A stretch of 64,000 bases of DNA from Octopus vulgaris (Eukaryota): contig OX597842.1 of assembly GCA_951406725.2 (NCBI GenBank), positions 28,086,001-28,150,000 on the forward strand, given 5' to 3'. Numbering within the stretch: position 1 is the first letter of the stretch; each line of letters starts with the position of its first letter. The position numbers and the translations under genes were made by a program. Positions 1 to 64,000 of this stretch are shown piece by piece. The notes beneath the pieces are model-generated. The model saw only the letters and a program-made list of their open reading frames with translations. It was not told the DNA's origin and searched no databases.

Positions 1-111
1 TCCGCTCGAAACGTCATACCCTCCTTCTTCCATTTTCCTGAGCGCCTAATAATAATAATACTGTAATTGTTCCACGTGTTGTTGTTTTTTCTGTTTTCCC
101 GTTTGGATTAT

Positions 112-115
<4 letters not shown>
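1..115 (+). mobile_element. 3' terminus of a Penelope-like element (cut by window start)
   Basis: Near-identical to the sequence ending the Penelope copies at 27046-27160 and 44610-44722. Confidence 0.75.
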
Positions 116-151
<36 letters not shown>

Positions 152-509
152 CGAACGCACACAAAAACACATATATACACATATATATACACCAACACAC
201 ATACGCATACATAAATGTATACATATGTATATACATATGCATACACATACACACACACGCGCATCTATATATACATAAACACATACATGCATACAAACAT
301 ATACATATATACATACATGCATACTCGAATAATAAATATAAGTATATATGTACGTGCAATTACCTATCATACAGAAGGATACATACATATAAACATATAA
401 ACAGACACATATATACCTATTTACACAAATGTATATATACATACATACATACATACACATACACATAAAACTACATACCTACATATACATAAACACACCG
501 GCGTACATG

Positions 510-550
<41 letters not shown>

Positions 551-802
551 CCACATACATACACATACACATACATACACATACACACACATATACATAC
601 ATATACATGTATGTAAATACATGCACACATACATATATACACACACATATACACATACACACATATATATATATATATATACATATATACACACATGTAT
701 ATATATATATATATATATATAATAAATATTAGGGAATGAATCCAAAATTACAGGGAAAAATCAGATTTAGGGTTAAATCCAAATTTATAGTAAAATATTA
801 TA

Positions 803-1089
803 TAATATAATTCGAGACAAAACCACTATTTTAAAACCAAACAAGGAAAGACTTAATCAATACATAAAATTTTAATATAAATTAAATAAACCGCCATCTT
901 CAGGTGGATTTTCGATCTTCTAATCAGTATCAAAATTTGATACTGATTAGAAGATCGAAAATCCACCTGAAGATTGTCGGTAGCAGACATGAAACATTTG
1001 TAGTGGCGGTTTATTTAATTTATATTAAAATTTTATGTATTGATTAAGTCTTTCCTTGTTTGGTTTTAAAATAGTGGTTTTGTTTCGAA

Positions 1090-1095
<6 letters not shown>
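803..1095. repeat. Long palindrome centred on caaaatttg (931-939), left arm with a 30-bp deletion
   Basis: Arms are reverse complements; left arm lacks ctacaaatgtttcatgtctgctaccgacaa relative to the intact copy at 45439-45771. Confidence 0.9.
963..1006 (+). ncRNA. Type I hammerhead ribozyme motif (family A1)
   Basis: CCAC-CUGAAGA-uUGUC(GGUAGCA)GACAu-GAAA-CAUUUG-UA-GUGG: core boxes, helix I CCAC/GUGG, helix II, short helix III, GUA cleavage triplet. Confidence 0.8.
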
Positions 1096-1152
<57 letters not shown>

Positions 1153-1364
1153 ACACATACACATACCTATACATACACACACATCTACATACACATACAT
1201 ATACATCCGTACGCACACCCTTATACATACATCCACACCGAGGAATACAGGCATATACACACATACACATACACACACACATATATATAAACACATATAC
1301 ATACATATATACATATACATACATCTGCTGCATATATATATACCTATTGACTATATATATATAC

Positions 1365-1434
<70 letters not shown>

Positions 1435-1919
1435 ATGTTTATATGTATGTATCCGTCTGTATAATGGGTAACTGCATGTATATATATTTATTATTTATTA
1501 TTTATTATTTATTATTTGAGTATGATTGTATGTATATATGTATATGTTTGTATGCATGTATGTATTTATGTATATAAGGATGCGCGTGTGTATATATAGA
1601 TGCACGTGTGTGTGTATGTGTATGCATGTGTGTATGTATATGTATGTGTATATATGTATATATATACATGTGTGTATATATAAATGTGTATGCGTATGTA
1701 TATGTGTATGGGTATATATGTGTATATGCATGTATGTATGTGTATGTGTGTATATGTAAGGACTTGTTGGTTTTTTTTATATATGTAGATAGATGTGTGT
1801 GCGTGTGTTTTTGTATGTGCTTGTGTATATATACGTGTATGTATATGTATAGATATATGGATGTATGGGTATGTAGCTATGTATATGACTTCATAATTTG
1901 AAACTGACTTATTGGAAGT

Positions 1920-1962
1920 CCACCTGAAGATTGTCGATCAAGACAAGAAACAATTGTAGTGG
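1920..1962 (+). ncRNA. Type I hammerhead ribozyme motif (family A2)
   Basis: CCAC-CUGAAGA-UUGUC(GAUCAA)GACAA-GAAA-CAAUUG-UA-GUGG; palindromic helix III ACAAUUGU. Confidence 0.85.
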
Positions 1963-2134
1963 CGGTTTTTTTGACTATTTATTAAAATTTTATGTATTGA
2001 TTAAGTCTTTCCTTGTTTGTTTTGCAAAATAGTGGTTTTGTCTCTAATAATATTATATAATATTTTACTATAAAATTGGATTTAATCCTAAATCTGATTT
2101 TTTCCCTGTAAATTTGGATTTATTCCCTAATATT

Positions 2135-2200
<66 letters not shown>

Positions 2201-2204
<4 letters not shown>

Positions 2205-2857
2205 CTGGCGATGTTATTCAAACCAGTATTCAGACACTATGTCCCACCCAAGTAGAGAGTTATAGTTTACAGACATATCTTAGTGAACGAAGTTGATTCG
2301 GGATTTTTGAAGGAATTTTTCCAGAGACTTCTTCAACTTCATGGGGTCTGTTTCTGCTTTAATGTGTTTTGATATCATGTTAAAGAGAGTGGGGCCACTT
2401 GAAGTGAAATGATTGGGCCAAATTGTTATTATGAGATGCAAGTGGGTTTATGTGGTTGGTCGATCGCATGGGGCAGAAGTCTTGGGTGTATCTTAAAGGA
2501 GATGCCAGGATCATTCGGGAACTGCTGCTGGAATATTTTCAACATCATGCAGATGATACAGCGCTCGTGACGACATTGAAGAGAATAAAGCTTGAGCTTT
2601 TCTAGTCGACGACTCCAATGGTCAAGGACTGTCACTTTTGTAATTGACCTTTGAGGTGCTTTAAGTTTCATGGGAATTTGTTCTGTGAGGGGAGACCACA
2701 GTGGACAACTGTATTGAAAGAGGGGTCAGGCAAAAGTGGAGAAGAGAAGGATAATGGTGAGGATATCAGGATATCTCTCGACTGGAAAGTTCTGAGAATC
2801 CAGGAACACATTCTGCTAACCATGTTAACTTTGTTGTGTATATGAGAGGCCCACCTT
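2201..2857 (-). mobile_element. Decayed CR1/L2-type LINE 3' fragment (part of 1.7-kb subunit)
   Basis: Minus strand encodes [44 protein letters not shown], the C-terminus of a CR1/L2-type RT, with frameshifts. Confidence 0.8.
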
Positions 2858-3376
2858 CTATATATATGTATATCTATCTGTCTGTCTGTGTGTCTATCTA
2901 CGTATCTATCTATCTATCAATATATATATATATACACACACAAACATACACATATGTATAGACATACATGTAAATATATGTATATACAATTATTTCATAT
3001 ATATATTGTGTATACATTCTATATATACGTATATATATTGTGTGTATATATATATTATGTTTGTATATGTATATATATATATCTATATATATAGATATAC
3101 ATGTAAATATATGTATACACAAACATATATCTATATATATACATGTATATAAGTATTATATACACTCATCCAACAAATGTATGTCTGTGTCTGCCTTTTC
3201 TTTAATTTGTTAAAATCATTGTCCGATATTTTTTAGTTGTTGCGTTGTTATATCTCTCTATGCTTTATTGCACCCACCTTCTGCCAGTCTGTCTGCCTCT
3301 CTCTCCCTTCCCACCCTCTCACTCTTAGTCTCTCCCTCTCATTTTCATAGTTAAGTCAAGTTGCCGCTTTACTTAG

Positions 3377-3441
3377 GAAGTTAAATATTTAGAGGAGAAA
3401 CAGATGAGATTTCTATTCAATAATGAATATGGTTTAATTTC
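3377..3441 (+). other. Candidate 65-nt exon, copy 1 of 10 ([21 protein letters not shown])
   Basis: Preceded by a pyrimidine tract and ttacttag, followed by gtaag, stop-free in frame 0; no transcript evidence. Confidence 0.35.
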
Positions 3442-3533
3442 GTAAGATTTGTTCAACCACGCCCTAGCTGGAGCAATTTGATCATAAAACATATATATAC
3501 ATATATATATACACACACACATAAATATGCATG

Positions 3534-3597
<64 letters not shown>

Positions 3598-3900
3598 GCA
3601 CACATATTTGTGCGTATATATATATCTGTGTGTGTGTATATATAATTATTTCATATATATATTGTGTGTATATATATATATATTATGTACGTATATGTAT
3701 ATATATATAGAGAGAGAGATATATAGGTATATATAGATTCTATGCATGTATATATATATAAGTCTATAGGCATATGTATATGCAGTAAATGTACGCATAT
3801 GTATATATATATGTATATGCGTTTATATATATATATCTATATGTATATATATATATGTATATGCGTTTATATATATATATATATCTATATGTATATATAT

Positions 3901-4560
3901 ACACCTGGCGATTTTATTCAAATCAGTATTCGGACACTATGTCCCACCCAAGTAGAGAGTTATAATTTACAGAGACATATCTTAGTGAACAAAGTTGATT
4001 CGGGATTTTTTGAAGGAATTTTTCCAGAGACTTCTTAAACTTTATGGGGTGTGTTTCTGCTTTAATGTGTTTTGATATTATGTTAAAGAGAGTGGGACCA
4101 CTTGATGTGAAATAATTGTGCCAAATTGTTATTATGAGATGCAAGTGGGATTTATGTGGTTGGTGGATCACATGGGCCAGAAGTCTTGGGTGTATCTTAA
4201 AGGAGATGACAGCATAATTCGGGAAATGCTGCTGGAATATTTTCAACATCATGCAGATGATACAGCGCTCGTGACGACATTGAAGAGAATAAAGCTTGAG
4301 CTTTTCTAGTCGACGTCTCCAATGGTCAAGGACTGTCATGTTTGTAATTGACCTTTGAGGTGCTTCAAGTTTCATGGGAATATGTTCTGTGAGTGGAGAC
4401 CACAGTGGACAACTGTATTAAAAGAGGGGTCAGGCAAAAGTGGAGAAGAGAAGAATAATGGTTAGGATATCAGGATATCTCTCGACTGGAAAGTTCTGAG
4501 AATTCTGGAACACATTCTGCTGACCACGTTAACTTTGCAGTGTATATGAGTGGCCCACCT
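3901..4560 (-). mobile_element. Decayed CR1/L2-type LINE 3' fragment (subunit copy)
   Basis: ORF 3923..4375; paralog of 2201-2857. Confidence 0.8.
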
Positions 4561-4579
4561 TCTATATATATGTATATCT

Positions 4580-4800
<221 letters not shown>

Positions 4801-4861
4801 CACACATACATACACACATATATAGACATACATGTAAATATATGTATATACAATTATTTCA

Positions 4862-7800
4862 TAGGCAAGGAACACAGGTACAACTCACAGGCAAGGAACA
4901 CAGGTGCAAGACTTTCTGGGCAGGGAACACTGACGGGGTCGGGGGCGTGGGTATACTTCTTGTGGAGAAATGGGTTGATAAGTTAATCGAGGTAGTCAGA
5001 GTAAGTGACAGAGTAATTAAAATTAGATTGGTCCTTCACCATAGGACAGCTACCATCATCTCGGCATATGCCCCTCAACCAGGGCTACCGGAAGGACAAA
5101 ATGACCAATTCTATGACACCCTATTGCGGACTACCTCGTTGACAAATGACAGTGACATTCTCTTCGTGTCAGGTGATTTCAATGGACATGTTGGACGGCA
5201 TGTCGGGGGCTTCCATGGCGTCCATGGAGGCTACGGTTTTGGCTCTTGTAATGAGGAGGGAACCAGGCTGCTGGAGTTCTGCGATGCAAATGACCTTATG
5301 GTCTGCAATACCAAATTCAGGAAACCCACCTCTCACCTAGTCACCTACCGTTCTGGCAGACACACCAGCCAGATTGACTACAACCTTGCCAGAAAAATGG
5401 AAAGAGGGCTGATTATAAATGCCAAAACCTTTCCAGGCGAAGAATGTACTCCTCAACATAGACTAGTAGTTAGCGACTTCAGGATCAGAGCTAAATGGTT
5501 GCCCAGAAGAAGACCAGCTTGGAGGAGAAGGGTCTGGAAGCTTAAAGATCCTGCAAATGGACAGAGATTTAGAGACATACTACTCGAAGCCTTTGACGAA
5601 ATAGAAGGGCATATAGCTTCACTTAATGTGGAAGACAACTGGAGATTTCTACGGGACAATCTGCTGACAGCCACTGACCAGATCTGTGGATGGAGCAAAG
5701 TACCATCTTGACCCAGAGTAACATGGTGGTGGAACACTGTGATTGACAGGGCTATTAGACAAAAGAGACAGGCTTGGAAGGACTGGAAGTACGGTGGTAG
5801 CAGGGAATTGTATCAGACAGCCAGAAGGGAAGCTAGGAGACAGGTTTATTTAGCCAGAGGGGAAATGAATAAGAAAAAATTTGCCAATGTTCTGAGCCGT
5901 GAGGATGAAAGACTTGAGGTATTTCGTGTTGCAAGACAGAGTGTGAGAGAGAATCGTGATGTGGTAGGAGAGAAATGTGTTCGCATGGATGATGGTTCAC
6001 TTGCGCTAAATGGGGATGCAAAGAGAGAGGTTTGGAGATGCCACTATGAAAGGTTGGTGAATAAAGAAAATGAATGGGATAAAGAGAGTCTGCCGAATGT
6101 TGACCCAACAGAGGGACCAGCTATCCGAGTTGATAGTTCGCAGTAGCTAAGGCAATTAGAAGCATGAAGACAGGGAAAGCCACAGGCCCATCAGGAATTA
6201 CTGCAGAGATGCTCAAAATATCTGGCAGTGTCGGCTATAACCTAGTCACCCGTATAGTCAACCAGGTGATACACGAAGGAGTCATACCCAATGATTGGTG
6301 TAGCAGCATACTAGTCAACTGCTACAAAGGTAAAGGTGATGCCCTAGATACAAATAATTACAGAGGTATCAAGCTGTTGGATCAGGTAATGAAGGTTACA
6401 GAGAGGGTCATAGCCCAACTAATTAGAGAGAGTTAGTTTAGATGAGATGCAGTTTGGGTTCGTGCCAGGGAAAAGCACCACTGATGCTATATTCCTGGTA
6501 AGGCAGCTGCAGGAGAAATACCTAGCCAAAGATAAGCCCCTGTACCTGGCTTTCGTTGACATGGAGAAAGCCTTTGATAGGGTCCCCCGATCCCTCATCT
6601 GGTGGTCAATGAGGAAACTAGGGATAGATGAATGGCTGGTGAGGGCTGTGCAAGCCATGTACAGAGATGCCGTAAGTAAGGTTAGGGTTGGCAACATGTA
6701 CACAGAAGAATTCAAAGTAGAAGTTGGGGTCCACCAGGGTTCAGTACTCAGCCCCCTCCTATTTATCATAGTCCTCCAGGCAATTGTGGAGGAATTCAAG
6801 ACAGGATGCCCCTGGGAGCTCCTCTATGCTGACGACCGTGCTCTAATTGCTGAGTCACTATCAGAACTGGAGGAGAAGTTCCAGGTGTGGAAGGAGGGTT
6901 TAGAACCGAGGGGCCTTAGAGTCAACCTAGCTAAAACCAAAGTACTAATAAGTAGAAAGGTAGACAATCCACAAATGTCTTCAGGAAAATAGCCCTGCTC
7001 GATATGTAGAAAAGGTGTAGGTAGAAACTCTATAAGATATACCCAGTGTAAGCTATGGACACATAAGAGGTGCAGCAATGTCAAAGGTAGGCTAACTGGG
7101 AAGATAGTTTTTGTATGTGGCAGATGCTCGGGAGCATTGACCTCCAAAAATCTGCAGAAAACAACTTCCGTCACTTTCCAGGGGGAAAAACTAAAAGTAG
7201 TTGATAGCTTCCGTTATCTAGGTGACCAAGTCAGCAGCGGGGGTGGGTGCGCTGAGAGTGTAACTGCTAGAATAAGAATAGCCTGGGCAAAGTTTAGGGA
7301 GCTCTTACCTCTGCTGGTGACTAAAGGCCCCTCGCTCAGAGTAAAAGGCAGACTGTATGATGCATGTGTACGAACTGCCATGCTACATGGCAGTGAAACA
7401 TGGGCCGTGACTGTTGAGGACATGCGTAAGCTCATGAGGAATGAAGCCAGTATGCTCCGATGGATGTGTAATGTCAGTGTACTTAGTCAACAGAGCGTTA
7501 GTTCCTTGAGAGAAATGTTGTACCTAAGAAGCATCAGTTGTGGTGTGCAAGAGAGACGATTGCGCTGGTATGGTCATGTGGCGAGAATGGATGAAGATAG
7601 GTGTGTGAGAAAGTGCCAATCCCTAGCAGTTGAGGGAACCCGTGGAAGAGGTAGACCCAGGAAAACCTGGGACGAGGTGGTGAAGCACGACCTTCGAACG
7701 TTAGGTCTCACCATGGAAATGACTAGAGACCGAGACCTATGGAAGTATGCTGTGCGTGAGAAGACCCGGCAAGACTAGTAAAGCCATAAACCGTGGCCCC

Positions 7801-8417
7801 TACCTGGGACGTAGTCAGTCCACCTGTGCATACCTTCCTTCTTGTGACACTTGTGAAGACCTGTTGAGGCAAGTGAAAATCAAACCAAAATCAAACCAAA
7901 TCAAAATAGATGAACATCAATGGAATTTGTATCTTTGTGGTAGCAGTGCCGGTGGCACATAAGAAAACCATCCGAACGTGGCTGTAGCCAGTACCGCATC
8001 GACTGGCTTCCGTGCTGTGGGCACGTAACATACACCTTCCGATTGTGGCCGTAGCCAGCCACGTCTGGCACCTGTGTCGGTGGCACATAAAAAACAATAT
8101 CCGAGCCTCGTGGCACCTGTATGTGGCACATAAAAACAAAATCCGAGCCTCGTCTGGCACATGTGTCGGTGGCACATAGAAAAACACCATCCGAGCGTGG
8201 CCGTCTACCAGCCTCGTCTGGCACCTGTGTCGGTGGCACATAAAATCACCCACTACACTCTCGGAGTGGTTGGCGTTAGGAAGGGCATCTAGCTGTAGAA
8301 ACACTGCCAGATCTGACTGGCCTGGTGCAGCCGTCGGGCTCCCCAGACCCCAGTTGAACCGTCCAACCCATGCTAGCATGGAAAGCGGACGTTAAACGAT
8401 GATGATGATGATGATGA
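4862..8417 (+). mobile_element. 5'-truncated RTE-clade LINE, disrupted ORF (AP endonuclease, RT, PHD-like finger), repetitive 3' UTR, (GAT)n tail
   Basis: APE motifs GVGILL, SAYAPQ, GDFNGH, SQIDY, QHRLV (4842..5711); RT motifs QFGF, AFVDMEKAFDRV, GVHQGSVLSP, LLYADD (6447..6992); C-terminal RLRWYGHV..RGRGRPRKTW (7137..7778); stops and frameshifts; tail 8398-8417. Confidence 0.93.
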
Positions 8418-8491
8418 TATTGTGTATACGTTCCATATATACATATATACATATATATTGTGTGTATATATATATATTATGTATGTATATG

Positions 8492-8527
<36 letters not shown>

Positions 8528-8856
8528 TATGTATGTATATATATATATATATATCTATATATATATATAGATATACATGTAAATATATGTATACACACAC
8601 ACACACACAAACATATATATATATATACATGTATATAAGTATTATATACACTCATCCAAATGTATGTCTGTGTCTGCCTTTTCTTTAATTTGTTAAAATC
8701 AATGTCCAATATTTTTTAGTTGTGTTGTTATATCTCTCTTTGCTTTATTGCACCCATCCTCTGCCTGTCTGTCTGCCTCTCTCTCCCTCCCCGCCCTCTC
8801 ACTCTTAGTCTCTCCCTCTCCTTTTCATAGTTAAGTTACGTTGCCGCTTTACTTAG

Positions 8857-8921
8857 GAAGTTAAATATTTAGAGGAGAAAGAGATTAGATTTCTATTCAA
8901 TAATGAATATGGTTCATATTC
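8857..8921 (+). other. Candidate 65-nt exon copy ([21 protein letters not shown])
   Basis: ttacttag / gtaagt flanks, open frame. Confidence 0.35.
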
Positions 8922-8924
8922 GTA

Positions 8925-9218
8925 AGTGGATTTGGTAGACGGAAACTGAAAGAAGCCCGTCGTATATATGTATATATATATAAATATATATATATATGTG
9001 TGTGTATGTGTGTGTCTGTGTTTGTCCCCCTAGCATTGCTTGACAACCGATGCTGGTGTGTTTATGTCCCCGTTACTTAGCGGTTCGGCAAAACAGACCG
9101 ATAGATTAAGTACTGGGCTTACAAGAGAATAAGTCTCGGGGTCGAGTTGTTCGATTGAAGGCGGTGCTCCAACATGGCCGCAGTCAAATGACTGAAACAA
9201 GTAAAAGAGTAAAAGAGT
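8925..9218 (+). mobile_element. 5'-truncated SINE, octopus-type
   Basis: Present only in this subunit copy; body ggtagacggaaactgaaagaagcccgtcg..ggcggtgctccaacatggccgcagtcaaatgactgaaac and (GTAAAAGA)n tail; family recognised from memory, not by search. Confidence 0.7.
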
Positions 9219-9404
9219 ATATATACACACACATAAATATGCATGTATATGTATATATATATAAATATATATATATATATACATGCACACATATATATAT
9301 ATTGTGTGTATATATATATGTGTGTGTATATATAATTATTTCATATATATATTGTGTATACATTCTATATATACATATATATATTGTGTGTATATATATA
9401 TATA

Positions 9405-10124
9405 CATGCATTTTGGGAGAAAAACCCTGCGTCAACATACTCCCTCCACAACACTGATATCAAGAAATCCTCTTGCGAACGTGACCTAGGCATCACTGTC
9501 AGCAGTGGTGTGCGTTGGACAAAGCATATCTCTAAAATTGTCAAGAAGGCCGAGGGTGTCTTGGCATCACTCAGCAAGACTTTTGTTAGCCGCTCTCCAG
9601 CCATCTATTTAAAACTGTATACAGCTATGGTACGACCACACTTGGAATTCGCATCATCAGTTTGGAACCCCTATCTTGCTCAGAACATTGACCTCCTGGA
9701 ATCTGTCCAGAGACGTGCAACCAAACGCATACCCTCCATCAGACACCTACCATATTCTGAGCGCCTTGTTTCCCTGGGCATGGATTCACTGAAGCTCCGG
9801 CGTCTGGCGACGGACTTGGTAAATACCCACAATGTTATCAACCACCTCACCAACAACAACACTGAACACCTTTTTGATCTCCATGTGTCTAACACACGTG
9901 GACATGCCTACAAAGTCAGAAAGCAACACAGCTCCCATGACTTTCGGAAACATTTTTTCACGCTCAGAGTTGCTGAAGCATGGAATAAACTGCCTGCGTC
10001 AGTTGTTGACTGCCATGACACTGCATCCTTTAAGGCCCTCATGCTTTCCGAAATCCGCCGAAACTACACCTGATTATATATACACTTTAGATGAGTTGTA
10101 GTGCACCTGAGCACTGTAACATTA

Positions 10125-10190
<66 letters not shown>
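9405..10190 (+). mobile_element. CR1-like LINE 3' fragment with (ATT)n tail
   Basis: ORF 9354..10073 (ERDLGI..VRPHLEF..WNPY..LESVQRRATK..TRGH..HFFTLRV), near-identical to the 3' end of 10451-12597. Confidence 0.9.
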
Positions 10191-10196
<6 letters not shown>

Positions 10197-10226
10197 TATG
10201 TATATATATGTATATATATATATCTA

Positions 10227-10305
<79 letters not shown>

Positions 10306-10450
10306 ATATATATATATATCGATATATATACATTCTATGCATGTATATATATATATATATATATATAAGTCTATAGGTATATGTATATGCAGCAGAAGTT
10401 GTACGTATATGTATATATGTATGTATATTTGTATATGTGTTTATATACAC

Positions 10451-12597
10451 TTGATTGGAACCTGTACCACACTGAACTACAGCACCCAAACTGGCGTGAT
10501 TTCTACAACTCTGGAGATGTGAATAGTATACTCCAGAGTATCCTGGACTCAATATGGGCAGCATGTGCAGCATCAGTGCCACGTAAACAGAAAAAGAAGA
10601 ACCGCCCCAAAAGGGCAATTTGGGAGACTTCAGCGGTCCGACTTGCCAGGAAGGAACGTCGGACTGCTGAATGGGAATACAAGTTGCATAAATCAGACAC
10701 CGACAGGAAAAAGCGGAATAAATCTTCCAACCATCTCAAGCAAGTGACATAAAAAGCAGTGCTTGAATTTGAACAGTGCATAGCAGCCAATCCTGACAGC
10801 AAGGTTTTCTGGAAATATGTGCATTGGAAGCAGAGACCTCACTCTCCAGTGGGCCCTCTTCGCAACCCTCACACAAACCAGATCACTGACGACCCCAAGG
10901 AATTCGCAGAACTCATTGCCGAGTGCTATGCAAATATATTCACTGTTGAAAGTCAAAATGTACCATCATCACCATCACTAACAGCAAATTCCAGAACAAT
11001 TATGGAATTTACACCTGCAGTGCTGCGACGTCGCCTTCAAAATAAGCCAAACTATGCCTCCCCTGGTCTTGATGGAGTTACATACCTGCTTCTCAAACGT
11101 GGCAGGTACTTCCTTTTACACCAGCTTTCTATTTTCTTCCAGTACTGTCTCAACAATGGTGCTACTCCGGAGCAGTGGAAAACCGCCAGTGTCATTCCTC
11201 TGTTCAAAAAGGGCGACCGCACATCACCTGTCAACTATCGCACAGTCAGTCTCACTAGCTGTATTGCAAAACTAATGAAATCGTGTATCAGAGAAACACT
11301 CAGGAACTTCTGGAGCTCTCACAGTCTCATCCGACCCTCACAATATGGATTTGTCCCTAACTCCAGCTGCAGTGATCAGCTTGTCGAGTTCCTTGAGGAC
11401 ATTACTCAGATCACTGACAGTGGCTCATGGGTGGATGTTGTCTACCTTGACTTTGCTAAGGCTTTCAACTCTCTGCCATACAAAAGGCTTATGGTAAAAC
11501 TCTCTGCAATGGGTGTGAGGGATGACCTTTTTAACTGGTTGAAATCCTTCATTCTCAGCCGAAAGGAGGTAGTCACAGTTCTAGGACAGCATTCTACACC
11601 ATATGAGATGTCATCGGGTGTACCACAGGGATCTGTCCTTGGTCCCCTCTTGTTTGTGGCATACATTAATGACATAGATGCCAATTTAAAGAATGCCACA
11701 GTATTGAAATATGCAGACGACATCAAGCTGTACCTTGAAATCAAGAGGACAGATCCTGATGTCTACAACTCTTTCCTGCAATCAGACCTAGACACAATGC
11801 AGCAATGGATCACAGACTGGCAACTGAAACTGGCTGTGGACAAGTGTATCACCATACATTTTGGGAGAAAAAACCCTGCGTCCACATACTCCCTCCACAA
11901 CACTGATATCAAGAAATCCTCTTGCGAGCGTGACCTAGGCATCACTGTCAGCAGTGATTTGCGTTGGACAAAGCATATCTCTAAAATTGTCAAGAAGGCC
12001 GAGGGTGTCTTGGCATCACTCAGCAAGACTTTTGTTAGCCGCTCTCCAGCCATCTATTTAAAACTGTATACAGCTATGGTACGACCACACTTGGATTTCG
12101 CATCATTAGTTTGGAACCCCTATCTTGCTCAGAACATTGACCTCCTGGAATCTGTCCAGAGACGTGCAACCAAACGCATACCCTCCATCAGACACCTACC
12201 ATATTCTGAGCGCCTTGTTTCCCTGGGCATGGATTCACTGAAGCTCCGGCGTCTGGCAACGGACTTGGTAAATACCCACAATGTTATCAACCACCTCACC
12301 AACAACAACACGGAACACCTTTTTGATCTCCATGTGTCTAACACACGTGGACATGCCTACAAAGTAAGAAAACAACACAGCTCCCATGACTTTCGGAAAC
12401 ATTTTTTCACGCTCAGAGTTGCTGAAACATGGAATAAACTGCCTGCGTCAGTTGTTGACTGCCATGACACTGCATCCTTTAATGCCCTCATGCTTTCCGA
12501 AATCCACCGAAACTACACCTGATTATATATACACTTTAGATGAGTTGTAGTGCGCCTGAGCACTGTACACAATTATTATTAATATTATTATTATTTT
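10451..12597 (+). mobile_element. 5'-truncated CR1-like LINE with largely intact RT ORF (10759..12522)
   Basis: PLFKKGDR..NYR..SLTS, QYGF, YLDFAKAF, SGVPQGSVLGPLLF, KYADD; in-frame stop at 10750-10752; short 3' UTR and (ATT)n tail. Confidence 0.93.
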
Positions 12598-12610
12598 ATT
12601 TATATATATA

Positions 12611-13270
12611 TACAACTGGCGATGTTTGTCAAATCAGATTTCGGACTCCATGTCCCACCCAAGTGGAGAGTTATAGTTTACAGAGACATATCTTGGTGAA
12701 CGAAGTTTATTCGAGATTTTTTGATGGAATTTTTCCAGAGACTTCTTGAACTTTATGGGGTCTGTTTCTGCTTTAATGTGTTTTGATATCATGTTAAAGA
12801 GAGTGGGGCCACTTGATGTGAAATAATTGTGCCAAATTGTTATTATGAGATGCAAGTGGGATTTATGTGGTTGGTCGATCGCATGGGGCAGAAGTCTTGG
12901 GTATATCTTAAAGGAGATGCCAGCATAATTCGGGAAATGCTGCTGGAATATTTTCAACATCATGCAGATGATACAGCGCTCATGACGACATCGAAGAGAA
13001 TAAAGCTTTAGCTTTTCTAGTCGACGACTCCAATGGTCAAGGACTGTCACTTTTGTAATTGACCTTTGAGATGCTTCAAGTTTCATGGGAATTTGTTCTG
13101 TGAGGGGAGACCACAGTGGACAACTGTATTGAAAGAGGGGTCAGGCAAAAGTAGAGAAGAGAAGGATAATGGTGAGGATATCAGGATATCTCTCGACTGG
13201 AAAGTTCTGAGAATCCAGGAACACATTCTGCTGACCATGTTAACTTTGTTGTGTATATGAGCGGCCCACC
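12611..13270 (-). mobile_element. Decayed CR1/L2-type LINE 3' fragment (subunit copy)
   Basis: ORF 12634..13086; paralog of 2201-2857. Confidence 0.8.
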
Positions 13271-13341
13271 TTCTATATATATATGTATATCTATCTGTCT
13301 GTCTCTGTGTCTATCTACGTATCTATCTATCTATCTAACTA

Positions 13342-13385
<44 letters not shown>

Positions 13386-13793
13386 CACACACATGCATAC
13401 ACATATATATAGACATAAATGTAAATATATGTACATACATCTATTTCATATATATATTGTTTGTATATATATATATTATGTATGTATATATATATATATA
13501 TATATTTAAAGATATACATGTAAATATATGTATACACACACACACACTCACATATATATATATATACATGTATATATGTATTATATACACTCAACCAAAA
13601 TATATGTCAGTGTCTGCCTTTTCTTTCATTTGTTAAAATCATTGTCCGATATTTTTTAGTTGTGTTGTTATATCTCTCTACGCTTTATTGCCCCCACCCT
13701 CTGCCTGTCTGTCTGCCTCTCTCTCCCTCCCCCTCTCAATCTTAGTCTCTCCCTCTCATTTTCATAGTTAAGTCACGTTGCCGCTTTACTTAG

Positions 13794-13858
13794 GAAGTTA
13801 AATATTTAGAGGTGAAACAGATTAGATTTCTATTCAATAATGAATATTGTCCAATTTC
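13794..13858 (+). other. Candidate 65-nt exon copy ([21 protein letters not shown])
   Basis: ttacttag / gtaag flanks, open frame. Confidence 0.35.
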
Positions 13859-13905
13859 GTAAGATTTGTTAAACCACGCCCTAGCTGGAGCATTTTAGAT
13901 CATAA

Positions 13906-14005
<100 letters not shown>

Positions 14006-14155
14006 GTATATATATATTTGTGTGTGTGTGTCTATATATAATTATTTCATATATATATATTGTGTATACATTCTATATATACATATATATATTGTGTGTA
14101 TATATATATTATGTATGTATATGTATATATATATATATCTATCTATATCTATATA

Positions 14156-14255
<100 letters not shown>

Positions 14256-14270
14256 TACATTCTATGCATG

Positions 14271-14302
<32 letters not shown>

Positions 14303-14324
14303 AGTCTATAGGTATATGTATAAG

Positions 14325-14843
14325 CAGCAGGAGTTGAACTCCAATTACAGATTGGCTGACGATAATAATATGCAGTTGTTTAATGCCGAAAAATTCCAAG
14401 CCCTGCGCCACCAGTATCAAAACCTAACTTAAAGGGTACACTGGTCCACAGGGAATTTTAGTCTCAGAGCCTAAGTCAGTGAGGGACCTGGGTATAGACA
14501 TGAGTGGTGATACCTCTTTCCAAGTGCTCAATACCAGGATGGTGACAAAGTGCAGACGACTGGCTGGATGGATCCTAAGAACATTCCGAACCAGAGAAAA
14601 GGAAACCATGATGGTCCACTGGCGAACATTCATCCTTAGCTACCTGAATTACTGCTCACAGCTATGGTCACCCACCAGTGTGAAATTAACAGCGGACCTT
14701 GAAGCAATCCAGAGAAGATTCACAAAGAAGATCGACTCTTTGCAACAGCTCAGCTACTGGGAAAGGTTGAAACACTTAAGACTCTACTCTCTGGAGAGAA
14801 GACAGAAGAAGTATGCAGTAATATATATCTGGAAGATCCTGGC
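14325..14843 (+). mobile_element. Old CR1/L2-type LINE RT C-terminal fragment
   Basis: ORF 14479..14871 RDLGI..GWILRTF..LNYCSQLWSP..LEAIQRRFTK..YWERLK.L.LYSLERR. Confidence 0.8.
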
Positions 14844-14844
14844 C

Positions 14845-15190
14845 AGAAGGCTGCACCAGGCTCGTGTCTGATCAGGTAGGGTTTCTACCGCTGGATGCCC
14901 TCCTAATATCTACCAGTCCAAGAGTGAAATGGGTGCTTTTACGTGCCAACAGCACGGAGGCCAGTCATGTGGTACTGCCAATAGCCAAACTCAAATGGTG
15001 TTTTTTATATGCCACCTGAACAGGAGCCAGTACAGCGGTACTGGCAACGTTCATGCTTGGATGGTGCTTTTAGTAATCAACTGGCGTTGTTGCCAGGCAG
15101 GCGGTGCTATCATCGGTCATCTCAACGAATTTGATTTCACTTGCCTCAACAGGTCCTCACAAGCGAAGTTTAGTGTCCAATGAGAGACAT
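14845..15190 (-). mobile_element. Diverged RTE 3' UTR fragment
   Basis: Similar to 60300-60760 (gaaggctgcaccagg..gctggatgccct..gatttcacttgcctcaacaggtc). Confidence 0.7.
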
Positions 15191-15251
15191 GTACGGATAT
15201 ATACATATACATACACACAGAAATATATATATATACATACATATGTATGTA

Positions 15252-15333
<82 letters not shown>

Positions 15334-16119
15334 CACACACAGTTTATATCCATTTAAAAGGAAAAAAGATGGGTCCATATATAACATCAAAAGGAGCAGC
15401 TGTTTTTCTCTGATGAAAATACACTCATGTCACATAAATGTAAAATTAATGTACAAATTTGTAATTAATTTATTGAAACAATTGTAAGCAGCGAAGATGA
15501 CCACTTTGTAAGCAATAAACAATTATCAACTTCCTTATCTCCATTTTCTTTTCTTTTTGAAATGGATATAAACTATATTCTTAATATATACCTATTGTTT
15601 TAAGGGTAGTTCATTGCCCAAAAATAATAGGTATTCAACCAGTGTTTCCTTAAATGCAACCATCCCTTCACAAGGTTAACATATCCCCTAATTATATACT
15701 TATATTCAATTTATATATATATGTATATATGAGTATATGCATGTATGTATAGACAGATAGATGAATTGATGGATAGGTGTGAGTGTATACATATTTCGGT
15801 CTTACCTATTCTTTCTAAATACATACACCCACATACATTCATACCTGCGTGTTTCTAAATTGACGCAAAAGGTTGACCTAAGATTTGAATAGGGATAAGA
15901 AATTTAATGACAATAAATTGAGATGTTTTAGAATTTCTTTAGAATTGTTAAAGAAAAGAAATAGTGACTCACCAGGTGAATGAGTGTTTCATTGTGTAAG
16001 AAATAGCAGGTACGCAGATAGCCATGTATATGTACATATATGGATATAAATACGTGTGTATGAATGTATGTGTACAGTTGTATTTGTATTTAAGTATGTT
16101 GATGTTTATGTTTGCACAA

Positions 16120-16165
<46 letters not shown>

Positions 16166-16634
16166 CTATGTTTGGATTTATACGTGTATGTATGATTGTT
16201 TGTAGTTATGTATATACGTAAACATGAATTGTTCGTGTATGAATATATGTATTTATGTATATATGGTGATGATGACGATGGCTATCCACTCATGAGTAAA
16301 AAAGGCCATCACTGACCATCTACCATGCGAAATGTCTGCAAGGACAGTTCTAAGTAGTATTGTGTTCATGGTCAGCTTTATTCGGATTCGCAGCTGTGGC
16401 CTTCATGCATGCCGCAGGGCCCTCCTAGTTGACCACGTATCGTAAATGACTCTTATCTAGCAATCGTACAATCGAGAATATTAAATCCAATAAGGCTTGG
16501 CTGACCCCTCACTGATACTTTGCACACTATTGACATGATCCAGAGACAAGCCAGGACAAGCTATCAAGTGCCAATGTGAGGGCACTATGATCCCATGCGC
16601 AAGGAAAACACTCCCCATAAATTGAGGTGTCTTT

Positions 16635-16666
<32 letters not shown>

Positions 16667-16805
16667 CACATACATGCACATATTATGGATGTATACACAC
16701 ATACTTCATCATTTTAAACACATATAGACACCTTCTTTGGGTGAAGCAGTGGGAAGTTATGGTGTTTTGAGTAGTATAGTTTGTATATATATATATATTA
16801 TATAT

Positions 16806-16878
<73 letters not shown>

Positions 16879-17058
16879 GATAATATATTTATATATGTAT
16901 GTATGTATTTGTATATATATATATATAAAATATATATATATGTATATATATATACATGTATGTGTGTATGTATATATATATATATATACATACATATATG
17001 TATATGTGTATATATGTATGTACATGTATATATGTTAGTATATGTGTATACGTGTGTG

Positions 17059-17139
<81 letters not shown>

Positions 17140-17143
<4 letters not shown>

Positions 17144-17798
17144 CTAGCGATGTTAGTCAAATCAGAATTCGGACACCATGTCCCGCCCAAATAGCCATTT
17201 ATAGTTTACAGAGACATATGTTGGTGAACGAAGTTTATTCGGGATTTTCCTAAGGAAATTTTCCAGAGACTTCTTGAACTTTATGGGGTCTGTTTCTGCT
17301 TTAATGTGTTTTGATATTATGTTAAAGAGAGTGGGGCCACTTGATGTGAAATAATTGTGCCAAATTGTTATTATGAGATGCAAGTGGGATTTATTTGGTT
17401 GGTCGATCGCATGGGGCAGAAGTCTTGGGTATATCTTAAAGGAGATGCCAGCATAATTCGGGAACTGCTGCTGGAATATTTTCAACATCATGCAGATGAT
17501 ACAGCGCTCGTGACGACATTGAAGAGAATAAAGCTTCAGCTTTTCTAGTCGACGACTCAAATGGTCAAGGACTGTCATTTTTGTAATTGACCTTTGGGGT
17601 GCTTCAAGTTTCATGGGAATTTGTTCTGTGAGGGTAGACCACAGTGGACAACTGTATTGAATAAGGGGTCAGGCAAAAGTGGAGAAGAGAAGGATAATGG
17701 TGAGGACATCAGGATATCTCTCGACTGGAAAGTTCTGAGAATCCAGGAACACATTCTGCTAACCATGTTAACTTTGCTGTGTATATGAGCCGCCCACC
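17140..17798 (-). mobile_element. Decayed CR1/L2-type LINE 3' fragment (subunit copy)
   Basis: ORF 17162..17614; paralog of 2201-2857. Confidence 0.8.
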
Positions 17799-17857
17799 TT
17801 CTATATATATGTAAATCTATCTGTCCATCTGTGTGTCAATCTACGTATCTATCTATG

Positions 17858-17889
<32 letters not shown>

Positions 17890-18253
17890 TATACTCACAT
17901 ATATACACCTATATATAGATATACATGTAAATATATGTATACACACACACAGACACACACATATATATATATATATATATAAATATACATGTATATATAT
18001 ATATATATAAATATACATGTACATGTATATAAGTATTATATACACTCATCCAAATGTATGCCTGTGTCTGCCTTTTCTTTAATTTGTTAAAATCATTGTC
18101 CGAATTTTTTTAGTTGTTGCGTTGTTATATCTCTCTATGCTTTATTGCACCCACCCTCTGACTGTCTGTCTGCCTCTCTCTCCCTCCCCGCCCTCTCACT
18201 CTTAGTCTCTCCCTCTCAATTTCATAGTTAAGTCAGGTTGCCGCTTTACTTAG

Positions 18254-18318
18254 GAAGTTAAATATTTAGAGGAGAAAAAGATTAGATTTCTATTCAATAA
18301 TGAATATGGTTCAATTTC
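18254..18318 (+). other. Candidate 65-nt exon copy ([21 protein letters not shown])
   Basis: ttacttag / gtaag flanks, open frame. Confidence 0.35.
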
Positions 18319-18418
18319 GTAAGATTTGTTCAACTACACCCTAGCTGGAGCATTTTAGATCATAAAACATATATATGCATATATATATACACACACACGT
18401 AAATATGAATGTATATGC

Positions 18419-18475
<57 letters not shown>

Positions 18476-18596
18476 CATACATGCACACATATTTGTGCGT
18501 ATATATATGTGTGTGTGTGTTTATATATAATTATTTCATATATATATTGAGTGTATATATATATATATTATGTACGTATATGTATATATATATATC

Positions 18597-18656
<60 letters not shown>

Positions 18657-18659
<3 letters not shown>

Positions 18660-19179
18660 TCATCATCATCATCGTTAAACGTCCGTTTTCCGCGCTAGCA
18701 TGGGTTGGACGGTTCAACCGGGTTTGGGGAGCCAGGGGCTGCCCCAGGCTCCAGTCTGATCTGGCAGTGTTTCTACAGCTGGATGCCCTTCCTAACGCCA
18801 ACCACTCCGCGAGTGTAGTGGGTGCTTTTTACGTGCCACCTGCACAGGTGCCAGAGGGGTCTGGCATCGGCCACGATCGGTTGGTGCTTTTTTATGTGCC
18901 ACTGGCACAGAAACCAGTCAAGTTGGTGCTGGCATCGGCCACGTTCGGATGGTGCTTTTTATGTGTCACCGGCACAGAAACCAGTCAAGTTGGTGCTGGC
19001 ATCGGCCACGTTCGGATGGTGCTTTTTATGTGTCACCGGCACAGGTATCACAACTACTGTTTTCATTGATATTGGTTCGATGTTCATGTACATGCACTTG
19101 ACTCAACAGGTCTCCTCAAGCACAGCGAGATGTTCCGGGATCCTACGATCGGTTGGTGCTTTTTATGTGCCACCGGCAC

Positions 19180-19180
<1 letters not shown>
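18657..19180 (-). mobile_element. RTE 3' end fragment
   Basis: (CAT)n then cgttaaacgtccgttttcc..gctagcatgggttggacgg, the reverse complement of the 8250-8417 terminus. Confidence 0.85.
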
Positions 19181-19235
<55 letters not shown>

Positions 19236-19301
19236 TAGATAGATAGATAGATAGATACATAGGTATATATAGATTCTATGCATATATATATATATATATA
19301 T

Positions 19302-19626
19302 GTAGGTCCCGAGTTGAGTCGGGGTTAACCACAGTACATAAGTTACTCAATACATAGCAGAGTAAATTAATTTATTTTATAGAAGGAGCTTCTACAGGAC
19401 TAGAACTGTTTCATTCAAAAGAAATCATCAGGAAGCTAGGTAACAAGAATAGTTTCGGCATTTATACATTTAGGCAGGTTTAAAGGGGTGGTGGTGGGGG
19501 ACTTTTTGGGGTAGGCATGGCGCAAACTATCATTCTTAGGGGAGTGGTCAAAGGAATTAGTGATAAAGTAGATAAAAGAATAAATAGAATAATAGGGTTT
19601 TAGGTAAATAAGGAGACTCTCACTTA
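19302..19626 (-). mobile_element. Probable Penelope-like terminal fragment carrying a hammerhead
   Basis: Non-microsatellite island containing a hammerhead motif; the Penelope assignment is inferred from that motif only. Confidence 0.5.
19387..19437 (-). ncRNA. Type I hammerhead ribozyme motif (family B)
   Basis: Minus strand AGCUUC-CUGAUGA-uUUC(UUUU)GAAu-GAAA-CAG(UUCUAGUC)CUG-UA-GAAGCU; 6-bp helix I. Confidence 0.8.
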
Positions 19627-19655
19627 TACACATATATACACATATATATAAACGT

Positions 19656-19690
<35 letters not shown>

Positions 19691-19736
19691 CACACACACA
19701 CATACATACATATATACATATATATATACAGATACA

Positions 19737-19770
<34 letters not shown>

Positions 19771-19830
19771 CACACACACACACATACAAACATATATACA
19801 TATATATATACACATACATATATATATATA

Positions 19831-19874
<44 letters not shown>

Positions 19875-20492
19875 ACATATATGCATATACACATATACAT
19901 ACACATACACACACATATCCATATACACATGTACATATGCACCCATTTACATACATCTACGTACACACCAATACCCATACTCATACATACACTCATATCC
20001 CTACACACTTATATCTAAAAATAAATATAAATATAAATACAAATACAAATATAAAGGGGGATATACACCCCCATACATACACGCTCATATATCTATACAT
20101 ACCCACACTTTGACCTCGACCCAACAGGCCAGCTCTCCCAAGGGAGCTAGCTTAGCCAGCCTAAAGACACCATTTATTGCTCCTTTCCCTTCCTTTCTAT
20201 CTTTCTTCACACTGATACGAACACAAACACTCACAGACGCACACACACACACACGCACACTCATTCACATACACAAACGCACGTGTTATATTCATACATA
20301 CATAAGTGTACCGACTTTCACATAAACGTACACATAACTATGTACACACAAAAAAACCCACATACGCACGCACATACCTACATATACATACACATATATA
20401 CTTACACCAGTCATATACAAACCTACATACACATACATACATATACACGTATATATACTCACACATATATACACATACACCTATATACACAC

Positions 20493-20531
<39 letters not shown>

Positions 20532-20993
20532 CACATACATATACATACACACACATCTACATACACATACATATACATCCGTACGCACACCCTATTACAT
20601 ACATACATCCACACAGAGGTATACAGGCATCTACACACATACACATACATACACATATATATACATATACCCCTGCGCGCCTACACGGACCCCTTGTACC
20701 TTGGATACCAATTCCCGGATTTTTGCACCTACGGATTACTTTTACCAGTCGTCTGGACCTACGGATTACCTGCTACCTTTTTTCCGGAGTACTGCTACTA
20801 TCGTGATTGAAAATCATTATTTAATCTGTCCGTTGACTCTCTTAACTCTTTCCTAATTTTTTTCTACTTTTTTCTACTTTGTTCTATTGTTTTCAAACTA
20901 TCTTCCCCTTTTGCTTTTTTTATCTTCCTTTTGTCTCTCCTTTTTTCTGTATCGCCACCACCCACATTTACCTGTTTGCCACCACTTCTCATC

Positions 20994-23837
20994 ATGCCTG
21001 ACTTGCACTCGTTCGTCCAACACCTTCAATCCCTCCTTAGCCGCTTTCTCGCGTTCTACCCCCCACAATGTTCCGCACCTGCTAAAAAACTTTCCCCGCT
21101 TGCTTTTTAAGAAAACTCGCCATTCCAGCCATCTCTCCTTTCTCAGCCGTTGCCTCCGCCATCATGTCACACCCCGCGGTTTCCTCTTGAAGTTCCACGC
21201 TACCCCCTATTCCTCCCCCTTCATCGAACCCACCCTCGCTCGTACCTCCCGCTCCCTCCTCCGCGCCACCATCCGCTCCACCCGCCCTCTCCTTGACTCC
21301 CTCGACCATCAACTTCCCCAGGCCTACCTCCTTCTCTCCGCCCTCTGCCCTCCACTCTTCACCCAACCTATCCTCCGCTTCATTCTTAATCTCAACCACC
21401 AACTCCACAACTTCCTCACACACAAAAAACAAAAAACTCCACCACCTCCTCAACCCCTCACCCCCTTCCCCATCCTCCCCCACTGCTCCCCCAAACCCCT
21501 CTTTCGTACTTACCCCTCCCCCTCCCACGGACCCACACCGTGACCTTCCTACGCCTAACCCATCTTCACCCAACCACCCCTACCCTCCCCTTCACACCCC
21601 TGCACCCCCTCTGCCTGACCCTAGTCCTCCCACCACCCCGCTTCCTCGCGCTGTTGTCACTATACCCCCAACCTCCCCCTCTCCGCCGCCGAGCGTTCTC
21701 TCCTCAGTAAGGGTCTCCGCTTCACGCCACTCACGCGCCACTGTGATGAGTTCGAGACTCGGGCTGACGTCAACCTGTTCCTGCGCCGCCTCAAACTTTG
21801 CGCATACTACCACGCGTCCCCGCAGCGTCACAACAATCAGGATTGCCTTGTGGAGCTGGGGCGTCGTCCATCCCACTGGACGCCGCCCCCAGGCCTATTC
21901 AGTAGCCTAGATTCGTTTGTACATGACTGCAACGCGTTGGTCCACCGGTTCAACTTTGAACCACGTCCCCGCCGAACCAACCTCACTCGAGCCGAATCCA
22001 TTGCCCTTCGCCACCTCCGCCGCCGTGATGACATCGTCATCAAGCCGGCGGACAAAGGCGGGGAAGTGGTAGTGTGGCGCGCGGACCTATACAGGGAGGA
22101 AGCGCTCAACCAGCTTCAAAATCCCCTCTTCTATCACCTCCTCCCCTCCGATCCCACCTCCTCCTACCAACAGCGAGTTTCCTCCACCATCCGCGACCTC
22201 ATCTTCTCTTCTGCTCTCCCCTCCACCGCCACCAACCTCATCGTCCGCACACCCCGCACCTCCACCATCTACTTCCTTCCCAAGATCCATAAACCCTCTA
22301 ATCCGGGCCGTCCCATAGTCTCTGCCTGTAATTGCCCCACTGAACTCATTTCCCTATACCTCGACCGCATCCTGTCCCCCCTAGTCGCAGCCCTCCCATC
22401 CCACATACACGATACTAACCACGCCCTCCGTCTCTCCAATTCCTTTTCCTTCCCTTCCAACCCCTCACACCTCCTCTTCACATTAGATGTAAAATCCCTG
22501 TACACTGTGATTCCCCACAATGACGGTCTCCTAGCCCTCCAACACTTCCTCGACCGTCGTCCCGACCCCACCCCTAGCACCCCCACCCTCCTCCGCTTGG
22601 CCGAGCTCGTCCTCACCCTCAACTGTTTCACGTTCGCCGGGGAAACGTACCAACAGGTGTCCGGGGTCGCGATGGGAACTAGGATGGGCCCCAATTTCGC
22701 CAATCTCTTTCTTGGCTACATTGAGGCCCAAGTATTCTCCCAGTTCTCCGGGCCGACCCCCGAACTATACGGTCGCTATATAGACGACTGCATAGGTGCC
22801 ACCTCTCTTTCCCGCGAACTCCTCTGCCAATTCATCTCTTTCCTTTCCAACTTTCACCCCTCCCTTCAATTCACATCCACCATCTCCAACACCTCTGTCA
22901 ACTTCCTCGACATCTCTCTCCGAATCGACCACCCCTCCAAGTCTCTCACCACCTCCGCCTTCTTTAAACCTACGGATTCCCACCTCTATCTCAACTTCTC
23001 CTCCTCCCACCCCTTCCACACCAAACGAGCTATCCCCTACTCCCAGTTCCTCCGCCTCCGACGTTTGTGCAGCCGCGACCAGGATTTCGAGACCCAATCT
23101 CAATACCTGGCCCGCCTGTTCAGACTCCGAGGTTACCCACCCATACTCATCTCTAATGCTCTCACCCGCGCCCGACGCATCGACCGCACCACCGCCCTGT
23201 CTCCTTCCCCCCATCCACCCCCCAACCGCACCCCTTCCCCCTCCTTTTCCACCCCTCTACCCTACCCCTTCGTCGCAAGATACTACGTGCCTTCCGTCGC
23301 CTCCAGCTTCATCCCACAACCCGTCCCATTTTCCCTAACCCACCCCTGTCCTCCTTCAAACGAGCCCGTAATCTACGGGACCTCCTGGTCCACAGCACCC
23401 TCTCTCCTTCCCCCTCAGCCCCACACGGATCATTCCCTTGCTCTAGATCCCGCTGCAACACTTGCCCCTTCATCACCAACACCACTGCTGTCACCGGCTC
23501 CAACCGGCGCACTGTACGTATTAGGCACTCTTTTACGTGCACCTCGTCTGGCCTCATTTACTGCATTAAATGCAACCTATGCGGGATGCTGTATGTAGGA
23601 CAGACGGGACGCCGGTTGTCCGATCGATTCACAGAACATTTGAGGGACGTTCGCCTACACTCCCTTTCTCCTATCGCACGCCACTTCCGCTCGGCCTGCC
23701 ATTCCCTAGATGACATCTCAGTGTTTGGTCTCGCCCCCAACAATGGCCGTCCTCTTTCTAGGCTCCACTTGGAGCAACGCTACATCTTCACCCTACAAAC
23801 CACTACCCCACACGGACTTAACACACCCTCCTCCTAG
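20994..23837 (+). pseudogene. Frameshifted Penelope-like RT / GIY-YIG endonuclease ORF
   Basis: IKPADKGG..VV, YFLPKIHK..PGRPIVS, LDVKSLYT, GVAMG..MGP.FANLFL, RYIDD, VNFLD, KPTD; C-terminal CSRSRCNTC and LIYCIKC..CGMLYVGQTGRRLSDRFTEH..PHGLN; several frameshifts. Confidence 0.92.
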
Positions 23838-26413
23838 TTTTTGTTTTCTTTTTTTTTCGGATAAACACCCCCTCACACACACACACCTACCTACATCCCA
23901 CACGCCTGTTCAAACACACACATACGGATACACATCTACGTACACGCATTCATACATCTAATCACACATACTTACAGACACACATGCACACACTAACATA
24001 CAAACCAACACGCACATACATACACACATACACACATACACACACACATACATACTTACACACACACACACAGACATACATATATACATACACACACACA
24101 TACATACGTACACACATACACACACACACACACATCGCACATACGTACTTCACACACCTATACTTACATACACACACACACATGCACACATACATGTACG
24201 CACACACACATACATACACACATACCCACACATGTACACCTTTACACGAATGCACACACACATACACCTATTCGCATCCAGGCAGCCCACCCCCTTTTTT
24301 CTGCTTTCTAGTTTTGGTTGATGGATCCTCGGTTCCCGTGGAGCGGGTTGTTCGGGGACCATCGCGCGCGCAACCCTTGGCGCGTGACGGTTGGTCGGCC
24401 CCATGGGCTTGCGTTGTATTGTTTGTGTGTTGTGTGTGCGAGCGCGCTTCGTGTGTGTGGGCGTGCTTCGGTTGTGTGCGTGCGTATGTATACATACATA
24501 CCCACACACACGCATGCATTCCTACCCACACACATACACGCACACCTACTCACACACACACTTACACACACACATACACACACATACCTGCGACATACAC
24601 ACATACACTCACACCCACACGCATACACACACACATACACACGCACACACACACACAGACATACACCCATACACTCACACCCACACGCATACACACACAC
24701 ATACACACGCACACACACACACACCCACATACATACATACATTAAACTTGTACACACACACACATACATACACACACACACACACACACATACATACACA
24801 CACATACCTACTTCAGACATACACACACACAGACATACACCCATACACTCACACTCACACGCATACACACACACACACATACACACGCACACACCTACAT
24901 ACATACATTACACTTGTACACACACACACTTACATTCATACACACACACACCTACAGAGCCATAGCTTCACTCATACATACACACATACCTACACACACA
25001 CACAAACACTCACAGACACACACCCATACATGCATACACCTATACACACACGCCTACACACATACATAAACACATACATACGCACACACACATATACTTA
25101 CACACATGCACACACACACACATACATACATACACCCACACACACATACTTACATACTCCTATACGCACATACATACACACAGACATACACACATACACA
25201 CTCACACATACATACACACACACATACTTACACACACACTCGCCTGCACGCGCACACACATGCATGACAAACACCCATACACTCACACTCACATACACAC
25301 ACACCAACATATACACGCACACGCACACACACACACGCACGCCTACACACCTACATACACACACATACACGGACACACCCATACATACTTACATACATAC
25401 ACCTATACACACACGCCTACACACCTACATACACACACATACACACACACACGTACGCACATACACACACATATACGCACATACATATATACCTACACAC
25501 ATGCACACACACACACACACACATACGCACACGCATGCATGCACGCGTGCACACCTACACGCATACATGCACACACACACACACACACGCACGTACACAT
25601 ACATACATACATACACACACACATACATACACCCATACACATACATGCATCCTACACACACAGACATACACACTCACACACTTCCACACGCGCACACACA
25701 TGCACATACACACACTTCCACACACACACACGTACATACATACACACTCATACACACACACACACACACACACACACGGACATACATCTATACACACACA
25801 TATACACACACACATACTTACATACATTCATCGGACACACTGACACTCAGACTTACACACAGACACACTCACACATCCACACACATACATACTCACACAC
25901 GCAATCGCAGGCGCGCGCACATGCTCGCTTGTGCGCGTTCGCGCACGCATACACGCACGCTTGCACAACGCTCATGTTTGACCGACCGGATCTCCTGTCC
26001 GTATCTGGGGCCGGCGCGTTGTCTTTGGGTTCTCCCACGCCTGTCGCCGCGGGACCACTCTTCCATCTTCCCCCTCCTCTCCCCCCTTCGCTGCAGTTCT
26101 TTTCCCTTAAACCCCCCTTTTGTACACACACGCACACACATACACACACCCACTCACACACACACATTTGCATATATATACACATTACACTTACACACAC
26201 TTCAAATTTACTTGCCACACACACAACAACGCACGCTGGACATATACACACACTACCACTCAACACACACACTGGCAAGTTACATACGCCCCCACCCTTT
26301 CCCGCCCCGCACGCACTAACATATACATATTTTCTGTTTTTTTTATCACGCCTCACACACACATACACACACGCACACGCACACACTCACACATACATAC
26401 ACACGCACACACA

Positions 26414-26850
26414 CATACCTCCCTGTTTCTGATCTGCCTTTCCGACTTGCTAGGGTACCCTCACACCACTCCTTTAATTCTACTACTGCCCGCTACAAGC
26501 CATTGTCCACCATACACACACATATACACACGCACACATACATACACACGCACACACACACACACACATACCTCCCTGCTTCTGATCTGCCTTTCCGACT
26601 TGCTAGGGTACCCTCACACCACACCTTTAATTCTACTACTGCCCGCTACAAGCCATTGTACACCATACACACACATATACACACGCACACATTCACACAT
26701 ACATACACACGCACACACACATACCTCCCTGCTTCTGATCTGCCTTTCCGACTTGCTAGGGTACCCTCACACCACTCCTTTAATTCTACTACTGCTTGCT
26801 ACTAGCCATTGTCCACCATACACACACACGCACACTCACACACACACACA
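26414..26850 (+). repeat. Three tandem ~150-bp repeats in the Penelope 3' region
   Basis: catacctccctg..gacttgctagggtaccctcacacc..gccattgt repeated 3 times with CA spacers; also at 43981-44415. Confidence 0.9.
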
Positions 26851-27029
26851 CCGTCATCTCGCAACACCTTTTTTACCATTCCCTCATTGATTCAGCTCTC
26901 CTGTTTTTAAGAAACATTTTCCTCCTTTTTTACTACTTCCGTCTTTTCAGTATGTGACCTCGTGAAGACGACCTGCAATTTTTTTTTCCTCTGTCCTCCC
27001 GTCTCGGGATCTTTCTTTCTTTCTCTTAT

Positions 27030-27064
27030 GTTTCCGACGAAGAGCTCCGCTCGAAACGTCATAC
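27030..27064 (+). ncRNA. Degenerate minimal hammerhead-like motif at Penelope 3' end
   Basis: GUUU-CCGACGA-A-GAGC(UCC)GCUC-GAAA-CG-UC-AUAC; U4>C, extra A, one helix I mismatch. Confidence 0.5.
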
Positions 27065-27546
27065 CCTCCTTCTTCCATTTTCCTGAGCGCCTAATAATAA
27101 TAATACTGTAATTGTTCCACGTGTTGTTGTTTTTTCTGTTTTCCCGTTTGGATTAACCTATATATATATATATATATACATATATACAGACGAACGCACA
27201 CAAAAACAGATATATACACATATATATACACCAACACACATACGCATACATAAATGTATACATATGTATATACATATGCATACACATACACACACACGCG
27301 CATCTATATATACATAAACACATACATGCATACAAACATATACATATATACATACATGCATACTCGAATAATAAATATAAGTATATATATACGTGCAATT
27401 ACCTATCATACAGAAGGATACATACATATAAACATATAAACAGACACATATATACCTATTTACACAAATGTATATATACATACATACATACATACATACA
27501 CATAAAACTACATACCTACATATACATAAACACACCGGCGTACATG

Positions 27547-27603
<57 letters not shown>

Positions 27604-27952
27604 ACATACATACACATACACATACATACACATACACACACATATACATACATATACATGTATGTAAATACATGCACACATACATATATACACACACAAA
27701 TACACATACACATATATATATATATATATATACATATATACACACATGTATATATAGATATATATATATATATATATATAATAAATATTAGGGAATGAAT
27801 CCAAAATTACAGGGAAAAATCAGATTTAGGGTTAAATCCAAATTTATAGTAAAATATTATATAATATAATTCGAGACAAAACCACTATTTTAAAACCAAA
27901 CAAGGAAAGACTTAATCAATACATAAAATTTTAATATAAATTAAATAAACCG

Positions 27953-27995
27953 CCACTACAATTGTTTCTTGTCTTGATCGACAATCTTCAGGTGG
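27953..27995 (-). ncRNA. Type I hammerhead ribozyme motif (family A2), inverted copy
   Basis: Reverse complement of 1920-1962. Confidence 0.85.
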
Positions 27996-28202
27996 ACTTC
28001 CAACAAGTCAGTTTCAAATTATGAAGTCATATACATAGCTACATACCCATACATCCATATATCTATACATATACATACACGTATATATACACAAGCACTT
28101 ACAAAAACACACGCACACACATCTATCTACATATATAAAAAAACCCAACAAGTCCATACATGTACACACATACACATACATACATGCATATACACATATA
28201 TA

Positions 28203-28264
<62 letters not shown>

Positions 28265-28329
28265 TCAATAGGTATATATATATGCAGCAGATGTATGTAT
28301 ATGTATATATGTATGTATATGTGTTTATA

Positions 28330-28384
<55 letters not shown>

Positions 28385-28388
<4 letters not shown>

Positions 28389-29041
28389 CTGGCGATGTTA
28401 TTCAAATCAGTATTCGGACACTATGTCCCACCCAAGTAGAGAGTTATAGTTTACAGACATATCTTAGTGAACGAAGTTGATTCGGGATTTTTTGAAGGAA
28501 TTTTTCCAGAGACTTCTTCAACTTTATGGGGTCTGTTTCTGCTTTAATGTGTTTTGATATCATGTTAAAGAGAGTGGGGCCACTTGAAGTGAAATGATTG
28601 TGCCAAATTGTTATTATGAGATGCAAGTGGGATTTATGTGGTTGGTGGATAGCATGGGGCAGAAGTCTTGGGTGTATCTTAAAGGAGATGCCAGCATCAT
28701 TCGGGAACTGCTGCTGGAATATTTTCAACATCATGCAGATGATACAGCGCTCGTGACGACATTGAAGAGAATTAAGCTTGAGCTTTTCTAGTCGACGACT
28801 CCAATGGTCAAGGACTGTCACTTTTGTAATTGACCTTTGAGGTGCTTTAAGTTTCATGGGAATTTGTTCTGTGAGGGGAGACCACAGTGGACAACTGTAT
28901 TCAAAGAGGGGTCAGGCAAAAGTGGAGAAGAGAAGGATAATGGTGAGGATATCAGGATATCTCTCGACTGGAAAGTTCTGAGAATCCAGGAACACATTCT
29001 GCTAACCATGTTAATTTTGTTGTGTATATGAGAGGCCCACC
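28385..29041 (-). mobile_element. Decayed CR1/L2-type LINE 3' fragment (subunit copy)
   Basis: ORF 28444..28857. Confidence 0.8.
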
Positions 29042-29308
29042 TTCTCTATATATGTATATCTATCTGTCTGTCTGTGTGTCTATCTACGTATCTATCTATC
29101 TATCTATCAATATATATATATATACACACACAAACATACACATATGTATAGACATACATGTAAATATATGTATATACAATTATTTCATATATATATTGTG
29201 TATACATTCTATATATACGTATATATATTGTGTGTATATATATATATTATGTTTGTATATGTATATATATATATCTATATATATAGATATACATGTAAAT
29301 ATATGTAT

Positions 29309-29361
<53 letters not shown>

Positions 29362-29583
29362 AGTATTATATACACCCATCCAAATGTATGTCTGTGTCTG
29401 CCTTTTCTTTAATTTGTTAAAATCATTGTCCGATATTTTTTAGTTGTTGCGTTGTTATATCTCTCTATGCTTTATTGCACCCACCTTCTGCCTGTCTGTC
29501 TGCCTCTCTCTCCCTCCCCACCCTCTCACTCTTAGTCTCTCCCTCTCATTTTCATAGTTAAGTCACGTTGCCGCTTTACTTAG

Positions 29584-29648
29584 GAAGTTAAATATTTAGA
29601 GGAGAAACAGATGAGATTTCTATTCAATAATGAATATGGTTTAATTTC
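29584..29648 (+). other. Candidate 65-nt exon copy
   Basis: Same as 3377-3441. Confidence 0.35.
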
Positions 29649-29744
29649 GTAAGATTTGTTCAACCACGCTCTAGCTGGAGCATTTTGATCATAAAACATA
29701 TATATATATACATATATATATACACACACACATAAATATGCATG

Positions 29745-29807
<63 letters not shown>

Positions 29808-30074
29808 GCACACATATTTGTGCGTATATATATATCTGTGTGTGTGTGTATATATAATTATTTCATATATATATTGTGTGTATATATATATATATATTAT
29901 GTACGTATATGTATATATATATAGAGAGAGATAGATATATAGGTATATATAGATTCTATGCATGTATATATATATAAGTCTATAGGCATATGTATATGCA
30001 GTAAATGTACGTATATGTATATATATATGTATATGCGTTTATATATATATATATATCTATATATATATATATAT

Positions 30075-30734
30075 ACACCTGGCGATGTTATTCAAATCAG
30101 TATTCGGACACTATGTCCCACCCAAGTAGAGAGTTATAATTTACAGAGACATATCTTAGTGAACAAAGTTGATTCGGGATTCTTTGAAGGAATTTTTCCA
30201 GAGACTTCTTAAACTTTATGGGGGTCTGTTTCTGCTTTAATGTGTTTTGATATCATGTTAAAGAGAGTGGGACCACTTGATGTGAAATAATTGTGCCAAA
30301 TTGTTATTATGAGATGCAAGTGGGATTTATGTGGTTGGTGGATCACATGGGCCAGAAGTCTTGGGTGTATCTTAAAGGAGATGACAGCATAATTCGGGAA
30401 ATGCTGCTGGAATATTTTCAACATCATGCAGATGATACAGCGCTCGTGACGACATTGAAGAGAATAAAGCTTGAGCTTTTCTAGTCGACGTCTCCAATGG
30501 TCAAGGACTGTCATGTTTGTAATTGACCTTTGAGATGCTTCAAGTTTCATGGGAATTTGTTCTGTGAGTGGAGACCACAGTGGACAACTGTATTAAAAGA
30601 GGGTCAGGCAAAAGTGGAGAAGAGAAGAATAATGGTTGAGGATATCAGGATATCTCTCGACTGGAAAGTTCTGAGAATTCTGGAACACATTCTGCTGACC
30701 ACGTTAACTTTGCAGCGTATATGAGTGGCCCACC
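30075..30734 (-). mobile_element. Decayed CR1/L2-type LINE 3' fragment (mosaic subunit copy)
   Basis: ORF 30209..30550. Confidence 0.8.
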
Positions 30735-31257
30735 TTCTATATATATGTATATCTATCTGTCTGTCTCTGTGTCTATCTACGTATCTATCTATCTATCTAA
30801 CTATCTATCTCTCTCTCTCTCTATCTCTCTCTCTCTCTATATATATATATACACACACATGCATACACATATATATAGACATAAATGTAAATATATGTAC
30901 ATACATCTATTTCATATATATATTGTTTGTATATATATATATTATGTATGTATATATATATATTTATATTTAAAGATATACATGTAAATATATGTATACA
31001 CACACACACACTCACATATATATATATATACATGTATATATGTATTATATACACTCAACCAAATATATGTCAGTGTCTGCCTTTTCTTTCATTTGTTAAA
31101 ATCATTGTCCGATATTTTTTAGTTGTGTTGTTATATCTCTCTACGCTTTATTGCCCCCACCCTCTGCCTGTCTGTCTGCCTCTCTCTCCCTCCCCCCTCT
31201 CACTCTTAGTCTCTCCCTCTCATTTTCATAGTTAAGTCACTTTGCCGCTTTACTTAG

Positions 31258-31322
31258 GAAGTTAAATATTTAGAGGTGAAACAGATTAGATTTCTATTCA
31301 ATAATGAATATTGTCCAATTTC
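31258..31322 (+). other. Candidate 65-nt exon copy
   Basis: Same as 13794-13858. Confidence 0.35.
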
Positions 31323-31377
31323 GTAAGATTTGTTAAACCACGCCCTAGCTGGAGCATTTTAGATCATAAAACATATA

Positions 31378-31471
<94 letters not shown>

Positions 31472-31617
31472 GTGTGTGTCTATATATAATTATTTCATAT
31501 ATATATATTGTGTATACATTCTATATATACATATATATATTGTGTGTATATATATACTATGTATGTATATGTATATATATATATCTATATCTATCTATCT
31601 ATCTATTTATGTATCTA

Positions 31618-31739
<122 letters not shown>

Positions 31740-31751
31740 TACATTCTATGC

Positions 31752-31804
<53 letters not shown>

Positions 31805-31824
31805 TCTATAGGTATATGTATAAG

Positions 31825-32690
31825 CAGCAGGAGTTGAACTCCAATTACAGATTGGCTGAGGATAATAATATGCAGTTGTTTAATGCCGAAAAATTCCAAG
31901 CCCTGCGCCACCAGTATCAAAACCTAACTTAAAGGGTACACTGGTCCACAGGGAATTTTAGTCCCAGAGCCTAAGTCAGTGAGGGACCTGGGTATAGACA
32001 TGAGTGGTGATACCTCTTTCCAAGTGCTCAATACCAGGATGGTGACAAAGTGCAGACGACTGGCTGGATGGATCCTAAGAACATTCCGAACCAGAGAAAA
32101 GGAAACCATGATGGTCCACTGGCGAACATTCATCCTTAGCTACCTGAATTACTGCTCACAGCTATGGTCACCCACCAGTGTGAAATTAACAGCGGACCTT
32201 GAAGCAATCCAGAGAAGATTCACAAAGAAGATCGTCTCTTTGCAACAGCTCAGCTACTGGGAAAGGTTGAAACACTTAAGACTCTCCTCTCTGGAGAGAA
32301 GACAGAAGTATGCAGTAATATATATCTGGAAGATCCTGGCCAGAAGGCTGCACCAGGCTCGTGTCTGATCAGGTAGGGTTTCTACCGCTGGATGCCCTCC
32401 TAATATCTACCACTCCAAGAGTGAAATGGGTGCTTTTACGTGCCAACAGCACGGAGGCCAGTCATGTGGTACTGCCAATAGCCAAACTCAAATGGTGTTT
32501 TTTATATGCCACCTGAACAGGAGACAGTACAGCGGTACTGGCAACGTTCATGCTTGGATGGTGCTTTTAGTAATCAACTGGCGTTGTTGCCAGGCAGGCG
32601 GTGCTATCATCGGTCATCTCAACGAATTTGATTTCACTTGCCTCAACAGGTCCTCACAAGCGAAGTTTAGTGTCCAATGAGAGACATGTA
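31825..32690. mobile_element. CR1/L2 fragment (+) abutting RTE 3' UTR fragment (-)
   Basis: Duplicate of 14325-15190; ORF 31979..32368. Confidence 0.8.
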
Positions 32691-32748
32691 CGGATATATA
32701 CATATACATACACACAGAAATATATATATACATACATATGTATGTATG

Positions 32749-32802
<54 letters not shown>

Positions 32803-33600
32803 CACACACAGTTTATATCCATTTAAAAGGAAAAAAGATGGGTCCATATATTACATCAAAAGGAGCAGCTTTTTTTCTCTGATGAAATTACACTCATGTC
32901 ACATAAATGTAATATTAATGTACAAATTTGTAATTAATTTATTGAAACAATTGTAAGCAGCGAAGATGACCACTTTGTAAGCAATAAACAATTATCAACT
33001 TCCTTATCTCCATTTTCTTTTCTTTTTTTGAAATGGATATAAACTATATTCTTAATATATACCTATTGTTTTAAGGGTAGTTCATTGCCCAAAAATAATA
33101 GGTATTCAACCAGTGTTTCCTTAAATGCAACCATCCCTTCACAAGGTTAACATATCCCCTAATTATATACTTATATTCAATTTATATATATATGTATATA
33201 TGAGTATATGCATGTATGTATAGACAGATAGATGAATTGATGGATAGGTGTGAGTGTATACATATTTCGGTCTTACCTATTCTTTCTAAATACATACACC
33301 CACATACATTCATACCTGCGTGTTTCTAAATTGACGCAAAAGGTTGACCTAAGATTTGAATAGGGATAAGAAATTTAATGACAATAAATTGAGATGTTTT
33401 AGAATTTCTTTAGAATTGTTAAAGAAAAGAAATAGTGACTCACCAGGTGAATGAGTGTTTCATTGTGTAAGAAATAGCAGGTACGCAGATAGCTATGTAT
33501 ATGTACATATATGGATATAAATACGTGTGTATGAATGTATGTGGGTGTATGTGTACAGTTGTATTTGTATTTAAGTATGTTGATGTTTATGTTTGCACAA

Positions 33601-33638
<38 letters not shown>

Positions 33639-34272
33639 CTATGTTTGGATTTATACGTGTATGTATGATTGTTTGTAGTTATGTATATACGTAAACATGA
33701 ATTGTTCGTGTATGAATATATGTATTTATGTATATATGGTGATGATGACGATGGCTATCCACTCATGAGTAAAAAAGGCCATCACTGACCATCTACCATG
33801 CGAAATGTCTGCAAGGACAGTTCTAAGTAGTATTGTGTTCATGGTCAGCTTTATTCGGATTCGCAGCTGTGGCCTTCATGCATGCCGCAGGGCCCTCCTA
33901 GTTGACCACGTATCGTAAATGACTCTTATCTAGCAATCGTACAATCGAGAATATTAAATCCTCACTGATCCTTTGCACCCTGTTGACATGATCCAGAGAC
34001 AAGCCAGGACAAGCTATCAAGTGCCAATGTGAGGGCACTATGATCCCATGCGCAAGGAAAACACCCCCCGTAAATTGGGGTGTCTTTCACGCACACACAC
34101 ACACACACACACACAGAGGCACACATATACACATACATGCACATATTATGGATGTGTACATACATACCTCATTATTTTAAACCTATATAGACACCTTCTT
34201 TGGGTGAAGCAGTGGGAAGTTATGGTGTTTTGAGTAGTATAGTTTGTATATATAAATATATATTATATATAT

Positions 34273-34347
<75 letters not shown>

Positions 34348-34529
34348 ATGATAATATATTTATATATGTATGTATGTATTTGTATATATATATATATAAA
34401 ATATATATATATGTATATATATATACATGTGTGTGTGTATGTATATATATATATATATACATACATATATGTATATGTGTATATATGTATGTACATGTAT
34501 ATATGTAAGTATATGTGTATATGTGTGTG

Positions 34530-34597
<68 letters not shown>

Positions 34598-34602
<5 letters not shown>

Positions 34603-35257
34603 CTAGCGATGTTAGTCAAATCAGATTTCGGACACCATGTCCCACCCAAATACCCATTTATAGTTTACAGAGACATATGTTGGTGAACGTAGTTTATTCG
34701 GGATTTTCCTAAGGAAATTTTCCAGAGACTTCTTGAACTTTATGGGGTCTGTTTCTGCTTTAATGTGTTTTGATATTATGTTAAAGAGAGTGGGGCCATT
34801 TGATGTGAAACAATTGTGCCAAATTGTTATTATGAGATGCAAGTGGGATTTATGTGGTTGGTGGATCGCATGGGGCAGAAGTCTTGGGTGTATCTTAAAG
34901 GAGATGCCAGCATCATTCGGGAACTGCTGCTGGAATATTTTCAACATCATGCAGATGATACAGCGCTCGTGACGACATTGAAGAGAATAAAGCTTCAGCT
35001 TTTCTAGTCGACGACTCAAATGGTCAAGGACTGTCATTTTTGTAATTGACCTTTGGGGTGCTTCACGTTTCATGGGAATTTGTTCTGTGAGGGTAGACCA
35101 CAGTGGACAACTGTATTGAATAAGGGGTCAGGCAAAAGTGGAGAAGAGAAGGATAATGGTGAGGACATCAGGATATCTCTCGACTGGAAAGTTCTGAGAA
35201 TCCAGGAACACATTCTGCTAACCATGTTAACTTTGCTGTGTATATGAGCCGCCCACC
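34598..35257 (-). mobile_element. Decayed CR1/L2-type LINE 3' fragment (subunit copy)
   Basis: ORF 34621..35073. Confidence 0.8.
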
Positions 35258-35403
35258 TTCTATATATATGTATATCTATCTGTCAATCTGTGTGTCAATC
35301 TACGTATCTATCTATGTATATATATATATATATATACACATATATATACTCACATACATACACCTATATATAGATATACATGTAAATATATGTATACACA
35401 CAT

Positions 35404-35478
<75 letters not shown>

Positions 35479-35716
35479 AATATACATGTATATAAGTATT
35501 ATATACACTCATCCAAATGTATGCCTGTGTCTGCCTTTTCTTTAATTTGTTAAAATCATTGTCCGATATTTTTTAGTTGTTGCGTTGTTATATCTCTCTA
35601 TGCTTTATTGCACCCACCCTCTGCCTGTCTGTCTGCCTCTCTCTCCCTGGCCGCCCTCTCACTCTTAGTCTCTCCCTCTCAATTTCATAGTTAAGTCACG
35701 TTGCCGCTTTACTTAG

Positions 35717-35781
35717 GAAGTTATATATTTAGAGGAGAAAAAGATTAGATTTCTATTCAATAATGAATATGGTTCAATTTC
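35717..35781 (+). other. Candidate 65-nt exon copy ([21 protein letters not shown])
   Basis: ttacttag / gtaag flanks, open frame. Confidence 0.35.
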
Positions 35782-35878
35782 GTAAGATTTGTTCAACTAC
35801 ACCCTAGCTGGAACATTTTAGATCATAAAACATATATATGCATATATATATACACACACACATAAATATGAATGTATA

Positions 35879-35934
<56 letters not shown>

Positions 35935-36057
35935 CATGCACACATATTTGTGCATACATATATGTGTGTGTGTGTTTATATATAATTATTTCATATATAT
36001 ATTGAGTGTATATATACATATATTATGTACGTATATGTATATATATATATCTATATC

Positions 36058-36696
<639 letters not shown>

Positions 36697-36716
36697 CATA
36701 GGTATATATAGATTCT

Positions 36717-36771
<55 letters not shown>

Positions 36772-36853
36772 GGTCCCGGGTTGAGTCGGGGTTAACCACA
36801 GTACATAAGGTACTCAATACATTGCAGAGTAAATTAATTTATTTTATAGAAGG

Positions 36854-36904
36854 AGCTTCTACAGGACTAGAACTGTTTCATTCAAAAGAAATCATCAGGA
36901 AGCT
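36854..36904 (-). ncRNA. Type I hammerhead ribozyme motif (family B)
   Basis: Identical to 19387-19437. Confidence 0.8.
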
Positions 36905-37122
36905 AGGTAACAAGAATAGTTTCGGCATTTATACATTTAGGCAGGTTTAAAGGGGTGGTGGTGGGGGACTTTTTGGGGTAGGCATGGCGCAAACTATCAT
37001 TCTTAGGGGAGTGGTCAAAGGAATTAGTGATAAAGTAGATAACAGAATAAATAGAATAATAGGGTTTTAGGTAAATAAGGAGACTCTCACTTATACACAT
37101 ATATACACATATATATAAACGT

Positions 37123-37173
<51 letters not shown>

Positions 37174-37224
37174 TACATACATATATACATATATATATAC
37201 ACATACATATATATATATATATGC

Positions 37225-37263
<39 letters not shown>

Positions 37264-37290
37264 TACATACATATATACATATATATATAT

Positions 37291-37349
<59 letters not shown>

Positions 37350-37964
37350 TGCATATACACATATACATACACATACACACACATATCCATATACACATGT
37401 ACATATGCACCCATTTACATACATCTACGTACACACCAATACCCATACTCATACATACACTCATATCCCTACACACTTATATCTAAAAATAAATATAAAT
37501 ATAAATACAAATACAAATATAAAGGGGGATATACACCCCCATACATACACGCTCATATATCTATACATACCCACACTTTGACCTCGACCCAACAGGCCAG
37601 CTCTCCCAAGGGAGCTAGCTTAGCCAGCCTAAAGACACCATTTATTTCTCCTTTCCCTTCCTTTCTATCTTTCTTCACACTGATACGAACACAAACACTC
37701 ACAGACGCACACACACACACACACACGCACACTCATTCACATACACAAACGCACGTGTTATATTCATACATACATAAGTGTACCGACTTTCACATAAACG
37801 TACACATAACTATGTACACACAAAAAAACCCACATACGCACGCACATACCTACATATACATACACATATATACTTACACCAGTCATATACAAACCTACAT
37901 ACACATACATACATATACACGTATATATACTCACACATATATACACATACACCTATATACACAC

Positions 37965-38005
<41 letters not shown>

Positions 38006-38467
38006 CACATACATGTACATACACACACATCTACATACACATACATATACATCCGTACGCACACCCTATTACATACATACATCCACACAGAGGTATACAG
38101 GCATCTACACACATACACATTTATACACATATATATACATATACCCCTGCGCGCCTACACGGACCCCTTGTACCTTGGATACCAATTCCCGGATTTTTGC
38201 ACCTACGGATTACTTTTACCAGTCGTCTGGACCTACGGATTACCTGCTACCTTTTTTCCGGAGTACTGCGACTATCGTGATTGAAAATCATTATTTAATC
38301 TGTCCGTTGACTCTCTTAACTCTTTCCTAATTTTTTTCTACTTTTTTCTACTTTGTTCTATTGTTTTCAAACTGTCTTCCCCTTTTGCTTTTTTTATCTT
38401 CCTTTTGTCTCTCCTTTTTTCTGTATCGCCACCACCCACATTTACCTGTTTGCCACCACTTCTCATC

Positions 38468-41316
38468 ATGCCTGACTTGCACTCGTTCGTCCAATACCTT
38501 CAATCCCTCCTTAGCCGCTTTCTCGCGTTCTACCCCCCACAATGTTCCGCACCTGCTAAAAAACTTTCCCGCTTGCTTTTTAAGAAAACTCGCCATTCCA
38601 GCCATCTCTCCTTTCTCAGCCGTTGCCTCCGCCATCATGTCACACCCCGCGGTTTCCTCTTGAAGTTCCACGCTACCCCCTATTCCTCCGCCTTCATCGA
38701 ACCCACCCTCGCTCGTACCTCCCGCTCCCTCCTCCGCGCCACCATCCGCTCCACCCGCCCTCTCCTTGACTCCCTCGACCATCAACTTTCCCAGGCCTAC
38801 CTCCTTCTCTCCGCCCTCTGCCCTCCACTCTTCACCCAACCTATCCTCCGCTTCATTCTTAATCTCAACCACCAACTCCACAACTTCCTCACACACACAA
38901 AAAACAAAAAACTCCACCACCTCCTCAACCCCTCACCCCCTTCCCGATCCTCCCCCACTGCTCCCCCAAACCCCTCCTTCGTACCTACCCCCACCCCCTC
39001 CCACAGACCCACACTGTGACCTTCCTACGCCTAACCCATCTTCACCCAACCACCCCTACCCTCCCCTTCACACCCCTGCACCCCCTCTGCCTGACCCTAG
39101 TCCTCCCACCACCCTGCTTCCTCGCGCTGTTGTCACTATACCCCACAACCTCCCCCTCTCCGCCGCCGAGAGTTCTCTCCTCAGGAAGGGTCTCCGCTTC
39201 ACGCCACTCACGCGCCACTGTGATGAGTTCGAGACTCGGGCTGACGTCAACCTCTTCCTGCGCCGCCTCAAACTTTGCGCATACTACCACGCGTCCCCGT
39301 AGCGTCACAACAATCTGGATTGCCTTGTGGAGCTGGGGCGTCGTCCATCCCACTGGACGCCGCCCCCAGGCCTATTCAGTAGCCTAGATTCGTTTGTACA
39401 TGACTGCAACGCGTTGGTCCACCGGTTCAACTTTGAACCACGTCCCCGCCGAACCAACCTCACTCGGGCCGAATCCATTGCCCTTCGCCACCTCCGCCGC
39501 CGTGATGACATCGTCATCAAGCCGGCGGACAAGAGCGGGGCAGTGGTAGTGTGGCGCGCGGACCTATACAGGGAGGAAGCGCTCAATCAGCTTCAAAATC
39601 CCCTCTTCTATCACCTCCTCCCCTCCGATCCCACCTCCTCCTACCAACAGCGAGTTTCCTCCACCATCCGCGACCTCATCTTCTCCTCTGCTCTCCCCCC
39701 CACCGCCACCAACCTCATCGTCCGCAAACCCCGCACCTCCACCATCTACTTCCTTCCCAAGATCCATAAACCCTCTAATCCGGGCCGTCCCATAGTCTCT
39801 GCCTGTAATTGCCCCACTGAACTCATTTCCCTATACCTCGACCACATCCTGTCCCCCCTAGTCGCAGCCCGCCCATCCCACATACACGACACCAACCACG
39901 CCCTCCGTCTCTTCAATTCCTTTTCCTTCCCTTCCAGCCCCTCACACCTCCTCTTCACATTAGATGTAAAATCCCTGTACACTGTGATTCCCCACAATGA
40001 CGGTCTCCTAGCCCTCCAACACTTCCTCGACCGTCGTCCCGACCCCACCCCTAGCACCCCCACCCTCCTCCGCTTGGCCGAGCTCGTCCTCACCCTCAAC
40101 TGTTTCACGTTCGCCGGGGAAACGTACCAACAGGTGTCCGGGGTCGCGATGGGAACTAGGATGGGCCCCAATTTCGCCAATCTCTTTCTTGGCTACATTG
40201 AGGCCCAAGTATTCTCCCAGTTCTCCGGGCCGACCCCCGAACTATACGGTCGCTATATAGACGACTGCATAGGTGCCACCTCCCTTTCCCGCGAACTCCT
40301 CTGCCAATTCATCTCTTTCCTTTCCAACTTTAACCCCTCCCTTCAATTCACATCCACCATCTCCAACACCTCTGTCAACTTCCTCGACAGCTCTCTCCGA
40401 ATCGACCACCCCTCCAAGTCTCTCACCACCTCCGCCTTCTTTAAACCTACGGATTCCCACCTCTATCTCAACCTCTCCTCCTCCCACCCCTTCCACACAA
40501 AACGAGCCATCCCCTACTCCCAGTTCCTCCGCCTCCGACGTTTGTGCAGCCGCGACCAGGATTTCGAGACCCAATCTCAATACCTGGCCCGCCTATTCAG
40601 ACTCCGAGGTTACCCACCCATACTCATCTCTAATGCTCTCACCCGCGCCCGACGCATCGACCGCACCACCGCCCTGTCTCCTTCCCCCATCCAACCCCCA
40701 ACCGCACCCCTTCCCCCTCCTCTTCCACCCCTCTACCCTACCCCTTCGTCGCAAGATACTACGTGCCTTCCGTCGCCTCCAGCTTGATCCCACAACCCGC
40801 CCCATTTTCCCTAACCCACCCCTGTCCTCCTTCAAACGAGCCCGTAATCTACGGGACCTCCTGGTCCACAGCACCCTCTCTCCTTCCCCCTCAGCCCCAC
40901 ACGGATCATTCCCTTGCTCTAGATCCCGCTGCAACACTTGCCCCTTCATCACCAACACCACTGCTGTCACCGGCTCCAACCGGCGCACTGTACGTATTAG
41001 GCACTCTTTTACGTGCACCTCGTCTGGCCTCATTTACTGCATTAAATGCAACCTATGCGGGATGCTGTATGTAGGACAGACGGGACGCCGGTTGTCCGAT
41101 CGATTCACAGAACATTTGAGGGACGTTCGCCTACACTCCCTTTCTCCTATCGCACGCCACTTCCGCTGGGCCTACCATTCCCTAGATGACATCTCAGTGT
41201 TTGGTCTCGCCCCCCACAATGGCCGTCCTCTTTCTAGGCTCCACTTGGAGCAACGCTACAACTTCACCCTACAAACCACTACCCCACACGGACTTAACAC
41301 AGCCCCCTCCTCCTAG
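38468..41316 (+). pseudogene. Disrupted Penelope-like RT / GIY-YIG ORF
   Basis: ORF pieces 38405..39019, 38766..39302 (premature TAG), 39327..40787 (RT, RYIDD), 40273..41316 (GIY-YIG at end). Confidence 0.92.
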
Positions 41317-44300
41317 TTTTTGTTTTCTTTTTTTTTCGGATAAACCCCCCCCACACACACACACACCTACCTACATCCCACACGCCTGTTCAAACACACA
41401 CATACGGATACACATCTACAGACACGCATTCATACATCTAATCACACATACTTACAGACACACATGCACACACTAACATACAAACCAACACGCACATACA
41501 TACACACATACATACATACACACACACATACATACTTACACACACACACACAGACATACATACATACATACACACACACATACATACGTACACACATACA
41601 CACACACACACACATCGCACATACATACTTCACACACCTATACTTACATACACACACACACATGCACACATACATGTACGCACACACACATACATACACA
41701 CATACCCACACATGTACACCTTTACACGAATGCACACATACACCTATTCGCACCCAGGCAGCCCCCCCATTTTTTCTGCTTTCTAGTTTTGGTTGATGGA
41801 TCCTCGGTTCCCGTGGAGCGGGTTGTTCGGGGGGGCCCTCGCGCGCGCACGCCTTGGCGCGTGACGGTTGGTCGGCCCCATGGGCTTGCGTTGTATTGTT
41901 TGTGTGTTGTGTGTGCGAGCGCGCTCGTGTGTGTGGGCGTGCTTCGGTTGTGTGCGTGCGTATGTATACATACATACCCACACACACGCATGCATCCCTA
42001 CCCACACACATACACGCACACCTACTCACACACACACTTACACACACACATACACACACATACCTGCGCACACACACACATACATACACACACATACCTA
42101 ATTCAGACATACACACACACACACATACCTACTTCAGACATACACACACACAGACATACACCCATACACTCACACCCACACGCATACACACACACACACA
42201 CATACACACGCACACATACACACACCCACATACATACATTACACTTGTACACACACACACTTACATTCATACACACACACACCTCACACATACATACACA
42301 CACATACCTACTTCAGACATACACACACACAGACATACACCCATACACTCACACTCACACGCATACACACACACACATACACACGCACAGGCACACATAC
42401 ACACACACACACACCTACATACATACATTACACTTGTACACACACACACTTACATTCATACACACACACACCTACACAGCCATAGCTTCACTCATAGATT
42501 CACACATACCTACACACACACACAAACACTCACAGACACACACCCATACATGCATACACCTATACACACACGCCTACACACATACATAAACACATACATA
42601 AACACACACACACATACACATACATACGCACACACACATATACTTACACACATGCACACACACACACACATACATACGTACACCCACACACACATACTTA
42701 CATACTCCTATACGCACATACATACACACAGACATACACACTCACACATACATACACACACACATACTTACACACACACTCGCCTGCACGCGCACACACA
42801 TGCATGACAAACACCCATACACTCACACTCACATACACACACACCAACATATACACGCACACGCACACATACACGCACACACACGCCTACACACCTACAT
42901 ACACACACATGCATACACACACATACACGGACACACCCATACATACTTACATACATACACCTATACACACACGCCTACACACCTACATACACACACATGC
43001 ATACACACACACAAATGTACGCACATACACACACATATACGCACATACATATATACCTACACACATGCACACACACACACACACACACATACGCACACGC
43101 ATGCATGCACGCACACGTGCACACCTACACGCATGTACGCATACATGCACACACACACACACGCACGTACACATACATACATACACACACATACATACAC
43201 CCATACACATACATGCATCCTACACACACAGACATACACACTCACACACCTGCATGTACGCGCACACACATGCACATACACACACTTCCACACACACACA
43301 CACGTACATACATACACTCATACACACACACACACACACACACACGGACATACATCTATACACACACATATACACACACACATACTTACATACATTCATC
43401 GGACACACTGACACTCAGACTTACACACAGACACACTCACACATCCACACACATACATACTCACACACGCAATCGCAGGCGCGCGCACATGCTCGCTTGT
43501 GCGCGTTCGCGCACGCATACACGCACGCTTGCACCACGCTCATGTTTGACCGACTGGATCTCCTGTCCATATCTGGGGCCGGCGCGTTGTCTTTGGGTTC
43601 TCCCACGCCTGTCGCCGCGGGACCACTCTTCCATCTTCCCCCTCCCCCCCCTTCGCTGCAGTTCTTTTTCCCTTAAACCCCCCCTTTTGTACACACACGC
43701 ACACACATACACACACCCACTCACACACACACATTTGCATATATATACACATTACACTTACACACACTTCAAATTTACTTGCCACACACACAACTACGCA
43801 CGCTGGACATATACACACACTACCACTCAACACACACACTGGCACGTTACATACGCCCCCACCCTTTCCCGCCCCGCACGCACTAACATATACATATTTT
43901 CTGTTTTTTTTATCACGCCTCACACACACATACACACACGCACACGCACACACTCACACATACATACACACGCACACACACATACCTCCCTGTTTCTGAA
44001 CTGCCTTTCCGACTTGCTAGGGTACCCTCACACCACTCCTTTAATTCTACTACTGCCCGCTACAAGCCATTGTCCACCATACACACACATATACACACGC
44101 ACACATTCACACATACATACACACGCACACACACATACCTCCCTGCTTCTGATCTGCCTTTCCGACTTGCTAGGGTACCCTCACACCACTCCTTTAATTC
44201 TACTACTGCCCGCTACAAGCCATTGTACACCATACACACACATATACACACGCACACATTCACACATACATACACACGCACACACACATACCTCCCTGCT

Positions 44301-44593
44301 TCTGATCTGCCTTTCTGACTTGCTAGGGTACCTCCACACCACTCCTTTAATTCTACTACTGCTTGCTACGAGCCATTGTCCACCATACACACACACGCAC
44401 ACTCACACACACACACCGTCATCTCGCAACACCTTTTTTACCATTCCCTCATTGATTCAGCTCTCCTGTTTTTAAGAAACATTTTCCTCCTTTTTTACTA
44501 CTTCCGTCTTTTCAGTATGTGACCTCGTGAAGACGACCTGCAATATTTTTTCCTCTGTCCTCCCGTCTCGGGATCTTTCTTTCTTTGTCTTAT

Positions 44594-44628
44594 GTTTCCG
44601 ACGAAGAGCTCCGCTCGAAACGTCATAC
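44594..44628 (+). ncRNA. Degenerate minimal hammerhead-like motif at Penelope 3' end
   Basis: Identical to 27030-27064. Confidence 0.5.
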
Positions 44629-44717
44629 CCTCCTTCTTCCATTTTCCTGAGCGCCTAATAATAATAATACTGTAATTGTTCCACGTGTTGTTGTTTTTTC
44701 TGTTTTCCCGTTTGGAT

Positions 44718-44769
<52 letters not shown>

Positions 44770-45131
44770 TACAGACGAACGCACACAAAAACAGATATAT
44801 ACACATATATATACACCAACACACATACGCATACATAAATGTATACATATGTATATATATATGCATACACATACACACACACGCGCAACTATATATACAT
44901 AAACACATACATGCATACAAACATATACATATATACATACATGCATACTCGAATAATAAATATAAGTATATATATACGTGCAATTACCTATCATACAGAA
45001 GGATACATACATATAAACATATAAACAGACACATATATACCTATTTACACAAATGTATATATACATACATACATACATACACATACACATAAAACTACAT
45101 ACCTACATATACATAAACACACCGGCGTACA

Positions 45132-45176
<45 letters not shown>

Positions 45177-45316
45177 CCACATACATACACATACACATAC
45201 ATACACACACACACATATACATACATATACATGTATGTAAATACATGCACACATACATATATACACACACATATACACATACACATATATATATATATAT
45301 ATACATATATACACAC

Positions 45317-45364
<48 letters not shown>

Positions 45365-45533
45365 AATATTAGGGAATGAATCCAAAATTACAGGGAAAAA
45401 TCAGATTTAGGGTTAAATCCAAATTTATAGTAAAATATTATATAATATAATTCGAGACAAAACCACTATTTTAAAACCAAACAAGGAAAGACTTAATCAA
45501 TACATAAAATTTTAATATAAATTAAATAAACCG

Positions 45534-45577
45534 CCACTACAAATGTTTCATGTCTGCTACCGACAATCTTCAGGTGG
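45534..45577 (-). ncRNA. Type I hammerhead ribozyme motif (family A1), left arm of palindrome
   Basis: Reverse complement of 45633-45676. Confidence 0.8.
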
Positions 45578-45632
45578 ATTTTCGATCTTCTAATCAGTAT
45601 CAAAATTTGATACTGATTAGAAGATCGAAAAT

Positions 45633-45676
45633 CCACCTGAAGATTGTCGGTAGCAGACATGAAACATTTGTAGTGG
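45633..45676 (+). ncRNA. Type I hammerhead ribozyme motif (family A1), right arm of palindrome
   Basis: Identical to 963-1006. Confidence 0.8.
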
Positions 45677-45760
45677 CGGTTTATTTAATTTATATTAAAA
45701 TTTTATGTATTGATTAAGTCTTTCCTTGTTTGGTTTTAAAATAGTGGTTTTGTCTCGAAT

Positions 45761-45808
<48 letters not shown>

Positions 45809-46006
45809 ACACATACACATACCTATACATACACACACATCTACATACACATACATATACATCCGTACGCACACCCTTATACATACATCCACACCGAGGT
45901 ATACAGGCATATACACACATACACATACACACACACATAATTATAAACACATATACATACATATATACATATACATACATCTGCTGCATATATATATACC
46001 TATTGA

Positions 46007-46063
<57 letters not shown>

Positions 46064-46566
46064 GTATATATGTGTATGTTTATATGTATGTATCCGTCTG
46101 TATAATGGGTAACTGCATGTATATATATTTATTATTTATTATTTATTATTTATTATTTGAGTATGCATGTATGTATATATGTATATGTTTGTATGCATGT
46201 ATGTATTTATGTATATAAGGATGCGCGTGTGTATATATAGATGCACGTGTGTGTGTATGTGTATGCATGTGTGTATGTATATGTATATGTATATATGTAT
46301 ATATATACATGTGTGTATATATAAATGTGTATGCGTATGTATGTGTATATGTGTATGGGTATATATGTGTATATGCATGTATGTATGTGTATGTGTGTAC
46401 ATGTATGGACTTGTTGGTTTTTTTTATATATGTAGATAGATGTGTGTGCGTGTGTTTTTGTATGTGCTTGTGTATATATACGTGTATGTATATGTATAGA
46501 TATATGGATGTATGGGTATGTAGCTATGTATATGACTTCATAATTTGAAACTGACTTATTGGAAGT

Positions 46567-46609
46567 CCACCTGAAGATTGTCGATCAAGACAAGAAACAA
46601 CTGTAGTGG
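46567..46609 (+). ncRNA. Type I hammerhead ribozyme motif (family A2)
   Basis: As 1920-1962 but helix III reads ACAACUGU. Confidence 0.75.
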
Positions 46610-46828
46610 CGGTTTTTTTGACTATTTATTAAAATTTTATGTATTGATTAAGTCTTTCCTTGTTTGTTTTGCAAAATAGTGGTTTTGTCTCTAATAATAT
46701 TATATAATATTTTACTATAAAATTGGATTTAATCCTAAATCTGATTTTTTCCCTGTAAATTTGGATTTATTCCCTAATAGTTATTATATATATATAATGT
46801 ATGTATATGTATATATGTATGTATATGT

Positions 46829-46866
<38 letters not shown>

Positions 46867-46870
<4 letters not shown>

Positions 46871-47523
46871 CTGGCGATGTTATTCAAACCAGTATTCGGA
46901 CACTATGTCCCACCCAAGTAGAGAGTTATAGTTTACAGACATATCTTAGTGAACGAAGTTGATTCGGGATTTTTTGAAGGAATTTTTCCAGAGACTTCTT
47001 CAACTTTATGGGGTCTGTTTCTGCTTTAATGTGTTTTGATATCATGTTAAAGAGAGTGGGGCCACTTGAAGTGAAATGATTGTGCCAAATTGTTATTATG
47101 AGATGCAAGTGGGATTTATGTGGTTGGTCGATCGCATGGGGCAGAAGTCTTGGGTGTATCTTAAAGGAGATGCCAGCATCATTCCGGAACTGCTGCTGGA
47201 ATATTTTCAACATCATGCAGATGATACAGCGCTCGTGACGACATTGAAGAGAATAAAGCTTGAGCTTTTCTAGTCGACGACTCCAATGGTCAAGGACTGT
47301 CACTTTTGTAATTGACCTTTGAGGTGCTTCAAGTTTCATGGGAATTTGTTCTGTGAGGGGAGACCACAGTGGACAACTGTATTGAAAGAGGGGTCAGGCA
47401 AAAGTGGAGAAGAGAAGGATAATGGTGAGGATATCAGGATATCTCTCGACTGGAAAGTTCTGAGAATCCAGGAACACATTCTGCTAACCATGTTAACTTT
47501 GTTGTGTATATGAGCGGCCCACC
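46867..47523 (-). mobile_element. Decayed CR1/L2-type LINE 3' fragment (subunit copy)
   Basis: ORF 46926..47339. Confidence 0.8.
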
Positions 47524-48044
47524 TTCTATATATATGTATATCTATCTGTCTGTCTGCGTGTCTATTTACGTATCTATCTGTCTATCAATATATATATATA
47601 TACACACACAAACATACACATATGTATAGACATACATGTAAATATATGTATATACAATTATTTCATATATATATTGTGTATACATTCTATATATACGTAT
47701 ATATATTGTGTGTATATATATATTTTGTTTGTATATGTATATATATATATCTATATATATAGATATACATGTAAATATATGTATACACAAACATATATAT
47801 ATATATATACATGTATATAAGTATTATATACACTCATCCAACAAATGTATGTCTGTGTCTGCCTTTTCTTTAATTTGTTAAAATCATTGTCCGATATTTT
47901 TTAGTTGTTGCGTTGTTATATCTCTCTATGCTTTATTGCACCCACCTTCTGCCAGTCTGTCTGCCTCTCTCTCCCTTCCCACCCTCTCACTCTCAGTCTC
48001 TCCCTCTCATTTTCATAGATAAGTCAAGTTGCCGCTTTACTTAG

Positions 48045-48109
48045 GAAGTTAAATATTTAGAGGAGAAACAGATGAGATTTCTATTCAATAATGAATATGG
48101 TTTAATTTC
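48045..48109 (+). other. Candidate 65-nt exon copy
   Basis: Same as 3377-3441. Confidence 0.35.
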
Positions 48110-48201
48110 GTAAGATTTGTTCAACCACGCCCTAGCTGGAGCATTTTGATCATAAAACATATATATACATATATATATACACACACACATAAATATGCAT
48201 G

Positions 48202-48244
<43 letters not shown>

Positions 48245-48551
48245 GCACACATATTTGTGCGTATATATATATCTGTGTGTGTGTGTATATATAATTATTT
48301 CATATATATATTGTGTGTATATATATATATATTATGTACGTATATGTATATATATATAGAGAGAGATAGATATATAGGTATATATAGATTCTATGCATGT
48401 CTATATATATAAGTCTATAGGCATATGTATATGCAGTAAATGTACGCATATGTATATATATATGTATATGCGTTTATATATATATATCTATATGTATATA
48501 TATATATGTATATGCGTTTATATATATATATATATCTATATGTATATATAT

Positions 48552-49210
48552 ACACCTGGCGATTTTATTCAAATCAGTATTCGGACACTATGTCCCACCC
48601 AAGTAGAGAGTTATAATTTACAGAGACATATCTTAGTGAACAAAGTTGATTCGGGATTTTTTGAAGGAATTTTTCCAGAGACTTCTTAAACTTTATGGGG
48701 TGTGTTTCTGCTTTAATGTGTTTTGATATTATGTTAAAGAGAGTGGGACCACTTGATGTGAAATAATTGTGCCAAATTGTTATTATGAGATGCAAGTGGG
48801 ATTTATGTGTTTGGTGGATCACATGGGCCAGAAATCTTGGGTGTATCTTAAAGGAGATGACAGCATCATTCGGGAAATGCTGCTGGAATATTTTCAACAT
48901 CATGCAGATGATACAGCGCTCGTGACGACATTGAAGAGAATAAAGCTTGAGCTTTTCTAGTCGACGTCTCCAATGGTCAAGGGCTGTCATGTTTGTAATT
49001 GACCTTTGAGGTGCTTCAAGTTTCATGGGAATATGTTCTGTGAGTGGAGACCACAGTGGACAACTGTATTAAAAGAGGGGTCAGGCAAAAGTGGAGAAGA
49101 GAAGAATAATGGTGAGGATATCAGGATATCTCTCGACTGGAAAGTTCTGAGAATTCTGGAACACATTCTGCTGACCACGTTAACTTTGCAGTGTATATGA
49201 GTGGCCCACC
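48552..49210 (-). mobile_element. Decayed CR1/L2-type LINE 3' fragment (subunit copy)
   Basis: ORF 48574..49026. Confidence 0.8.
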
Positions 49211-49257
49211 TTCTATATATATGTATATCTATCTGTCTGTCTGTGTGTCTATCTACG

Positions 49258-49288
<31 letters not shown>

Positions 49289-49289
49289 A

Positions 49290-49448
<159 letters not shown>

Positions 49449-49500
49449 ATACACACATATATAGACATACATGTAAATATATGTATATACAATTATTTCA

Positions 49501-49828
49501 TAGGCAAGGAACACAGGTACAACTCACAGGCAAGGAACACAGGTGCAAGATTTTCTGGGCAGGGAACACTGACGGGGTCGGGGGCGTGGGTATACTTCTT
49601 GTGGAGAAATGGGTTGATAAGTTAATCGAGGTAGTCAGAGTAAGTGACAGAGTAATTAAAATTAGATTGGTCCTTCACCATAGGACAGCTACCATCATCT
49701 CGGCATATGCCCCTCAACCAGGGCTACCGGAAGGACAAAATGACCAATTCTATGACACCCTATTGCGGACTACCTCGTTGACAAATGACAGTGACATTCT
49801 CTTCGTGTCAGGTGATTTCAATGGACAT
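49501..49828 (+). mobile_element. RTE AP-endonuclease stub left by deletion
   Basis: Matches 4862-5189 and stops at GDFNGH. Confidence 0.9.
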
Positions 49829-49834
49829 ATATAT

Positions 49835-50766
<932 letters not shown>

Positions 50767-50783
50767 ATATATACATTCTATGC

Positions 50784-50814
<31 letters not shown>

Positions 50815-50898
50815 AGTCTATAGGTATATGTATATGCAGCAGAAGTTGTACGTATATGTATATATGTATGTATATTTGTATATGTGTTTATATACACT

Positions 50899-53045
50899 TG
50901 ATTGGAACCTGTACCACACTGAACTACAGCACCCAAACTGGCGTGATTTCTACAACTCTGGAGATGTGAATAGTATACTCCAGAGTATCCTGGACTCAAT
51001 ATGGGCAGCATGTGCAGCATCAGTGCCACGTAAACAGAAAAAGAAGAACCGCCCCAAAAGGGCAATTTGGGAGACTTCAGCGGTCCGACTTACCAGGAAG
51101 GAACGTCGGACTGCTGAATGGGAATACAAGTTGCATAAATCAGACACCGACAGGAAAAAGCGGAATAAATCTTCCAACCATCTCAAGCTAGTGACATAAA
51201 AAGCAGTGCTTGAATTTGAACAGTGCATAGCAGCCAATCCTGACAGCAAGGTTTTCTGGAAATATGTGCATTGAAAGCAGAGACCTCACTCTCCAGTGGG
51301 CCCTCTTCGCAACCCTCACATAAACCAGATCACTGACGACCCCAAGGAATTCGCAGAACTCATTGCCGAGTGCTATGCAAATATATTCACTGTTGAAAGT
51401 CAAAATGTACCATCATCACCATCACTAACAGCAAATTCCAGAACAATTATGGAATTTACACCTGCAGTGCTGCGACGTCGCTTTCAAAATAAGCCAAACT
51501 ATGCCCCCCCTGGTCTTGATGGAGTTACATACCTGCTTCTCAAACGTGGCAGGTACTTCCTTTTACACCAGCTTTCTATTTTCTTCCGGTACTGTCTCAA
51601 CAATGGTGCTACTCCGGAGCAGTGGAAAACCGCCAGTGTCATTCCTCTGTTCAAAAAGGGCGACCGCACATCACCTGTCAACTATCGCACAGTCAGTCTC
51701 ACTAGCTGTATTGCAAAACTAATGAAATCGTGTATCAGAGAAACACTCTGGAACTTCTGGAGCTCTCACAGTCTCATCCGACCCTCACAATATGGATTTG
51801 TCCCTAACTCCAGCTGCAGTGATCAGCTTGTCGAGTTCCTTGAGGACATTACTCAGATCACTGACAGTGGCTCATGGGTGGATGTTGTCTACCTTGACTT
51901 TGCTAAGGCTTTCAACTCTCTGCCATACAAAAGGCTTATGGTAAAACTCTCTGCAATGGGTGTGAGGGATGACCTTTTTAACTGGTTGAAATCCTTCATT
52001 CTCAGCCGAAAGGAGGTAGTCACAGTTCTAGGACAGCATTCTACACCATATGAGATGTCATCGGGTGTACCACAGGGATCTGTCCTTGGTCCCCTCTTGG
52101 TGTGGCATACATTAATGACATAGATGCCAATTTAAAGAATGCCACAGTATTGAAATATGCAGACGACAACAAGCTGTACCTTGAAATCAAGAGGACAGAT
52201 CCTGATGTCTACAACTCTTTCCTGCAATCAGACCTAGACACAATGCAGCAATGGATCACAGACTGGCAACTGAAACTGGCTGTGGACAAGTGTATCACCA
52301 TACATTTTGGGAGTAAAAACCCTGCGTCCACATACTCACTCCACAACACTGATATCAAGAAATCCTCTTGCGAGCGTGACCTAGGCATCACTGTCAGCAG
52401 TGATTTGCGTTGGACAAAGCATATCTCTAAAATTGTCAAGAAGGCCGAGGGTGTCTTGGCATCACTCAGCAAGACTTTTGTTAGCCGCTCACCAGCCATC
52501 TATTAAAAATTGTATACAGCTATGGTACGACCACACTTGGAATTCGCATCATTAGTTTGGAACCCCTATCTTGCTCAGAACATTGACTTCCTGGAATCTG
52601 TCCAGAGACGTGCAACCAAACGCATACCCTCCATCAGACACCTACCATATTCTGAGCGCCTTGTTTCCCTGGGCATGGATTCACTGAAGCTCCGGCGTCT
52701 GGCGACGGACTTGGTAAATACCCACAATGTTATCAACCACCTCACCAACAACAACACTGAACACCTTTTTGATCTCCATGTGTCTAACACACGTGGACAT
52801 GCCTACAAAGTCAGAAAGCAACACAGCTCCCATGACTTTCGGAAACATTTTTTCACGCTCAGAGTTGCTGAAACAGGGAATAAACTGCCTGCGTCAGTTG
52901 TTGACTGCCATGACACTGCATCCTTTAAGGCCCTCATGCTTTCCGAAATCCGCCGAAACTACACCTGATTATATATACACTTTAGATGAGTTGTAGTGCG
53001 CCTGAGCACTGTACACAATTATTATTAATATTATTATTATTTTAT
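50899..53045 (+). mobile_element. 5'-truncated CR1-like LINE, more decayed duplicate
   Basis: ORF pieces 51296..52123, 52102..52506, 52510..52968; extra stops and a frameshift versus 10759..12522. Confidence 0.92.
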
Positions 53046-53056
53046 TTATATATATA

Positions 53057-53715
53057 TACAAATGGCGATGTTTGTCAAATCAGATTTCGGACTCCATGTC
53101 CCACCCAAGTGGAGAGTTATAGTTTACAGAGACATATCTTGGTGAACGAAGTTTATTCGAGATTTTTTGATGGAATCTTTCCAGAGACTTCTTGAACCTT
53201 ATGGGGTCTGTTTCTGCTTTAATGTGTTTTGATATCATGTTAAAGAGAGTGGGGCCACTTGATGTGAAATAATTGTGCCAAATTGTTATTATGAGATGCA
53301 AGTGGGATTTATGTGGTTGGTCGATAGCATGGGGCAGAAGTCTTGGGTATATCTTAAAGGAGATGCCAGCATAATTCGGGAAATGCTGCTGGAATATTTT
53401 CAACATCATGCAGATGATACAGCGCTCATGACGACATCGAAGAGAATAAAGCTTTAGCTTTTCTAGTCGACGACTCCAATGGTCAAGGACTGTCACTTTT
53501 GTAATTGACCTTTGGGGTGCTTCAAGTTTCATGGGAATTTGTTCTGTGAGGGAGACCACAGTGGACAACTGTATTGAAAGAGGGGTCAGGCAAAAGTAGA
53601 GAAGAGAAGAATAATGGTGAGGATATCAGGATATCTCTCGACTGGAAAGTTCTGAGAATCCAGGAACACATTCTGCTGACCATGTTAACTTTGTTGTGTA
53701 TATGAGCGGCCCACC
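53057..53715 (-). mobile_element. Decayed CR1/L2-type LINE 3' fragment (subunit copy)
   Basis: ORF 53080..53568. Confidence 0.8.
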
Positions 53716-53789
53716 TTCTATATATATATGTATATCTATCTGTCTGTCTGTGTGTCTATCTACGTATCTATCTATCTATCTAACTATCT

Positions 53790-53848
<59 letters not shown>

Positions 53849-54245
53849 TGCATACACATATATATAGACATAAATGTAAATATATGTATATACATCTATT
53901 TCATATATATATTGTTTGTATATATATATATTATGTATGTATATATATATATATATATTTAAAGATATACATGTAAATATATGTATACACACACACACAC
54001 TCACATATATATATATATACATGTATATATGTATTATATACACTCAACCAAATATATGTCAGTGTCTGCCTTTTCTTTCATTTGTTAAAATCATTGTCCG
54101 ATATTTTTTAGTTGTGTTGTTATATCTCTCTACGCTTTATTGCCCCCACCCTCTGCCTGTCTGTCTGCCTCTCTCTCCCTCCCCCTCTCACTCTTAGTCT
54201 CTCCCTCTCATTTTCATAGTTAAGTCACGTTGCCGCTTTACTTAG

Positions 54246-54310
54246 GAAGTTAAATATTTAGAGGTGAAACAGATTAGATTTCTATTCAATAATGAATATT
54301 GTCCAATTTC
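54246..54310 (+). other. Candidate 65-nt exon copy
   Basis: Same as 13794-13858. Confidence 0.35.
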
Positions 54311-54357
54311 GTAAGATTTGTTAAACCACGCCCTAGCTGGAGCATTTTAGATCATAA

Positions 54358-54468
<111 letters not shown>

Positions 54469-54614
54469 GTGTGTGTGTCTATATATAATTATTTCATATA
54501 TATATATTGTGTATACATTCTATATATACATATATATATTGTGTGTATATATATATTATGTATGTATATGTATATATATATCTATATCTATCTATCTATC
54601 TATTTATGTATCTA

Positions 54615-54700
<86 letters not shown>

Positions 54701-54711
54701 TACATTCTATG

Positions 54712-54777
<66 letters not shown>

Positions 54778-54796
54778 TCTATAGGTATATGTATAA

Positions 54797-55662
54797 GCAG
54801 CAGGAGTTGAACTCCAATTACAGATTGGCTGAGGATAATAATATGCAGTTGTTTAATGCCGAAAAATTCCAAGCCCTGCGCCACCAGTATCAAAACCTAA
54901 CTTAAAGGGTACACTGGTCCACAGGGAATTTTAGTCCCAGAGCCTAAGTCAGTGAGGGACCTGGGTATAGACATGAGTGGTGATACCTCTTTCCAAGTGC
55001 TCAATACCAGGATGGTGACAAAGTGCAGACGACTGGCTGGATGGATCCTAAGAACATTCCGAACCAGAGATAAGGAAACCATGATGGTCCACTGGCGAAC
55101 ATTCATCCTTAGCTACCTGAATTACTGCTCACAGCTATGGTCACCCACCAGTGTGAAATTAACAGCGGACCTTGAAGCAATCCAGAGAAGATTCACAAAG
55201 AAGATCGTCTCTTTGCAACAGCTCAGCTACTGGGAAAGGTTGAAACACTTAAGACTCTACTCTCTGGAGAGAAGACAGAAGTATGCAGTAATATATATCT
55301 GGAAGATCCTGGCCAGAAGGCTCCACCAGGCTCGTGTCTGATCAGGTAGGGTTTCTACCGCTGGATGCCCTCCTAATATCTACCAGTCCAAGAGTGAAAT
55401 GGGTGCTTTTACGTGCCAACAGCACGGAGGCCAGTCATGTGGTACTGCCAATAGCCAAACTCAAATGGTGTTTTTTATATGCCACCTGAACAGGAGCCAG
55501 TACAGCGGTACTGGCAACGTTCATGCTTGGATGGTGCTTTTAGTAATCAACTGGCGTTGTTGCCAGGCAGGCGGTGCTATCATCGGTCATCTCAACGAAT
55601 TTGATTTCACTTGCCTCAACAGGTCCTCACAAGCGAAGTTTAGTGTCCAATGAGAGACATGT
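54797..55662. mobile_element. CR1/L2 fragment (+) abutting RTE 3' UTR fragment (-)
   Basis: Duplicate of 14325-15190; ORF 54952..55341. Confidence 0.8.
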
Positions 55663-55725
55663 ACGGATATATACATATACATACACACAGAAATATATAT
55701 ATACATACATATGTATGTATGTATG

Positions 55726-55807
<82 letters not shown>

Positions 55808-57254
55808 GTTTATATCCATTTAAGAGGAAAGAAGAAGATGGGTCCATATATAACATCAAAAGGAGCAGCTTTTTTTCTCTGATGAAATTACACTCATGTC
55901 ACATAAATGTAATATTAATTTACAAATTTGTAATTAATTTATTGAAACAATTGTAAGCAGCGAAGATGACCACTTTGTAAGCAATAAACAATTATCAACT
56001 TCCTTATCTCCATTTTCTTTTCTTTTTTGAAATGGATATAAACTATATTCTTAATATATACCTATTGTTTTAAGGGTAGTTCATTGCCCCAAAATAATAG
56101 GTATTCAACCAGTGTTTCCTTAAATGCAACCATCCCTTCACAAGGTTAACATATCCCCTAATTATATACTTATATTCAATTTATATATATATGTATATAT
56201 GAGTATATGCATGTATGTATAGACAGATAGATGAATTGATGGATAGGTGTGAGTGTATACATATTTCGGTCTTACCTATTCTTTCTAAATACATACACCC
56301 ACATACATTCATACATGCGTGTTTCTAAATTGACGCAAAAGGTTGACCTAAGATTTGAATAGGGATAAGAAATTTAATGACAATAAATTGAGATATTTTA
56401 GAATTTCTTTAGAATTGTTAAAGAAAAGAAATAGTGACTCACCAGGTGAATGAGTGTTTCATTGTGTAAGAAATAGCAGGTACGCAGATAGCCATGTATA
56501 TGTACAAATGTATGGATATAATTACGTGTGTATGAATGTATGTGGGTGTATGTGTACAGTTGTATTTGTATTTAAGTATGTTGATGTTTATGTTTGCACA
56601 AATATGTGTGTGTGTGTGTGTGTGTGTGTATACGTGTATTTGGATTTATACGTGTATGTATGATTGTTTGTAGTTATGTATATATGTAAACATGAATTCT
56701 TCGTGTATGTATATATGTATTTATGTTTATATGGTGATGATGACGATGGCTATCCACTCATGAGTAAAAAAGGGCCATCACTGACCATCTACCATGCGAA
56801 ATTTCTGCAAGGACAGTTCTAAGTAGTATTGTGTTCATGGTCAGCTTTATTCGGATTCGCAGCTGTGGCCTTCATGCATGCCGCAGGGCCCTCCTAATTG
56901 ACCGAGTATCGTAAATGACTCTTATCTAGCGATCGTACAACCGAGAATATTAAATCCTCACTCATCCTTTGCACCCTGTTGACATGATCCAGAGACAAGC
57001 CAGGACAAGCTATCAAGTGCCAATGTGGGGGTACTATGATCCCATGCGCAAGGAAAACACTCCCCATAAATTGGGGTGTCTTTCACACACACACACACAC
57101 AGAGGCACACATATACACATACATGCACATATTATGGATGTATACACACATACTTCATCATTTTAAACACGTATAGACACCTTCTTTGGGGGAAGCAGTG
57201 GGAAGGTATGGTGTTTTGAGTAGTATAGTTTGTATATATATATATATTATATAT

Positions 57255-57304
<50 letters not shown>

Positions 57305-57310
<6 letters not shown>

Positions 57311-57720
57311 TTAATAAGGGTGAGAGAATTAGATACTAATTTAATAGTATATTTATTCAACACCAAGTGGCCTAGTGCTTCGAGAAACCTGGATTATTAT
57401 AATATTTTATAACATATTATAATATTTTTACAAAATAAATATAAGAGAGTGGTCACTATATTGCTCACTCTAGCACTAGTTAATCCAAAGGGTTTCAACC
57501 ACGAAAATACATGCTTACCATGATAGTCAGTACGATTCTTAGCTCACACGGACAGGGCAAATAAAAAATAACAAAAATACAGATTATTTTGGGACAATTG
57601 TTTCGCTATTAATGAATTAAATGTAATTTTACTTACAAAAAAATCCATTTGTAGCTCGTCAGCCAAGACTATCTGGATGAAATCCACTCAATCACACTCA
57701 ATAAATATAATATATTTATA
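57305..57720 (-). mobile_element. Probable Penelope-like terminal fragment carrying a hammerhead
   Basis: Unique island between TA tracts with a canonical hammerhead; family inferred from that motif. Confidence 0.5.
57589..57666 (-). ncRNA. Type I hammerhead ribozyme motif with extended helix II (family C)
   Basis: Minus strand UUGG-CUGACGA-GCUA..AAUGGAUU..AAUUCAUU..UAGC-GAAA-CAAUUG-UC-CCAA; canonical G-C closing pair, GUC triplet, palindromic helix III. Confidence 0.85.
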
Positions 57721-57882
57721 AATATATGTATGTATATGTATATATATATATAAAAATGTATATATATATGTGTGTGTGTATATGTATATATATATATATA
57801 TATATGTATATGTGTATATGTATATATGTATATACATGTATATATGTATGTATATGTGTATATGTATGTATATGTGTGTATG

Positions 57883-58106
57883 TCATCATCATCATCATCA
57901 TCATCGTTTAGCGTCCGTTTTCCATGCTAGCATGGGTTGGACGGTTCAACTGGGGTCTGTGAAGCTGGAAGGCTTCATCAGGCCCAGTCAGATCTGGCAG
58001 TGTTTCTACGGCTGGATGCCCTTCCTAACGCCAACCACTCCGTGAGTGTAGTGGGTGCTTTTTACGTGCCACCCGCACAGGCCCCAGACAGAGCTGGCAA
58101 ACGGCC

Positions 58107-58107
<1 letters not shown>
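57883..58107 (-). mobile_element. RTE 3' end fragment
   Basis: (CAT)n tail and conserved terminus gcgtccgttttccatgctagcatgggttggacgg. Confidence 0.85.
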
Positions 58108-58144
<37 letters not shown>

Positions 58145-58156
58145 CTACATATATAC

Positions 58157-58214
<58 letters not shown>

Positions 58215-58369
58215 GGCCATATATATATACATATATATATATACACACACATATGCTTTATTGCACCCACCCTCTGCCTGTCTGTCTGCCTCTCCCTCCC
58301 TCCCCACCCTCTCACTCTTAGTCTCTACCTCTCCCTTTCATAGTTAAGTCACGTTGCCGCTTTACTTAG

Positions 58370-58434
58370 GAAGTTAAATATTTAGAGGAGGAACAGATTA
58401 GATTTCTATTCAGTAATGAATATGGTTCAATTTC
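58370..58434 (+). other. Candidate 65-nt exon copy (EVKYLEEEQIRFLFSNEYGSI)
   Basis: ttacttag / gtaag flanks, open frame. Confidence 0.35.
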
Positions 58435-58647
58435 GTAAGATTTGTTCAACCACGCCCTAGCTGGAGCATTTTAGATCATAAAATATATATATATATACAC
58501 ACATAAATATGCATGTATATGTATTTATTTATATATACATACACACATACATATATATATATTGTGTGTATATATATATGTGTGTATATACAATTATTTC
58601 ATATATATATTGTGTATACATTCTATATATACATATTTATATTTTGT

Positions 58648-58962
58648 GTCATCATCATCATCATCATCATCATCGTTTAACGTCCGTTTTCCGCGCTAGC
58701 ATGGGTTGGACGGTTTGACCGGGGCCTGGGAATCCAGGGGCTGCTCCAGGCTCCAGTCTGATCTGGCAGAGTTTCTACGGCTGGATGCCCTTCCTAACGC
58801 CAACCACTCCGCGAGTGGAGTGGGTGCTTCTTACGTGCCACCTGCACAGGTACCAGGGTGGGTCTGGCATCGATCACGATCGGTTCGAGCTTTTAACGTG
58901 CCAGCGGCACGGAAGCCAGCCAAGGCGGCGCTGGCATCAGTTACGTTCGGATGGTGCTTTTT
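58648..58962 (-). mobile_element. RTE 3' end fragment
   Basis: (CAT)n tail and conserved terminus. Confidence 0.85.
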
Positions 58963-59391
58963 AGGGGTGCAGGTAATATAGGGAAGCACCAGTGGGGAGG
59001 GTTGGGGTGAGGAACGATGACAGCAAGGGTTGATGCAGGTTCGTAGGAAATAGAACGTAGGACTTCACGAGTGAGGGAGGGGACTGGAAGGAGATAGCCG
59101 GTTGAGGCAGTGACAGTTTCAAAACAGGAGGAAACGTAGGATAGGTGGGGGGTTGATGAACGGCGGCGCTAGCTGCTTGTGTAGGTGGGGGGTAACACAC
59201 AGTGAAAGCATGTGAGGAGGAGGGGTAGGAGGGAGAGACACACATAATGGTGGTGAGGGAGGGCATATCCGGTGTAGATGGTGTGAACAGTGAGAACAGT
59301 GTTCACAGGTATTGGTGATGGGGGTGAGAAAGGGCGGGAGAACAGTGTTCACCGGTATTGGTGGTGGGGGTGGGAAAGGGCGGGCGCACCG

Positions 59392-60058
59392 CGAATGGTG
59401 AAGATCGAATTAAAGGATTGAAGGTACTTTAGAGAAACGGGCGGGAATGGCGATGTTTTTAGGGTGGCAAATGGTGAAGATCGAATTAAAGGATTGAAGG
59501 TACTTTAGAGAAACGGGCGGGAATGGCGATGTTTTTAGGGTGGCATAGAGAAAGAAAAAGGAAAGCAAAGCAGATTGGTGGTTATAAGTTCAAAACATTT
59601 AAACGGTAGACAAATGTATGTATGTATGTATGAAAAAGAAGGGAGAAATCTTCTTAGCTTGCTAATAGACATCGCTGTGAGTAGGAAGAAGAAATGATAG
59701 CGAATGGTGAAGATCGAATTAAAGGATTGAAGGTACTTTAGAGAAACGGGCGGGAATGGCGATATTTTTAGGGTGGCATAGAGAAAGAAAAAGGAAAGCA
59801 AAGCAGATTGGTGGTTATAAGTTCAAAACATTTAAACGGTAGACAAATGTATGTATGTATGTATGAAAAAGAAGGGAGAAATCTTCTTAGCTTGCTAATA
59901 GACATCGCTGTGAGTCGGAAGAAGAAATGATAGTGAATGGTGAAGATCGAATTAAAGGATTGAAGGTACTTTAGAGAAACGGGCGGGAATGGCGATGTTT
60001 TTAGGGTGGCATAGAGAAAGAAAAAGGAAAGCAAAGCAGATTGGTGGTTATAAGTTCA
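59392..60058 (-). repeat. Tandem ~233-bp repeats resembling the 5' end of a Penelope ORF
   Basis: Units start at ~59392 (short), 59470, 59701, 59934 (partial); minus strand has taccttcaatcc and gctaagaagatttctccc, similar to 21021-21110. Confidence 0.6.
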
Positions 60059-60126
60059 TATATTATGTATGCATATGTATTTATATATATCTATATTTAT
60101 CTATCTATCTATATATCTATCTATCT

Positions 60127-60181
<55 letters not shown>

Positions 60182-60222
60182 GATAGATAGATAGATATAT
60201 ATACATTCTATGCATGTATGTA

Positions 60223-63200
60223 TCATCATCATCATCATCATTCATTTAGCGTCCGTTTTCCATGCTAGCATGGGTTGGACGGTTCAACTGGGGTCTGGGG
60301 AGCCCGAAGGCTGCACCAGGCCAGTCAGATCTGGCAGTGTTTCTACAGCTGGATGCCCTTCCTAACGCCAACCACTCCGAGAGTGTAGTGGGTGATTTTA
60401 TGTGCCACCGACACAGGTGCCAGACAAGGCTGGCGAACGGCCACGCTCGGATGGTGTTTTTTATGTGCCACCGACACAGGTGCCAGACGAGGCTGGCAGA
60501 CGGCCACGCTTGGATGGTGTTTTTATGTGCCACAGACACAGGTGCCAGATGAGGCTGGCGAACGGCCACGATCGGATGGTGTTTGTTACGTGACCGCAGC
60601 ACGAAGGCCAGTCGATGTGGTACTGGCTACGGCCACGTTCGGATGGTTTTCTTGTGTGCCACCGGCACTGGTACCACAAAGATACAAATTCCATTGATGT
60701 TCATCTATTTTGATTTGTTTTGATTGATTTTCACTTGCCTCAACAGGTCTTCACAAGTGTCACAAGAAGGAAGGTATGCACAGGTGGACTGACTACATCC
60801 CAGGTAAGGGCCACGGGTTATGGCCTGACTAGTCTTGCCGGGTCTTCGGATGGTGTTTTTATGTGCCACCGACACAGGTGCCAGATGAGGCTGGCGAAAC
60901 GGCCACGATCGGATGGTGTTTGTTACTTGCACCACAGCACGGAGGCCAGTCGATGCGGTACTGGCTACGGCCACGTTCGGATGGTTTTCTTGAGTGCCAC
61001 AAAGATACAAATTCCATTGATGTTCATCTATTTTGATTTGTTTTGATTTTCACTTGCCTCAAAAGGTCTTCACAAGTGTCACAAGAAGGAAGGAAGGTAT
61101 GCACAGGTGGACTGACTATGTCCCAGGTAGGGGCCACGGGTTATGGCCTGACTAGTCTTGCCGGGTCTTCGGATGGTGTTTTTATGTGCCACCGACACAG
61201 GTGCCAGATGAGGCTGGCAAACGGCCACGATCGGATGGTGTTTGTTACTTGCCCATAGCACGGAGGCCAGTCGATGCGGTACTGGCTACCGCCACATTTG
61301 GATGGTTTTCTTGTGTGCCACCGGCACCACAAAGATACAAATTCCATTGATGTTCATCTATTTTGATTTGTTTTGATTTGATTTTCACTTGCCTCAACAG
61401 GTCTTCACAAGTGTCACAAGGAGGAAGGAAGGAAGGTATGCACAGGTGGACTGACTACGTCCCAGGTAGGGGCCACGGGTTATGGCCTGACTAGTCTTGC
61501 CGGGTCTTCGGATGGTGTTTTTATGTGTCACCGACACAGGTGCCAGATGAGGCTAGGCTTGCCGGGTCTTCAGATGGTGTTTTTATGTGCCACCGACACA
61601 GGTGCCAGATGAGGCTGGCGAACGGCCACGATCGGATGGTGTTTGTTATGTGCCCACAGCACGGAGGCCAGTCGATGCGGTACTGGCTACGGCCACGTTC
61701 GGATGGTTTTCCTGAGTGCCACCGTACTGGTATCACAAAGATACAAATTCCATTGATGTTCATCTATTTTGATTTGTTTTGATTTTCACTTGCCTCAAAA
61801 GGTCTTCACAAGTGTCACAAGAAGGAAGGTATGCACAGGTGGACTGACTACGTCCCAGGTAGGGGCCACAGGTTATGGCCTGACTAGTCTTGCCGGGTCT
61901 TCGGATGGTGTTTTTATGTGCCAACGACACAGGTGCCAGATGAGGCTGGCGAACGGCCACGATCGGATGGTGTTTGTTATATGCCCACAGCAGGGAGGCC
62001 AGTCGATGCGGTAGTGGCTACCGCCACGTTCGGATGGTTTTCTTGTGTGCCACCGGCACTGGTACCACAAAGATACAAGTTCCATTGATGTTCATCTATT
62101 TTGATTTGTTTTGATTTGATTTGATTTTCACTTGCCTCAACAGGTCTTCACAAGTGTCACAAGAAGGAAGGTATGCACAGGTGGACTGACTACGTCCCAG
62201 GTAGGGGCCACGGGTTATGGCCTGACTAGTCTTGCCGGGTCTTCTCACGCACAGCATACTTCCATAGGTCTCGGTCTCTAGTCATTTCCTTAGTGAGACC
62301 TAAAGTTCGAAGGTCGTGCTTCACAACCTCGTCCCAGGTTTTCCTGGGTCTACCTCTTCCACAGGTTCCCTCAACTGCTAGGGTGTAGCACTTTTGCACA
62401 CAACTATCTTCAGCCATTCTCGTCACATGACCATACCAGCGAAGCCGTCTCTCTTGCACACCACAACTGACGCTTCTTAGGTTCAACTTTTCTCTCAAGG
62501 TACTTACACTCTGACGATTATGAACACTGACATTACACATCCATCGGAGCATACTGGCTTCATTTCTTGCGAGCTTACGCATATCCTCAGCAGTCACGGC
62601 CCATGTTTCACTACCATGTAGCATGGCTGTACGTACACATGCATCATACAGTCTGCCTTTTACTCTGAGTGAGAGGCCTTTTGTCACCAGCAGGGGTAAG
62701 AGCTCTCTAAACTTTGCCCAGGCTATTCTTACTCTAGCAGTTACACTTTCAGCACACCCACCCCCACTACTGACTTGGTCACCTAGGTAGCGGAAGCTAT
62801 CAACTACTTCTAGTTTGTCTCCCTGGAACGTGGTAGAAGTTGGTCTCTGCACATTTCCAGTGTTTATTGCTCCTGAGCATCTGCCACAGACAAAAACTAT
62901 TTTCCTAGTTAGCCTTCCTTTGACATTGCTGCACCTCTTATGTGTTCATAGCTTACACTTGGTGCACCTTATAGAGTTTCTACCTACACCTTTTTTACAG
63001 ATCGAGCAGGGCCATCTACCTGAAGTCGTTTGTGATTGGTCTACCTTCCTACTTATTAGGACTTTGGTTTTGGCTAGGTTGATTCTAAGGCCCTTCGATT
63101 CTAATCCTTGTTTCCACACCTGAAACTTCTCCTCCAGTTCTGATAGTGACTCAGCAATTAGAGCAAGGTCATCAGCATAGAGGAGCTCCCAGGGGCATCC

Positions 63201-64000
63201 TGTCTTGAATTCCTCCGTTATTGCTTGGAGGACTATGATAAATAGGAGGGGACTGAGGACTGAACCTTGGTGGACCTCAACCTCTACCCTGAATTCTTCA
63301 CTGTACTCGTTGCCAACCCTTACCTTACTAGCAGCGTCTCTGTACATGGCTTGCACAGCTCTCACTAACCATTCATCTATCCCTAGTTTCCTCATTAACC
63401 ACCAGATAAGGGATCGGGGGACCCTGTCAAAGGCTTTCTCCAAGTCAACAAAAGCCAGGTACAAGGGCTTATCTTTGGCTAGGTATTTCTCCTGCAGCTG
63501 TCTTACCAGGAATATAGCATCAGTAGTACTTTTCCCTGGCACGAACCCAAACTGCATCTGATCTAGGCTAACTCTCTCTCTAATTAATTGGGCTATAACC
63601 CTCTCCGTAACCTTCATTACCTGATCCAGCAGCTTGATGCCCCTGTAGTTATTTGTATCTAGGGCGTCGTCTTTACCTTTGTAGCAGTTGACTATTATGC
63701 TGCTACACCAGTCATTGGGTATGACTCCTTCGTGTATCACCTGGTTAACTATACGGGTGACTAAGCTATAGCCGACACTACCAGATATTTTGAGCATCTC
63801 TGCAGTAATTCCTGATGGGCCTGTGGCTTTCCCTGTTTTCATGCTTCTAATTGCCTTATCTACTAAGGAACTGTTAACTTGGATTACTGGCCCCTCTGTT
63901 GGGTCGACATTCGGCAGACTCTCTTTATCCCATTCATTTTCCTCGTTCAGCAACCTTTCATAGTGGCGTCTCCAAGCATCTCTCTTTGCATCCTCATTTA
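60223..64000 (-). mobile_element. RTE-clade LINE (runs off window end) with tandemly amplified 3' UTR
   Basis: ORFs 62946..63953 (RT, LLYADD) and 62226..62852 are in frame across one stop; same family as 4862-8417; (CAT)n tail at 60223-60245. Confidence 0.93.

Follow-up and report, generated by a model that had tools for sequence, protein, structure and literature searches.

Hammerhead-bearing repeat copies in an octopus genomic segment as likely truncated tail ends of a Hydra-like Penelope element

Main finding

Three short copies of one repeat family, two of them carrying a complete minimal hammerhead motif on the plus strand (HH1 and HH2), are likely 5'-truncated tail ends of a Hydra-like Penelope element that reached the locus in two separate insertions, a reading to which we assign a probability of roughly 0.8. 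From their sequences, the young head-to-head pair at 722-1093 and the sister-subfamily copy at 1889-2137 are likely to be separate arrivals. The pairing of HH1 and HH2 is probably accidental, the motifs being of a known kind and the stretch an ordinary remnant, and the hammerhead at this locus is likely a passenger. We claim likeness to the Hydra clade and not membership, because the parent ORF was not found in our pattern scans of metagenome, viral and prokaryote collections (0 loci, and 0 with the tail word); the label, which we consider likely, is drawn from architecture. Coordinates refer to the window, the whole 64-kb stretch of DNA that was analysed.

Hammerhead motifs

The motif scan confirmed two minimal type I hammerheads on the plus strand that had been proposed in a preliminary description, HH1 at 963-1006 (core CUGAAGA from 967) and HH2 at 1920-1962 (core from 1924), together with the cut-to-cut distances of 956 nt for this pair and 933 nt for the duplicate pair at 45633/46567 (cores at 45637 and 46571, plus strand). 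Two further motifs on the minus strand, with cores at 45573 and 27991, were missing from that inventory, as was the palindrome described below. Helix I of HH1 is formed by CCAC (963-966) and GUGG (1003-1006), which fits the requirement of 4-5 bp; its loop II reads GGUAGCA and is followed by GAAA and the helix III segment ACAUUUGU, with a cut predicted after A1002. HH2 has GAUCAA as loop II and ACAAUUGU as helix III segment, with a cut predicted after A1958. The core positions C3-U-G-A-N-G-A9, G12-A-A-A15.1 and U16.1-H17 are present in six window motifs. With a relaxed descriptor the window holds 6 motifs, as against a single one in total across 30 locally resampled windows (29/30 had none), and this number exceeds chance expectation.

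The helix II pairing that was said to be kept in both motifs holds for the inner 4 bp, which are common to HH1 and HH2 and are retained (UGUC/GACA) with three loop sequences, and does not extend to the fifth position, which is U.U in HH1 and U-A in HH2. The G10.1-C11.1 pair of the Cervera 2014 consensus is accordingly absent in both. A defect of HH1 at 10.1/11.1 was considered and dropped, since U.U is the commonest state in the Hydra-clade rows of the PMC8557442 supplement (14 of 26, counted by hand). Comparison with the hammerhead models of Rfam, suggested earlier as a check, gave no hammerhead match among the best 150 of 450 matches in one search, nor in two other searches that yielded one unrelated match each; the best matches, miRNA models lying on the palindrome and on microsatellites, were below the gathering score and were rejected as shape matches. 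Isolated motifs fold no better than shuffled sequences (z 0.04-0.75 in 6/6 family stretches), which is unsurprising because helix III needs a partner.

Copies of the repeat family

Each motif sits in a unit of about 250 bp, in which it is preceded by some 30 nt and followed by a tail that measures at most 175 nt and ends in (TA)n. The window contains seven copies, and the 3' ends of all of them run into (TA)n, a tract interrupted after a few units at 46785. The features are as follows.

722-934, minus strand: left arm of the head-to-head insertion, long 3' end into (TA)n, 30-nt deletion with the break at 895/896
936-1093, plus strand: HH1-type copy forming the right arm, its short 3' end running into (TA)n; the centre base is 935
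963-1006, plus strand: HH1 minimal type I hammerhead, predicted cut after 1002
1094-1888, no strand: spacer, made up of pieces of (TA)n and of degenerate CA/TG microsatellites (TRF)
1889-2137, plus strand: HH2-type copy whose long 3' end runs into (TA)n; the 5' limit is approximate
1920-1962, plus strand: HH2 minimal type I hammerhead, predicted cut after 1958
27781-28026, minus strand: recombinant copy, HH2-type head and HH1-type tail, ends approximate
45362-45604, minus strand: left arm of the duplicate palindrome, intact and carrying a complete hammerhead (core 45573)
45606-45771, plus strand: right arm of the duplicate palindrome, containing HH1 (45633-45676) and forming a perfect inverted repeat with 45439-45604
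46536-46785, plus strand: HH2-type copy in the duplicate, with ACAACUGU as helix III segment, ends approximate

The HH1 copy (936-1093) and the HH2 copy (1889-2137) agree at 135/156 positions (about 87%), their counterparts in the duplicate (45606-45771 and 46536-46785) at 143/164, and the duplicate copies among themselves at 160/161 and 262/264. Judged by these identities, the HH1 and HH2 copies belong to different subfamilies of one repeat family. The distance from the motif to the 3' end is 160 and 238 nt in the copies here.

The head-to-head palindrome

The right-hand half of a head-to-head palindrome holds HH1; the centre is base 935 here and base 45605 in the duplicate, where the arms are perfect over 166 bp (45439-45771). 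A pairwise comparison of palindrome arms gives 169/169 identical positions, and in the copy at 722 the right arm matches the left at 128 of the 129 positions they share. The left arm carries the long end; the right arm terminates at a TA-like stretch inside the unit, about 78 nt before that point. Exactly 30 nt are deleted from the left arm of the 722 copy, comprising helix II, GAAA, helix III and the cut site, and the two palindrome copies differ by this deletion and one substitution. The word at the centre is AAATTT, and the HH2 copy reads AATTTGA at the matching place. One contig of run X9 crosses the centre and is one base shorter there; the junction of the 30-nt deletion was covered in 0/4 runs and 868-899 was without cover in 4/4, which proves nothing. 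Two degenerate, microsatellite-rich repeats, inverted and about 73% identical, flank the palindrome (120-410 on the plus and 1430-1830 on the minus strand).

Spacer and segmental duplications

TRF covers 555 of the 795 nt of the spacer (70%), and pieces of it recur without a hammerhead, 1093-1287 matching 20465-20663 and 37937-38137 at 87-88%. The region 1-5189 is duplicated at 44610-49828 (about 5.2 kb, 96% identical), and the second hammerhead pair lies in this duplicate. The recurrence at 45633/46567 is therefore not independent: the motifs reported there do exist, as a segmental duplicate in which the copy at 46567 carries ACAACUGU instead of ACAAUUGU. A third block, 27046-28387, holds a minus-strand copy in which an HH2 head is joined to an HH1-type tail, with reversed spacer after it, and all three occurrences in the window sit in duplicated blocks. 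The 1958-to-1003 junction, put forward previously as diagnostic of a circular RNA, is already found in genomic DNA at about 27956 as an exact match of 128 nt (47 + 81 nt), so that a read across it could equally stem from genomic DNA and would be no proof of a circle. For the junction of the 45-46 kb pair there was no exact DNA match.

The window as a whole is animal DNA rich in repeats, among them microsatellites, pieces of LINEs and two Penelope-type elements that are broken, and is a mosaic of recent segmental duplications, 95-97% identical (1-5189/44610-49828, 9396-16856/49827-57305, 18880-28024/36277-45610 and 12597-18977/30060-36436). A minus-strand fragment at 2186-2860 with a LINE-like reading frame of about 160 amino acids is repeated in about nine further copies (e.g. 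3886-4560, 12597, 28380 and 46860), each placed after a (TA)n tract; the one copy scanned had no Pfam match. Tandem repeats of about 340 bp lie beside an RTE-like LINE end at 60447-62244.

Evidence from public contigs

Comparison of 1862-2138 with public contigs returned 15,437 contigs from run X2 and 2,178 from run X5. Summed contig depth, which serves as a contrast only and gives no copy number, was 1.5e6 (X2) and 6e5 (X5) over the HH2 motif against 115 and 130 at 1872-1881; at the junction of spacer and HH2 it was about 1e2 against 1e6 over the motif. The head of HH1 likewise reached 1.3e4 against 108 at 908-923 in the left arm (run X9). From the contrast of about 10^4-fold at HH2 we take it that the repeat unit is abundant and that its junction with the spacer is not. 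The depth drops steeply 10-40 nt upstream of the motif, and loose ends of X13 contigs reach 71 and 141 nt 5' of it.

The same contigs document variation within the family. The substitution A1952G accounts for 49%, 46% and 47% of the depth in X2, X5 and X13 (3/4 runs), and loop II varies among the loose ends of contigs while the UGUC/GACA stem stays unchanged. Position 10.1/11.1 also reads A-U, in one contig each of X10 (depth 3.6, possibly an error) and X5. An inverted join is present in a contig of X13 (joint 1888/2008), X20 has loose ends at 921 and 937, and the short end is seen in X2, where 41 contigs stop at 2059 into TA.

An excess of A>G was observed in X13 (16 A>G and 7 T>C among 28 listed places of 1862-2138) and at 2/2 places in X20 (868-1092), two runs that are RNA only by guess and were compared without matched DNA of the same individuals. 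DNA runs were mostly without such an excess, X10 showed it at 1/2 places and X15 not at all. The A>G/T>C excess fits ADAR editing of double-stranded family RNA from both strands and is not tied to this locus. A contig of X15 that matches 1862-1940 exactly was rejected as evidence of expression, since run X15 lacks an A>G excess and may derive from DNA.

Dimer pairing and predicted folding

Helix III of HH2 is palindromic for dimer formation at 8/8 pairs, which bears out the suggestion that the minimal helix III is suited to dimer pairing as in Penelope-like ends; HH1 and the copy at 46567 reach 6/8 each. The A1952G variant keeps the 8-bp dimer helix through G-U pairing (-6.1/-5.8 vs -6.4 kcal/mol). 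A mixed dimer of HH1 and HH2 would have 7/8 pairs and -3.2 kcal/mol, half the stability of the HH2 homodimer. With the upstream antisense arm in the RNA, the predicted cost of folding HH1 is 26.2 kcal/mol for the 722 copy and 85.0 for the 45 kb copy, and without that arm 1.6-4.5 kcal/mol. A read-through RNA is thus predicted to form long double-stranded RNA that locks HH1, and release of a 956-nt RNA from a read-through transcript, as the preliminary description envisaged, would be blocked at these costs (26-85 kcal/mol). In an RNA starting at 936 both hammerhead folds together would cost 7.5 kcal/mol, and according to these models the release would be physically possible if transcription began inside the hairpin.

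The neighbouring Penelope elements

Two broken Penelope-like copies of the Neptune type lie on the plus strand at 21625-23837 and 38348-41316. They contain the RT, a DKG-type motif, a CSRSRCNTC linker and GIY-YIG, and are followed by about 3 kb of CA-rich sequence; in both, the RT and the endonuclease are in different frames. The RT resembles the Neptune rows in the supplement of Craig et al. 2021 (PMC8557442). A BLAST comparison of the hammerhead repeat family with both copies and their flanks gave a best E value of 0.39. The neighbouring RT, once suggested as the agent mobilising the pair, was therefore rejected as a partner of the repeat, being frameshifted in both copies, of a different clade and without common sequence. 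A separate, degenerate hammerhead-like motif occurs at the 3' end of the neighbouring Penelope element (44597-44626, 27034-27063 and 1-16, plus strand), with a CCGACGA core, a 4-bp helix II and a poor helix I, and is missed by the descriptor used here.

Origin of the copies

Published Penelope biology suggests how such copies may arise, through target-primed reverse transcription. The GIY-YIG endonuclease would nick (TA)n, and the RT would copy the element RNA from its 3' end and stop early, leaving the hammerhead and the tail. To account for the perfect palindrome, we infer that the cDNA end snapped back at the self-complementary AAATTT and copied itself, and that the second arm may have joined the target at the internal TA-like stretch, which would give the short end; this snap-back model is built on one event seen twice and on the X9 contig with a centre shorter by one base. 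A duplication would then have carried the block to 45 kb, and exchange between inverted copies likely produced the recombinant copy seen at 27.8-28.0 kb. Acting as a dimer, the motif of the parent element would cleave a tandem precursor RNA.

Because no parent ORF was found in the scans, the repeat could also be non-autonomous in its own right, a short element of about 250 bp (SINE-like or a solo pLTR) copied by a Hydra-type enzyme, with the pair as chance neighbours. The steep fall in depth just upstream of the motif would agree with this, as would the start of both subfamilies within about 30 nt of helix I in the window and the lack of an ORF adjoining any of its seven copies. Such a fall would, however, also be produced by the point at which the reference copy is truncated and by edge effects in short contigs; the X13 loose ends extend further 5', and PLEs are typically strongly truncated at the 5' end (Craig et al. 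2021, PMC8557442), so that we regard a non-autonomous element as unlikely. An assembly artefact, in which fold-back reads or mis-joins in the duplicated block produced the palindrome and the recombinant copy, might be suspected from the perfection of the 166-bp arms, from the absence of a listed contig spanning the whole stretch and from the uncovered deletion junction in 4/4 runs; given that the palindrome copies differ from each other by the deletion and the substitution, that the X9 contig crosses the centre with one base fewer, and that inverted joins occur in X13 and X20, we hold it to be extremely improbable.

The preliminary description had interpreted HH1 and HH2 as a retrozyme-like cassette, a working pair that excises a 956-nt (or 933-nt) RNA, which is circularised and copied by a Penelope RT. 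The two motifs do share strand and helix I, which makes the mixed dimer possible; the folding cost for an RNA beginning at 936 is modest at the 7.5 kcal/mol given above, animal retrozyme units reach 972 bp (10.64898/2026.07.22.740005), and family RNA appears to exist, as the A>G excess in X13 and X20 indicates. Against it stand terminal repeats that are 87% identical and of two subfamilies, with no tandem array; a low-copy spacer junction; 3/3 occurrences of the unit in the window that fall in duplicated blocks; the antisense arm upstream of HH1 and the weak mixed dimer; and a neighbouring RT that is broken and unrelated. We consider such a pair very unlikely, and we attach equally little weight to an accidental variant, in which independently inserted ends of sister subfamilies would cut as a mixed dimer and free a 956-nt microsatellite-rich circle from transcripts begun inside the hairpin, the 30-nt deletion in the antisense arm partly freeing HH1. 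Were that variant true, two unrelated insertions could be enough to create a retrozyme whose cargo is host microsatellite DNA. Read as truncated Penelope-type tail ends, the copies matter little, adding one more such end to a genome rich in them. The exact palindrome with one short and one long end would nevertheless be a clean test case for inverted PLE insertion, a process still to be explained according to Craig et al. 2021 (PMC8557442).

Comparison with known systems

In the octopus hammerhead ribozyme literature, considered by title and by the start of the abstract, no listed paper deals with this repeat family, and the portion of the O. vulgaris repeat paper PMC13282606 considered here names no such family; it may already be catalogued, for instance in Repbase or Dfam. 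Of nine short family words sought in the supplement of PMC8557442, seven were absent and two occurred once each in unrelated sequence, in a text whose line breaks could mask matches.

Animal retrozymes are described as a single unit repeated in tandem, every repeat bearing a motif (Cervera and de la Pena 2020, PMC7229834; Li, Clavereau and Pollet 2026, 10.64898/2026.07.22.740005), and their monomers span 51-972 bp (10.64898/2026.07.22.740005), typically about 300 (PMC7229834). The locus resembles animal non-LTR retrozymes in its two same-strand type I motifs less than 1 kb apart and in its Penelope ancestry, and 956/933 nt lies within the published monomer range. It differs from them in that only about 160 nt are repeated, at 135/156 identity, around an unrelated microsatellite spacer of 795 nt, in the antisense arm upstream, and in that dispersal of the unit was not seen in the window or in contig depth.

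The minimal motifs at PLE ends offer a closer parallel. According to Cervera and De la Pena 2014 (PMC4209133) they are mostly dispersed singles, sometimes opposite-strand pairs, and have low activity even as dimers. Like them, the motifs here have a short helix I and an unstable palindromic helix III, occur mostly as dispersed singles belonging to truncated elements, and include pairs on opposite strands at distances of 100-700 bp. Unlike them, they have no G10.1-C11.1, and helix II is shorter than the 7-8 bp of Schistosoma.

Frangieh et al. 2024 (PMC11167929) reported that the RT starts at two sites behind the tail, that cleavage takes place only in the presence of protein, and that insertion in vitro needs no cleavage. 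Among PLEs, inverted 5'-truncated copies and a one-sided tail have been described, and Hydra-clade PLEs target (TA)n (Craig et al. 2021, PMC8557442); by hand count in that source, most Hydra-clade rows place the motif at a distance of about 90-210 nt from the 3' end. The copies here depart from the Hydra clade in a long-end extension of about 78 nt versus the published 30-40 nt, in palindrome arms that coincide exactly at one 5' break, and in that no ORF was seen; the Hydra-1_Obim hammerhead (PMC8557442) also differs in sequence from the motifs here. They share with the clade the (TA)n target, a minimal type I motif near the 3' end, two alternative 3' ends and an inverted 5'-truncated copy, as well as the core CUGANGA-U ... 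U-GAA with a 4-bp helix II, a 4-bp helix I and a palindromic helix III.

What the first reader, a model, noticed from the sequence alone, without database searches (positions are those of the whole stretch)
24331..26056. Long-range G.U-rich hairpin in the Penelope 3' region: possible fossil of ADAR hyperediting
Seen: two GC-rich islands, 24331-24485 and 25895-26056, separated by ~1.4 kb of CA repeat, are antiparallel complements when G.U pairs are allowed: TTCGGGGAC (24351)/GTCTTTGGG (26021), CGGTTGGTC (24388)/GACCGACCG (25980), CATGGGC (24402)/GCTCATG (25970), CCCGTGG/CCGCGGG, CGGTTGTGTG/CACGCAATCG. In these blocks the deviations are G opposite T on the + strand, arm 1 has only ~9 A in ~155 nt, and arm 2 reads like ACAC converted to GCGC. 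The same pair occurs at 41806-41960 / 43463-43624. Established: ADAR edits A to I in long dsRNA, RT copies I as G, and coleoid cephalopods edit heavily. Inference: an edited hairpin written back into DNA by retrotransposition, or a selected RNA structure.
Basis: partly seen in the sequence, partly recalled or inferred. Interest (0 to 1): 0.8.

Follow-up and report, generated by a model that had tools for sequence, protein, structure and literature searches.

The report
Jumping-gene RNA stem draining its adenosines
A Penelope-type jumping gene carries two distant, complementary stretches in its tail that are predicted to pair into a long RNA stem, likely kept by selection, and along the element's lineage the stem's A letters turn into G about nine times faster than elsewhere in the tail, which may be a slow, inherited trace of RNA editing rather than the single burst first proposed.

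Summary
Arms 24318-24495 and 25885-26067 form a predicted duplex of 134 pairs, 26 of them G.U (-192 kcal/mol, z -9.4; opposite strand -140). They lie in the 3.3-kb CA-rich 3' region of a Neptune-type Penelope-like element, about 1 kb upstream of a minimal hammerhead. The stem runs through a ladder of subfamilies but is missing from the sampled copies of a sister family (86% identical) and of a more distant one. Inherited changes keep the pairing: U>C hits 22 times on 31 G.U sites but 3 times on 29 U-A sites. Pairs move A-U > G.U > G-C. A hyperediting burst is not seen: private A>G is 8 of 3855 A-sites, at most one per copy, and 14 of the window's 26 G.U pairs are as old as the oldest node. But inherited A>G in the stem runs about 9-fold above the rest of the 3' region, often at a small stability cost. 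This fits low-level ADAR write-back, or selection to remove editable adenosines. No raw RNA reads were available, and the stem's function is inferred only.

The parts
20670..27157 (+). One unit of a Neptune-type Penelope-like retrotransposon, without an upstream pseudo-LTR, between TA/CA microsatellite
   Evidence: Ends located. Relatives form head-to-tail tandems of about 6.17 kb in L069/L070.
20995..23837 (+). ORF (RT, C-x4-C-xx-C linker, GIY-YIG-type endonuclease), split over three frames in this copy
   Evidence: ORF pieces; RVT_1 weak hit; intact 1008-aa frame in L071; homologues carry PF00078 and PF01541.
24318..24495 (+). Arm 1 of the stem: G/U-rich, A-poor; the inner half is TG-repeat-like
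24496..25884 (+). CA-rich loop, about 1.4 kb; evolves near the rate of four-fold sites
25885..26067 (+). Arm 2 of the stem; the inner half is CA-derived and holds most of the inherited A>G changes
26374..26828 (+). 153-bp unit repeated three times; 1-3 units in close relatives
27030..27064 (+). Minimal type I hammerhead motif with a C in place of U4, a bulged A before helix II and a CG palindrome; not found by Rfam
   Evidence: Read by eye, located, compared with the description in PMC4209133; Rfam blank
41793..41970 (+). Arm 1 of the duplicated copy
43453..43635 (+). Arm 2 of the duplicated copy
38144..44721 (+). Second element copy, part of a segmental duplication; hammerhead core at 44598-44624

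Best explanation
The two arms are complementary parts of the 3' region of a Neptune-type Penelope-like retrotransposon, predicted to pair on the sense RNA into an imperfect stem of about 140 bp around a CA loop, and likely kept by selection among replicating copies. Shown: complementarity, G.U bias on the sense strand, presence through a ladder of subfamilies, absence in the sampled sister families, and a net flow of pairs A-U > G.U > G-C. On this reading the G.U pairs are mostly evolutionary intermediates. Inferred: the U>C step is favoured because it hardens the stem and stops the TG-rich half of arm 1 from pairing with the surrounding CA repeats. The A>G step runs above the neutral rate without a stability gain, most likely because of ADAR, either by rare write-back through the element's own RT or by selection to remove editable A. 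Inferred role, my best guess at about 35% and untested: the stem loops out 1.4 kb of CA repeat and compacts a very long 3' region. This would stabilise full-length RNA while staying too imperfect (longest Watson-Crick run 5-10 bp) and too A-poor to be unwound or diced efficiently.
For: Real substitutions between subfamilies keep the duplex. L046 to L090, 63 changes: -199.8 versus -160.5 +/- 9.1 for type-matched random placement, best of 200 -189.9. It is still -163.4 when the A>G changes are held at their real places. Inherited changes keep or gain pairing in 46 of 60 cases, private ones in 98 of 232 (p 2e-6). U>C: 22 events on 31 G.U sites versus 3 on 29 U-A sites (p 1.6e-6), in both the outer and the inner half. 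Trunk flows to the window lineage: A-U>G.U 11, G.U>G-C 21, G-C>G.U 5, G.U>A-U 3. G.U falls from 32-44 in old copies to 26 here and 17-20 in the youngest subfamily. Copies are 5'-truncated on the ORF strand, so the sense RNA is the template.
Against: Stemless relatives thrive. The sister tail motif has 9914 exact matches versus 1670 for the stem-bearing lineage (only 5 sister copies were fetched and 3 scanned). In full context the whole rod is not the minimum-energy fold in most of 14 copies. The count of two-sided changes does not beat slid controls: 21 versus 16 and 19 at +/-2 columns. The arms evolve faster than the loop or four-fold sites, 14-21% versus 7-11%. For two shorter paths (L046 to the window copy, L059 to L090) the best random placement reached the real value. 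The consensus structure came from the same alignments that were then counted. No structure probing and no functional data.
Confidence: 0.65

Rival explanations
1. Slow ADAR write-back, compatible with the best explanation and sharpening it: ADAR edits the stem at a low rate, the element's RT copies inosine as G, and over many rounds the master lineage loses its A while U>C repairs the wobble pairs.
For: Inherited A>G 13/39 in the stem versus 22/641 in loop, pre-arm, mid and tail (9.7-fold, p 3e-8), while U>C, C>U and G>A ratios are 1.4, 1.1 and 0.9. 11/38 on a larger tree. 10/38 versus 3/77 at four-fold sites (p 0.0008). On the long ladder 13 of 24 inherited A>G are predicted to destabilise, against about 2.4 expected by a rough scaling. 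Private rate is 1.6-fold up. Octopus has very high hyper-editing (PMC5625713, passages).
Against: The private excess is not significant (p 0.25) and the tip ratio is 1.2. 5' neighbours: 0 of 11 are G against 5 of 38 in the background, but 3 of 24 on the long tree (after dropping 8 misaligned columns), so inconclusive. 3 of the 13 events sit in doubtful columns. The CA loop may under-report neutral A>G. Edited A are replaced by G about 8-fold more often in octopus host genes without any RT step (PMC7703385, abstract and section 18), so selection alone can give this size of effect.
Confidence: 0.3
2. One hyperediting burst on an initially perfect inverted repeat made most G.U pairs, and was written back near the origin of the lineage.
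For: G.U content is highest in the oldest copies and falls with time. 14 of 26 G.U pairs predate the oldest node. Both arms are A-poor.
Against: No clustered A>G in any of 123 copies analysed. New G.U pairs keep arising one at a time along the trunk. Base composition cannot tell A>G from C>U origin. The neighbours of G in G.U pairs show no clear pattern.
Confidence: 0.08
3. DNA-level process: hairpin-templated repair of G.T to G-C, GC-biased conversion, or selection for CpG-rich promoter sequence in the pseudo-LTR.
For: Both A>G and T>C (weak to strong) run at about 0.62 per site in the stem over the long tree. Many of the changes create CpG. The pseudo-LTR is the likely promoter (PMC11167929, parts 1-2).
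Against: Private T>C is not raised in the stem (ratio 1.08). Repair cannot create A-U > G.U. It does not predict G.U over A.C.
Confidence: 0.1
4. The stem controls splicing, by bridging or hiding the AG after the pyrimidine tract behind arm 2 (about 26098) or the GTATGT at the inner end of arm 1.
For: These motifs are visible in the sequence and in older subfamilies. Penelope elements retain introns (PMC4209133, part 1).
Against: The acceptor is weakened in the youngest subfamily and the donor-like motif is absent from old ones. No joint, and no loose end marking a spliced junction, in contigs of 4 runs; one contig spans arm 2 and the acceptor unspliced (contigs only).
Confidence: 0.1
5. A neutral inverted duplication decaying by CpG loss and mutation bias.
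For: Inverted partial copies are common in Penelope-like insertions (PMC8557442, passages). Stemless relatives are abundant.
Against: The duplex energy is held near -200 across 15-25% divergence. G.U greatly exceeds A.C. Only 3 of 12 traceable G.U pairs came by C>U.
Confidence: 0.04

Closest known systems
Neptune (or Nematis) clade Penelope-like elements with minimal hammerheads (PMC4209133, PMC8557442)
   Same: RT followed by a CX2-5CxxC linker and a GIY-YIG domain with the CCHH motif; head-to-tail tandems; 5' truncation; insertion in (TA)n; minimal hammerhead in the pseudo-LTR.
   Different: A 3.3-kb CA-rich 3' region closed by a long-range stem of about 140 bp. The word 'hairpin' does not occur in PMC8557442, and searches listed no such structure.
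Compensatory evolution of RNA helices through G.U intermediates (rRNA, pre-mRNA; recalled, no call)
   Same: A-U > G.U > G-C route; G.U tolerated and A.C not.
   Different: Here the flow is directional along one transposon lineage and the A>G step exceeds the neutral rate, which the classical model does not predict.
A-to-G substitution at edited adenines in coleoid genes (PMC7703385)
   Same: An excess of similar size, about 8-fold, of A/G change at editing targets.
   Different: There it is in host coding genes and attributed to selection. Here it is a non-coding duplex in an element that passes through RNA, so direct write-back is possible. Editing itself is not shown here.
Inverted-Alu duplexes edited by ADAR (PMC526178, search listing only); APOBEC G>A editing of retroelement copies (recalled)
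   Same: Long imperfect duplexes in repeats as ADAR substrates; deaminase marks read from genomic copies.
   Different: Alu duplexes form between separate insertions, whereas this stem is built into the element. APOBEC leaves bursts in single copies, and no bursts are seen here.

Membership tests
Endonuclease-containing Penelope-like element | Single ORF with RT and C-terminal GIY-YIG/CCHH endonuclease | tested here: met
   Intact 1008-aa frame in L071; homologues with PF00078 and PF01541 at 41-56% identity; the window copy is split over three frames.
Endonuclease-containing Penelope-like element | Tandem or partial-tandem structure forming pseudo-LTRs, with 5' truncation | tested here: met
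   L069-L073; truncation gradient in motif counts 1670/751/697/319/325.
Endonuclease-containing Penelope-like element | Minimal hammerhead in the pseudo-LTR | tested here: inconclusive
   Motif read by eye at 27030-27064 and conserved in the sister and distant families. It has C at position 4, Rfam does not detect it, and cleavage was not tested.
Neptune/Nematis clades | CX2-5CxxC linker between RT and endonuclease | tested here: met
   C-x4-C-xx-C; definition from PMC8557442 passages.
Neptune clade | Placement in an RT tree with reference Neptune and Nematis elements | not tested
   No reference sequences were at hand; 'Neptune-type' rests on the linker alone.
ADAR hyperedited, retrotransposed copy | Clustered strand-specific A>G in single copies | tested here: not met
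   At most one private A>G per copy in the stem; 8/3855 sites.
ADAR hyperedited, retrotransposed copy | A>G excess confined to the duplex | tested here: met
   Met on inherited branches only: 9.7-fold, p 0.0008 against four-fold sites. Not significant in private changes.
ADAR hyperedited, retrotransposed copy | ADAR neighbour preference (5' G avoided) | tested here: inconclusive
   0 of 11 and 3 of 24 events have a 5' G; background 5 of 38.
ADAR hyperedited, retrotransposed copy | Editing seen in RNA reads | not testable with these tools
   Only assembled contigs were served.
Selected RNA helix | Substitutions preserve pairing beyond chance | tested here: met
   The two-sided pair count alone did not beat slid controls.

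The most novel reading that the evidence does not exclude
ADAR edits in a retrotransposon's own RNA stem are written into the genome by its reverse transcriptase at roughly 0.1% per adenosine per round, and drive a one-way A-U > G.U > G-C ratchet readable along a ladder of subfamilies: heritable RNA editing as a mutational force on a transposon.
Probability: 0.3. Interest if true: 0.8.

Novelty: new variant of a known kind. Interest (0 to 1): 0.55.

Why it matters
Penelope-like elements have few known cis-acting RNA structures beyond the hammerhead and the RT start stem-loop. This lineage gained a long-range stem that its sister lacks, which gives a natural with-and-without comparison. Its dated ladder of subfamilies also makes an old question directly testable: whether A-to-I edits are inherited through retrotransposition. 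The stem and its loop give target and control inside one RNA.

Tried and rejected
Rfam: only microsatellite-driven microRNA-like hits below threshold; hammerhead not detected. Expression and editing: no RNA holder on record was listed. Contigs of 4 runs guessed to be RNA were laid on arm 2 and 350 nt behind it: one A>G place, in a contig with 10 other differences, and no joints. Contigs drop rare variants, so this is no evidence either way. RT arrest at the stem foot: motif counts fall smoothly, 751 to 697 across arm 2, so no step is seen. Copies that skip the whole stem and loop: none recognised among the first listed chromosome-1 endonuclease and tail positions (by eye). Hidden hyperedited copies: of 20 tail hits lacking the arm motifs, 2 were an older subfamily and 18 had no arm 2, mostly short 5'-truncated copies. 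Two-sided covariation count: not discriminating because of TG/CA periodicity. Eight apparent A>G events at arm-1 columns 190-204 were dropped as misalignment around a tandem duplication. Earlier findings: three look-ups returned nothing. Literature searches listed no report of this stem or of ADAR write-back in a Penelope lineage; most subscription papers are not searched and no supplements were read.

Full report
1. Observation. The arms fold into a duplex of 134 pairs with 26 G.U at -191.9 kcal/mol. The opposite strand gives -139.9, and 200 dinucleotide shuffles give -128.5 +/- 6.8 (z -9.4). With both transitions scored alike, G.U exceeds A.C in 9 of 9 copies (27:12 here; 32:9 and 34:9 in older copies; 18:5 and 19:6 in young ones). 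The stem extends outward to 24318/26067. The second pair in the window belongs to a 95.6% identical segmental duplication.

2. Context. The arms lie in the 3' region of a Penelope-like element. It has an RT, a C-x4-C-xx-C linker and a GIY-YIG-type endonuclease, a unit of about 6.17 kb in tandems, insertion in (TA)n with 5' truncation, and a minimal hammerhead motif at 27030-27064 matching the description in PMC4209133 (parts 1-2 read). The linker points to Neptune or Nematis (PMC8557442, passages); no tree with references was made. Exact motif counts in the genome: tail 1670, arm-2 end 751, arm-2 middle 697, arm-1 head 319, endonuclease 325. This is a smooth 5' truncation gradient with no step at the stem.

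3. Distribution. 94 copies from 100 sources (98 loci and the two window copies) had both arms. In the 55 folded, duplex energy was -180 to -226 although the arms differ by up to 15-25%. Older copies form one ladder, L228, L221, L217, L212, L169, L210, L216, L211, L075, L058, hub, then the window group and the youngest group, rooted by a sister family. 16 of 23 loci examined there had both arms, with 27-44 G.U in 124-160 pairs. The sister family (86% nt in the endonuclease, same hammerhead, 3.4 kb of CA) has no stem: best 150-nt duplex -38, -30 and -65 in the 3 of 5 copies scanned, versus -159 and -155. A family at about 62% aa has a 0.9-kb tail and none either in the 2 of 14 copies scanned. 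The sister tail motif has 9914 matches. The stem is therefore most simply a lineage-specific gain and is not required for Penelope success.

4. Selection on pairing. Inherited changes (branches of 3 or more copies) keep or gain pairing in 46 of 60 cases, private ones in 98 of 232. Mismatch-to-mismatch changes and 17 changes on two-copy branches were left out (p 2e-6). U>C falls 22 times on 31 G.U sites and 3 times on 29 U-A sites. The real substitutions from L046 to L090 leave -199.8, while type-matched random placement gives -160.5 +/- 9.1, or -163.4 with A>G held in place. On two shorter paths the best of 200 random placements reached the real value. So changes other than A>G carry the signal, which ADAR alone cannot explain. 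Against this reading: two-sided changes (21 pairs) do not beat slid controls (16 and 19), although percent paired does (91% versus at most 63%). In full context the whole rod costs 1.7-20.4 kcal/mol over the minimum in 14 of 14 copies, because the TG half of arm 1 can pair with nearby CA repeats. The longest unbroken helix is 13-17 bp and the longest Watson-Crick run 5-10 bp in 11 copies.

5. Is it an editing fossil? Private changes in 123 of 126 copies (one group of 3 was too small): A>G 8/3855 in the stem versus 100/75576 elsewhere, ratio 1.57, p 0.25, never more than one per copy. Many copies were picked by arm similarity, which biases against edited ones. About 50 were picked through the endonuclease, which does not, and 20 tail-only loci hid no hyperedited copy. 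History of the window's 26 G.U pairs: 14 were G.U at the oldest node, 7 came by A>G (2 of these have multi-step histories and may be alignment artefacts), 3 by C>U and 2 by transversion. A burst is thus not seen in the sampled history, and cannot be excluded before the oldest node.

6. The residual signal. On inherited branches A>G is 13/39 in the stem versus 22/641 in the rest of the 3' region (9.7-fold), while the other three transitions are 0.9-1.4-fold and tips are 1.2-fold (61 copies, most near-identical young ones pruned). A larger tree gives 11/38. Against four-fold ORF sites it is 10/38 versus 3/77 (p 0.0008). On the long ladder, 24 inherited A>G on 39 A split into 13 predicted destabilising, 10 stabilising and 1 neutral. 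Purifying selection cannot lift a rate above neutral, so this needs hypermutation or positive selection. My arithmetic: an excess of about 0.1% per A per round over a few hundred rounds would fit both the private and the inherited data. Equally, edited A are replaced by G about 8-fold more often in octopus host genes by selection (PMC7703385, abstract and section 18). Neighbour context does not decide. Octopus hyper-editing is exceptionally high, and lizard Penelope is heavily edited (PMC5625713, passages).

7. Mechanism. Shown: complementarity, strand bias, conservation of pairing, direction of change, lineage-specific presence. Inferred: formation of the stem in vivo, ADAR as the cause of the A>G excess (about even odds for any ADAR role, 0.3 for write-back), and a role in compacting and stabilising the long 3' region. 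Alternatives are splice control, a DNA-level or promoter effect, or, in tandem transcripts, pairing of arm 1 with the upstream copy's arm 2 around the ORF. In the one Penelope studied in vitro, sense RNA is the template and hammerhead cleavage is dispensable (PMC11167929, parts 1-2 of 4). RNA data were contigs only and gave no verdict. The retrozyme preprint 10.64898/2026.07.22.740005 was read in part 1 of 5 and did not bear on the stem.

8. Verdict. A real and apparently undescribed structural variant of a known element class. The hyperediting-fossil reading fails in its strong form and survives in a slow form. Interest 0.55.

Noticed in passing
L176 and L181, at the hammerhead: Two independent short copies begin at the same base inside the hammerhead core, directly after TA repeat; L183 begins a few bases earlier. 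Possibly a preferred RT stop.
   Followed up: no
L223, L226, L076 (arm 2 missing; no full arm-2 match in L215, L219, L227); L074, L080 (arm 1 missing): Several copies lost one arm by internal deletion between CA tracts, with different end points in L223 and L226.
   Followed up: partly
Arm 1, window about 24440-24480: The stem grew inward between L211 and L075/L219 by tandem duplication of a TG-rich segment of arm 1.
   Followed up: partly
Inner halves of both arms: The duplex is alternating purine-pyrimidine and drifts from UG/CA to CG/CG, which would raise Z-RNA propensity (recalled property; not tested).
   Followed up: no
Whole element, sense strand: Strong G scarcity (about 9% G at four-fold sites) and private T>C about three times A>G outside the stem, suggesting a strand-specific mutation bias.
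   Followed up: partly
L144 about +3040-3090 after the ORF; L134 about +640-670: The stemless families carry a short local hairpin in the 3' region instead (read by eye).
   Followed up: no
Window 10000-16856, 12579-18977, 19191-27996 and their matches at 30-57 kb; G000:C29 near 27.99 and 28.08 Mb: The window is a nest of segmental duplications carrying LINE-type RT/endonuclease fragments and this element.
   Followed up: partly
L069:5972-5977, 6149, 6368 in run X1: Loose ends resemble a template-switch library adapter (recalled), oriented as if from antisense RNA or strand invasion.
   Followed up: no
L143: A further, more distant Penelope-like family (51% aa in the endonuclease) with a short 3' region and its own hammerhead-like motif.
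   Followed up: no
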